64,000 nt of DNA, from contig NC_134033.1 of assembly GCF_964204645.1 (NCBI RefSeq), positions 3,492,131-3,556,130 on the forward strand, given 5' to 3'. Position numbers and translations under genes: made by a program. This stretch comes from Tubulanus polymorphus (Eukaryota > Animalia > Nemertea). The notes below the pieces were generated by a model. It worked only from the letters and a program-made list of their open reading frames with translations. It did no database searches and was not told the origin of the DNA. Every line of letters starts with the position of its first letter. The first letter of the stretch is position 1. Shown here one piece after another: positions 1 through 64,000 of the stretch.

Positions 1-29
1 AGGACCAAGGCAGATAGAGAAACTAACTG

Positions 30-1055
30 AATACGAATACGAATACGAATATTTATTACACCCCATAACCATTTCCATGGTATATGGAGGAAAAACAGCG
101 TTAACAATAATTACATAAACAGTAATAAAAGCTACAAAACTTAATTAACTGGTCTCACACTTATGAACATAATATACTATTTACTATTTACAATACATAT
201 ATTTACAATACATATACTGCTGGAGGGATTTATATACATCTAGACCTATTTTGATGAATAAAGCCAAATTTAAAGTTGGATTTTTTAATACATCTAAGTT
301 CCGAAAGGTATTTATATCTAAGTGGTTTTCACGGGATTCGCTTTACGTCAATATACATAGGATAACGCCCTAGCTCTGTCGGCACTTGCACATTATGGGA
401 ATATTTCGTAACTTTCATAATAATTTTACAGAATAAGCAATGGAGGTTTTCTAGTAAATCGAGATTCTCATAACCCCAGATTTCGCAGTCATATAGAGCT
501 ACAGGAGCGACACACACCTGTCAAATAGTTTAAGTATTACATCTATCGGAAGTTTCAAACGTCTACCCTTCTGAATAATAGAAAACATGGCTCTCGTAGC
601 TTAATCATAAAGCATTTTTTTGCTTTAGCGAAACTGCCATTCCAGTTGAATTTTACTCCAAGATACAAATAATCTTCAACTACCTCTAACTCATGGTTAC
701 CAAACATAAATTTCGAAATTTCCTTGATCCTACTTTTACTTCTAGCGAAGACTAATATTTTAGTTTTATCAACATTCACTGAGAGGCCAATATTCAAATA
801 ATGTATCTAAATGTAACTGGAGAGATTTTTCATCTTCTGCAAGAATAACTGTGTCGTCCGCGTACAGAATATTGAATAGATTAAGTACAGTCCCCAGTTC
901 TGAATCACAATTCACATTCAGTCGTTCAATAGACAAAGTTGGATTACCGCGCGTGAGAAAAAACTCTTCAATATCGTTTAGAAATAGGGAAAATAGAATT
1001 GGTATTAAGTTTTCACATTGTCGTAAGCCTCTATCTGCAGCAAAGTAATGTGATG
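30..1055 (-). mobile_element. Decayed non-LTR retrotransposon fragment (RTE-X-like RT C-terminal part and 3' tail)
   Basis: Broken minus-strand RT motifs: RQCENLIPILFSLFLNDIEEFF, YADDTVILAE, NVDKTKIL, YLYLGVKFNWNG. The 3' end is AATAAA plus a (TATTCG)n tail at 30-57. Same family as 8205-9611. Confidence 0.85.
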
Positions 1056-1666
1056 TGTTACCGCGGGTTCCCGGGTTCCGGTATCACTCCCGAACTCGCT
1101 TCCACCAGCCCCCTGGCCTCACGAAGCGTGATTTCCTTACTGGCGCTGTTGCGCGTGACGTCATATATCGATTTGCGAAATACTTCCTTGTTCGGTAAAA
1201 CGTTCGCTGATTGGTCAATTTAACGGGAAAACCAACAGAAGTCTACTGACGGTTTGTTACAAGCGCTGTGATTGGTACGACCGGAATCTGGTCGGCTAGT
1301 AACGACTCCAACGACTCGTGAGGTCAAGGGGTTCGGCGAACGGCTTTAGCGTAGAGGGTTCGGATCCCTTGACGGGTGAAGATGCGTTGAATATGGGTTG
1401 GCTCGAGCCGCGGAGCCGACCAGTACGGGGAAATTTCCCCATAGCGGGCTGTCCATTGTGGGGTAGTCTCCGCGCATGTAGTTATCGCATCTTTGGATAG
1501 ATGTCGTACGAGGTGGATATTTCTAGTGAAGTAAATTATATGTACATGTATTGACCTCGATATACTTTTTATTCTAGTCGGGAGAATAAACGTTTCTTGT
1601 ATCTTATCTCTTGTCCTAGTGAACAGTTTATTCCAATTCAGGATCGGGTGAAATCTTTTACCTGTA
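1056..1666 (+). mobile_element. Unclassified LTR-like repeat directly upstream of AGMAT copy 1
   Basis: Begins TGTTAC and contains TGACGTCA, two inverted CCAAT boxes (GATTGG), several stem-loops and AATAAA (~1585). Positions ~1075-1383 recur at ~4240-4547. No clear terminal CA or TSD, so the LTR class is tentative. Confidence 0.45.
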
Positions 1667-1731
1667 AATTTCTTAGTAAAAGCAGTTGTGGAACGAGATA
1701 TTCGACATTCGTAACACGTAAAAACTTCGAG

Positions 1732-4700
1732 ATGACATCGCTCGTGAGACTGGTAATGAGGGCTGCAAGTTCGGCATCCCGACTTTCTTCTTCAACAAGT
1801 TCAATTTCTTCGACGAGGCAGTTTTCAGCAAGTGTCGCTTCGCAGAAAGAATTGAACCGGCCCCCGACTGGTAATGAAGTTTATAGAGCCGGAGGTATAG
1901 CTACTATGGCTAGATTGCCGTTACAGTCAACAGCTGAAGGTAAAAGCAAATAGAATTTCAAGCTCAAAACTAGGGAAATACGTACCAGGGCGGATCTAGG
2001 GCCGTAAATCTGAGGGGTCATCCTTATTACCGAGATGACGTAATTTACCGAGATCAACCTCGGTAAAATACGTCATCTCGGTAATAAGGATGACCGAATC
2101 TGGGTGATTGAGGGTATTCTCAGAATTCTGAGGGGCGTACCTAAAAGAAAAGGGCACTGATACAGATAACACACCGCACAAAGCCCTATGGGGGGGGGGG
2201 GGTGTATGAGGCCCGTGCCTGAAAATTTGCTCTGATTCCAGCACTGATATGAAGCCATGATTTCCTGCATTTTGAGTGACGAAATTGTGGTACATCCAAA
2301 CACTGAAGAGTTAAGAAATATTTAGAACAGAGGACAGTGCCCCGGTTATCACACTTCATCTGAGGAATAACTTTCCTTTTTTTCTGGACCCGATTTCCAA
2401 TTTTCCCCAGATCCCCGCGACGCGTCATTTTTCGTGAAGTTCCACACGAATGACGATATTTCAGAAATGTTTTATTTTCGTATTAGGTTTAGACGCTTGT
2501 TTCGTCGGAATTCCGCTCGACAGCGGCGCGTCGAACAGAGCCGGAACGCGGCACGGACCGAGGGCGATTCGCGCGGAATCATCGATGGTTCGACTCGTCA
2601 ATAACGCTACCGGTAAAAATAAAACGCTGATTTATTGTCGAAACGCCAACTGTCAAACTGTTAAATGCCCTTATTTATTGATGAAACTGATTGGCTAATA
2701 ATTAACCCTTATTCATTGACAAAATGCTGATTCATTGATGGGAAACACTAATTTTAAAATGGCGGAATAGCCACAGTCTCTGACGCGGAGAACAAACAGA
2801 TAATAAGTTTAAAATCCACACTACGTGTACAGAATTTATAAGACTAAAGCAAAGTTTATTATTTGAAAAATTGAAACCAAAACACGTAATGTTTTGGACC
2901 GCCACTGAGAGAAGATCTTCAGGCGTGTTGATTTTAAAATGCTTGTTAACTGATCGAATGCTTATTTATGATAAAGTGCCATTTTATTGATGAAGCACTA
3001 AATTTTGAAATACTCAATCAATAACTGATAATAAAATGCCAATTTATTGACTAAACCCATGTTTATTGATATAATGCAGTTTTTTTCCAATTTGTTGGTT
3101 GTTGGCAGCCATTTACCCGAATCGTCCTTTTCTTCGCTTAACCGATCTTATTCGCCGTACCGCGTATTTATTCGTCGTTTCTTCATTCAGGCGCCTCTCC
3201 GTTCGAAAGTTTACAGGTCGCCGATATCGGCGACATCACCGTCAACCCGTACAACCTGTCGAAATGCTGCGACATCATCCGCGACGCCTACGAGAAAATA
3301 TTGAACGTCGGATGTCGGCCGCTCGGTATCGGCGGCGACCACACGGTCACTTACCCGATCTTACAGGCCATGAAGGTATGGTGAATTTATGTCTAAACGC
3401 GTGAAATGAATTTCTTTGAAAATACATGTAATCAAGAACTTTGTTCAATTAACTTATTAAGTACCCTAAGACACTAATTGATTCCTCGTCTGAGGAACTA
3501 ATCTAAACCCTTAACTGACGTGGAACTAATTAAACCCTCATCTGAGGAACTCTCTAAACCCTTAACTGACGTGGAACTAATTTAACCCTCATCTGAGGAA
3601 CTGGCTAGACCCTCTGTGGAACTAATTAAACCCTCATCTGAGGAACTATCTATACACTTAACCGTGGAACTAATTAAAGCCTCATCTGAGGAAGTAACTA
3701 AACCCTTAACTGGAGAAAAAAATTGAACCCTCATCTGTCAAACTAACTAAGTTCCGTCATCTGTGGAATCGATAAGGACCTCGACTGTGGAATTATCAAG
3801 CTCTCAATTGCGGATATATTTCGATCCTCTACTAAGACTCTCAACTGTCAGGGTAATAGGACACTCGCTTGTAGAACTATCAGTTATCAAAACTCTTTAA
3901 GTCTTATAACGAAGGTTCATTCAAGAATTAAATGTTTGTCTCCTCGTCTGATCAGGATAAGTTCGGGCCGGTCGCGTTGGTTCACATCGACGCTCACAAC
4001 GACACGCAACCGTCGATCATGGGCGAGGCCGTCTGCCACAGCACGCCGGTCTACCGGGCGGTCGACGAAAAACTGATCGACGGCGCGAAAGTATTCCAAA
4101 TCGGACTGCACGCTTGGGGAAACGTATTCGACGAAGACGCCTGGGCGCGTAAACAGGTAAACAGGATTCGCTCTTTTTATTTTTAAATACAATTTTATTT
4201 TTCTCGATCGCAGGGTATACACAATCCTCGCTTGCCAGGGGTCCGGTAATGCTCCCGAACTCGCTTCCACCGGCCCCCTGGCCTCACGAAGCGTGATTTC
4301 ATTACTGGCGCTGTTGCGCATGACGTCATATATCAACACGCGACAATACTTCCGCGTTCGCTACGTGTACGCTGATTGGTCCATTTACTGGGAAATTCCA
4401 TAGATGCCTAATGTCGTTTGTAACAAGCGCTGTGATTGGTGCGACCTGATTCTGGTCGGCTAGTAACGACTCCAACGACTCGTGAGGTCAAGGGGTTCGG
4501 AGAACGGCTTTAGCAGAGTGGGTTCGAATCCCTTGACGGGTGAAGATGGGTATACACGGCAGTTTAGTTTTATAGCCAAATCGAACTACTTGAGACCAGT
4601 GAGAAGATTAAAGGCCACTTTTAAAGACTGCACCTCTTAGCCTTGCACAAGTCTAAACTTGCAACCCGCCTCGTGGGCCAGTTTCATGTGTAAGAGTGTG

Positions 4701-5885
4701 CCCTTAGTTTCTATAACAGTTTACTCGGAAGGAATCTTAACCGACGTGAATAAAGACGACTTTGTTTCGTTTTTGTCATTTTTTCTAGGGATTCCACGTG
4801 TATCCGGCGCAGGATCTGTGGCAAAAATCTTTGACTCCGCTGATGAAAGAAATCCGCGCGAAGATCGGCCCCGACACGCCGACCTATATCAGTTTCGATA
4901 TCGACGGTCTAGATCCGGCTTATGCACCGGGAACAGGTACGAGATATCGCCTAAGATTACGTTGACCTTGCCTGAAAAAAATGGCTGCTTCCATGAATCT
5001 CCCTATGACATCATGAAATAACCTCCTCCGCGCGAAAGATGGCTACATCCGTAGATCTCCCTATAACATAATCAAATAACCACTAGGTACTTCCACACAA
5101 AAGATGGCTACCTTCATAAATCCCCCAATGACCTCATCGAATGGCGTACTTATTTGGTCAACAGACCCTGCCAGAACAGTTGGCTTCAATGAATCCCCCT
5201 ATGATCTCATCGAACTATGTCTAGATACTGGCACAAAAGATGGTTGCTTCTGTAGATCCCACTACGACATCATCAAACTACGAAGTGAATTGATAGCCCA
5301 GGAGTTCGGAAAAAAGATGATTGAGTCGCCCTTTATCACCCTATGACATCAGCCTGCCTTGTAACTTAATCTATGATCAAGTTACAAAAAGATGGCTGCC
5401 GTCATAATTCCCCCTATGACATCATTAAATTGCCTAGTTATACGATGTAAAGACCCTGACCAGAAGACATAAACTCTCCAACTAATCGTGGTAATAATTC
5501 CAATTTCCTCTGCACCTGCAGGAGCTCCGGAGATCGGAGGACTGACAACGATACAAGCTTTAGAAATTCTCCGTGGTTGCCGTGGCTTGAATATCGTAGG
5601 GGGCGATGTCGTTGAGGTAAGCGTTCAAGATTTCAGTCAGCACTGAAAGGGTTAAGGGAGTCGAACTAGTTTGTGTGAGGTCCAATATTTTGTAGAAATC
5701 ATTGACTACATCATTGAAGTTCAGTTATGAATTTTCCGAAGTCAAGTGTTTTGTTGTTTCGATTATAGGTGTCTCCGCCGTACGATATGTCCGGTAATAC
5801 GGCGTTGACCGCTGCGTATTTGCTGATGGAAATGCTGTGCGTTTTCCCGGGAGTTAAATATTACGACCAGCCGCGCGAATGGTAA
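1732..5885 (+). CDS. AGMAT: Agmatinase / guanidino acid hydrolase (ureohydrolase family), copy 1
   Basis: Exons 1732-1939, 2487-2612, 3191-3375, 3956-4156, 4789-4936, 5522-5616, 5769-5885, all GT-AG and in frame. Ser/Arg-rich mitochondrial-type presequence. Motifs [50 protein letters not shown]. Confidence 0.9.
2881..2929 (-). ncRNA. Degenerate minimal hammerhead ribozyme of Penelope-like terminal-repeat type
   Basis: Minus strand reads ACACGC-CTGAAGA-TCTTCTCTCAGTGGCGGTC-CAAAACATT-ACGTGT, then AATAAA. This matches CUGANGA...GAAACGUU with G>A decay. Confidence 0.45.
3478..3790. repeat. ~48-bp degenerate minisatellite in AGMAT intron 3 (paralog at ~13800-14200)
   Basis: Repeated AAACCCTCATCTGAGGAACT...TGTGGAACTAATT units. 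Confidence 0.8.
4223..4547 (+). mobile_element. Insertion of the 1056-1666 repeat family at the exon-4b acceptor, flanked by a 10-bp direct repeat
   Basis: GGGTATACAC at 4213-4222 and 4548-4557. The body is homologous to ~1075-1383 and absent from AGMAT copy 2. Confidence 0.75.
4975..5435. repeat. ~65-bp degenerate minisatellite (AAAGATGGCT...CCCCTATGACATCA) in AGMAT intron 5; paralog at ~15830-16290
   Basis: Recurrent AAGATGGC and CCCTATGACATCA motifs. The same family occurs reverse-complemented at 21865-22310. Confidence 0.75.
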
Positions 5886-5904
5886 AACGACCGATCGGAA
5901 TGCA

Positions 5905-6245
5905 CGCCGTCTGCTATTTACGTGGCAGCCTCACTTTGGTCTGGCTGTTATTGAAATAACCAAACAAAATACACGTCTGCTATTAGCAGCCTCACTTTGG
6001 TCTGGCTCACAGGGACCTGACAAAAAAAAATTTCGGCCCCAGTATCCTAGGTACTATATATAAAAAAACTTATATAGTACCTAGGATACTGGGGTCAAAA
6101 TTTTTTTTGTCAGGCCCCTGTGGTCTGGCTGTTATTGAAATAACCAATTGAAAAACACGTCTGCTATTAGCAGCCTCGCTTTGGTCTGACTGTTATTGAA
6201 ATAACCAATTGCAATACACGTCTGCTATGAGCAGCCTCACTTTGG
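5905..6245 (+). repeat. ~61-bp tandem repeat just after the AGMAT stop codon (paralog at ~16755-17090)
   Basis: Unit CACGTCTGCTATTAGCAGCCTCACTTTGGTCTGGCTGTTATTGAAATAACCAAT... Confidence 0.85.
6008..6122. mobile_element. 115-bp foldback MITE with 8-bp TSD (hAT-like)
   Basis: Near-perfect palindrome CACAGGG...CCCTGTG. TSD GTCTGGCT at 6000-6007 and 6123-6130. Absent from copy 2. Confidence 0.85.
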
Positions 6246-7474
6246 TGGCTGATTGTTATGCCATTCCAGAAACGATGGCTGAACTCATTGAAACACCAAA
6301 ACACTTTGTAAATGGTACTTTCGTCGAATTAAATCACTAAGAAATTCGCAGGGGTGGATCTAGACAGGAGCACAAGGACAACGTGCTGCCGTCGCAATTT
6401 TCCTGTGCCCTTTTTGAAAAAAGAACGGCAATATTTTTCAGGGCACTTATTAAATTTCCTCCCGCAACTAAGAAAAACAGTTGTCCAAAATTATGCTTTT
6501 ATTCTCATAAATATCCCTCAGGTGCCTAGAAATTGTATGAAAATGCATTGAAATCTCAAACAATTTTCCAGACCTCTGTTTTCGGTGTGTGGCTACTTGA
6601 CCAGCTCCTTTTCATTTCTTTCTGCTCCTGTCAAAGTCTGCCTCTGGATCCGTCCTTGGGTCCTCTTCATCGTCTGCCCCTGATTCGTTTTTCCGCAGTT
6701 TGTAGAGTCTGAAACCGTATCGGTTTCTGAAAAATGAACCAAACTGTTGGTTAAGATTGTTATTCATCAATTCAGCTGAAGGATTGAAAAAAGATTTCTT
6801 TTTTTATTTCTAAAGATTATAATTTCTTGCCGATTTGTGACGTGCCAGTGTGCTAAAACAAAACCTGCTTTACCGGGATATACGTATTAAATCTTACATT
6901 ACTTTTTTATTTTAAACAAGATTTTATATATATTCTTGCATCTGCTGATTATTATTTACATATTTACACGTCTTGTATGGATGAATTTTATCCGAATTTT
7001 GGAATGAACAAAAAAAAAATTTCAAGAAAAGTGAAAAAATATAATATGGTAGTAAAATTCGTGCTTACTGACAGATTTTCTTGCCACTGGATTTTTAATT
7101 CGGTGAAATATTCAGCCCTCGCACTAGCGACTGAGAAGGGATAATTCAATACATGTAATTCCAAAGTTATTAGAGCGAGGTTCAACGGCAATAATATCCA
7201 GCGTAGATGAAAATCGGGACGGAACCAGGGTTTCCATGACTTAAAAACTACTTAAAACTGAAATTGCATCCGAAGGTGCATGGAATTTTTTAACTTGAGC
7301 AAAATTTCAGAAAATCCTATGCATTAAAAAACTTTCAGAAATGGACAATCAGATAGATATATAGGTACATGAAGAATTTATACAGCAAACTACGCCGAAA
7401 TTGGTGCAGTTGGGACCAGGATTTGTTAATAAGTAAATGACATGAAGAAAAATTCTTATTCACTCTAAACAATA

Positions 7475-9630
7475 CGAATAAAAGCACTTTGAAACATAAC
7501 AAACGTTATTTACAACATAGGCCCTACTATTGACACACTACCGGATGGATCTTTATACATCTAGAACTTATTTGATAAATTTAGCCAGTTTAAAAGTTGG
7601 ATTTTTTAAAACATCAAGATTCCGAAAGGTATTTGAATTTAGGTAGCTCTCACGGAATACGGTAAGTAATTTACAGTCAAAAATGAAATGTAGTTCGTCG
7701 CCTAAAATGTTACAACTGGGACATAATCTATCGGTTCTCGGTAGATGGAGATATGACAATTTATTTACAGGTATGAGATAAGACCCAATCCTGAACTGTA
7801 ATAAACTGGTCACTAAGTCGTCATCAAGCCAATTTATATAGTTTTCAAATTTAATATCATTCTTATATTGTCTAAAATTAATGTATAACGGGTTATTATT
7901 TAGCCTAAATTCTGTCTCTTGCACATGCTGATCACGGATTATACGGTGTAATTGTTTTGGAGAAGTCCCAGAGTTTACCATAAATTGTAGTTCCCAGATA
8001 TACGAAAGGCCACAGTCATCAAAAGTCTTCTTAATAAATAACAGTCAGGGGCTCTAAAACCTATCATTCAGATAAAAATTTAAAGATATCTTATAGAGAA
8101 TTGAACTAAGTTTACTTTGTTTGCACTCAATCGTTATGACCCAAAAATTAATCATTCTACGTTTTACGTTAATATACATAGGATAACGTCCTAACTCTGC
8201 TAATGAATACGAATATTTATTACACTCCAACCATTTCCATGGTATATGGAGGAAAAGAAACAGTATTTACAATTATTTACAAAAACAGTAGATAAGAGCA
8301 CTTTGAAACATAACAAACGTTATATACAACATGCTATTTACACACACTACCGGAGGGATCTATATACATCCAGACCTAATTTGATAAATTTAGCAAGTTT
8401 AAAAGTTGGATTTTTTAAAACATCAAGATTCCGAAAGGTATTTGAATTTAGGTAGCTTTCACGGAATACGGTAAGTAATTTACAGTCAAAAATGAAATGT
8501 AGTTCGTCGCCTAAAACGTTACAGGTGGGGCATAATCTATCGGTTCTCGGTAGATGGAGATTTGACAATTTATTTACAGGTAGGAGATAAGACCCAATCC
8601 TGAACTGGAATAAGCTGGTCACTAAGTCGTCATCAAGCCGATTTATATAGTTTTCAAATTTGATATCCTTCTTATATTGTCTAAAATTAATGTATAACGG
8701 GTTATTATTTAGCCTAAATTCTGTCTCTTGCACATGCTGATCACGGAGTAAACGGTGTAATTGTTTTGGAGAAGTCCTAGAGTTTACCATAGATTGTTGT
8801 GTCCATATATACGAAAGGCCACAGTCATCAAAAGTCTTCTTAATAAATAACAGCCAGGGGCTCTTAAACCTATCATTCAGATATAAATTATAAGATATCT
8901 TATAGAGAATTGAACTAAGTTTACTTTGTTTGCACTCTATCGTTTTGACCCAAAAATTAATCATTCTACGCTTTACGCTTATATACATAGGATAACGTCC
9001 TAACTCCGCTAATACTTGAAGGTTATGGGAATATTTTGTAACTTTCATGATAATTTTACAAAATAAAAAGTGGAGGTTTTCTAATAAGTCAAGGTTTTCA
9101 TATCCCCAGACTTCGCAACCGTACAACGCGATAGGAGCGACGCACATGTCAAATAGTTTAAACATTACATCTACTGGAAGTTTCAAACGTCTGCCCTTTT
9201 GAATAATAGAATACATAGCTTTCATAGCTTTATCATAGAGAAATTTTTTTGCTTTAGCGAAACTACCGTTCCAATTGAATTTCACTCCGAGATACACATA
9301 ATCCTCAACTAACTCTAACTCCTGATTACCGAACATGAATTTTGAAATACGCTTAATCCTACTTTTACTTCGAGCGAAGACTAATATTTTAGTTTTATCA
9401 ACATTCACCGTGAGGCCGTTGTCGGCGCAATATTCAAATAATGTATCCAAATGTGACTGGAGAGATTCCTCATCTTCAGCAAGAATGACTGTGTCATCCG
9501 CATAAAGGATAATGAATAAGTTAAGTAAAGTCCCTAGTTCTGGGTCACAATTCACATTAAGCTTTTCAATATACGACAAAGTTGGTTTACCGCGCGTAGC
9601 AAAAAAGTCTTATACTTGAAGGTTATGAGG
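7475..9630 (-). mobile_element. Two nested 5'-truncated RTE-X-like LINE copies (outer 7475-8204 plus 9612-9630; inner 8205-9611)
   Basis: ORF 8347-9579 carries LFIILYADDTV, NVDKTKIL, YVYLGV and the C-terminal CxxC..DELHFIFDC. The inner copy has its own (TATTCG)n tail at 8205. The empty site is seen in unit B at ~19420-19440. Confidence 0.88.
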
Positions 9631-9859
9631 ACATCTGGTGGTATGTAAGTGCACTAATATCTGCATTCCGTTTTAGAAGTTTTTCGATTGTAGCGAAGAA
9701 GAGTTTTTTTAAAGTCTTCAAAATTTTCAATCCGGTTTAAGTCCAGTGCCCGGTTTAACAAAAAGGTTTAACCCAAAAAACTATTTAATTTATTTGTCTA
9801 TGTTTAATTGAAATAGGCCTTAAATCCTATTGAGCAGGGTTCGGTTCCTCAGTTGAGAC

Positions 9860-11145
9860 CTTCAATCGGCCTTGAAACTGTTCGAGCATCTAATCCAACC
9901 AATCCTAGTGTACTGTTGTGAAGTATGGGGAGCTTTTCATTTCGACGAAAGAAACCCAATCAACTTTTACGCTCTATGCGAAGTAACCCCAGCTGAAAGA
10001 GTCAATCTAAACTTTGTTGATCTTTTGGGGGTTGGTAAACAAACATCAAATGCAGCAGCCAGAGGAGAAATTGGTCATTTTTCCATTCTGGTAAAAATTT
10101 TCCCTCTAATTATAAAATATTGGTTAAGAGTTTGCGATTCTGACAGTGCTATGGCCTTATTCGCAAGTCATACATAATTAAACTGTCTACAAACGAACAC
10201 TGATGACAACTGGGGAAATTGTGTTCGATCTCTTTTGTACCATTTCCACCTAAAAATCACGTGGGAAAACCAAGGGAGTACCGCATCTGCCAATAAAGTG
10301 GCCTTATCTCTAAGCAAACGAGCAATGCACTTGTACTCATCACAATCGTATGATTTTGTGAATGACTCTGTCTCCAACCCTAAGCTGCGGAAAATTTAAA
10401 CTATTCAAATCAAATTTTTGTTTGGAGAACTACCTGGTTACTAATCGTTATAGTCGGAAATGAATTTTCAAAATTAAGAGTCAGTAATCACAAGTTACGA
10501 ATTGAAACGGATCGTCATAAAAAAAACCAAAAATCCTGATAGAAAATAGAGAGTATGCCTCCTCTGCAAAAATGGTTCGATTGAGGATGACGCCGCATTT
10601 CCTCCTAGATTGTTCCAAACTTGGGCAAAAAAGGCATTCCTTTTTTCCCAAATCTCTGACTTCACTATATTACAGAGTTTATCATATGATGACCAGTTTA
10701 AATTCATCATGTCATGTACAAAATGACACTGAAGTGGGTAAGCTGGTTTGCAACTTTATTGCCTCCATGGTCGAGGAAAGAACTTTTTCTGATGTCTGCT
10801 TCACCGTGACTTAGGTGTATATCGTGTGGCCTTGCCCGATCGGTTTGGCTGCCACTCGATATCCTCCTGTGTCTGGGTTGAAGTAGTCATCGTTATTTGA
10901 AATAACTGGTTATGTTGACCTGTAAGATTATGTATATGCATTGTAGATTGTATTTTCAAGTTTAAAAAGTGACCGGCGGGGAGCGGTGTTCTTTGTAAAT
11001 AGCTCTAATTTTTCTCTCTCCTATTATGTTATGTTATCATTTGTCGGTGTCTCTTTGTATTAATATTTCATTGCCGTGTATGTCCTAATTTTGTAATTTT
11101 GTCATTATCCGGATGCAATAGATTTTGAATTTAAATTGAATTTGC
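9860..11145 (+). mobile_element. Highly decayed LINE fragment (RT C-terminal region) between the duplication units
   Basis: LFEHLIQPILVYCCEVWG, TSNAAARGEIG and frameshifted SKLRVSNH..RIETD / CxxC..IEDD.HFLLDC remnants. TTGAAT-like tail at ~11125-11145. Confidence 0.7.
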
Positions 11146-11507
11146 TCCAATTCACTCAATTCAATTTTTTATATTGCACCGCGCTCTACTCACGTGCCAG
11201 GGCTTTCCACAGTTTACCTTAATTGGCATAACGCTTGCTAATGAATATCGTACTTAATAGCCTAACCGAGCAGAAAAAAAGCTACAATAATGTACGAATT
11301 AAAGCTATATGTGAAAAATACGGTTAATAAGTACACCCGAAGATGGCGCCACTGTACGGTCTTTCGGTTTAAGCCGGCTGACGCCTCAAAAACTTCTGGC
11401 CCCGTTTGAGTTTGATTTTTAGCGTCTAAAACGCCGAATTTCTCAGTAAAAGCAGATGTTGAACGTAGACGAGGCATTCGACATTCGTAATACGTAAAAA
11501 CTTCGCG

Positions 11508-14500
11508 ATGACATCGCTCGTGAGACTGGTAATGAGGGCTGCAAGTTCGGCATCCCGTCTTTCTTCAACAAGTTCAATTTCTTCGACGAGGCAGTTTTCA
11601 GCAAGTGTCGCTTCGCAGAAAGAATTGAACCGGCCCCCGACTGGTAATGAAGTTTATAGAGCCGGAGGTATAGCTACTATGGCTAGATTGCCGTTACAGT
11701 CAACAGCTGAAGGTAAAAGCTATCATGATATGAAGCCATTTCCTGCATTTTGAGTGATGGAATTGTTTTGCGAGCAAAATTTATTGAGGGCGCTTAGAAA
11801 TTTTGAGGGTCTTCCAGAAGACCTTTAAGACCCCCTAGATCCGTGCCTGAAATACCGTCACTATCCACGTCACCCAGTCCTGGAACTGGTTGTATCCACA
11901 GCACCGATGTTCTATGATCCTAGTCACTAATGTCTATTTCAACCTGACTTGAGAGCATTCCAGGTGGCCTAGCTCAGTCAGTTTTGGTAGTACATACCTG
12001 ATAAAGGTCTTAGTAGGACCAGAAAGGACGAGCAGTCTACCTAAATCATCATTTTTTAATCCATTTGAAACTGTATTGAAGGATATCCAAAAAGACTTCA
12101 CTGAAAGGGGTTCAATGAAGAGAAGTGACTCCATGATTTGAAAGTTTAACAATATGTTTCCATGCCTACGTACCAAACTTCAGTTGGTAGGCATAGAGAC
12201 ATATTGTTAAACTTTCAAATCATGGAGTCTCTTTTCTCTCAGGAACCCCTCTCAATGCAGATTTTTTGGATATTCTTCAATACAGTTTCAAATGGATTAA
12301 AAAATGATGATTTAGGTCAGCTGCCAATGCATTCTGGTCCTAATAAGACTTTTATCAGGTATGTACCACCAAAACTGACTGAGCTAGGCCACCCTGTATG
12401 CTCTCAAGTCGGGTTGAAATAGACATTAGTGTACCTATCCCTGTGGTCCATCAAAACACTGAAAGAGTTAAGGAAATATTTAGAACAGAGGACAGCGGCC
12501 CGGTTATCACTCTTCATGCTCATCTGAGGAATAACTTTCCTTTTTTTCTGGACCCGATTTCCAATTTTCCCCAGATCCCCGCGACGCGTCATTTTTCGTG
12601 AAGTTCCACACGAATGACGATATTTCAGAAATGTTTTATTTTCGTATTAGGTTTAGACGCTTGTTTCGTCGGAATTCCGCTCGACTGCGGGGCGTCGAAC
12701 AGAGCCGGAACGCGGCACGGACCGAGGGCGATTCGCGCTGAATCATCGATGGTTCGACTCGTCAATAATGCTACCGGTAAAAATAAAATGCTGATTTATT
12801 GTTGAAATGCCAACTGTTAACCCTTTCAGTGCGTCTACACTGCAGTGCGGTGTACGAATCTGTGATGGATATTGCTAGTACACCGCACTGCGGTGTATTG
12901 ATATAATTAGTAATTACTTCTATTGAAAGATGGCAGCACCTGTTAGACATAGTGAAATACTAGTAACTAACGATACACTGCACCGCGGTGTAGACACACT
13001 ATAGTGGTATTCCCGTTATTCAACACACTAGGGTGGAATTTTTCAGAATTATCAAATTATCTTCAGCACTATAGGGTATTAACTAGTCAGCACTGAAAGG
13101 GTTAACCCTTTCAGTGCGTCTATACCGCAGTGCGGTGTATGAATCGGTGATGGATTTTGCTAGTTCCCCGTACTGTGGTGTATTGGTGTAATTAGTTTTT
13201 ATCTCTATTGAAAGATGGCAGCACCTGTCAAACATAGTGAAATATTAGTAACTAACGATACACTGCACCGTGACGAGACGCACCATAGTGGTATTCCCGT
13301 TATTCAACACACTAGGGTGGAATTTTTCAAAATTTTCAAATTATCTCCAGCACTATAGGGTATTGATTAGACATCACTGAAAGGGTTAAACCCATGTTTA
13401 TTGATATAATGCAGTTTTTTTCCAATTTGTTGGTTGTTGGCAGCCATTTACCCGAATCGTCCTTTTCTTCGCTTAACCGATCTTTTTCGCTGTACCGCGT
13501 ATTTATTCGTCGTTTCAGGCGCCTCTCCGTTCGAAAGTTTACAGGTCGCCGATATCGGCGACATCACCGTCAACCCGTACAACCTGCCGAAATGCTGCGA
13601 CATCATCCGCGACGCCTACGAGAAAATATTGAACGTCGGATGTCGGCCGCTCGGTATCGGCGGCGACCACACGGTCACTTACCCGATCTTACAGGCCATG
13701 AAGGTATGGTGAATTTATGTCTAAACGCGTGAAATGGATTTCTTTGAAAATACATGTAAAAGAACTTTGTTCGATTAATTTATTAAGGTACTACTCTTAG
13801 GCACTAATTGAATCCTCGTCTGAGGAACTATCTAAACCGTTACTGTAGAACTACGTAATTAAACCCTCATCTGAGGATTTAGCTTTACCCTCTATGGAAC
13901 TAATTAAACAAAACCCTCATCTGAGAGGAACTATCTAAACCCTCAACTGTGAAACTAATTAAACCCTCATCTGAAGAACTAGTTAGACCCTTAACTGTAG
14001 AACTAATTAAACCCTCATCTGAGGAACTGGCTAGACCCTTTGTGGAACTAATATTAAACCCTCATTTGAGGAACCAACTGAGCCCTCAACTGTAGAACTA
14101 TTAATTAAACCCTCCTCTGAGGAACTAACTAAACCCTCGCCTGTGCAAATGATTAGACCCTTAACTGTCGAATCATTAAGCCCTCAACTGCGGATCTATC
14201 TCAACTGTGAATCTTTAAAAAAGTGGAACTGTCAAGGTAATTGGACCCTTACCTGTAGCACTATCGGTTATCAAAACTCTTTAAGTCTTATAACAAAGGT
14301 TCATTCAAAAATTAAATGTTTGTCTCCTCGTCTGATCAGGATAAGTTCGGGCCGGTCGCGTTGGTTCACATCGACGCTCACAACGACACGCAACCGTCAA
14401 TCATGGGCGAGGCCGTCTGCCACAGCACGCCGGTCTACCGGGCGGTCGACGAAAAACTGATCGACGGCGCGAAAGTATTCCAAATCGGACTGCGCGCTTG

Positions 14501-16735
14501 GGGAAACGTATTCGACGAAGACGCCTGGGCGCGTAAACAGGTAAACGGAATTTTTTTCTTTTCTTAAATTCGATTCTATTTTTCTTGATCGCAGGTCAAA
14601 CACGGCGCTGTGGCGTTGATACACGTCGACGCCCACAACGACACGCAGCCCGATATGATGGGCGAACGCGTCGCGCACGGCACGCCGTTCTACCGCGCCG
14701 TCGACGAGCGACTGGTCGACTGTTCGAAGGTGTTTCAGATCGGATTGCGCGGCTGGATGAACAGCATGCAGGACGAATCCTGGGGCAAAGATCAGGTATT
14801 TTCGATGAATTGCGCGCAAGTTTTCTTAGAGAAGGGATACTTGCCCCAGGATGTCGGGGTGCAGTTATAATTTCAGTTCAGAAACTTAAGTCTTAATTTT
14901 AAGACTGGTCTTAAATTGTTAGATTCATTGTGGAACCAAAATAAGTTTAGACTGGTTTTAAGTTATAGTTAGATTGGTTATGGAACCAAAATGAGCTTAG
15001 ACTGGTCTGAAGTTGTTAGATTGGCTATAGAACCAAAATGAGCTTAGACTGGTCTTGAGTTGTTAGATTGGTTATGGAACCAAAATGAGCTTGGACTGGA
15101 TGTTAGTTATAAGTTTGGCTGTAGAACCAAAACGAGCTTAGACTGGTCTTTGATTAGCTTAGATTTGTTATAGAACCGACATGAGCTTCAGTGGAATTTG
15201 AAAAAATCTGAAAAATCATGAAAATATGTGTGAAATATTCAAGAAAAGTATCCCTCAAAATAATTTGGTCCTCTTATGCCGCACACCGTGGAGCTCAGAA
15301 TTGTGTGAAAAAATGTGAAAATTCTGAAGTTCATCAATCTAACGCCTTGAATTTTGTTATGCCTTTATTCACCAGCAAATTGTAAGGATATGGAAGAATT
15401 TGAAAAGTAAAGATCACGTTAGTTTTATAGCAAATCGAAATACTTGAGACAAGTCATAAGATTAAAGACCACTTTTAAAGACTGCACATCTTAGCCTTGT
15501 ACAAGTTTAAACTTGCAACCCACCACGTGGGCCAGTTTCATGTGTAAGAGCGTGCCCTTAGTTTCTATATTAGTCAACTCGGAAGGAATCTTAACCGACG
15601 TGAATTAAGGCGGGTTGATTTCGTTTTTGTCATTTTTCTAGGGATTCCACGTGTATCCGGCGCAGGATCTGTGGCACAAATCTTTGACTCCGCTGATGAA
15701 AGAAATCCGCGCGAAGATCGGCCCCGACACGCCCACCTATATCAGTTTCGATATCGACGGTCTAGATCCGGCTTACGCACCGGGAACAGGTACGAGATAT
15801 CGCCTAAGATTACGTTGACCTTGCCTGAAAAAAAAATCGCTTTCCATGAAACTCCCTATGACATCATGAAATAACCTCTTCCTCACAAAAGATGGCTACC
15901 TCCGTAGATCTCCGTTTGACATAATCAAATAACCACTAGGTACTTCCACACAAAAGATGGCGACCTTCATAAATCCCCCAATGACCTCATTGAATGGCAT
16001 TGGTCTATAGACCCTGCCAAAATAGTTGGCTTCAATGAATCCCCCTATGATCTCACCAAACTACGTCTAGCTACTTGCACAAAAGATGGTTGCCTTCGTA
16101 AATCCCCCTACGACACCATCAAACTACGAAGTGAATTGATATCCCAGGAGTTCGGGAAAAAAAAGATGATTGAGTCGCCCTTAATCACCCTATGACATCA
16201 CCATGCCTTGTGATTTGATTTATGTATGGATCATGCCAAAAAAGATGGCTGTCATGTTTCCCCCTATGACATCATTAAATTGCCTGGTTATATTATGTAT
16301 AGCCCCTGGAGACAGAAACACTCCAACTAATCGTGGTAATAATTCCTATTTCCTCTGCAGGAACTCCGGAGATCGGAGGACTGACAACGATACAAGCTTT
16401 AGAAATTCTCCGTGGTTGCCGTGGCTTGAACATCGTGGGGGGCGATGTCGTTGAGGTAAGCGTTCAGGATTTCAGTGGGCACTGAAAGGGTTAAGGGGAG
16501 TCAAACTAATTTGAAGTGGGTGCGGTCCAATATTTTGTAGAAATCATTGACTGTCCTACATCATTGAGGCTCAGTTATGAATTTTCCGAAGTCAAGTGTT
16601 TTGTTGTTTCGATTATAGGTGTCTCCGCCGTACGATACGTCCGGTAATACGGCGTTGACCGCTGCGTATTTGCTGATGGAAATGCTGTGCGTTTTCCCAG
16701 GAGTTAAATATTACGACCAGCCGCGTGAATGGTAA
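11508..16735 (+). CDS. AGMAT: Agmatinase / guanidino acid hydrolase, copy 2, with alternative exons 4a/4b
   Basis: Exons 11508-11712, 12651-12776, 13519-13703, 14340-14540 (4a) or 14595-14795 (4b), 15642-15789, 16361-16455, 16619-16735. All ureohydrolase metal-ligand motifs are intact, including GLR and GTGTP. Confidence 0.93.
11925..12431. mobile_element. ~507-bp foldback MITE with ~250-bp inverted arms; partial copies at ~27548-27830 and ~31416-31740
   Basis: CACTAATGTCTATTTCAACC...GGTTGAAATAGACATTAGTG. The arms are reverse complements over most of their length. Confidence 0.85.
12821..13385. mobile_element. Two head-to-tail ~280-bp piggyBac-like MITEs sharing TTAA sites
   Basis: TTAA|CCCTTTCAGTG...CACTGAAAGGG|TTAA at 12821-13101 and 13106-13385. 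Family remnants at ~18625-18850, ~19945-20110, ~24775-24966 and 36764-37049. Confidence 0.85.
14595..14795 (+). CDS. AGMAT: Duplicated alternative exon 4b of AGMAT copy 2 (DAHND active-site exon)
   Basis: Boundaries gcag|GTC...CAG|gtatt. 201 nt and phase 0/0, like 4a. Encodes [67 protein letters not shown]. Confidence 0.85.
14900..15190. repeat. 47-bp minisatellite (TTAGATTGGTTATAGAACCAAAATGAGCTTAGACTGGTCTT)
   Basis: Same family as 25745-26280 (reverse) and as the internal repeat of the MITE at 38804-38944. Confidence 0.8.
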
Positions 16736-17970
16736 AACGACCGATCGGAATGCACACCGTCGTCTGCTATGTACGTGGCAGCCTCACTTTATAAAGGTCT
16801 GGCTGTTATTGAAATCACCAATCAAAATACACGTCTGCTATTAGCAGCCTCACTTTGGTCTGGTCATTATGAAGATAACCAATCAAAAATTCACGTCTGC
16901 TATGAGCAGCCTCACTTTGGTGGCTGATTTTATATGCTATTTACGTGGCAGCCTCACTTAAAAGGTCGGGCTGTTATTGAAATAACCAATTGAAAACACG
17001 TCTGCTATTAGCAGCCTCGCTTTGGTCTGGCTGTTATTGAAATAACCAATTGAAAAAACACGTCTGCTATTAGCAGCCTCACTTAGGTGGGTGATTTTCG
17101 TATCGAGTTCATAGACCATTCCAGAAACGATGGCTGAACTCATCACTTTGAAATCATGTGATCACATTTGAAATCATGAAATCAAGTGACTCATCACTGA
17201 ACCGAACTTTGTAAATAGTGCTTTTGTCGAATCAAATCACTAAGAAATTCGCAGGGGTGGATCTAGACAGGAGCACAAGGAGAACGTGCGGCTGTCGCAA
17301 TTTTCCTGTGCCCTTTTTGAAAATAGAACAGCAATATTTTTCAGGGCACTAGAAATTGTACTTCTTCTTGAAAGATCTTGAAAGTGCCTAGAAATTGTAT
17401 GAAAATGCATTGAAATCTCAAACAATTTTCCAGACCTCTGTTTTCGGTGTGTGGCTACTTGACCAGCTCCTTTTCATTTCTTACTGCTCCTGTCAAAGTC
17501 CTTGATTTCATATTCTGGTTCAATTCGAAATAATGATGTCATGATTCGAATCTGATGATGTAATATGGGTATTTTTAGGGGGTAGCCATCTTTTCTGGAA
17601 GGGTGTTGTTTAAGTCGTCCTCTCAGGGTTATAAAATTATCACCACTTTAGATAATTTATTTACTTTGAATATCTTTTTAACTGATGATAAATCATCATG
17701 TTTCCGCAGTTTTTAGAGTCTGAAACTGTATCGGTTTCTGAAAAAGGAACCAAACTGTCGGCGTGTTATCGCATAGATTAAAATTGTTATTCGTCAATTC
17801 AGCTGAAGGGTTGAAAAAAATTTATTTTTTGATTTCTGAAGATCAAAATATCTTGTTGATTTGTGACGGGCCAGTGCGCTAAAATGTAACCAGCTTTACC
17901 GAGATATGCGTATTATATGTTATATTACCTTTTAATTTTAAACAAGATTTTATATATATTCTTGCATCTG

Positions 17971-18068
17971 GGTCCAGTTCCACAGTTCCGAGTTAAGATT
18001 TAACTCTGAGTTAAATGAACTAACTTTAACTCAGAGTTAACTCTAACCCACAACTGTGGAACTGGATC
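17971..18068. mobile_element. 98-bp palindromic MITE with 3-bp CWG target duplication
   Basis: CTG|GGTCCAGTTCCACAGTT...AACTGTGGAACTGGATC|CAG. Empty site in unit A at ~6940. Confidence 0.75.
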
Positions 18069-20388
18069 CAGCTGATTATTATTTACATATTTATACGTCT
18101 TGTATGGATGATTTTTTATCCGAATTTTGGAATGACGAAAAATAAAATTTCAAGGTATTAAAATTCGTGCTTACTGACAGATTTTCTTGCTCCTGGAATT
18201 TAAACTCGGTGAAATATTCAGCCCTTGCACTAACGACTGAGAAGGGATAATTCTATACATGTAGTTCCAAAGTTATTAGAGCGAGGTTCAACAGCAATAA
18301 TATCCAGCGTAGATGAAAATCCGGACGGAACCAGGGTTTCCATGACTTCTTGATGCCTTAAAAACTCCTTATAACTGAAATTGCATCCGAAGGTGCATGA
18401 AATTCCTTTAACTTGAGCAAAATGTCAGATATTCCTTTACATTAAAAAAACTTTCAGAAATGGACAATCAGATAGATATATAGGTACATGTACTTACCGG
18501 GGTATACAGAATTTTTACAGCTAACTACGCCGAAATCGGTGCAGTTGGGACCAGGATTTGTTAGTGAATTAGAAACCGATTTTCGGTAGCTTAAGGGTAG
18601 GTATTTACTTACAAAACCGCTGAATTAACACTGCGGTGTATTGATGTAATTAGTTATTACCAATTATCTCTTGAAAGATAGCAGCACCTGTCAAACAGTG
18701 AACTATTAGTAACTAACGATAGACCGTGCCGCGGTGTAGATGCACTATAGTGGTATTCCTGTTATTCAACACACTAGGGTTGGGAATTTTTCAGAATTTT
18801 CAAATTATCTTCAGCACTATAGGGTATTAATTAGCCAGCACTGAAAGGGTTAAAGAGTTTTTTACCGAGATAAACAGTTGTGATTTAGTGAAGAGTCGAC
18901 TGTGATTGGGATATGAAAGGGATGCAGACGCTTTTTCGGAATTTGAAATTTTCTCCTTTAAAACTCTACCTTATAAAGTGACGCAGACGCTTCTCCACCA
19001 AGATTGATTCTTAGGGACCCAGGGAACTGATCCGACTTAAGCGAGTCCGACAAGCTAGGATTTTGACTGTATCTAAGACAACGAACCGATAAAAACTTTT
19101 TGACTCGTAATTTTTATTGAAAATACCGGTAGTTATTATAATTTCACTGATGAAAATAATAAACCCGAAACTAGCGACATTTCCCGCCAGACTCCGATAA
19201 AACATCTACATGTATAATGAATAATCCTTTATTTTATGATATTTTTTTTCCATTTCGTGAAAAAAAATCAAAATTTAGATATGCAAGTATTTCGAATATT
19301 TGGGCTATTTTTCGGTTGAAATGTTGCGAAATCGCGTTATAGACAGGCGCAAAAAGAAATTAAGATTCACGCAGATCAAAGTAAATGATGCGACGAAAAA
19401 TTCTTGTTCACTCTAAACAATAACGGTGGTGACGACGACATCTGGTGGTATGTAAGTGCACTAATATCTGCATTCCGCCTTAGAAGTTTTTCGATTGTAG
19501 CGAAAAAAACTTTTTGTGAAGTCTTCAAAATTCTCAATCCGGTTTAAGTCCAGTGCCCAGTTTAACAAAAAGGTTTAACCCCAAAAAACCATTTAATTTA
19601 TTTGTTTATGTTAAATCGAAATAGGCCTTAAATCCTATTGAGCAGGGTTCGGTTCCTCAGTTGTGACGAGTTAAAGTTAAAACTCTGGGCTAAATTCAGT
19701 TCATGTTCGATATTTAGTCAAATTTTAACTCAAGAGCTGTAGAACTGCATCCTGACTTTCTTCTCCAAAGAAGTTTAACTCCTTTTTAAATGGATTTGAA
19801 ATTTCTTCATCAATTCGGTTTTTATCTTTGAAGTCATTTTACTACAGTAATCTTAACTCGGATAAAACTACAGTAATCTTAACTCGGGACCATCACAACC
19901 TAAAACCTTGGGTCGAGGGCTTTTGCGAAAAAACTTTCCGTTAACCTTTTCAGTATCTACACCGCAGTGCGGTGTATAAATCAGTGATAGATTTTGGTAG
20001 TGCAGTGTATTGATGTAATTAGTAATTATCTCTCTTGAAAAATTGCAGCACCTGTCAAACACAGTGGAATACTAGTAACTAATGATACACCGCGCCACAG
20101 TGTAGACGTAAAACTTTTTTGCGAAATCGGACCTTCCTCGTGAAATGAAAAGTTACGGAAAACCTCAGATGTGCAATAATTTTTTTCTCGAAAATTCAAG
20201 TCAAGCGACGCAGAAATTTGGACGGTTTTTGAAGAGTATATAATATGACTTATACATATATCAGTTTTCTGTACATTACACACATAATATATATATATAT
20301 GTTTTTTTTCGATATATCTGCGTGGTCTATCACAGCAACGCGGAATCCCCGCGGGAAAACCCCCTACCCCTCGTTACAAACGCAGCCC

Positions 20389-23300
20389 TCAACAACTCAT
20401 ATCTTTCAGTATATCTTCGTATTTGATGACGGTGATTTGGTTTTTCGTTTCGGTGCCCGACCATTCGTCGGCACGCGCCCCGGTCAACATGAGTGGCGGC
20501 GCCATCGATACGGGGTTCTCGCGCCAGTTCAACTGCTGTAATAACGCGCAGTAGTCGACGACACCGTTGTTTGATTCGGCCAGTCTGAAATTGGAAGTGA
20601 AGGAAAAATTACGATTTGATTTTCGCCGAATTCAAAATCCAGTGTAAAACTAGGCACAGGTCCTTGGAATCTTGAGACAAGACACCAGGGTGCGATCTAA
20701 GCACTTGTCGGATTGCCCGCGACAAATATATACTCATCAGGGCAAGTAGGTAATCATTATCACTTGTCCACCGGGCTAGTGCAATTTTACGTCACAAAAT
20801 CCGGTGTAAAACTAGGCACAGGTCCGGGGAATCTTGAGACAAGACCCCAGGGTGCGATCTAAGCACTTGTCCGATTGCCCGCGACAAGTATATTCTCATC
20901 AGGGCAAGTAGGTCATCATTATCACTTGTCCGCCGGGCTAGTGCAATTTTACGTCACAAAATACAGTGTAAAACTAGGCACAGGTCCTTGGAATCTTGAG
21001 ACAAGACACCAGGGCGCGATCTAAGCACTTATCCCATTGCCCGCGACAAGTATATTCTCATCAGGGAAAGTAGGTAATCATTATCACTTGTCTACCGGGC
21101 TAGTGCAATTTTATGTCACAAAGCTTTTTCCGATACAACAGATGATAGTGCCACCAATTGGACTGCCTGTGCAGGGCAAGTAGTTTTTGGAGGGGGCAAG
21201 CGAAATTTCGGATATGCTTGCCCCCCCCCCCCCCCGGGCGAGTGGCTTTCATTCTATAGATCGGATCCCGAGACACCCGTGTATTTTGTCTCGAGTTGCG
21301 CTTGTGAATAAGTTGTTTACTTTTAATGTCTTATATAGAATTTTACAAATTTCCCTCGCATAATAGATCAGGATAAGTTGTCGAATAAACACTATAATCC
21401 GTGTATAGGCCTACTGTAGATAAATGATGAAATCCCACACTTCGAATTAAATTATAAGGTATAATTCATTATTTTGAAACCATAACGTTTCGGCTGTTGA
21501 CTAACAGATCAGGATAAGTTTCGCATATAGAATGCATCCTCTATGAAGCCGTACTTATTAGTAAATCCTATAGATATGGGAAGTTTCAACCAAGTTGACG
21601 GAGGCATTTTCCTCGAGGAGTTTCAGATATTTTATCTCAGTATATATCGACCAGGATTATCTATAAGAGCTGGACCTAGTTCGAGATGAGACTTACTTCG
21701 TTAGTAGTATTCTAAGTATGTCGTCCGGTACGGGTACATGTAGAGCTCTGAACGCCGTTCTCACTAGTTCAGGTGTCAGTGATCCAGCTCTGTAATCAGA
21801 AATATAAAGATATATTCAGTTATTTCATTCACAAAAGAAGCCCAAATGAAAAAAAAGCAAATTTGATCTTATGATTTCATAGGGGGATTTATGGAGGCAA
21901 GACGTATTTTCGACATGATTCTGTAGATCAAACCACTTGTAGACAATTTTATGATGTCATAGGGGGAATTATAAAGGGAGCTATATTCTCTGGAAGTTTC
22001 AGTGGAGATCAAACCACTAGCAATTAAGTGATGTCATAAGGGGAATAATGAAGGCAGCTATCTGTAGGCAAGTTTGATGTTTTAGGGGGATTCATGGTGG
22101 TAGCCATCTTTTCTTGAAGAACAATTTGATGCTGTCATAGGGTGATACACGGAAGTATCCATTTATGGCTAATTCATGGATGCAGCCATGTATTGTGAAA
22201 TGGGTCTAAGCTGCGACGTACTATGAATTGGTCCGATTTGAAGATGTCATAGGGTGAATCATGGAAGCAGTTTATGAAAATGGTCCAATTTGATGATGTC
22301 ATAGGGGGAATCGAGCGTGTGTACATACGTACCTGTCTTTATCGTGGTGTATGAAATTCTCGAGCAGACTCTGGAATCCCTCGAAGTTGTCTTTCCTCAG
22401 GTGCTCGTGCACGACGGCCAGCAACGAGACGATCTCCATCGGCCGGTCGGTCGCCTGGTCGCTGTAGTGCCGCGCGAGCGTCATGATCTCCTGGTGCGTG
22501 ATGCCCGGCACGAGTTGAACCATCAACGAGTAGAACTGGTCGTAGCCGACGACGCCGCGGCCGTCGGCGTCGTTACGTCGGAAGAACGACGCGATCTCGT
22601 CCTCTTTGCCCTTGATCAGTTCGCCTAGACGTTTCATCACGTGTTTCACGCTCGCTTTCGGAAACTGAACGAAAAAATTTTATTTTCAAATTTTCGCAAA
22701 CATTTCGTGTAGATTTTCTATAGACTATGACTCGAAAAAATTTTATTAAAAATTATGAAATAATTTGCCTTTCGAAGGAAATTATGAAAGGCAAATTATT
22801 TGAATTTTTACAAAAATTCTACTACTCATGATTTGAAAACTGATTGCAGGTGATCGAATAGATTTTTATTTTCAAATTTTTGAAGAGATCACGCGTATAT
22901 TCTAGTAGACCCCGACTCACAAAATTTAAAAGGGAATTCCGAATTCAAAATTCAATCGAATTAATTTTTCCAAGGGATCATTCATTTATTACGTACGCAT
23001 AAAATTTGAATTTTTCAACCCCCCTACCCCCCTCTGTACGCAAAATCGGCAATTCTTTTGTATATGTTCAGCATAAAAGTACACAATTGTACTGACCCCG
23101 CCCCCTCCCCTAATGCGTACGTAATAAATGAATGACCCCCGAGGAAAAACTAAACTCAAATCTTAGTTACTAGGCTCTAGAGAACGGAGATTTTTTCGAA
23201 AAAACAAACTTACGCTGTCAGGGAACATTTCCATGAATGCGAACGCGTACTCGTCGGCGTCGATCAGAATGAATTTATGGCAGTTAAATTCGACATTGGC

Positions 23301-26300
23301 GCCGACGAAGAAATCGGTCGCCGTGTAAAATTCGGCCGGTTGCGTGCTGTATCGCGGCTGATTCGGTTTCTTCATCTTTCCTCGTTCGAGGAACTTTCCG
23401 CCGATTATACCTGCGAAAAACGGGCGATTGAAATTGTGACTAATTAGCTTAATTAGCGCGTTAATTTCTTTTAGCGACCCGGAATCCAGCAGTTTGACTC
23501 AGGGACCTGACCCCCGACCTGCGGAGTATCAGACATTTTAACGAATTTAAACGGGCAGACGGATGATTGAAATTGGGATTCATTAGTTTAATTAGGGAAT
23601 TAGGGATCCAGTGCTCCTAATTTGTCGTTTAATTTTGACTCAGGGAACTGAGAACAGGGACTATAGGGCAAGCAAATTTTAATTTTCTTGTTCCCCCGAC
23701 CTGCGGAGTACCAGACATATTAGCCAATTCAAAATTTCTTTCCCCCAAAACTCACTAAGCGTATCTTAGGACATTTCTGCAGATTCGAGGTTTATTTTCA
23801 CCTCAACCCACTGACAACACTACATTAATTCACCTTGGTGCGATGTATTAGCAAGTGTAGATGGGTTAAACGACTAAAAAGGTTAAATGATATACCTGAA
23901 TTCCTGACGGGCGGTTCGAACACTTGGACCGTATCGTCGGAAAGGAAGTACGAAATGATAAATCTTCGATCGGCGTCGATCGGCTTGTCGGTGTCCATAC
24001 GCGCGAGGAACCGCATGACGTTGCTGTCCAAACCGTGTCGGTCCATCTGCATGAATTTGATGAAATCGCGTTTCGGCGGTTTCGGAATCAGGCCCTCCGT
24101 CGAGCAGAGCGAGTCCTCCTCGGAGCCGAACCCGTTGTACGGTGGCGTCTGCTTGGTGACCTTCGTACCGCCGCCGCGGCGGTATTCGATCGGCTTGAAC
24201 TCTTCTACAAAAAAAATTGCGCATCTTGAGGGAAAAATTGAAAATATTGATTAAGAAAAATGTTTCAATAGGGCACTCCTAATGTGGCAAACAAGGACCC
24301 ACTGGATTTCGCTAGTGAAAGTATTAGTGAACATATCCGCCAGGTGTCGCTAACGTGCAGTAGGATATCAACTACTGCAGCAATAGAGATTTCCATTTGG
24401 GACAAGTGAGGATCCACTAGGTGTCGCTAGTGTGAATTGGGATATCATCTACTGCGGCCAAATGATTCTATTTGTGCAAGTGAACATCCACCAGGTGTCC
24501 CTTGTGTAGGTAGGTGATTTTTGCGTCGTAGAATATTTACCGATTCCGTATTTAGTTCTGAAGTATTCCCGAGTGAAGGTGTCGCAGTCGCAGATTTTTA
24601 TTTTCCGACCCAAAACGTTCAATTCGACTCCGATCATCAGATCACTGTCTGTGTAGAAATCAGTGTGAACCGCTCCGGTCTACAAGGTGAAAATAGAATA
24701 TTTGAGAAACGAAGGATACATTCAGGATTATAGATACAATTTTATTAATCAAAATCCGGACATCAAGGTACACCGCTTTAGTGCGTCTACACTGCGGCGC
24801 AGTGTATCGTAAGTAACTAATATTTCACTATGTTTAGGTGCTGTCATCTTTCAATAGAGATAGAAACTATGAATCAATAATAACATCCATACACCGTGGT
24901 GCGATGTACTAGCAAAGTCCATCACTGATTCATACACCGCGCTGCGGTGTAGACACACTGAAAGGGTTAACTTAAAAAGTTGAATCTTTAAATCCCAACT
25001 GTGAAACTCTACCCCCGGAGTCTGTGCCTTCTTTAGCGAATAACGTGCCTACCTTTAAACTATCTAGGATGTACCGTCCGCCTTGTCCCATCGGACCGAA
25101 CACGTTCAGGACGGTGCGATTAGTCTGAACGCCCGGTTGTTTCAGATTTAGCACGTGTTTCGGTAATTTGCCGCGTCTGACAAACATCGGCGCCGCGTCG
25201 CGCCCCGAATTCGGGTAAATTACCTGAAATTTAAAGCGACAAATGATTAAAATTCTTATAAAATATATTTGACCAGCTTTTTCCCTGACTATTCCCTGAT
25301 ATGCACGATGTTTTCCCTGACTTGTAAGTTGTTTTCCCTGACTTGATTTGCTAAGAATCCGATCAATTAACGCAGTCAAATATGTAAAACATAGACTGAA
25401 ACTATTTGATTTTACGCGCGATCTAGAAATCTCTACAAATTTCCCTGATTTTAAGCTTCTTTTTTTCACAAAATCCCCATAGCGTAGGCTATGTTATGAG
25501 AAACCCTAGAGCGCGACTCGTACCTCTCTGATTTCGATGGTGTCGTCTGCCAGGAAATAATGTAGGACCATTTCGCGAAGGTCGCCGAACATGGAATCGG
25601 TGTCGTCCCAAATACAGTAGAATCTCAACACGAGACGATCATAATTGAGGAACTGTTTCAACGTGTCGTGTTTCTCGTACGGACGCAACGGCTGCATACT
25701 CTCATCCATCTGAAATGAGAAGATGACAATTATTACTTAAGATCAGTCCGAGCTCATTTCAGTTTCATAACCAATCTAACATCTTAAGACCAGTCTAAGC
25801 TCATTTTGGTTCTATAACCAATCTAACAACTTTAGACCAGTCTAAACTCATTTTGGTTCTATAATCAATCTAACAACTTAAGACCAGTCTTAAGTCATTT
25901 TAGTTCTATAACCAATCTCCCAAATTGTAGACCAGTCTAAGATCATTTTGGCTCTATACCAAGTCTAACAACTTAAGACCAGTCTAAGATCATTTTGGTT
26001 CTATAGCTAATCTAACAACTTAAGACCAGTCTTAAGCTTATTTTGGTTCTATAACCAATCTAACAATTTGAGACCAGCCTAAGCTCATTTTGGTTCTATA
26101 ACCAATCTAACAACTTAAGACCAGTCTAAGCTCATTTTGGTTCTGTAGTCAATCAAACAACTTAAGACCAGTCTAAGCTCATTTTGGTTCTGTAGTCAAT
26201 CAAACAACTCTAGACCAGTCTTGGCTCATTTTGGTTCTATAAACCAATCTAAGCAATCTAACAAAGTGAAGACCAGTCTGACTGTGCACAATCAAGCCTT

Positions 26301-29127
26301 GAATTTAAGACCATTCCATTTAAGTTCAACACAAACCATTTTCATGATTCAAGAACAGTCTCAGAGGCTTGGACTTAGCTGTAAATGTGCAATTGGCCTC
26401 GATAGATCATATGATACTCGGGGCTTACGCAGACGGTACTTACGCATTTCCTGTAGCTCGTATAGGGGTCGCCGGGAGTGCTGCTCGGCGCGTTCACGCG
26501 AACTCCGAGTTTCTTCAGGAAGTTGTATGTGAACTCGTCGCAGCCGGTGAGTTTAAACGTTCGTCCGTACATCGCTAATTCCGAACCGACGTTGAAATCG
26601 TCGACGTTGTAGAACTCGTCGTCGTTCGGTGGTGGTCGCATGATTTTGTGTCGACGAATCAGAGTTCCTGAAACACGGAATATTTCGGAAATTTAAAAAA
26701 AAAAAAAAACCTGGTGACCACCCCTAAATCTGCAACCCTGCTATCGGACCAAACATTTTCAAAGATCAATATTTTGAACCTTCGGGTAAAAATCCAGTTT
26801 CATCAAAATTCCAATTCTTAAAGAAACTCAATTCATCTATAAATTCGTTTATCAGATTTTTTTCTAGAATTGACAACAAGCTTTCTCTTAAAAAGTAGCT
26901 CCATCAAGTAATTCACCCTATGACATCATCAAGTCACTCAATTTAAAAATTTATCTACTCATTTCACTACAGATTAGTCATTCCTGGATGGAGTTTTCAA
27001 GGAGGAAATTTTAAATTTCGAGGAAGCGTCTGCACCACTTTCATATCCTAATTACAGTAGACTCCTTTTAAATTGGTACTGTTTATCTCGGTAAACTGTT
27101 TATCCTTAGCACTACTGAACTCTGCTTCTAGAATATGGTACCGGTGGCTAATTGGGTAAAAACAAATCCTGGTTTCAAACTGTACTGATTGAGACGATAC
27201 CGTAGTTTACAGTAGGCCTACAACTACAAACATCTCTATGCTTAAAATTGAAAGTTGTAAAGAAGTTTCATACGATTTGCTAGAATTAAAGTTGTTTCAA
27301 GTGACCTTTTAAAACATTCCCTGTTTAGAAGGAGTTTTCAAAGGAATCAAGGAGTCTTATGGATCCTGCCTGATAGATCACGGTTTGGGGTTTCCAGTAG
27401 TCAGGCCAGGGTAAAAAGGAGTACTAAGAAAGACTTTTTCAACAATTTTTGACCCAAAAAGAGGGACTTTTTGACTCAGAAAGAAATACTTCCCAGTAAA
27501 ATGGTGGTCCTTATAGCGAAGCATTTTCGCAATGCCTATGCCGGAATACTAATGTCTATTTCAACCTGACTTGAGAGCATTCCAGGTGGCTTAGCTCAGT
27601 CAGTTTTGGTAGTACATACCTTATTAAGGTCTCACTACGACCAGAAAGGACTGGCAGAGGACCTAAAACATTGTTTTTTAATCCATTTTATTCTGTATTG
27701 AAGGATATCACAAAAGTCTGCATTGAAAGGGGTTCATGAGAGAAATAAGACTCCATGATTTGAAAGTTTAACAATATGTTTCCATGCCAGCAACTGAAGT
27801 TTGGTATGTAGGCATGGAAAGGTTTGTCCAAACTTTTTCCAAAAGAAGGACTTGGAAGCACCGCTGGAAAGGGAAATTTTATTTTCGTAGAACCCCTACC
27901 TTGCGGTACGCCGCTGTTTTTGATGCGCGGTTCGATCACCTGAATCGAGTCGTCCTCGAGGTAGAAGTATATCTTACAGCCGCGTACGCGGTACTGTTCC
28001 TCGCGTTTCTCGTTGACGCCCTCCTGGAAGTACGCGTCGAAGCACAACACCTGTCGATCGAACGCGACCCACGCCGGCAGATCGGCGCCTTCGCCGCGCG
28101 GGAACACGCTGCTCTTCGGTTTCAGTTTCTGCCCGGGTAACGGCTCGCCGCCGATGCCCGGCTTCTCGGCGCCGACCATCATCGGCACCTCGTTGCGGTA
28201 GTCGAATTGTTGCGATTTGTGGAATTTCTGTTTTCCGAGCTGGAAAAGATTTAAAACCGTGTAATAATAATAATAATAATAATAATTGTCATTTATAACG
28301 CGCAAGTATCATTTGACAGTTCAAATGCGCTTTCCGAGGGTTAATGGTATGCTGCATGGAACAAAGTTGTTTTGAGACTGGGTCTTGAAGCTATTGAGGT
28401 CGAGAGATATCTATCTAATAAGATAAAAACCCACTATCTACAGATTAAAAGAATTTAAAAACAAGAATTTATTTATAAATTCTTGAATTTATTATATTAT
28501 TCAATCAAATCCGTACTTAGACATTAAATGGTGAGATTGCGCGTAACAAAATACGTAAAATAGGTCTGAAATAGGTATAGGGCCTAGAGATGAACAATCC
28601 CAATTCGATACACAGGGTTAGTGTCTGGTAAGCAGACGGTTGTTAAAGCAGTCGCTTTCATTGTTCTGATAAATTGAACTGCTTTAACTGGCTAAAAATT
28701 AGGTCTAGAGCCGTTGCGTTAGCCTAATTCAATTTGTGGAGCGACCAGTTTAGGTGTCCCCAATGGTTATGTACCTAATCTAACCATAACACTATTCTTT
28801 AATAACACTAGCGCCACACAGGTAAGGTGACCCAAACTGCAGACCCAATTTGCTGCAACTTTCTCCTCAATTCGATCTGAACGGCCGAAATCATTGATCT
28901 CGAATAGGCCCTATAAAGAAGATACGCGTGATCTGATACTGCACATATTCCTTCTACGTCTATCAATCGTACTACTTGGACGGGACCACAATCGACTCGG
29001 TCAACTTTTCCTCATCCGATCCAGTGTGATGATGTGAATAATGAATGAAATTGAAAGAAATGGATTGAATTACAATTTTACTTACGTTGCCATTGAAGAC
29101 ATTTCCAGGTAAAAGTGGCAACGCCAT
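20389..29127 (-). CDS. EFHC2: EF-hand domain-containing family member C2 (three DM10 domains plus EF-hand region; ciliary microtubule inner protein)
   Basis: Exons 29127-29086, 28239-27900, 26667-26444, 25709-25524, 25223-25053, 24679-24541, 24204-23896, 23410-23214, 22664-22333, 21789-21697, 20584-20389. Motifs [76 protein letters not shown]. Confidence 0.95.
20634..21122. repeat. 162-bp tandem triplication spanning the left end of a MITE (complete element ~21010-21270)
   Basis: Units start at 20634, 20796 and 20958. The third continues to the inverted end TAGATCGGATCCCG. Confidence 0.85.
21380..21505 (-). mobile_element. Short Penelope-like fragment with the 3' half of a hammerhead, flanked by a 15-bp direct repeat
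   Basis: AGATCAGGATAAGTT at 21365-21379 and 21506-21520. Minus strand reads CTGTTAGTCAACAGCC-GAAACGTT-ATGG. Confidence 0.5.
21865..22310. repeat. Degenerate minisatellite (TGATGTCATAGGGGG...AGCCATCTTT) in an EFHC2 intron
   Basis: Reverse complement of the AGMAT intron-5 repeat family. Confidence 0.75.
22974..23139. mobile_element. MITE with ~25-bp TIRs (PIF/Harbinger-like)
   Basis: GGGATCATTCATTTATTACGTACGCA...TGCGTACGTAATAAATGAATGACCC. A left end recurs at ~34663. Confidence 0.75.
25745..26280. repeat. 47-bp minisatellite, ~11 copies, in EFHC2 intron 3
   Basis: Unit AAGACCAGTCTAAGCTCATTTTGGTTCTATAACCAATCTAACAACTT. Confidence 0.9.
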
Positions 29128-29149
29128 GATGATGACCTGTTTGTTTAAC

Positions 29150-29320
29150 TAGCGAGCTACTGTACTGTCTATCTCTGAAGCAGCCCGATTCTCGGAGAAA
29201 AAGGCTGGCGGGCGGTGTTTGTGTGTCACGATTAAAGCTGTTCCAACCAAAACAGGACTTGATCTTTACACGGTTGCCTAGGACGCCGGTGCTACTTTCT
29301 CGCGTCACTAAGGAGAACTA
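29150..29320. promoter_or_regulatory. Putative ciliary-gene promoter elements upstream of EFHC2 (RFX X-box-like and forkhead-like sites)
   Basis: GTTGCCTAGGAC at 29273-29284, GTCACTAAGGAGAAC at ~29304 and TGTTTGTTT at ~29138. RFX/FOXJ1 control of motile-cilia genes is established; the motif matches here are imperfect. Confidence 0.45.
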
Positions 29321-29802
29321 TTTCGAAACAGACTTTCAGATTTCGAGCGAGTTCACCGCTCAAAATTCATCGAAATATCCCAATTCGAGAATCATCAAAT
29401 AAATCTGATCATAATTACTAGTAAAATGAGATTAATTTCTAGAAAAAATGAAAACCCGATCGCGCACGGATATATTAGTTCATTGAATTGCCGGAAGACG
29501 GTGCTCATAACGAGGAAATGGTTTTTTATTACATCCACTACACGATTAAAAGGCGATTAAAAGGTTAGATTATCGTTAAGCACCGATTTTTTTCGCTTTT
29601 TAACACGAAATATTTATCCCATATATATTCTTCCGTCATTATTCGTAAGTATTTTCCATTGTCAATTTGTGAAATTAGTCAGAAATTCAATTTTACCGAG
29701 TCGTAGGCCTATTTTCAATCAAAAAAGTCAAATTACAAATCAACTAACATTATTGTTACGAATTTATCTTCGATACAAGATCGATCCTAGTGAAAATGAA
29801 CG

Positions 29803-30834
29803 ATGACGTCGAAGATGGAAAGAGGCGTCGATCCTTGCCAGAAACAAGCCTGTGCAATACAATATTGTCTCCAAAGTGAGTCTAATTAAATTGTAGTCAA
29901 ACATTTAACAGTCCTGTTTTTGGAAAGGACACTTCCACGATGATCATGATCAATGTGTCGTGTTCCATTCATTCACGTCCATCAAATTTTTTGGAGTGCC
30001 CTTTTTTGTCAACGGATATAATTTGGTATACATTTCACAGTGGGGGAGTACGCTCAGGCCTTTTTTTAATTACTTGTCTTACGGGCTCCGCTGTCGCAAT
30101 TTGCCTAAAACGCCAATAAACCAAAGACTACTATATAGCTAGAAGTAGTTTACATTTATTTCCAACGCCGTTGAACAAAAACGTATTGCTGTAAAAATTC
30201 CTCGTGTATTTATTGTGTATTCAGTTGTTCCGATTCCAATACCCTGGATAGGCCTATAACGAACCACTAGTTATTAACGGACACATTTCCCTTTCCCATG
30301 CAGTATAATTGTACGATTTTTTTTAGATTTTATTTTTTCCTCCTTCTCCTTTGGAAATAAAAGGGTATTAAATAGTTTTATTTTGATTTTTTTTTCTTCT
30401 CCTTCGAAAATGTTTGACAAAGACTGGGGAAAGGTTTTTTAAAGATTTTTTTATTTCCTCCTACCGAATTTTAAGAAACTAATACCGTAAGACAAGTTAT
30501 TAGAAAAAAGGGCCTTAATCAGGCCCGTAGCCAGCCTTGTCTTCAGGGGGGAACATTTTTCTATGAAGTGGAACATTTTATAAGTAACCCACGCTAATAT
30601 TGGGTTTCTGGGGAAAATAAATTCGTGCAGAAAATTTTCGAAGTATGCCAAGATTTACTTTACTTTACAAAAAAATTGTTCTCGTTTGCGGTTTTAGATC
30701 ACAGTTATAAAGAAGAGAAATGCTCGGCGATTATTCGCGAAATGGAAAAATGCTGCGCGAAAACCGCCGAGAGAAGAGCGACGTCGATTTGCTGTTCCGG
30801 GTTTCAAAAACGAATTCAGCATCGAAAACGCTAA
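29803..30834 (+). CDS. CMC4: Cx9C motif-containing protein 4 (p8MTCP1-like, mitochondrial intermembrane space)
   Basis: Exons 29803-29875 and 30698-30834 give MTSKMERGVDPCQKQACAIQYCLQNHSYKEEKCSAIIREMEKCCAKTAERRATSICCSGFQKRIQHRKR, with the DPCQKQAC.IQ.CLQ signature. Confidence 0.88.
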
Positions 30835-30886
30835 GGAGGAACGATTACGAATTTCCTCGACGCTTTTTCCCCCGAAATCGTTGATA

Positions 30887-33599
30887 ATGGGCGTAGGGGC
30901 ATCGAAGGAGCCGGTTCTCACGTTCGAGAAATGCGAAACGGATATTTTCATCCCGCACAAAAAGTACCGGCCGTTTCCGTTCGAACTGCGCAGTCGACGG
31001 CGAACTATTTGTACCAAATTCAGACCGACGCCTCCGCAGAAAGGTAACAACTTGGCTTCTACCGTTTATCACGTTCAAACGTTTTGATAGCGATATTCCC
31101 GATTCGACGAATCGATTTCAGATTCGCCGAATGGTCGGACGGAAGATTTTATGTGCGACGTTGTTTGCTAGTTCGTTCCGGGTTCGGACGACGAACTCGT
31201 AAGTTCTGGAGTGTTTAGAACGAATCCCAGGAGGGCGGTGCCGATGACCCGTGCGGGGTTCGCCTGTAGATGGATTCTCGCATCGACTACAGGTAATATG
31301 GCAGTGGAGATTGTCAGATGCACCGTGATCGGAAAAAAGTTACCCGTATGGGACCGTTCGTTAAGTAAGCACGCAAGCCCTAGGTAGGCAAAAGCGTACG
31401 ATCTGCGTACAAAACTCTAATGTCTATTTCAACCTGACCTGAGAGCGTTCCGGGTGGCCTCGCTCATTTTTGGTAGTACATACCTGATAAAGGGTTTGTA
31501 GGACCAGAAAGGACAGGCAGTCGACCTAAATCATCATTTTTTAATCCATTTGAAACTGTATTGAAGGATATCCAAAAAGACTGCACTGAAAGGGGTTAAA
31601 TGAAGAGAAGTGACTCCATGATTTGAAAGATTAACAATATGTTTCCATGCCTACACACCAAACTTCAGTTGGTAGACATGGAGACATATCGTTAAACTTT
31701 CAAATCATCGAGTCTCTTTTCTCTCATGAACCCCTTGCAATAAAGTCATGTTACCCAGGATTGACTGTTAAGATTAACAATGCCAGACTTAATCTCTCGA
31801 TGAGATCTTCCTGACCAATTACTTATTGGGACCAGGTCACAGCAGCCACTTCTTTGAAAGCATAATATTTCGCTTTCTTCCTTTTACTTCTCAGATTATC
31901 ATGTCGGTGAGCTTCTGGGCCATCGGTCCTTTATTGACATTACCCTAGAAAATATGCACTACATGTATTATACTCTTTCGTGATTCTATGCTTTTATTCT
32001 GCTATTGTAATATTTTTGTGCTCCTTTTCATATACCGGTAGTGTGGTTATCTATGACGTGTACTCCTTGGAAAGTCTCTCGAACCCTATAACCCTCTGGA
32101 AAAACACCTTTGAAAACAAAACCCTCACCCTCTCAAAACCCCAGCTCTAGAAAGCTTGAACCCCTCGAAACCCTAGACCTCTTACCCCCTCCGAAAAACC
32201 TACCTCCCTAGAACCTCGACCCTCTCGAAGCCCTAACCTTGTAGAAAACCTCAATCTCTCGAAAACCTAACCCCTCTGAAAGCAAACCCTCTCGAAACCC
32301 TCGGCGTCTAAGAACCATAACCCTCTAGGAACCCTCGACCATCTTGAAATTGTTAGTTTTGCAGAATAGCACAATACGTGTAGCAACAAATACTACGATT
32401 TATTTCTCTTCCTGCTAATCATTAATATCGCTGCTTTGCAGCTATATTTAGGGTTTCTGCTGCGTTCGCTGAAACCCTATTTGTTATTCTGCATATTATT
32501 ATTATTATTATTATCATTCTATTTTTCACGCTGCATCTTACTGAAAGAATATAGTGCGATACACTGTCCGGGACCTGTAACCCATGGGCGTCAGTCACTA
32601 CCACTTCATCCGAACGGCGAATTCGTCTGCCACATCCGCGATTATGAGATCTGCGTTCACATCTGGAGACGGGCGCGCTCAATAAGCGAGAACGCTCGAC
32701 GAATTTCGACCGCTATCGCGGTTCATTCTGTGCCGTGTCGCCGAACGGCGCGTACCTAGCGTTGATCTGTGATCCTGGCGTTCATTTTTGGATCGTGGTC
32801 GTCGAGAAACCCTCGAGAAAGTTCCGAGTCGTCGGTCGCGTGCGAAGGCACGAAATCAATCGCGGCTGCTGCAATTGTAAGTGGTCGCCGGATAGTCAGT
32901 TCATCGCCTTTACCTCAATTGACGATAACATATCTCTCGTCGATTGTCGCGATAAAAAACGCCCCGCGCTGTATTTGAACGTCGTCGATGATTTCGAAAA
33001 ATTCGATGGTCGAATTGCGAACCCGCGAGCGTTCGACTTCGATCCGAAATCGGCGCATTCGGTTTTGGCGTTCGCGACGCGCGGCGACGTCAGTAAACTC
33101 CACGTTTACGATGTCGACGAGAAAGCGGTCGTTCGGTCGACGGTATTGACGGCAGACGAATACGTCGACGAAGAAGAGGTCGAGCTTTCAAAATATGGAC
33201 TATCGATCTCATTACGATACAGTCACAGCGGATATGTAATCGCCGTCACGCTCGGATTGCGAATTCAGATTTTAAACGCGAGTGATTTATATCCTGGACG
33301 GTATCGCGCAGGATAACGGCGGCTACGTTCGACAGCAGATGTCAGAGCTTTACCCGATTACTCGAGAATTTTCGTTCAGCCAATTCGACGAGTACCTGGC
33401 GGTTTCGTCGACGGACGGGTTCATACGCGTTTGGCAGTTGGACGCGGATTTGAATTTGCAAAATATGTGTCGTAAGGTGATCCTGGCGAGCACGTATTAC
33501 GATCAAGTGAAATTTTTACCGATACCCGATCGTTTGAAGTTGTATCTTCTGCAAATACCGGACTGGGCGGCGGCCCGCGACGCTGAAGCTTATCTATGA
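30887..33599 (+). pseudogene. Disabled WD40-repeat plus SOCS-box gene (WSB-like architecture)
   Basis: Exons ~30887-31043, 31122-31292, 31895-~32075 (degenerate) and ~32530-33599. WD blades (KWSPDSQFIAF, FSFSQFDEYLAVSSTDGFIRVWQL) and a SOCS box (LNLQNMCRKVI..LPIPDRLKLYL). In-frame TAG at 31169-31171 and frameshifts at ~32660 and ~33285. Confidence 0.75.
32080..32345. repeat. Degenerate ~20-bp C-rich tandem repeat
   Basis: Recurrent CTCTCGAAACCCT / AACCCTC units. Confidence 0.6.
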
Positions 33600-35564
33600 G
33601 ATGTGATATTTGTGATTATCCCGAAGAATACAATACGCTTACCTTTGCCGCCAACTGACAGATAATTCCGTGGTGGTCTACCAGGTGTCGCCAGTAGTTA
33701 CTTAGTTACCGGCGTGCCACCAGCTTTCCCGCTAGATGGCGTGCGAAACAGTGCGACAACCCCGTCAAAATTGAGTTCATTTTCAATCAGCTTTCATCTA
33801 GATTTTTAGCCTCCCTCATCAGCAATTAGGCAAATCACTCCTCTTGATAAACTCAGATGATCTTAAGGTTCATATTTAAGGTAGTTTTTACTGATCACCA
33901 TTCAAAGAATTTGAGAAATTATGGACAGACTTTAATCGAATATGAGAGAAAATCCGGCAGTTGTTGTCTGAGTGCACACTAGCGAACCTGGTGAATCCTC
34001 GCTTGCCACGGTCGAACGTAGAGTCCTCATTGCTTCAACATATCGGCTAGTTTTGGTGTCATTAACCGTTACTTGGGAATAGAGGATTCCGCTTGTTACA
34101 AGCGATGATCCACCAGGTGTTTACTCGGCTTTGTCAATTCATTTCTTTTATCATATTGCCTTTCATGAATTCTAATTTTATTTTCAATGACTTTGTTTTT
34201 TGTCAATTCGTGTCACGATATACAGTACAATGTACAAGAAAATATGACACGTTATTTTTTGTTGAAAATGATCTTAGTTTAGATTTGTTTCGTTGTCAAC
34301 GACAATTAATGCAACCTTTTAGGACCGATGTTGCGTACACTCAATGTAGTTTACTTATAGATCGATGGATGGCGGTTGTGTACCGGTAATTTCTATGAAC
34401 CACGTGACCATCCGAGAAGTCGATGGTTTGAATAAGGTGTGATATTCGGTTGTCGGGGTATGAAAAGATAGAAATTTGGGAACCTTATCGAAGTCGTGTC
34501 ATTTATTTACGATTGTTGGAAGAAATGCATGGATGCAATGATAGGTATGCATTACTCCGAAAGAACTTTCATTTGCTCAATATCCGCACACTGTGGATAT
34601 GACGTCGAGTAACGAGTGAGTTCGCGCATTCTATTTACCGGCTTCTGTACGAGATTCAATAAGGGATCATTCATTTATTACGTTTGCATTATAAACTGGC
34701 CCATGGGTCACAAAAATTGACTTTTCGCTTGAGTGGTAAGACATATTCGTGAATTTTTTTTTGAAGGTAGCCAGCCCTTGATCTCAAGTACCGGGATCCA
34801 TGAGGGGAGGGGAGGTGTACGTGCAATTGTGTACTGTTATGCTGAATGTATATGAAAAACTGTTATATGCTACTGTGGCAATCGAGGATTCTACGTTTGG
34901 CAGGCGAGGATCCGCCAGGTTCGCTATTAGAACTCGGTTTACCGCGCTCCAATTCCTCTATATTTCAGTTAAATTCGAATCAACTTTTCTCGTTAATAAA
35001 TCATTACTTATAAAACTATACCATACGTCACGCTCATTGAACGTCAATCTTATATCTATTCGATGACTTGATATGATACTATTTCGATTTGGGAGCCTAA
35101 AAGTCCAGTTCAAAGATCATAAAAAATGAACTAATTTAACGGACGTTGGGACGACTGGTTTTTGGACACGAAATTATAATTTGGGTTCAACCGCTTTTTC
35201 ATACGTTTCAAATGTCAAAGAATTGGTCCGTAGTTATGATGAACTTTTAAAGGGACTCCTGGTTGTCGCGAGTCCGCTGTATTTCAGACGATTCTAGGAC
35301 AAAAAACCCCATATTCTCACGCATTATCCTCCGTCATTCGTTTCTGGCCTTACTATTTACCGCAATATTTACCAGGTAGGGCCACGCGCTATTGTTTAGA
35401 ATTGTATACAATGGGAGCTTTTGAAGCGAAATCAATTCGAACACCTATTGCTTATTACGGCCCTGATGGAGAACCCACACAACTATGGAACTGAATCTAG
35501 AGTTAGATTAAACCCAGACATGTGTGGAACTTGGTCTAGAGTCAAGTTAAACCCACACAACAAT

Positions 35565-35848
35565 AGCTGTCGCAATGGAGGATTCCACCTGTGGTTATAG
35601 AAGATTCACCAGGCGTCGCTAGTGTGCAGTAGGACACGAACTACTGTGGCAATAGAGGATTCACAAGGCGTCGCTAGTGTGCAGTAGGACATGAACTACT
35701 GTTTCAATAGAGGATTCACCAGGCGTCGCTAGTGTGCAGTAGGACATGCACTACTGTTGCAATAGAGGATTCACCAGGCGTCGCTAGTGTGCAGTAGGAC
35801 ATGAACTACTGTTGCAATAGTGGATTCACCAGGCGTCGCTAGTGTGCA
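35565..35848. repeat. 55-bp minisatellite, ~5 copies
   Basis: Unit AACTACTGTTTCAATAGAGGATTCACCAGGCGTCGCTAGTGTGCAGTAGGACATG. Confidence 0.9.
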
Positions 35849-36203
35849 TCATGCAGGCTTCCTATTTCTAACTCAATGTAGCCCACGGACACTTTTATAG
35901 TGACAACTAATTTTCACTACAATCGACGTTTCAGATCATTTAACATTGTTAGTTGAAGGTTACTTTAAGATATATTCTCTCATAAAAGGTACCGGGCAAC
36001 AACATCAATCGAAAAATTTACCATTTATTCAAATTCATGCGTTCGATTATCAAAATTCAATCGCGTCACTCGAGAATTCATTGTGAAATTTGAAATCACG
36101 AAAAAAACGCATCGCTAAAAACGCATCGCAGTAAAAAGCTTGCGCCGCGTCATAGAGCTGCATAAGACGCGTTCACCTCCGGAGAAGACGTCCGGAAACT
36201 AAG

Positions 36204-39200
36204 ATGTTCGGTCTAAGCATCGTTCTGGCGTTTGCCTTCGTTTGGGTGGGACATTCTCTGCCAATAGGTAAGATTTCTTTTTTTCAAAATCTTTCTTTTT
36301 CCGATGGAAAATATTGTAAATTTTTTTCTTACAAAACGTACAATACGTTTCTCGGACCCGTTTATTGGGGAAACTTTTAATTCGATATCATTATTATCAT
36401 ATATTATTCAACTCCGCTATTATTGTAATCGAACTCCTAGAAAATACACTTGTTGACGTGTTCCCCCTACAAATATCGAGGGCTTAACTTAATTTCTAAT
36501 AGTTGAAATATTTGAACGACCAGAGATTCCCAGGTCTCCTACAGGTTCCGCTGTTCATAGAACTATCGCGGTTATAACGTAGGGATTTTATTCTGATCTC
36601 TATCAGAGCCCGCGGTTGCGCAGTTTTGAGTCAAGCCCATCAAGTAGGCTTAAATGTTCTTATGTATTATTATAACGTTAATTAAAAGTGCTACCATATT
36701 GACTACTCGAACCCTACTGTTATAGTAGTCAGTATTTGTGTTACAGCAGCGAAATTAGATTAACTTTTTCAGTGCAACTACACCGCGGTGCAGTGTATGA
36801 ATCGGTAATTGATTTTGCTAGTACACCGCACTGCGGTGTATTGCCGATTTAGTTTTTAGTTTTTATCTCTATACAAAGATGACAGCACCCGTCAAACATA
36901 GTGAAATATTAGTACCTAACGATACACCGCACCACGGTGTAGACGCACTATAGTGGTATTCCCGTTATTCAACACACTAGGGTGGAATTTTCCCAAATTT
37001 TCACATTTTCTCCAGCACTTAGGGTATTAACTAGTCAGCACGGAAAAAGTCAAGACTGGTCTTAATTAAGTTGTTTGATTTGTTATATAAGCTTAGACTG
37101 GTCTTGATATTTTGAATTGGCTATACAACCAAAATGAGCTTAGACTGGGCTGGTTTTAAATCGAAGCCATGACTGTGCAAGAGGCGGCTTACTGATGAAG
37201 CTCGTTGTTTAATAGATCACTTCTCATTCACAGATACGGCATGCGCATCAGGAGGCCGGCTGAATTGGAACATCATCCCTGGTTTTGCTCTTGCAGGCTT
37301 CAATGATAACTATATCGGCCGAATGAGTGAACTCGAATGTCTGAAATCGTGCGCTAATTTCGCTAAATTCCTGTGTCGTTCTGCCGACTACGACACGCGG
37401 CATCGAGAATGTTGGATCCAACCAGAAAGTCGGTTTACCTTCCCTGAGAAATACCGGAAATTCAACGGACTTACTATGATTGACTGGCAGTGCAAAACGA
37501 TCAACTCATTGTGTAAGTTAAGTGTGGGATTCGAACCTGATGACATCGATATGACTCAGCCACGACACAAACCCTGCCATGCTTGAACGGGTGCGCAGGT
37601 ACATGCGCAGGTTTGCCGCGAGAAAACTCGCGGCGCCTATCAGATTGCTCGTTGTATATTCGCTAAGGTCAATCTTAGGGAATAACTATAAATGGAAAAA
37701 CCCGACCCAAAAAAAAACAGAATTTCTGAGTGGCATAACAGGGAATTGTTAGATTCAATGCTTCTATGACTCGTAATATATCCAGTAGACTCTCTATACG
37801 TCATCTTTGATTAAGCCACACACGCCGTAGTATTATAGAGATATGAAATTCTTTTGTCCGGTTTAAAAATCTTGTTACGATTCTGACCGTGAGGTGTCTA
37901 ATTACGCGCACTCCCCGGGGATCGAACCCGGGTCTCGTACACGCAGAAAAGACCACTTCATCTATCTAGTCCGCTGCTTGGCCAGTGGTTAAACAGCTTG
38001 CCATTTATGCATAACTATCTCACGTCGTTTAATGGAATTTTTCACGTTTTATTACATAAAGAACTCTACACTTAATTATTCAGAAAAAATAAAAGGCTAA
38101 TCCGATCAGTAGGTACAACCACTTAGCGCGACAGAAATACACGCACTCGCGGTCGTTGAAGCATAGCAAATGTGGCTTTTTCTATACCAAGATATTTCAC
38201 AGGATTTCGCGATTATATCGGTTTATCGGGGGCTATTGTCACCAGTTCAAAGGCAAAATAAAAATGATCAGTTTTCAGAAAAACCCTGGCCCCGGTTTTA
38301 TCGACCGGTATTACCTTTAACCCGGGGGCTAACTAAATTGAAAATGAATTAAGTTAGCCCCCAGGTTTAAAGGTAATACCAGTCTATAAAACTGGCCCCT
38401 GTTGTTAACTAGGGCCGGGTGGATGGCGGTATATCGGGGTTTGGTTGTATTTTCTGAGATACTCCATTGAGACTTAGATTGGCTATAGAACTAAAATGGT
38501 CGACAGGAGGCGGATCCAGGAGGATTTGTGAGACGTTTAAAACACCATGAAATATTTTTGAGTGCCCATTTTCAATTTGTCAATAAGTTTTTGGAAGTGT
38601 CTTTTTGGATGTGACAAGTTAATAAGACTTAAATATTGGCCTCTAGGTGCACCCCACCGCTGAATTGCACAGTAGTGACCTGAATCCAAAAGTGGTCTTA
38701 AATCTTAAGACTGGTCCATATTGACTCTGGAACATAGGTCTTAGACCGGTCTTAGTTCCAAGCCATGTGCTACTGGCCCCCCTGTGTAAGACTGGCTCCA
38801 GCATGGGGCCGGTTGCATAGTCATGGCTTAGACTTAAGACCAGTCTAAGACCAACTTAGTTCTATAGCCAATCTAACAACTGAAGACCAATCTTAAGATT
38901 TAATACCACTTTTGAACTTAAGTCACGACTGTGCAACTTGCCCCTGGTTTAAGACTGGCCCCTGGGCCTTAAACAGCTTCGAAATTATCGAAATTCTTTC
39001 TTTCGTTTTCTATAGATTTCCAGGGGGTTCAAGGTCGGCAAATTCCGTCACCAGATGTCGCTGCAGTCGGGCCTATGACGTCAGGTAGTGAATTAGAATG
39101 CGCGTTGGCGTGTCTGGCCAATCAGAGATGCGATCTGATCGTCTTCAAACTGATATCATCATCGAAGGGGAACTGCCGTCTGTACAACAGCATCATGGTA

Positions 39201-39269
39201 CCGGATACAAAATGGCAGCCGGCAACAGACGAACTCGTCTTCAAGGACGAATCTAGAATCAACTTCTAA
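36204..39269 (+). CDS. Secreted protein with two PAN/Apple domains, copy 1
   Basis: Exons 36204-36267 (signal peptide MFGLSIVLAFAFVWVGHS), 37234-37512 and 39016-39269, with phase-1 introns. Two PAN cysteine patterns: SELECLKSC..CRSADY..ECWI and SELECALAC..CDLIVF..NCRLY. Confidence 0.8.
36764..37049. mobile_element. piggyBac-like MITE present only in unit A
   Basis: Follows TTAA. Unit B has the empty site GATTAAGACTGG at ~52176. Confidence 0.8.
37906..37980 (-). mobile_element. tRNA-derived SINE-like head (paralog at ~53034-53105)
   Basis: B-box/T-arm CCCGGGTTCGATCCCCGG on the minus strand; no complete cloverleaf. Confidence 0.45.
38804..38944. mobile_element. Small MITE with internal 47-bp-family repeat (paralog at ~53933-54072)
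   Basis: TIRs GGGGCCGGTTGCATAGTCATG / CACGACTGTGCAACTTGCCCC. Confidence 0.7.
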
Positions 39270-40152
39270 ATAAGCAGCTACTAGACCAGGGACATATACA
39301 AATTCATCTTTCTCTGCGGGGAAATGCTGACTCATCTTAAAAAATCATATTTCTTATCAATCAGGGAATTTGAACAGTGGCTCGGTCATTTTTCTGAAGC
39401 TCTGCTTTCTTTACAGGGTGAACTGTGTAATACATCACATATCTCTCAGTAAACATATCACAGAATAAGATGAAACTTTACCCTACACACATGCGTATGT
39501 TTATTATTATGATGGTATTGGTCGTATTTTTAATTATTACAATGCCAATATATTAACGGTTTATATGGAGAATACTGTGTCCCCTTAACGATTACAGATC
39601 TGTACACTTTCCGCCGTTTGTGGGCACGTCTTGAATGACCCCAAATAATAATGTGTATTTACAGATTTCTTGTTGAAATAATAAACATTGTTTTCGTTGC
39701 TGTACAATATTTCTTGTCGATGATATTTTCGACCGTCCGTTTCTTCGCTAGATTACTGGTTCAAATTACTCAACCTCATCTATGAAGACCGCCGGATCCC
39801 CCAGGCCAAATATTTCATACTTTGAATGAAAGGAGCGGTCGACGCGTTCGACCCAAGACTGAGTTCTTGCGAAGACGTCAAATGTAACCGAAAATAGGAA
39901 GTGTTGTAGGTGACGTCATAGTTGAAAGAAGCAAACGTACATGATATTTTCATTTACACTTTTTATAAGCGTAAAAATAAAAGTACGAACGAGCGGTTGA
40001 CTCTCTTTACTTAGCTTCAGAGCGAAATAACATCCTTTTGGGTAGACAGACTTTATGGCTCTGCTCAAACTCCAGTCACCCCATTTTATTTTATATTATA
40101 TTTTGTCATTATTTGTGTTGTACATATTGATGGTGACAAATAATCTACTATT

Positions 40153-40282
40153 CTATGCTATGCTATGCTGTGCTATGCTGAGCTGTGCTGTGCTGTGCTG
40201 TACTGTGCTGTGCCGTGCTATGCTATGCTGTGCTATGCTGTGCTGTGCTGTGCTGTGCTGTGCTATGCTATGGTATGCTATG
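40153..40282. repeat. (TGCTA/TGCTG)n pentanucleotide microsatellite (paralog 55273-55406)
   Basis: Direct inspection. Confidence 0.95.
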
Positions 40283-40943
40283 AATCTGTATTCTCCTTTC
40301 AACTTTCTAATCAGCCACTCAGTTCCTTCGTTTGATTTCTTGTATAAATATCCTGGTAATTCCATTATGTGCGCAGAACGCCTGATGAACAGTCTTTAGC
40401 CGAAAAGATGAATTCTCTATTTGGCTGAGGTGAGGATACTTAGAAGTGATGTTCGTTTTTTTTAGAATAAAACCCGGTGCGAGGTGCATCGTCTCTGAAC
40501 GTAGAAACTGTTGCATTGATAGACTACGAACAGCGCCCTCGAGCGACAAAATCATTGATATATTCCTTTTTGATCAAAATATTATTGTTCATAAACTTTT
40601 TTAATGTTGAACGATTAAATGATGAATTACTACATGAACATTACGCCAGTTACAAATTGGACAAGTTTTGTATCCCTAAAACTCTAAATCCTAGTTTCAA
40701 ATGGATGGTAGCTTCTCATTGCAGGTTTTTACGAATAAGTAATTCAGTAAACACGCTACCATTACCAGAGAGTTGTGAGTTAGATTTAACTAAAAGCTAA
40801 AATAATGTTGCTTATTATATTGTGGTAATTTTGCTCTATTGCATTGTATGTCATTGTATAAGTTCATCTAATCCGGTCATGTAACTGCAAACCAGATTTA
40901 GGGATAAGCAAACATTTTACCGGGACTCGTGTCAAACTATTGT

Positions 40944-43900
40944 TTATTTACTGGATGTCGTCAATCCTAGTAGTCGTTTATTGCGTTCACGAATAGATTT
41001 CATATCGATAGTTAGTATTGTATAAAGAAGCGGATTCAGAGACGAGTTGATCGGTAAAAATAGAACGGCCAGCCAAGCGGCCACCTGGTTCGGTATCTCG
41101 ACCGAAAATACGGCGCAAAACTGAACGATTATTATCGGTAGCCAGCAAAATAGATTACAAAGATTGATTACTAAACTCCTTCGAGCTAAAACCAGTTCGG
41201 TAGGATCGGCTCTACCCGAGCCCGACCTACTTCCAGATACGAGTCTATATATCCGAGCGTACGTCATCATTATCGAAGCCAAAATGGCCGCATTAGACAA
41301 GGCAAAAATAGTGAATGAATAGTGCCAGCCATTAACGTCGATCGTCAGTAAATTCATAGGCAAACAAACTCCGGTTGTACCGTAAAAATTGTCTCCGAAG
41401 TAAGACGACGATGGCAGCGGTAGAATAGAAACTGTGATTATAACGAGCCAACACGTGCAGCAAATAGCGATGACGTATTTAACAGTTATAATCGGACTTC
41501 TAGAAAACGGGTTGGCGATATTTGAATATCTCTGACGCGTTAGAATTAAGAGAAAAGTTAAAGAACCTTCGCACGAAACAGTAACAATAACCCCGGCGAG
41601 ACGACATAATGAGCTATCCGTCCAGATTTCAGAATACAGAAAATAAACGCCTTTGAACGCGTGGTCAGCTCCTGCGATCATAAACAAATAGACCGACATC
41701 AGAAAATCACAACCGGCAATATTTATGATGAGAATTATGGAGGGAGTGTTCCGTCTTCTAGAGGATTCCACCCGCAACGCTTGAATGCGAAGTGACAAAA
41801 CGATACTGTTAGCGAGAAAACTGAAAGTCGCAATCACCCAGATGATGGCCCTCAGTACAGTGTTACCCATCAGGTCAGAGCAGGTCGAAAATTGATCAGC
41901 TTCGGGAAGACATCGGTCAACATTCGGTGCCATGCAGCAAAATTTGTAAGCATCCGAAGCGAGGTATTTCAATGATGTTAGATCGTCAAGAACATTTCTT
42001 TGTACGGATATTACTTCGGAATTGTTGACGAGGTCTAGAATTTCAAGTCCAACCAATCCAGAAAAAGCATAGCTGGAAATATAATAGATCATGTTACTGC
42101 TGATATTTAACGACTGTAATGCGGATAAACCTTTAAATACATTTCCACCGAGAACCGATATAGAAAGTCCGTGAAGATCGAGAGCAGTGAGTGACGTCAG
42201 ACCTCGAAAACTACCGTCTTCTAAATGTTGCAGCGGATTTCCGATAAGAAATAGTTCTTTTAAATTGATCAAACCTGCGAATGAATTAGCAGATAATGAT
42301 GTTATGCGGTTGTGAGTCAGGTCTAATATGTAAAGATTGTTTAGATTAGAAAACGCGTTTTGAACGATGTTAGACAAATAATTGCCCGAAATATCGAGAA
42401 AACGAAGATAAATGAAAGAGTTGAACGTCAACTCGTTAAATACGACTCGGTTATTCGACAAAATCAAAACCCGAGTTGATTCTATAAAATGACCAGTAAT
42501 ATCTGATAAAAGAGCATTTTCACAATCGATGAAATGACCCCTGCAATTGCAACGTTCAGGACACGTGACCTTACAGAATGACTCGTCATCCGAGTTATGT
42601 TTACAATTTACGAAACCGTCGCAAACTTCAGATTGCGGAATACATCGATTTTCCTGGCCACATTTAAACATTCCCGGACACGACCAAGTCTCGCAGTTTC
42701 GTTCATCTTCTGAATTAGGACAATCGGATCGACCGTCACAAACGTGTCTGATCGGTATACAGTAAGATCCCGGACATTTTACAGTACCAGCCGCGCATTC
42801 GAAGTCATTACACGCGAGTATATGTTCAAGATTTCTACATACCGGGAAACCAATCGGCATCCTTTCTAAAATACACCTTTCGTGTCGGGAATAACAGCGA
42901 GGAGAATTGAACGAACATCTTTGTTCATCCGATTCCTTACACAGATCTGTGAAACGAGTCGTACAGTGATTGTCATTATTACAGTAAACCTCGGGATTCA
43001 CTGTCATATTAGTGACCAATTCATCTTCTTCGAGACTTCCGCTACAATCCACGACACCATCCCGATACAACTGAGAACTAATACATTCACCGTCCGCGCA
43101 CGAGAACCCCTGGCAAAGTTCGGCAGTGCATCCAATCTCATCGGAACCGTCTTTACAGTTGGCTAGTCCGTCACATCGTTCATAACTATCGATACATTGG
43201 TGATTGGAACAGCGATATTGCGTGGATAAACACGGTGGATGATAGCACGAGTTCTCATCCGAGCCATCGATGCAATCTCTCATAAAGTCACAGAAACCGC
43301 TAATCGATATAACCTGTCCATCGTTACAGCGGAACTGACTGTGTAAATTGATATCCGTACAATTAAGTTCATCTTCACCGTGTTGACAGTCGTGTCTGGT
43401 ATCACATACGCGATGGTCGCTGATACATCTTTGATCGTTACATTCAAACTGCCACGATTTACAACCGCTTCCAGAAGCTAACTCTTCACCAGTTACATTA
43501 TAGGTACACAACACGGAATGCACTTTATCTTTTGTATCATCGAAAGGTTTCAATAACCATTTAACTTTTGAGTATAAGTAATTTCATTTCTGGTCACTAG
43601 TGGTTTGATAATTTTAGATCCGTCGCGGTCCATGGTCAGTATAGCGCCATATTGATGTCGATATTGAAATACGCTGATAACCCTGTTCATATCGTTTTTT
43701 GTATTTAAGGAGATACTTACTATGTCGGCGCGAATGCTGTGACACATTTGTCTAGCACTCCGAATATTCAAACCTCGATTGTTTTTCCAGTCGGTTAGTA
43801 TTTGATAACATTGTCCAAAAATAGTTACCCAACCTCTTGGACAGGTTGAATTAATTAAAGTAACATCGGGAATCATTTGATCTATGGTTTTTTTTAAGTC

Positions 43901-46900
43901 TGTATTTGTTGAATTGTTCGCATCGTTTATCGTTGAATCATGTTTGATTTTGATGTCGATTCTCTCAGATTCACAAATGAATGTCGCATGCGTCTCGTCG
44001 ATTTGACACGGGAATCGAACCCAGTTCGCTGATCCTCGTGGATTATTCAGTATCATCGCCGTACACGGCATATTGACGTCATTTTTTGGCTGTTTTCCTA
44101 GCGGAGATATCAATCCTCGAATAACTTCTGGTATCGTTTCATTAATAACAGGTTTATACCACTCTGTGTAGCTCATTGGTTTACCGTCAGTCCACGTGTA
44201 ATAACCATCATTCTGTTTCGTGAAAAAATGAAATATATCATTTCTTTAAAAGCCTTTCTATTTCATATTTGTAGACATTAGTCTTACCTGCCATTTCAAT
44301 CCAATCATCATTATGAGCGCTTTTAATGAGTACGCCATTTGGAGAAGTTCTGTAGCGAATAATCTTTTGATGGAAATCATTTCCTGTTCTGAGTTGATAC
44401 TGAGTAGATGTCCCGCGTACTTCTGTCTACAGTATATTTCAGCGTTCTCCCAATTCAGACGTTCATCTCTGATGAATTTGATGCAGGAAATTCCGGAATT
44501 CAGAAATCCTTGTTCACAGTAGAAATCACCGAAATCTTTAATCGGTAACGACTCGTGTAAAGTGTATTGTATTTGAAAGGTGGGGACTTTATTGTTTACT
44601 TCAAAATAAAGATGGCTATTTATCAAGCTATATAATATAAGTCCACGAACCGCGTTATTATCACATATTTTTGTTTCATGTGGGGTTTTTGTATATTCTG
44701 ATATCCTTTGGATAAAAATTATTGCATCATCCACATTTATATTTCCTGTTTGGCATGAAACTGATCCAATAGATTTCACAATAAATCTGTAATATTGAAA
44801 TTTCTCTGGTATCGGGTTGAAAAATGTGTAGAGAATAGGTTTAGATGCAATACCTGCCCGACTTGGGTAGTTCGGTGACTGCACGAGTCCACATCTATCT
44901 TCGGTTGTAATTGATCGAAAGGTGCTGCTTACATCCTTAAAGTTTTCTGAATCTTTTGTGTCAGTTTCTTTCACTCCTAGACATTTACGACGTAGTTTAA
45001 CTATTAGTGGTTCCCACCAGAATTCAAACTCATCTGTGAAATCTACAGTGCTTAATACGAGACTGTTATTAAGAAACTGATTACTCAAACTCAGAAACTC
45101 ATCACATGACCATGACATCTTGAGAAAACATCGGTCAATATGATATTCGTGTTCTGATAATATGTGAATATTTTTCAAGCGAAGGCGTCGATTTTCAGGT
45201 GTAATCACGAGACAGTGTGACGTCATATTGATCTGACGTTCTTCTTCTTGTAGAACATAACCATCACAATCAGTAGTAGTAAATATGAGGTATGGCAAGT
45301 CAGGACGACCAACTGTTAACTGATTGTTATAGTAATAAGCGTATGCTACTACAGTAACCGGTCCACCTGATGTAATCAGACTGACGACAGATCGACCGTT
45401 ATAGTATCCCAAACCACCAGCAGGACAATACGGACCATAGCGTCTAGCTCTGAAATTACTACCATCAAATATATAAAAACCAGCTCGATCACAGTTTTCT
45501 GATAGCACTGTTAGTTCCAAATGTTCTGATTCATAGATGTTCACTTTCCAGTTTATTCGTACTGTACCTACACGATACAATGTATTCGATCTCGGGAACA
45601 ATAGATTGGCTGATATTGACGTCACGTCCAGGCCATCCTGAAATATAAGAGAATTGATTACAGCAAGTTTTACAATACGACAAATTCAAACTCCTTACAA
45701 CCTAAAATAGAAAAAGATACTCGATATTATCGATATTATCCGATATTAGTTCGAGATGTTGCAATCCAAACTTACGTAATTCAAATTCTAAACACCCATC
45801 ATAATTAGTCCGTGTAAACAACATGTGCTTTGGGTCACATTACGTTATTATTCCAAGTTTCTTAGTAAAGTATCACTGGTCAAAATCGCCATAGAAAATA
45901 TAGATTATTACAATGATTCTTTTACACGAATATACAAATCATTGTAATGAACTTACCAACATACTGATTTTGTTGACGTAGACGTCTGATATTGTCATTG
46001 ATTTCACTTCAAATTCTATTTTTAAATGCGATCTTAAAAAATCCCATGTCGTTAAAACGCACAGAATCACGAGAAATCCGTCTGATTTTACACTCAGGGA
46101 TTTAAGTTGGTTAAAACTGAGTAAAATATCAGTTCTCACAATACGTAACCCTTCCTGTTTATATACACCAGCGACACCTGGTGACGTGACGAGATCACGT
46201 GACCAGTTGAAGACGACGTACTGCAGAACATCGACTGTGATAGACCAGCAGTATAAGTGTTTAGACTGAGTTACTATATGTGGTATTCCATCAATTGTAG
46301 TGAGCAGTCCTGATTTACCATAGACTTGAATTAACGGGTTAGAGATGATCCAATCTGATATTTTGTAAACTTGCACGAGTAACTGCGACCTGAACGGATA
46401 TCTATTTCTGATAACAATACGTGCTTTATTAGTTTTAGTATAAAACGATGAAGGTGGATGTCCGGTTTGTTCTCGTATAAGAGCTATAGGTTCACTGGTG
46501 CTGTTCCATCCGTCGTAAATTTGAGGACGAGTTTTCATCGGATCCTCACCTGGTCTTAATCTGAAATCTATCTGTATAAACGTTAAATTCATTGCAAACC
46601 CGTCTGGCATCCCGATCCATTCTAACAACAATTTACATCGCCGGGTAGAAATCATGAATTCATAACCTGTTTGAGTTGGTAATTCTTTTACTGCAAGTTT
46701 GAAACATTTACGTACGATTTTCAAGCGACTCTGTTCTTCAAAACGATATATGATATAAACCCGACTACCTCGCGGTCCATCGACGTTACTCCTAAACAAC
46801 AACGAAATCAAATCGTTACTGCGGATATCTAATTGCTTTCTTCCGGTAGCGCAGAGTTTGTTGTCAGACTCACCGACGAGAAGATAGTTTTCGTTACAGA

Positions 46901-47180
46901 ATATCGACGGCTCGATGTCGTAGTAAACTTGAACGAGAAAATTTCCCGATGAAGAGCTGTTGACGAACCAACGACATTCAACACCGCGCACTAACGACGG
47001 ATAGTTCGGTGAAACGATGTAACCAGACGTAGAATCGACGGAGTATTGAGTGTTGTTACAAGATGAACTGACTTTAACAGACGCGGCTTCCTCGACAGAG
47101 TTTGCGCGATCAGCCCGCGTTAATATACAGTCTCCGCAAGCGATCAGTAAAACTACGAACAACGCTTTCATTCGCTGCAT
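40944..47180 (-). CDS. GRL101-like LDLa-LRR GPCR with extended CUB and C-type-lectin ectodomain, copy 1 (one frameshift)
   Basis: Exons 47180-45957, 45637-44288 and 44212-40944. Signal peptide, CUB (GYIVSPNYP..CRWFV), CTL (C..F...LNWENAEIYC..HLLSI..YTWTDG), ~7 LDLa, ~7 LRR, hinge YKFCC..DQFSTCSDL, and 7TM ending LPINSSLNPLLY. The frame changes at ~43553-43585 with no plausible intron, so it may be a pseudogene or a base error. Confidence 0.82.
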
Positions 47181-48069
47181 ATTGATAATTCACGCTCCAA
47201 AAAACAAACACATTCCTTCCTATCTCCAAGTTTGCGCGATATTTCTCAAAAGAGTGGCTGCAAAGTAATGACGAATTCGGAAAAGTTGACGAATGGATTA
47301 GAATCTAATTATTTTGTTAAGAAAAATCCGCCCATCAACCTCGCGCCAGAGTCGTTTTTGTGAAACTTTCATCTGTTCTCGGTTTCGCTGTAATTACCGC
47401 GGTTTCTAAATTTAGACGTGTTCAACATATCGTGTTTAAAATCGTGTGCAATTATTTCGCTAAAAATATATCTACTGCCGCTCCCGAACAGCGTTCAGTT
47501 TCTGATAATATCCGATAACGTTTTCACTATCTTTACTTCAAAAAATGCGAAATGCGTCCAATTTATTAAAGTTAACACTTTCTGGCGTAATGGTCACATT
47601 GCGACGCGTCGCAGCATCGAAGCATACAAAGCGTTCAGTTGATTTCAGTTTAAAACTTTGTGGTGCTGTGGTCACATTTTCCATTTTAATTCGAAATATT
47701 CTGCGGTATCGTAAACGAATTCGCACCTAAAACATTTCACTTTCGATTCGCTTTATGTTTACAGTAAGCTCTGAATTGAAAGTTTGCAAAACCGAATCCG
47801 AACACAGTCGATTTTATACCATCAGGCCCGGCCTGGTTCGATCACGCTAAGACCGAAATAAAATCGACTCATTCTGAGTGCCTAGTCAGGCCTGTAGTTA
47901 GGGGGTTCTAGTACATCGATGAAGGTCTATCCTGATGCCGGCATTGAAAAAAATTTTTGGACCGATTTTAAATGATTCACTCGTAGGCGAACCTTTCTGG
48001 CGAAAATTACTGGATTCGAGACCAAATCGCGGGAATGAAGCAACTTTTCTGCCATTCTCACCCCTATCT

Positions 48070-50135
48070 CACATGTTGCGAAATTTTTCTTCTTCGCTGA
48101 TTATTTTCAAAATTTTCTGCTCGGCAACCACCGACTAAAACCATACGCGCCTTTAGTGTGTTTACCTGTAAAACTTCCGCATTCCAGATAATCGAAATAC
48201 ATGGCTGGGTACGGGCTTGTTATTACTTGTATAATGCTTAGCGTCACCAAAATTCACCAAGTTGAGGAAGTTCTTGCCAAGCTGATACATCATCTTCTTG
48301 TAAGTTTTCCCATCGAGAAAGGATTCGAATTTCAATCCTCATCATGGATATTCAATTATCATTCTACTGTCTTCTACCGCCTTTGAATGTCTATCATTGT
48401 AGTATGGAGATTTGGCGATCAGTTTTTAAAAGTGTGCTGATATGTTTGATGTTTGTAGTTCATTTTCATTAAGAAATGTCTCGGGTGAAGCACTGAACAC
48501 ATCTGAAATGTGGACGATCAGTTTTTGAAAGTGTGCTGATAAAATGTCTTATGTCTGGTGTTTGTAGTTCATTTTCAATTAAAAATATCTTAGGTGAAGT
48601 ACAGAACACATGTGAAGTGATGACGATCAGTTTTTGAAAGTGTGCTGATAAAATGTCTAAAAATTTGCAAAATGACGTTTTCAGGCCAGAGTACGAGAGT
48701 ACGACTCGCAATCACTCACCACCACACGTAATTTTTTCTATATAAATGGGACACAGAAAGACATTCTTGGCATCGATAAATAACAGAATAAAACCATCAA
48801 AAGATAATATGAAATAAAAAATTAGTTGATGTTTTACAAGAAATTTAGCATAAAATAATAATATTATAAAAAATGAAAACTAAATATGGTGAAAAAATAA
48901 CAGCGAATTTAAGTTATTGCAGCGTGAGTACAACACGTGAATTTAAAGTATTTTTACCCGATAAATGGAATACATTGAATAATGTCGATTTAAAAGATTT
49001 AGAAGGATTCAAGATGATAAATCATGGAAAAGATGAAGATGGTCATTATGAATTAGACATCGTTGAATAAATATTCAAAGAAAAATTAAGAATATTTTCT
49101 CAATCAAAATATTTTCCAAAAAGATTGACAGAAATCAATATTTTTCTGCTTTTTTCACACTTAAAACGAAGAGTAAAAATATTAATCATTTGGAAATTAA
49201 AAAACGAGGAGTAAAGATGTTAATGATTTGGAAATTAAAAACGAGGAGTAAAGATGTTAATGATTTGGAAATTAAAAACGAGGACAAAATGAGGAATAAA
49301 AATGTAAATGATTTTCAAAATTGAAAACGATGACGAAATGAGGAGTAAAAATATCAATGATTTTCAAAATTAAGAAAGAGGTCAAAATGAGGAGTAAAAT
49401 AGCAATGATTTTCAAAATTAAGAAAGAGGACAAAATGAGAAGTAAAAATATCAATGATTTTCAAAATTAAAAACGAGGACAAGATGAGGAGTAAAAATAT
49501 TAATGACTTTCAAAGTTAAAAACGAGGACAAAATGAGGAGTAAAAATATCAATGATTTTCAAAATTAAAAACGAGGACAAAATGAGGAGTAAAAATATCA
49601 ATGATTTTCAAAATTAAAAACGAGGACAAAATGAGTAGTAAAAATATTAATGACTTTCAAAGTTAAAAACGAGGACAAAATGAGGAGTAAAAATATTAAA
49701 GACTTTCAAAATTAAAAACGAGGACAAAATGAGGAGTAAAAATATTAATGATTTTCAAAATTAAAAACGTGGACAAAGTGAGGAATAATGAATTGTGATT
49801 TTTCTCATTTTTAATTAAAATTTTTGCTTAATAAATGGAAACAATTCAAACAATGATTTGTCAAATTAATAGTTATAGATAAAAAGCTTTTTAGATTGAA
49901 TGGATCCAAACATCATATTCCTTTTAATGAATTGGAATTTAAGACATCTTTTTATGATTAACAACATAATATTTAATATAAGATGGTGAAATATTTAGAA
50001 TTAAGTGTGGGAGCTGGCTATTGGTTGAGGATGGGGTGGAGAATGCTTGAGTCGGCGGTGTTTTGGTGGTGTATGTATATTGCTAAAAGAACTGGAGATT
50101 CGCAGGTTGTAACGATTCAATGGGTGAGCGACACC
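48070..50135. other. Decayed AT-rich, intronless coding patch, possibly a Polinton/Maverick or DNA-virus remnant
   Basis: Stop-riddled minus-strand frame at ~48070-48416; ~107-bp repeat with CxxC peptide at ~48416-48660; plus-strand ORF remnant 48746-49070 (KTKYGEKITANL..FKVFLPDKW). TAAATG or TAAGATG precede the ATGs at 48746, 49836 and 49983. Confidence 0.35.
49160..49790. repeat. A-rich tandem array, 35-bp units grading into 49-bp units
   Basis: Unit AAAATTAAAAACGAGGACAAAATGAGGAGTAAAAATATCAATGATTTTC. Confidence 0.92.
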
Positions 50136-50825
50136 GCTACTGTGGCAATCGAGGATTCTACGTTTGGCAGGCGAGGATCCGCCAGGTTCGCTATTAGAAC
50201 TCGGTTTACCGCGCTCCAATTCCTCTACATTTCAGTTAAATTCGAATCAACTTTTCTCGTTAATAAATCATTACTTATAAAACTATACCATACGTCACGC
50301 TCATTGAACGTCAATCTTATATCTATTCGATGACTTGCTACGGTACCATTTCGATTTGGGAGCCTAAAAGTCCAGTTCAAAGATCATAAAAAATGAACTA
50401 ATTTAACGGACGTTGGGACGACTGGTTTTTGGACACGAAATTATAATTTGGGTTCAACCGCTTTTTCATACGTTTCAAATGTCAAAGAATTGGTCCGTAG
50501 TTATGATCAAGTTTTAAAGGGACTCCTGGTTGTCGCGAGTCCGCTGTATTTCAGACGATTCTAGGACAAAAAAACCCATTTTCTCACGCATTATCTTCCG
50601 TCATTTGTTTCTGGCCTTACTATTTACCGCAATATTTACCAGGTAGGGCCACGCGCTATTGTTTAGAATTGTATACAATGGGAGCTTTTGAAGCAATTCG
50701 AAGACCTTTTGCTTATTACGGCCCTGATGGAGAACCCACACAACTATGGAACTGAATCTAGAGTTAGATTAAACCCAGACATGTGTGGAACTTGGTCTAG
50801 AGTCAAGTTAAACCCACACAACAAT

Positions 50826-51274
50826 AGCTGTGGCAATGGAGGATTCCACCTGTGGTTATAGAAGATTCACCAGGCGTCGCTAGTGTGCAATAGGACATGA
50901 ACTACTGTTTCAATAGAGGATTCACCAGGCGTCGCTAGTGTGCAGTAGGACATGAACTACTGTTTCAATAGAGGATTCACCAGGCGTCGCTAGTGTGCAG
51001 TAGGACATGCACTACTGTTGCAATAGAGGATTCACCAGGCGTCGCTAGTGTGCAGTAGGACATGAACTACTGTTGCAATAGAGGATTCACCAGGCGTCGC
51101 TAGTGTGCAGTAGGACATGCACTACTGTTGCAATAGAGGATTCACGAGGCGTCGCTAGTGTGCAGTAGGACATGCACTACTGTTGCAATAGAGGATTCAC
51201 CAGGCGTCGCTAGTGTGCAGTAGGACATGAACTACTGTGGCAATAGAGGATTCACCAGGCGTCGCTAGTGTGCA
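50826..51274. repeat. 55-bp minisatellite, ~8 copies
   Basis: Same unit as 35565-35848. Confidence 0.92.
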
Positions 51275-51621
51275 TCATGCAGACTTCCTATTTCTAACTC
51301 AATGTAGCCCACGGACACTTTTATAGTGACAACTAATTTTCACTACAATCGACGTTTCAGATCATTTAACATTGTTAGTTGAAGATTACTTTAAGATATA
51401 TAATAGGTACCGGGCAACAACATCAATCGAAAAATTTACCATTTATTCAAATTCATGCGTTTAATCATCAAAATTCAATCGCGTCACTCGAGAATTCATT
51501 GTGAAATTTGAAATCACGAAAAAAACGCATCGCTAAAAACGCATCGCAGTAAAAAGCTTGCGCCGCGTCATAGAGCTGCATAAGACGCGTTCATCTCCGG
51601 AAAAGACGTCCGGAAACTAAG

Positions 51622-54397
51622 ATGTTCGGTCTAAGCATCGTTCTGGCGTTTGCCTTCGTTTGGGTGGGACATTCTCTGCCAATAGGTAAGATTTCTTTTT
51701 TCAAAATCTTTCTTTTTCCGATCGAAAATATTGTAAAATTTTTTCTTACAAAACGTACAATACGTTTCTCGGACCCGTTTATTGGGGAACTTTTTAATTC
51801 GATATCATTATTATCATATATTATTCAACTCCGCAATTATTCTATCGAACTCCTAGAAAATACACTTGTTGACGTGTTCCCCCTACAAATATCGAGGGCT
51901 TAACTTAATTACTAATAGTTGAAATCTTTGAACGACCAGAGATTCCAAGGTCTCCTACAGGTTCCGCTGTACATAGAACTATCGCGGTTATAACGAACGG
52001 ATTTTATTCTGATCTCCATCAGAGCCCGCGGTTGCGCAGTTATGAGTCAAGTCCATCAAGTAGGCTTAAATGTTGTTATGTATCATAGTAGAACGTTAAT
52101 TAAAAGTGTTACCATATTGACTACTCGAACCCTACTGTTATAGTAGTCAGTATTTTTGTAACAGCAGCGAAATTAGATTAAGACTGGTTTAAATTAAATT
52201 TTTTTGGATTTGTAATATAAGCTTAGACTGGTCTCGATATTTTGAATTGGCTATACAACCAAAATGAGACTGGGCTTGTTTTAAATCTAAGTCATGACTG
52301 TGCAAGAGGCGGCTTACTGATGAAGCTCGTTGTTTAATAGATCACATATCATCCACAGATACGGCATGCGCCTCAGGAGGCCGGCTGAAGTGGAACATCA
52401 TCCCTGGTTTTGCTCTTGCAGACTTCAATGATAACTATATCGGTCGAATGAGTGAACTCGAATGTCTGAAATCGTGCGCTAATTTCGCTAAATTCCTGTG
52501 TCGTTCTGCCGACTACCAAACGGGGCGTCGAGAATGCTGGATCCAATCAGAAAGTCGATTTACCTTCCCTGAGAAATACCGAAATTTCACTGATTATAAA
52601 ATGATCGACTGGCAGTGCGAAGCAATCAACTCATTGTGTAAGTTAATTGCATGTGGGATTCGAACCTGATAACATCGCTATGACTCGGCCACGGCAAAAA
52701 CCCTGCCATGCTTGTACGGGTGCGCAGGTACATGCGCAGGTTAGCCGCGAGAAAACTCGCGGCGCCTATCAGATTGCTCGTTGTATAATCGCTAAGGTCA
52801 ATCTTAGGGAATAACTATAAATGGAAAAACCCGAGCTAAAAAAAACAGAATTTCTGAGTGGCAAAACAGGGAATTGTTAGATTCATTGCTTCTATGACTC
52901 GTAATATATCCAGTAGACTCTCTATACGTCATCTTTGATTAAGCCACACACGCCGTAGTATTATAGAGATATGAAATTCTTTTGTCCGGTTTAAAAATCT
53001 TGTAACGATTCTGACCGTGGAGTGTCTTATTACGCGCACTCCCCGGGGATCGAACCCGGGTCTCGTACACGCAGAAAAGACCACTTCATCTATCTAGTCC
53101 GCTGCTTGGCCAGTGGTTAAACAGATTGCCATTTATGCATAACTATCTCACGTCGTTTAATGGAATATTTCACGTTTAATCAACTAAAGAACTCTATACT
53201 TAATTACTCAGAAAAAATAAAAGGCTAATCCGATCAGTAGGTACAACCACTTAGCGCGACAGAAATACACGCACTCGCGGCCGTTGAAGCATAGCAAATG
53301 TGGCTTTTTCTATACCAAGATATTTCACAGGATTTCGCGATTATATCGGTTTATCGGGGGCTATTGTCACCAGTTCAAAGGCAAAATAAAAATGATCAGT
53401 TTTCAGAAAAACCCTGGCCCCGGTTTTATCGACCGGTATTACCTTTAACCCGGGGGCTAACTAAATTGAAAATGAATTAAGTTAGCCCCCAGGTTTAAAG
53501 GTAATACCAGTCTATAAAACTGGCCCCTGGTGTTAACTAGGGCCGGGTGGATGGCGGTATATCGGGGTTTGGTTGTATTTTCTGAGATACTCCATTGAGA
53601 CTTAGATTGGCTATAGAACTAAAATGGTCGACAGGAGGCGGATCCAGGAGGATTTGTGAGACGTTTAAAACACCATGAAATATTTTTGAGTGCCCATTTT
53701 CAATTTGTCAATAAGTTTTTGGAAGTGTCTTTTTGGATGTGACAAGTTAATAAGACTTAAATATTGGCCTCTAGGTGCACCCCACCGCTGAATTGCACAG
53801 TAGTGACCTGAATCCAAAAGTGGTCTTAAATCTTAAGACTGGTCCATATTGACTCTGGAACATAGGTCTTAGACCGGTCTTAGTTCCAAGCCATGTGCAA
53901 CTGGCCCCCCTGTGTAAGACTGGCTCCAGCATGGGGCCGGTTGCATAGTCATGGCTTAGACTTAAGACCAGTCTAAGACCAACTTAGTTCTATAGCCAAT
54001 CTAACAACTGAAGACCAATCTTAAGATTTAATACCACTTTTGAACTTAAGTCACGACTGTGCAACTTGCCCCTGGTTTAAGACTGGCCCCTGGGCCTTAA
54101 ACAGCTTCGAAATTATCGAAATTCTTTCTTTCGTTTTCTATAGATTTCCAGGGGGTTCAAGGTCGGCAAATTCCGTCACCAGATGTCGCTGCAGTCGGGC
54201 CTATGACGTCAGGGAGTGAATTAGAATGCGCGTTGGCGTGTCTGGCCAATCAGAGATGCGATCTGATCGTCTTCAAACTGATATCATCATCGAAGGGGAA
54301 CTGTCGTCTGTACAACAGCATCATGGTACCGGATACAAAATGGCAGCCGCCAACAGACGAACTCGTCTTCAAGGACGAATCTAGAATCAACTTCTAA
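51622..54397 (+). CDS. Secreted protein with two PAN/Apple domains, copy 2
   Basis: Exons 51622-51685, 52359-52637 and 54144-54397; intact frame; paralog of 36204-39269. Confidence 0.8.
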
Positions 54398-56067
54398 ATA
54401 AGCAGCTACTAGACCAGGGACATATACAAATTCATCTTTCTCTGCGGGGAAATGCGGACTCGTCTTAAAAATCATATTTCTTATCAATCAGGGAATTTGA
54501 ACAGTGGCTCGGTCATTTTTCTGAAGCTCTGCTTTCTTTACAGGGTGAACTGTGTAATACATCACATATCTCTCAGTAAACATATCACAGAATAAGATGA
54601 AACTTTACCCTACACACATGCGTATGTTTATTATTATGATGGTATTGGTCGTATTTTTAATTATTACAATGCCAATATATTAACGGTTTATATGGAGAAT
54701 ACTGTGCCCCCTTAACGATTACAGATCTGTACACTTTCCGCCGTTTGTGGGCACGTCTTGAATGACCCCAAATAATAATGTGTATTTACAGATTTTTTGT
54801 TGAAATAATAAACATTGTTTTCGTTGTTGTACAATATTTCTTGTCCATGATATTTTCGACCGTCCGTTTCTTCGCTAGATTACTGGTTCAACCTCATCTA
54901 TGAAGACCGCCGAGTCCCCCAGGCCAAATATTTCATACTTTGAATGAAAGGAGCGGTCGACGCGTTCGACCCAAGACTGAGTTCTTGCGAAGACTTCAAA
55001 TGTAACCGAAAATAGGAGGTGTTGTACGTGACGTCATAGTTGAAAGAGGCAAACGTACGATGATATTTTCATTTACACTTTTTGTAAGCGTAAAAATAAA
55101 AGTACGAACGAGCGGTTGACTCTCTTTACTTAGCTTCAGAGCGAAAGAACATCCTTTTGGGTAGACAGACTTTATGGCTCTGCTCAAACTCCAGTCACCC
55201 CATTTTATTTTATATTATATTTTGTCATTATTTGTGTTGTACATATTGATGGTGACAAATAATCTACTATTCTATGCTATGCTATGCTATGCTATGCTGT
55301 GCTATGCTGTGCTGTGCTGTACTGTGCTGTGCCGTGCTATGCCGTGCTATGCTATGCTGTGCTATGCTGTGCTGTGCTGTGCTGTGCTATGCTATGGTAT
55401 GCTATGAATCTGTATTCTCCTTTCAACTTTCTAATCAGCCACTCAGTTCCTTCGTTTGATTTCTTGTATAAATATCCTGGTAATTCCATTATGTGCGCAG
55501 AACGCCTGATGAACAGTCTTTAGCCGAAAAGATGAATTCTCTATTTGGCTGAGGTGAGGATACTTAGAAGTGATGTTCGTTTTTTTTAGAATAAAACCCG
55601 GTGCGAGGTGCATCGTCTCTGAACGTAGAAACTGTTGCATTGATAGACTACGAACAGCGCCCTCGAGCGACAAAATCATTGATATATTCCTTTTTGATCA
55701 AAATATTATTGTTCATAAACTTTTTTAATGTTGAACGATTAAATGATGAATTACTACATGAACATTACGCCAGTTACAAATTGGACAAGTTTTGTATCCC
55801 TAAAACTCTAAATCCTAGTTTCAAATGGATGGTAGCTTCTCATTGCAGGTTTTTACGAATAAGTAATTCAGTAAACACGCTACCATTACCAGAGAGTTGT
55901 GAGTTAGATTTAACTAAAAGCTAAAATAATGTTGCTTATTATATTGTGGTAATTTTGCTCTATTGCATTGTATGTCATTGTATTAGTTCATCTAATCCGG
56001 TCATGTAACTGCAAACCAGATTTAGGGATAAGCAAACATTTTACCGGGACTCGTGTCAAACTATTGT

Positions 56068-58487
56068 TTATTTACTGGATGTCGTCAATCCTAGTAGTCG
56101 TTTATTGCGTTCACGAATAGATTTCATATCGATAGTTAGTATTGTATAAAGAAGCGGATTCAGAGACGAGTTGATCGGTAAAAATAGAACGGCCAGCCAA
56201 GCGGCCACCTGGTTCGGTATCTCGACCGAAAATACGGCGCAAAACTGAACGATTATTATCGGTAGCCAGCAAAATAGATTACAAAGATTGATTACTAAAC
56301 TCCTTCGAGCTAAAACCAGTTCGGTAGGATCGGCTCTACCCGAGCCCGACCTACTTCCAGATACGAGTCTATATATCCGAGCGTACGTCATCATTATCGA
56401 AGCCAAAATGGCCGCATTAGACAAGGCAAAAATAGTGAATGAATAGTGCCAGCCATTAACGTCGATCGTCAGTAAATTCATAGGCAAACAAACTCCGGTT
56501 GTACCGTAAAAATTGTCTCCGAAGTAAGACGACGATGGCAGCGGTAGAATAGAAACTGTGATTATAACGAGCCAACACGTGCAGCAAATAGCGATGACGT
56601 ATTTAACAGTTATAATCGGACTTCTAGAAAACGGGTTGGCGATATTTGAATATCTCTGACGCGTTAGAATTAAGAGAAAAGTTAAAGAACCTTCGCACGA
56701 AACAGTAACAATAACCCCGGCGAGACGACATAATGAGCTATCCGTCCAGATTTCAGAATACAGAAAATAAACGCCTTTGAACGCGTGGTCAGCTCCTGCG
56801 ATCATAAACAAATAGACCGACATCAGAAAATCACAACCGGCAATATTTATGATGAGAATTATGGAGGGAGTGTTCCGTCTTCTAGAGGATTCCACCCGCA
56901 ACGCTTGAATGCGAAGTGACAAAACGATACTGTTAGCGAGAAAACTGAAAGTCGCAATCACCCAGATGATGGCCCTCAGTACAGTGTTACCCATCAGGTC
57001 AGAGCAGGTCGAAAATTGATCAGCTTCGGGAAGACATCGGTCAACATTCGGTGCCATGCAGCAAAATTTGTAAGCATCCGAAGCGAGGTATTTCAATGAT
57101 GTTAGATCGTCAAGAACATTTCTTTGTACGGATATTACTTCGGAATTGTTGACGAGGTCTAGAATTTCAAGTCCAACCAATCCAGAAAAAGCATAGCTGG
57201 AAATATAATAGATCATGTTACTGCTGATATTTAACGACTGTAATGCGGATAAACCTTTAAATACATTTCCACCGAGAACCGATATAGAAAGTCCGTGAAG
57301 ATCGAGAGCAGTGAGTGACGTCAGACCTCGAAAACTACCGTCTTCTAAATGTTGCAGCGGATTTCCGATAAGAAATAGTTCTTTTAAATTGATCAAACCT
57401 GCGAATGAATTAGCAGATAATGATGTTATGCGGTTGTGAGTCAGGTCTAATATGTAAAGATTGTTTAGATTAGAAAACGCGTTTTGAACGATGTTAGACA
57501 AATAATTGCCCGAAATATCGAGAAAACGAAGATAAATGAAAGAGTTGAACGTCAACTCGTTAAATACGACTCGGTTATTCGACAAAATCAAAACCCGAGT
57601 TGATTCTATAAAATGACCAGTAATATCTGATAAAAGAGCATTTTCACAATCGATGAAATGACCCCGGCAATTACAACGCTCAGGACACGTGACCTTACAG
57701 TATGATTCGTCATCCGAGTTATGTTTACAATTTACGACACCGTCGCAAACTTCAGATTGCGGAATACATCGATTTTCCTGGCCACATTTAAACATTCCCG
57801 GACACGACCAAGTCTCGCAGTTTCGTTCATCTTCTGAATTAGGACAATCGGATCGACCGTCACAAACGTGTCTGATCGGTATACAGTAAGATCCCGGACA
57901 TTTTACAGTACCAGCCGCGCATTCGAAGTCATTACACGCGAGTATATGTTCAAGATTTCTACATACCGGGAAACCAATCGGCATCCTTTCTAAAATACAC
58001 CTTTCGTGTCGGGAATAACAGCGAGGAGAATTGAACGAACATCTTTGTTCATCCGATTCCTTACACAGATCTGTGAAACGAGTCGTACAGTGATTGTCAT
58101 TATTACAGTAAACCTCGGGATTCACTGTCATATTAGTGACCAATTCATCTTCTTCGAGACTTCCGCTACAATCCACGACACCATCCCGATACAACTGAGA
58201 ACTAATACATTCACCGTCCGCGCACGAGAACCCCTGGCAAAGTTCGGCAGTGCATCCAATCTCATCGGAACCGTCTTTACAGTTGGCTAGTCCGTCACAT
58301 CGTTCATAACTATCGATACATTGGTGATTGGAACAGCGATATTGCGTGGATAAACACGGTGGATGATAGCACGAGTTCTCATCCGAGCCATCGATGCAAT
58401 CTCTCATAAAGTCACAGAAACCGCTAATCGATATAACCTGTCCATCGTTACAGCGGAACTGACTGTGTAAATTGATATCCGTACAAT
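56068..58487 (-). pseudogene. GRL101-like GPCR copy 2, 3' part (LDLa-LRR-7TM), interrupted by the ISL2EU transposon
   Basis: Protein identical to copy 1 from CTDINLHSQ onward except 2 residues. Homology stops abruptly at GTACAAT|GGGGCTC. Confidence 0.85.
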
Positions 58488-58631
58488 GGGGCTCGCCGCG
58501 CTGAGCGCTGCCGCGAGATGGCGCGCGCGTGTTAGTGGCCCTAGTGATTTGAATTTGAATTGTAAACAACATTTTATTCATCTCCGCGTTCGAGCGAATT
58601 GACGATTTGAAAAGCGCTTGAATCTATTATA

Positions 58632-60334
58632 ATGCCTCGCTATTGTTGTGTACCCCTTTGTAAGTCAAGAGTAGGCGGATTTAAGTTCCCTACGAACACA
58701 GATTTGAAAATGAAATGGCTTGTTGCGATAAAACGACTACAGAGTAGCGAGAAATCTGCAAAATTATGGCAGCCATCGGATACAGCTATCGTATGCCATC
58801 GACATTTTTTACCAACGGACTATAAACAGACACTTACCGGTAAATATGGCTTTCCTATTGAGTTTTCCAACTAAGGTGAAATAAGCGGTCAAGATCCAAG
58901 GCAGGCTGATTCGTTTAGGCCTCAGCTTGGGCCTATCGATATTATGCAATGTCGATGTTTTGAACTTTTTTTAAAAAGCCAGGCGCTTATTTTCATATCA
59001 TCATAGTAGTTTGTTGATAACAGGATAATGATATAACTCAATTATGATAATAACAACAATAGGCCTAATAATTTATGTGGTAGATTTATCTTTTTAATTT
59101 AAAGGTTGTTGACTTGACTGGCAGCTGTTGATCTTTGAGTAGAAATATGTTTTTTTCTTTATGTGTTTCAGGTTCTAGAAGAAAATTAAAAGAGAATGCC
59201 ATTCCGCGTATATTTGCCTTCACACCACCAGTTTCCTCAGATTCAGAGAGAGAAAGTAGAGCCAGTCGGCGAAGATTAAAACTGGAGGAAGAACCTGTAC
59301 ACCATGACATAGCCACTGAAGTTGAAATAGGCCTACAACATACCAGCAATTACAGAATGGACATAATAGAGGAACCAACCAATAAAAACACTAACTTGGA
59401 TAAGAATATTCAGTGTTCCCTCCTTTCAGATCAATTTTTCTGTATCGAGAGATTTATGGTGGATCCTAGGTCGATCAAATATTACACCAGTTTTAAAGAC
59501 TATGAACATTTGATGATGTTTTTCAGTGTACTAGGACCTGCTGCGTACGATTTGAATTACAAATGTCAGAAACTAACACCGGTCAATCAATTTTTCTTGA
59601 CATTAATCAAATTAAGGCGTGCCAAGGAAGATATAGAACTGAGTATTCTGTTCGGCATATCAGAGAGTGTAGTTTCTAGGATTGTGTTAACCTGGGTAAA
59701 CTTCATGTATTTCCAATTAAGTGAAATCAATACATGGCCAGAGAGAGAAGAGATAGACTGTTTCATGCCCAGTGGCTTTAAGCATCATTTTCCGTCAACC
59801 AGAGTTATTTTAGATGCTACAGAGATTCCAATTGAAAAGCCGTCGAATGTAAAATCTCAAACTGCAACTTTCAGCACATACAAACATAAGAACACGCTTA
59901 AAACTATGGTTGGAATATCACCGAGAGGGGTCGTTAGTTATGTAAGTGAAAGTTATGCGGGTTCAACAAGTGACCGACAAATCATTGAACGATCCCAGCT
60001 GTGTTCAAACACCTCAAAATACTTCAGCTCGAATGACAGCATCATGGCCGATAGAGGTATAATGGTACAAGATCTTTTTGCTACCAAGAACATTAAGGTG
60101 AACACCCCAACTTTATTGAAGGGCAAGAGTCAACTTGAACCTGAACAAGTAGTTCATGATCGTAGAGTAGCCAGTAAACGCATCCAAGTAGAAAGAGTAA
60201 TCGGATTGTCAAAAACTTTTCTTATTTTGAAAAAAGACCTGCCGCTTAGTAAAGTCAATATGGGTTCTAGGATAGTTTATGTTTGTTTCAGTATAAGCAA
60301 TTTCAGACCAGCTATTGTGAACGAATTTGCTTAA
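58632..60334 (+). CDS. THAP + HTH + DDE_Tnp_4 (Harbinger/ISL2-like) transposase
   Basis: Exons 58632-58839 and 59172-60334. THAP: CCVPLC, FKFP, W, VCHRHF, NAIP. Catalytic motifs VILDATE, IMADRG, RIQVERVIG. Confidence 0.9.
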
Positions 60335-61127
60335 CCTTATTGTTAATGTCTGTTAATTGATATCTAAAGTATATATTTTTGAGTTTTGTTTTGAGATTCA
60401 TCGAAACCCCTGCTTTAAAGAAACATCATTGTTTCTCTTAATAGATTATTTAGGTAAATCCCAAATTCTTAGATATCAATTATGGGCCTGGACTGTAATT
60501 AATTGTCTGTCGTTGATATTCAAAATCTGTGCGCAATATAACCTATTTCACTTTGACTTAATCCACTCTTTTGCAGTGTTTTCAATTCAAAGGACAAACT
60601 AATTTTCATTCCAGTAACAAACCCTTTTATTGATTTAAAACTGGTAAAAACCAAAAATACAACAACGCTACATAAAATCTTTTTAAAATGCATGATAACA
60701 CAGATATTTTATGTAAAATGGAAGAGTTTGAGTTTTGGGACTAAAGCATTCATGCCATAGTCAGGCGCAGCACATAATGAAATAATAAATAATCATGGTA
60801 ATGAAATATGGTCAGAAAAGGAGTAAATCATTAATTTTCAAACTTTTGACCCACCATCGTCAGTAATTATGCATATAACTACACAACCTGACAAGTATAT
60901 CTGTTTGAAATAACTATATATGATAAAAAATATTGATAATAGATGATAAAAAATATTAAAACTTAAAAGTATCAACAAATAGTAAGCCGATATTGACATG
61001 AAATCTATATCATACAATTGGGATGTACATGTATTTACAAATTTAGTTGTATGAAGATATTAATGCCAAAAACTATGGAATCTTCGGAAAATATCCGATC
61101 TATATCTCCAGGAATAATCTAGATGTT

Positions 61128-63925
61128 TTAGAACGCATGCATTGTTAAATACTTTGAATAGTACTTCCTATAAAAGATTTCTAATTTTGGAAGCAGAGAT
61201 AGTTCACAGTGTTTTTGATCATGATAAACCCTCTCTACATAAAGGTCCTTATGAGTATAAACAACGAAATAGCACATTTTCCGTTTGCAAATATGCAACT
61301 GTCCTTGAATCTGATCATAGTAATTATGCGAACGTTTCAGCTTCTTATCTTTTGCACTAAGAAACTTGAAGTATGGCCCCGGAGCAATAAGTTCATTTCT
61401 ACCGCGATACGGACATTTCACTTCAACAATGGCATCCTCAGACACAAGGCCATCTGGGCTCGCGCCTAGATAATCTATATCTGGCCTCACATGAAGTCCG
61501 CAAGGCTGTACTTTAACGGAGAATTTACCTTCAAAAGCCGCTATCGCCTTACTTTCGAATGTCTTTCCATGGCAAACAGCAGCATTTCTCAACGGAATAT
61601 TATCGTGAAGAGATTTACACAATTTGTCGATATTGCGCCTTTTCGTGAGCGAAACAATTTCACCGAAACGAGATGCAGTTAATCGTAGCTGCCTTTCCTG
61701 AAACCATTGACTAGATTCTGCCTGCTTCCTAGTACTCCTTTCTAGTAATATTGCCTGTGTTTCATTTAACTGAAAAGGCAAAATGGAATATTAATTATAA
61801 GCACAGAGGGAAGGATAACATAGGTCACTCTCAGACACGTTGATTAAAAACTTACCTTAATAGAGTTTTCCACCCAATATTCAAGCAAAGTTTTTTTCAG
61901 ATAATCATGGTCAATTGCTGCTGTTTTGATATCGGCTTTCTTGTACTTATACTTGATGGGTAGGTCTAAAGACGATACAGAGCAGTAATTAAGGACAATT
62001 CCCCGGACATAATCCTCGTATCCAGCTGATTTCCGGTATTTCACAGGCCTTGGATCCTCCATTGATACCTCGCGTTTCTTTGATTTTGATAGAGGTAAGT
62101 CACCAGCCTTGACAGGGGAACCTGTTAAGAAGTGACGGGTAAATTTAAACAAGGTCACAGCCGAGCTAAAAATTGAAAACCAAGTACATTATGTAAAACA
62201 TTGCCATTACATCAGAATTTATAAAAAATAAGATATATAGGGTACGAATTTGCTGAATGGTGGCGATGTAACCAAACAACTTACCAGTATAAACAGACTT
62301 GGGCTTATGGAATGTTTGTAGATTTTCCGTACACGATTTAAGTATTTCGGGAGCGTTAGGCCCATCTGATGACACAAAATTAGCAAACATCAAAAGTACA
62401 GCCGCGACATGCTTACAGGTCCCATTAGGACCCTTACCGGCAGGGCACTCACAATGGCTGTTTCTGAATTCACCAGTTGTTTGAGACAATGATATCTGGT
62501 ACGAGTATGAGATCTGCAATGAAATATAAAAATAAACTAATCAACAATGTTTGCTACATTACAACCTTTTAAGAATACAGTTGTATTGCAGATTTATGTG
62601 GATTTAAAGGAGGGAATATTGTGTTATTTTGATGAAATATAAAACTGGCCTACCTTTTTTTTCATAGCAGCACCAACTAATCCAGTCAGATAAACAATTC
62701 CGCTTTTGATGAGAATACTGCAGGCTTGAACACGTTGCGATTCTATGAGCTGCTGACCCTTCTCAATAGCTTTAATGTCTTTGGTACAGTGGTTGTCCAT
62801 TGCCATTCTATACGTGAAATATGCAGTTACTGTGTCAATATTGAATTTTGGCAATACAATCTTATGATCATTTGTAAGCTGTTTGAAACCGCATGTGGGC
62901 CATTCCGGAACTGTTTCTTGTGGTAATGTTATGGCCGGTCCCCTAAAATCGTTGTTACGGCCGTATGCTTCTAATCTGCAATGAACACGAAATAATCATG
63001 AAATATAAACATCTAATGTCAAAAATCATTCAATCAACTAACAGAAAGTTGACCCAGAGTTGAAATGTTACATCGAAATGATTACTCCAAGCATGGACGT
63101 CTATACGTCCATGGTCATACAGATTTGTATTTAACTCAACTGTGTTGTGGTAAGAAGGTATATAAGTAAGGTATTCAGTTTACCGTCACCTCAAGTTGAT
63201 CAGGGTTCTGACTATAATTCCAATAACATATAAAAATTCAATAGAGACTAGACACAGCAGCAGACATGTCCAATGATTTATGGATACATTGGCAGTAAAA
63301 TTTGGCATCAGCTTCAATTCATGTTCGATAGATGGCGCCAGTGGTAACTCAGCTGTTGCGATGGTTAGCTGACAAGGCGTCCTACATCCCGATAATAATC
63401 CCTACATTTCAAGATATAAACATTGCCATCTAAACTTCTCAAGGCAATCATAATATCAAATAGTGATTTAAAAAACGTTTTATCGATGACTTTTATGTGC
63501 ATTATGTTTATTTTCCGGACATGAAAACCGAAAAATAATGAAAGATATCGCGGGACGGGACGCGTGGGACCGGCCATAGCCATCCTCGCAGCCCGGGCTG
63601 GTGACGGTAAACTTGTACTATACCCTGACCCACAACCCACTGAGGTTTAGCTTTCATCTCTGGATCTATTAAAACACGTTCATTTCACTTGAGCATAGGT
63701 CTAGAATCATCGATGATTTTGGCAAAAAATCACTGTTGATTCCATGATCATTGCAACATTTTTGCGCAGACTAAACGACTGAACACCATCAACCGCATGG
63801 AAATATGATCGACATTTAAATTACCTTTCAATTAGGTTGATTTTCCTCCCATAGGTTACCGCACCTCGTCGGCTTAACTCTTGTTTCAGCTTCGGTACAG
63901 TCCATGACCCGTAATTCTCTGACAT
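61128..63925 (-). CDS. SAP + SWIM zinc finger + YqaJ/lambda-exonuclease protein (ISL2EU second ORF)
   Basis: Exons 63925-63825, 62975-62654, 62513-62285, 62121-61856, 61769-61128. SAP WTVPKLKQELSRRG..GRK..LIERL; SWIM CECPAG..CKH; YqaJ W..ER..RLTASRFG, GASPDG, EVKCP, QIQGQL. Confidence 0.88.
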
Positions 63926-64000
63926 TATTACAATTTAAAAGTAGGAAATCGAGCGCGGAAGTGAGCGGAAGTCGATACGCGATGGCTACTAACGCACACA

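Follow-up and report, generated by a model that had tools for sequence, protein, structure and literature searches.

Two consecutive 201-nt exons in a ureohydrolase gene of Tubulanus polymorphus encode versions of the same protein segment, which raises the question of whether one gene gives rise to two differently tuned enzymes. The initial annotation of the window (the whole 64,000-nt stretch analyzed; NC_134033.1, positions 3,492,131 to 3,556,130) had proposed that it does. In our gene model the gene, designated copy 2 (CDS 11508-16735), is a complete, probably mitochondrial AGMAT/GDAH gene with seven exons, encoding 358 amino acids when one exon 4 is used (Table 1). The earlier description of the gene was right about the exon pair, while the start of exon 3 had to be corrected to 13519 and a second gene lying in tandem at 1732-5885 had been overlooked. 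The Ser/Arg-rich presequence of copy 2 probably directs mitochondrial targeting, to judge from its composition and from human GDAH (PMC9772407).

Table 1. Features of the two AGMAT/GDAH gene copies (positions in the window)
Feature	Position	Strand	Remarks
AGMAT copy 1	1732-5885	+	Whole-gene tandem duplicate; open frame; 4a only
Copy 1 exons	1732-1939, 2487-2612, 3191-3375, 3956-4156 (4a), 4789-4936, 5522-5616, 5769-5885	+	
4b scar in copy 1	4214-4560	.	4b deleted except for its acceptor and about 12 nt
Copy 2 exon 1	11508-11712	+	ATG, Ser/Arg-rich presequence; matches amphioxus P0414 residues 6-65
Copy 2 exon 2	12651-12776	+	Encodes Arg104, common to both isoforms; gene model
Copy 2 exon 3	13519-13703	+	GGDH motif; phase 0 at 3' end; gene model
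Exon 4a	14340-14540	+	DAHND, loop A, catalytic His, loop B; more derived (Ile21, Cys27, Ser29, Val32, Ala53)
Intron between 4a and 4b	14541-14594	+	54 nt; any branch point within about 40 nt of donor
Exon 4b	14595-14795	+	DAHND, loop A, catalytic His, loop B; nearer family consensus (Met21, HGTPF)
Copy 2 exon 5	15642-15789	+	SFDIDGLD metal motif; gene model
Copy 2 exon 6	16361-16455	+	Gene model
Copy 2 exon 7	16619-16735	+	Ends at stop codon; gene model

We confirmed that 4a and 4b are each 201 nt long, open, in phase 0/0 and bounded by AG and GT, that 41 of their 67 amino acids and 138 of their 201 nucleotides are identical, and that a 54-nt intron separates them. This intron had been called the shortest in the window; a non-exhaustive look at the window, with an ab initio intron finder of low sensitivity, turned up none below 54 nt. 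Both exons keep the DAHND motif, and the loop sequences quoted for them are present as claimed. Adjacent, homologous, equal in length and phase, and encoding the same protein segment, they have the properties of tandem duplicates. Since both match Pseudomonas aeruginosa GbuA (E values of 1.5e-13 and 4.4e-18) and are flanked by ordinary exons 3 and 5, the pair is not a product of chance, and an assembly artefact is ruled out by the 31% nucleotide divergence. Between the two exons dS was 1.04 and dN/dS 0.29. When a neutral exon was simulated, the frame, the splice ends and seven invariant residues survived in 39 of 20,000 runs at 0.25 substitutions per site and in none of 20,000 at 0.5. The selection ratio and the simulation support the view that both exons have long been under purifying selection. 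GC3 was 0.75 and 0.82 in the two exon 4 copies, versus 0.28 to 0.37 in introns. Neither a third canonical exon 4 nor a further AGMAT was found elsewhere in this genome, and no known RNA family was found within positions 1-20000.

The homology between gene copies 1 and 2 ends about 65 nt upstream of the ATG. Judged by its sequence, copy 1 is a decaying tandem gene that retained 4a and lost 4b: it carries R224H and T290A at sites otherwise invariant and retains a 57-nt counterpart of the 54-nt intron, and at the 4b scar a 325-nt high-copy interspersed repeat is inserted with a 10-nt direct repeat. An LTR was considered for this insert and rejected, the insert being a 315- to 325-nt high-copy repeat. 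As copy 1 contains 4a only, it confounds counts of 4a junctions for copy 2. The presence of two gene copies bears on an improbable reading of the locus, namely, that only one exon of the pair is in use now and the other was silenced recently and survives as a relic, either because the 4a of copy 2 was handed to copy 1 or because it is decaying. A 4a-only gene copy could indeed have taken over the 4a product, and in the exon tree the branch of 4a is longer than that of 4b (0.52 versus 0.18). Against this, both exons have strong splice sites and show long-term constraint, and 4a differs by just 2 nt between the gene copies, with the damaging R224H found in copy 1 and not in copy 2. Positions 60 and 155 of 4a, together with position 69 of exon 3 and position 36 of exon 5, distinguish the gene copies.

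We then considered how the two exons are used. Purifying selection, the core strands encoded by exon 4, the 54-nt intron and similarly annotated isoforms in amphioxus give indirect support to mutually exclusive splicing of 4a and 4b in this worm, which we regard as probable. In the amphioxus structure model (pLDDT 89.6), exon 4 encodes two beta-strands of the core sheet (residues 174-179 and 209-219), so that skipping or doubling the exon should, on this model, break the fold. Inclusion of both exons in one mRNA would preserve the reading frame and yield a protein of 425 aa in which the segment occurs twice; one amphioxus gene model joins the two copies in just this way (CAH1244902.1). The duplication of two core strands and of the metal motif that it entails, the separate isoforms kept in RefSeq for amphioxus and the length of the intron, far below that of others in this genome, make such an outcome very unlikely.

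Introns of 54 nt are spliced in some invertebrates. Eight further short introns whose lengths were resolved in the genome measured 84, 88, 89, 90, 90, 98, 99, and about 117 nt, within a small sample of about 17 short introns, and the gaps between kinase exons imply introns of about 78 nt or more by a rough hand estimate. The minimum distance from donor to branch point is about 50 nt (PMC5740500; PMC7969005). As the 54-nt intron falls far below the other short introns and, with a predicted branch point within about 40 nt of the donor, also below this limit, steric exclusion is supported and, given exclusive splicing, is likely to be what enforces it. With both exons included there is no frameshift, and the 54 nt stand against at least 84 nt in the short introns resolved. 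Docking-selector RNA pairing was rejected as the mechanism of exclusion, since no complementary stretch longer than 9 nt was found.

As to the enzyme, the gene is best explained as an orthologue of AGMAT/GDAH, a putative di-manganese ureohydrolase most like guanidinobutyrase. The GGDH, DxHxD, and DxD motifs and the catalytic His are present in both isoform models, in columns invariant in the alignment, and the best fold match of the amphioxus orthologue model was GbuA (3NIO). Human GDAH/AGMAT and P. aeruginosa GbuA/GpuA (PF00491) share the fold, the metal motifs and the content of the exon, 3NIO being the best structure match. The label agmatinase given by the initial annotation does not hold up well: the exons resemble GbuA/GDAH more than they do SpeB or arginase, and the product is probably a guanidino-acid hydrolase. 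Arg104, the likely equivalent of human R105 and GbuA R72, points to hydrolysis of guanidino acids rather than agmatine (PMC9772407). Human AGMAT/GDAH is itself inactive on agmatine, and even for the substrates it handles best the Km exceeds 50 mM (PMC9772407). The rationale built on phosphagen bases found no support here; Sinn et al. argue against such a link for the human enzyme (PMC9772407).

The two segments in which the exons had been said to differ are indeed loops A and B, mapped in ureohydrolases together with His163 (PMC8125230). At exon position 21, which corresponds to Met161 of GbuA, 4a encodes Ile and 4b encodes Met. Among 308 homologues, 99% have Gly where 4a has Ser29 and 97% have Phe where it has Val32, and these substitutions at near-invariant sites could reduce the activity of 4a. 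The Asn in DAHxD and the Trp and Asn in loop B of the worm enzyme are also rare in this set. Given exclusive splicing, the isoforms are likely to differ functionally, in substrate preference or kinetics. It is possible, if rather unlikely, that the exons are used in a mutually exclusive way and the isoforms act on the same substrates. They would then differ in stability, in the pH or metal they prefer, in how hexamers assemble, or in tissue timing, or 4a would contribute weak or regulatory subunits to mixed hexamers. Consistent with this are the spread of the 26 amino acid differences over the entire exon, beyond the pocket; the alteration in 4a of the near-invariant Gly and Phe next to the catalytic His; the acid-binding Arg of the neighboring subunit, common to both isoforms; and the behavior of E. 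coli agmatinase, in which loop mutations mostly reduce activity (PMC8125230). Loop swaps between arginase and agmatinase likewise lowered activity and did not switch the substrate (PMC8125230). Pointing the other way, the rare residues of 4a concentrate in or beside loops A and B (positions 21, 27, 29, 32, and 53), position 21 corresponds to a recognition site tested in three ureohydrolases (M161/Y157/N130; PMC10833137), and a single pocket residue shifts the preference of human GDAH, which carries the R105G polymorphism (PMC9772407).

We therefore favor, at somewhat better than even confidence, a model of old exon duplication, exclusive use and differently tuned guanidino-acid enzymes. The symmetric exon 4 would have been duplicated in tandem long ago within the worm lineage, and each mRNA would run from exon 3 through either 4a or 4b to exon 5, the two being impossible to join because, we propose, 54 nt is too short for the spliceosome of this animal. 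The resulting 358-aa isoforms would be identical over five-sixths of their length and have every metal ligand and the neighbor-subunit Arg in common; the differences would fall in loops A and B and in the residues on either side of the catalytic His. The 4b form would be a near-canonical enzyme and the 4a form one with a retuned pocket, having another substrate preference or other kinetics among guanidino acids.

As a splicing phenomenon, the exon pair is ordinary. PKM and ketohexokinase (A/C) are among the enzymes with mutually exclusive tandem exons. Others are OGDH, with 4a/4b (PMC7969005), and ATE1, with 7a/7b (PMC7797038). In all four, one of two duplicated exons of the same length is used per mRNA and the properties of the enzyme are altered, as is predicted for the worm. 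A donor-to-branch-point distance below about 50 nt acts as the lock in OGDH; in systems of that type it results from a distant branch point, whereas in the worm it would result from a very short intron. Unlike in the other enzyme pairs, the segment that would be swapped in the worm includes the catalytic His as well as metal ligands. Variation in preference is achieved in human GDAH by the R105G polymorphism and in bacterial ureohydrolases by separate genes; the worm has two exons.

The same exon turned out to be doubled elsewhere, which, together with the old and intact pair of pocket exons in the worm, of which one or the other would be used, makes it probable that one gene yields differently tuned enzymes. 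The amphioxus AGMAT locus has two 201-nt copies in tandem, in the same phase, and its RefSeq isoforms X1 and X2, which are automated predictions (XP_035693584.1/XP_035693585.1; XP_066266478.1/XP_066266479.1), differ only at residues 169-234, i.e., in exon 4, in three assemblies. The 3' copy has Met21 and Tyr33, like worm 4b. The amphioxus copies differ from those of the worm in being identical at 51 of 67 positions, in that one canonical exon 4 has been kept (the worm has none), and in the length of the intervening intron, 298 nt, so that exclusion there is not simply steric. The assertion that AGMAT had not been described in this form thus holds for the literature searched and fails for the databases: the amphioxus pair is known as a RefSeq prediction, and we found no publication describing it. 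The pair is dispensable in some gene copies: worm copy 1 has lost 4b, and in one B. belcheri assembly it is truncated.

The protein UPI00078A53A7, from a third animal, has three copies of exon 4 (with the exon structure read from the protein alone), while the exon is single in five other named animals and in the annotated vertebrate AGMAT proteins examined. In a tree of the exon (60 columns), worm 4a and 4b were sisters (support 99/98), and a shared clade of 3' exons from the worm, amphioxus, and UPI00078A53A7 was rejected on the same columns (AU test, P = 0.02), which makes a repeated, independent origin of the pairs likely. Gene conversion could mimic the sister grouping of the worm exons. 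The idea that Tyr33 marks an ancestral 3' exon was rejected on the AU test and because the residue also occurs in a single-copy tick gene and in other genes. A broader proposal, that separate duplications of the exon took place in three or more invertebrate lineages, that its splicing switches guanidino substrates and that worm 4a acts on a substrate preferred by no characterized ureohydrolase, is offered tentatively and may well be wrong. The isoforms of the worm, amphioxus, and the animal with UPI00078A53A7, predicted to differ only in the exon that bears the loops, are natural controlled swaps that could show what loops A and B select, where designed chimeras failed (PMC8125230). In another animal, clusters of AGMAT paralogues likewise diverge in exon 4; together with the repeated duplication of this exon, such whole-gene clusters suggest that a single version of the pocket is not enough for marine invertebrates.

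The exon pair described in the initial annotation, two exons 4 of equal length and phase in an AGMAT/GDAH gene, is real and was reproduced from the window sequence. Exons 4a and 4b are identical at 41 of 67 residues and 138 of 201 bases and lie 54 nt apart in copy 2 of the gene, whose translation is open with either exon (358 aa each). Both exons are maintained: between them dS is 1.04 and dN/dS 0.29, third-position GC is 75-82% in the exons versus 28-37% in introns, and neutral simulations scored without indels kept the frame, the splice ends, and seven invariant residues in 39/20000 runs at 0.25 substitutions/site and in 0/20000 at 0.5. These figures bear out the earlier claim that the two open exons reflect selected function; that one of them is now out of use in copy 2 appears improbable.

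Features of the window
Feature	Position	Remarks
Copy 2, seven-exon gene	11508-11712, 12651-12776, 13519-13703, exon 4, 15642-15789, 16361-16455, 16619-16735	complete
Exon 4a	14340-14540	201 nt, phase 0/0, open, AG and GT ends
Exon 4b	14595-14795	201 nt, phase 0/0, open, AG and GT ends
Copy 1, whole-gene AGMAT duplicate	1732-5885
Interspersed repeat, 315-325 nt	1070-1385, 4224-4548	young, high-copy
Multi-exon gene	20311-31050, minus strand	DM10-like and EF-hand-like segments; EFHC-type by ORF reading
8-kb duplication	34869-43363, 50136-58487	near-identical (96-98%)
Large LDLa/LRR/7TM receptor ORF with CUB and C-type lectin-like pieces upstream	40944-47180, minus strand
Probable DNA transposon	59135-62519	Harbinger/PIF-like transposase ORF (plus) facing YqaJ-type exonuclease and SWIM-like ORF (minus)

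Judged from the gene sequence, each worm mRNA most likely takes one exon 4, and the size of the intron would enforce the choice. The 54 nt leave any branch point at most ~40 nt from the donor, and the reported steric limit is roughly 50 nt (PMC5740500; PMC7969005). Short constitutive introns of myosin and ureohydrolase genes in the worm genome measured 84, 88, 89, 90, 90, 98, 99, and ~117 nt, and the gaps between kinase-exon matches gave a rough intron floor near 78 nt. Since the limit derives from vertebrates and the worm intron sample is small, these sizes support, rather than prove, a block on joining 4a to 4b. No complementary elements longer than 9 nt were found. The frame of copy 2 also stays intact with both exons 4 or with none, which rules out nonsense-mediated decay as the mechanism of exclusion. 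In the model of the amphioxus orthologue, exon 4 carries two strands of the central sheet, and a protein with zero or two copies should therefore not fold properly; joint inclusion of 4a and 4b, tolerated by the frame, is highly improbable.

In E. coli agmatinase, specificity loop A comes after DAHxD and runs up to the catalytic His163, and the GxR motif precedes loop B (PMC8125230). The equivalents of both loops and of the catalytic His all fall inside worm exon 4, so the two differing segments singled out by the initial annotation are loops A and B. Among the reported recognition residues, GbuA Met161, GpuA Tyr157, and arginase Asn130 (PMC10833137), the first two align to exon position 21, which is Ile in 4a and Met in 4b. 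Compared with 308 homologous segments, 4b is near consensus; the rare residues of 4a, at positions 21, 27, 29, 32, and 53, lie around the two loops and the catalytic His. All invariant residues are retained by both exons. GbuA, the guanidinobutyrase of P. aeruginosa, was the best solved-structure match for either exon, and its structure 3NIO was the first match for the predicted amphioxus orthologue (model pLDDT 89.6). The human orthologue hydrolyzes taurocyamine and guanidinobutyrate, not agmatine, and employs an Arg donated by the neighboring subunit (PMC9772407), to which an Arg in the shared exon 2 of the worm gene appears equivalent. Given the human activity and this Arg, GDAH would be a better name than agmatinase.

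We lean toward a reading in which splicing made exclusive by intron size would yield a near-canonical enzyme with 4b and a retuned one with 4a, differing in substrate preference or kinetics. A clean substrate switch is weakened by agmatinase loop chimeras, which lost activity with no change of substrate (PMC8125230). That the isoforms share their substrates and differ in other properties, or that 4a makes a weak subunit, is rather unlikely. A link to phosphagens is speculation; the substrates of human GDAH are not phosphagens (PMC9772407).

Copy 1 looks like a decaying tandem duplicate. Still present are 4a, the short intron, here 57 nt long, and the acceptor and ~12 nt of 4b, which makes the exon pair older than the gene duplication. 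The remainder of 4b has been lost by deletion, and a high-copy repeat of 325 nt, with a direct repeat of 10 nt, lies in the remnant. Across 349 codons, 6 replacements and 10 silent changes separate the copies, their exons being ~98% alike and their introns roughly 80-94%, and homology ends ~65 nt above the ATG. At the replacements R224H and T290A in copy 1, 17/17 homologues side with copy 2. Copy 1 may instead be an unmerged haplotype. Apart from the two tandem copies, the assembly (268 Mb, 77 contigs) contained no AGMAT-like gene and no third exon 4. The interspersed repeat has at least 40 copies at 89-97% and >1100 candidates, and it is SINE-like, a motif resembling the tRNA B box lying close to one of its ends.

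Branchiostoma lanceolatum has two 201-nt exon-4 copies with 298 nt between them, and RefSeq lists isoforms X1 and X2, automated gene models of 349 aa differing at residues 169-234 only, for B. floridae, B. lanceolatum, and a hybrid. Another amphioxus gene model fuses both copies, 4b is truncated in one B. belcheri assembly, and the predicted protein UPI00078A53A7 contains three consecutive copies. A single copy occurs in Mytilus (divided by an additional intron), Saccostrea, Homarus, the tick Haemaphysalis, and Nematostella (no intron before it); one animal in ENA has clusters of whole-gene AGMAT paralogues with diverged exons 4. On a tree of 60 columns, worm 4a and 4b were sisters (99/98) and a single clade of all 3' copies was rejected (AU P = 0.02), and a grouping that unites amphioxus 4b with the worm pair was not rejected (AU P = 0.26). 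The simplest reading is that the symmetric exon 4 was duplicated repeatedly in different lineages; alternatively, an older pair may have been homogenized by gene conversion. In the intron downstream of amphioxus 4a, conservation between B. lanceolatum (locus L004, 8432-8490) and B. belcheri (locus L012, 7370-7430) covers the initial 55 nt, which may hold a distant branch point or a regulatory element; the remainder varies (298 versus 2239 nt). The intron immediately downstream of AGMAT exon 4 carries a retrotransposon in Nematostella (locus L039, 11513-17709) and in an animal in ENA (locus L009, 10240-16774).

Our literature search found no paper that ties agmatinase or AGMAT to mutually exclusive exons or to amphioxus; the earlier remark that no description for AGMAT was known stands for the papers searched and fails for databases, RefSeq carrying the amphioxus isoforms. 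Enzyme genes are well known to contain duplicated either/or exons; the AGMAT/GDAH pair is a further example, whose added interest lies in its recurrence across animals and in what the enzyme's substrate may be. Elsewhere in the worm genome (G000:C4:4125126-4126944), one segment of the myosin head (profile 112-152) is matched four times in tandem, probably by a mutually exclusive exon cluster of a myosin heavy chain gene. The 8-kb duplication in the window, which holds the 3' part of the large LDLa/LRR/7TM receptor ORF, may be a recent duplicate or an assembly duplicate.
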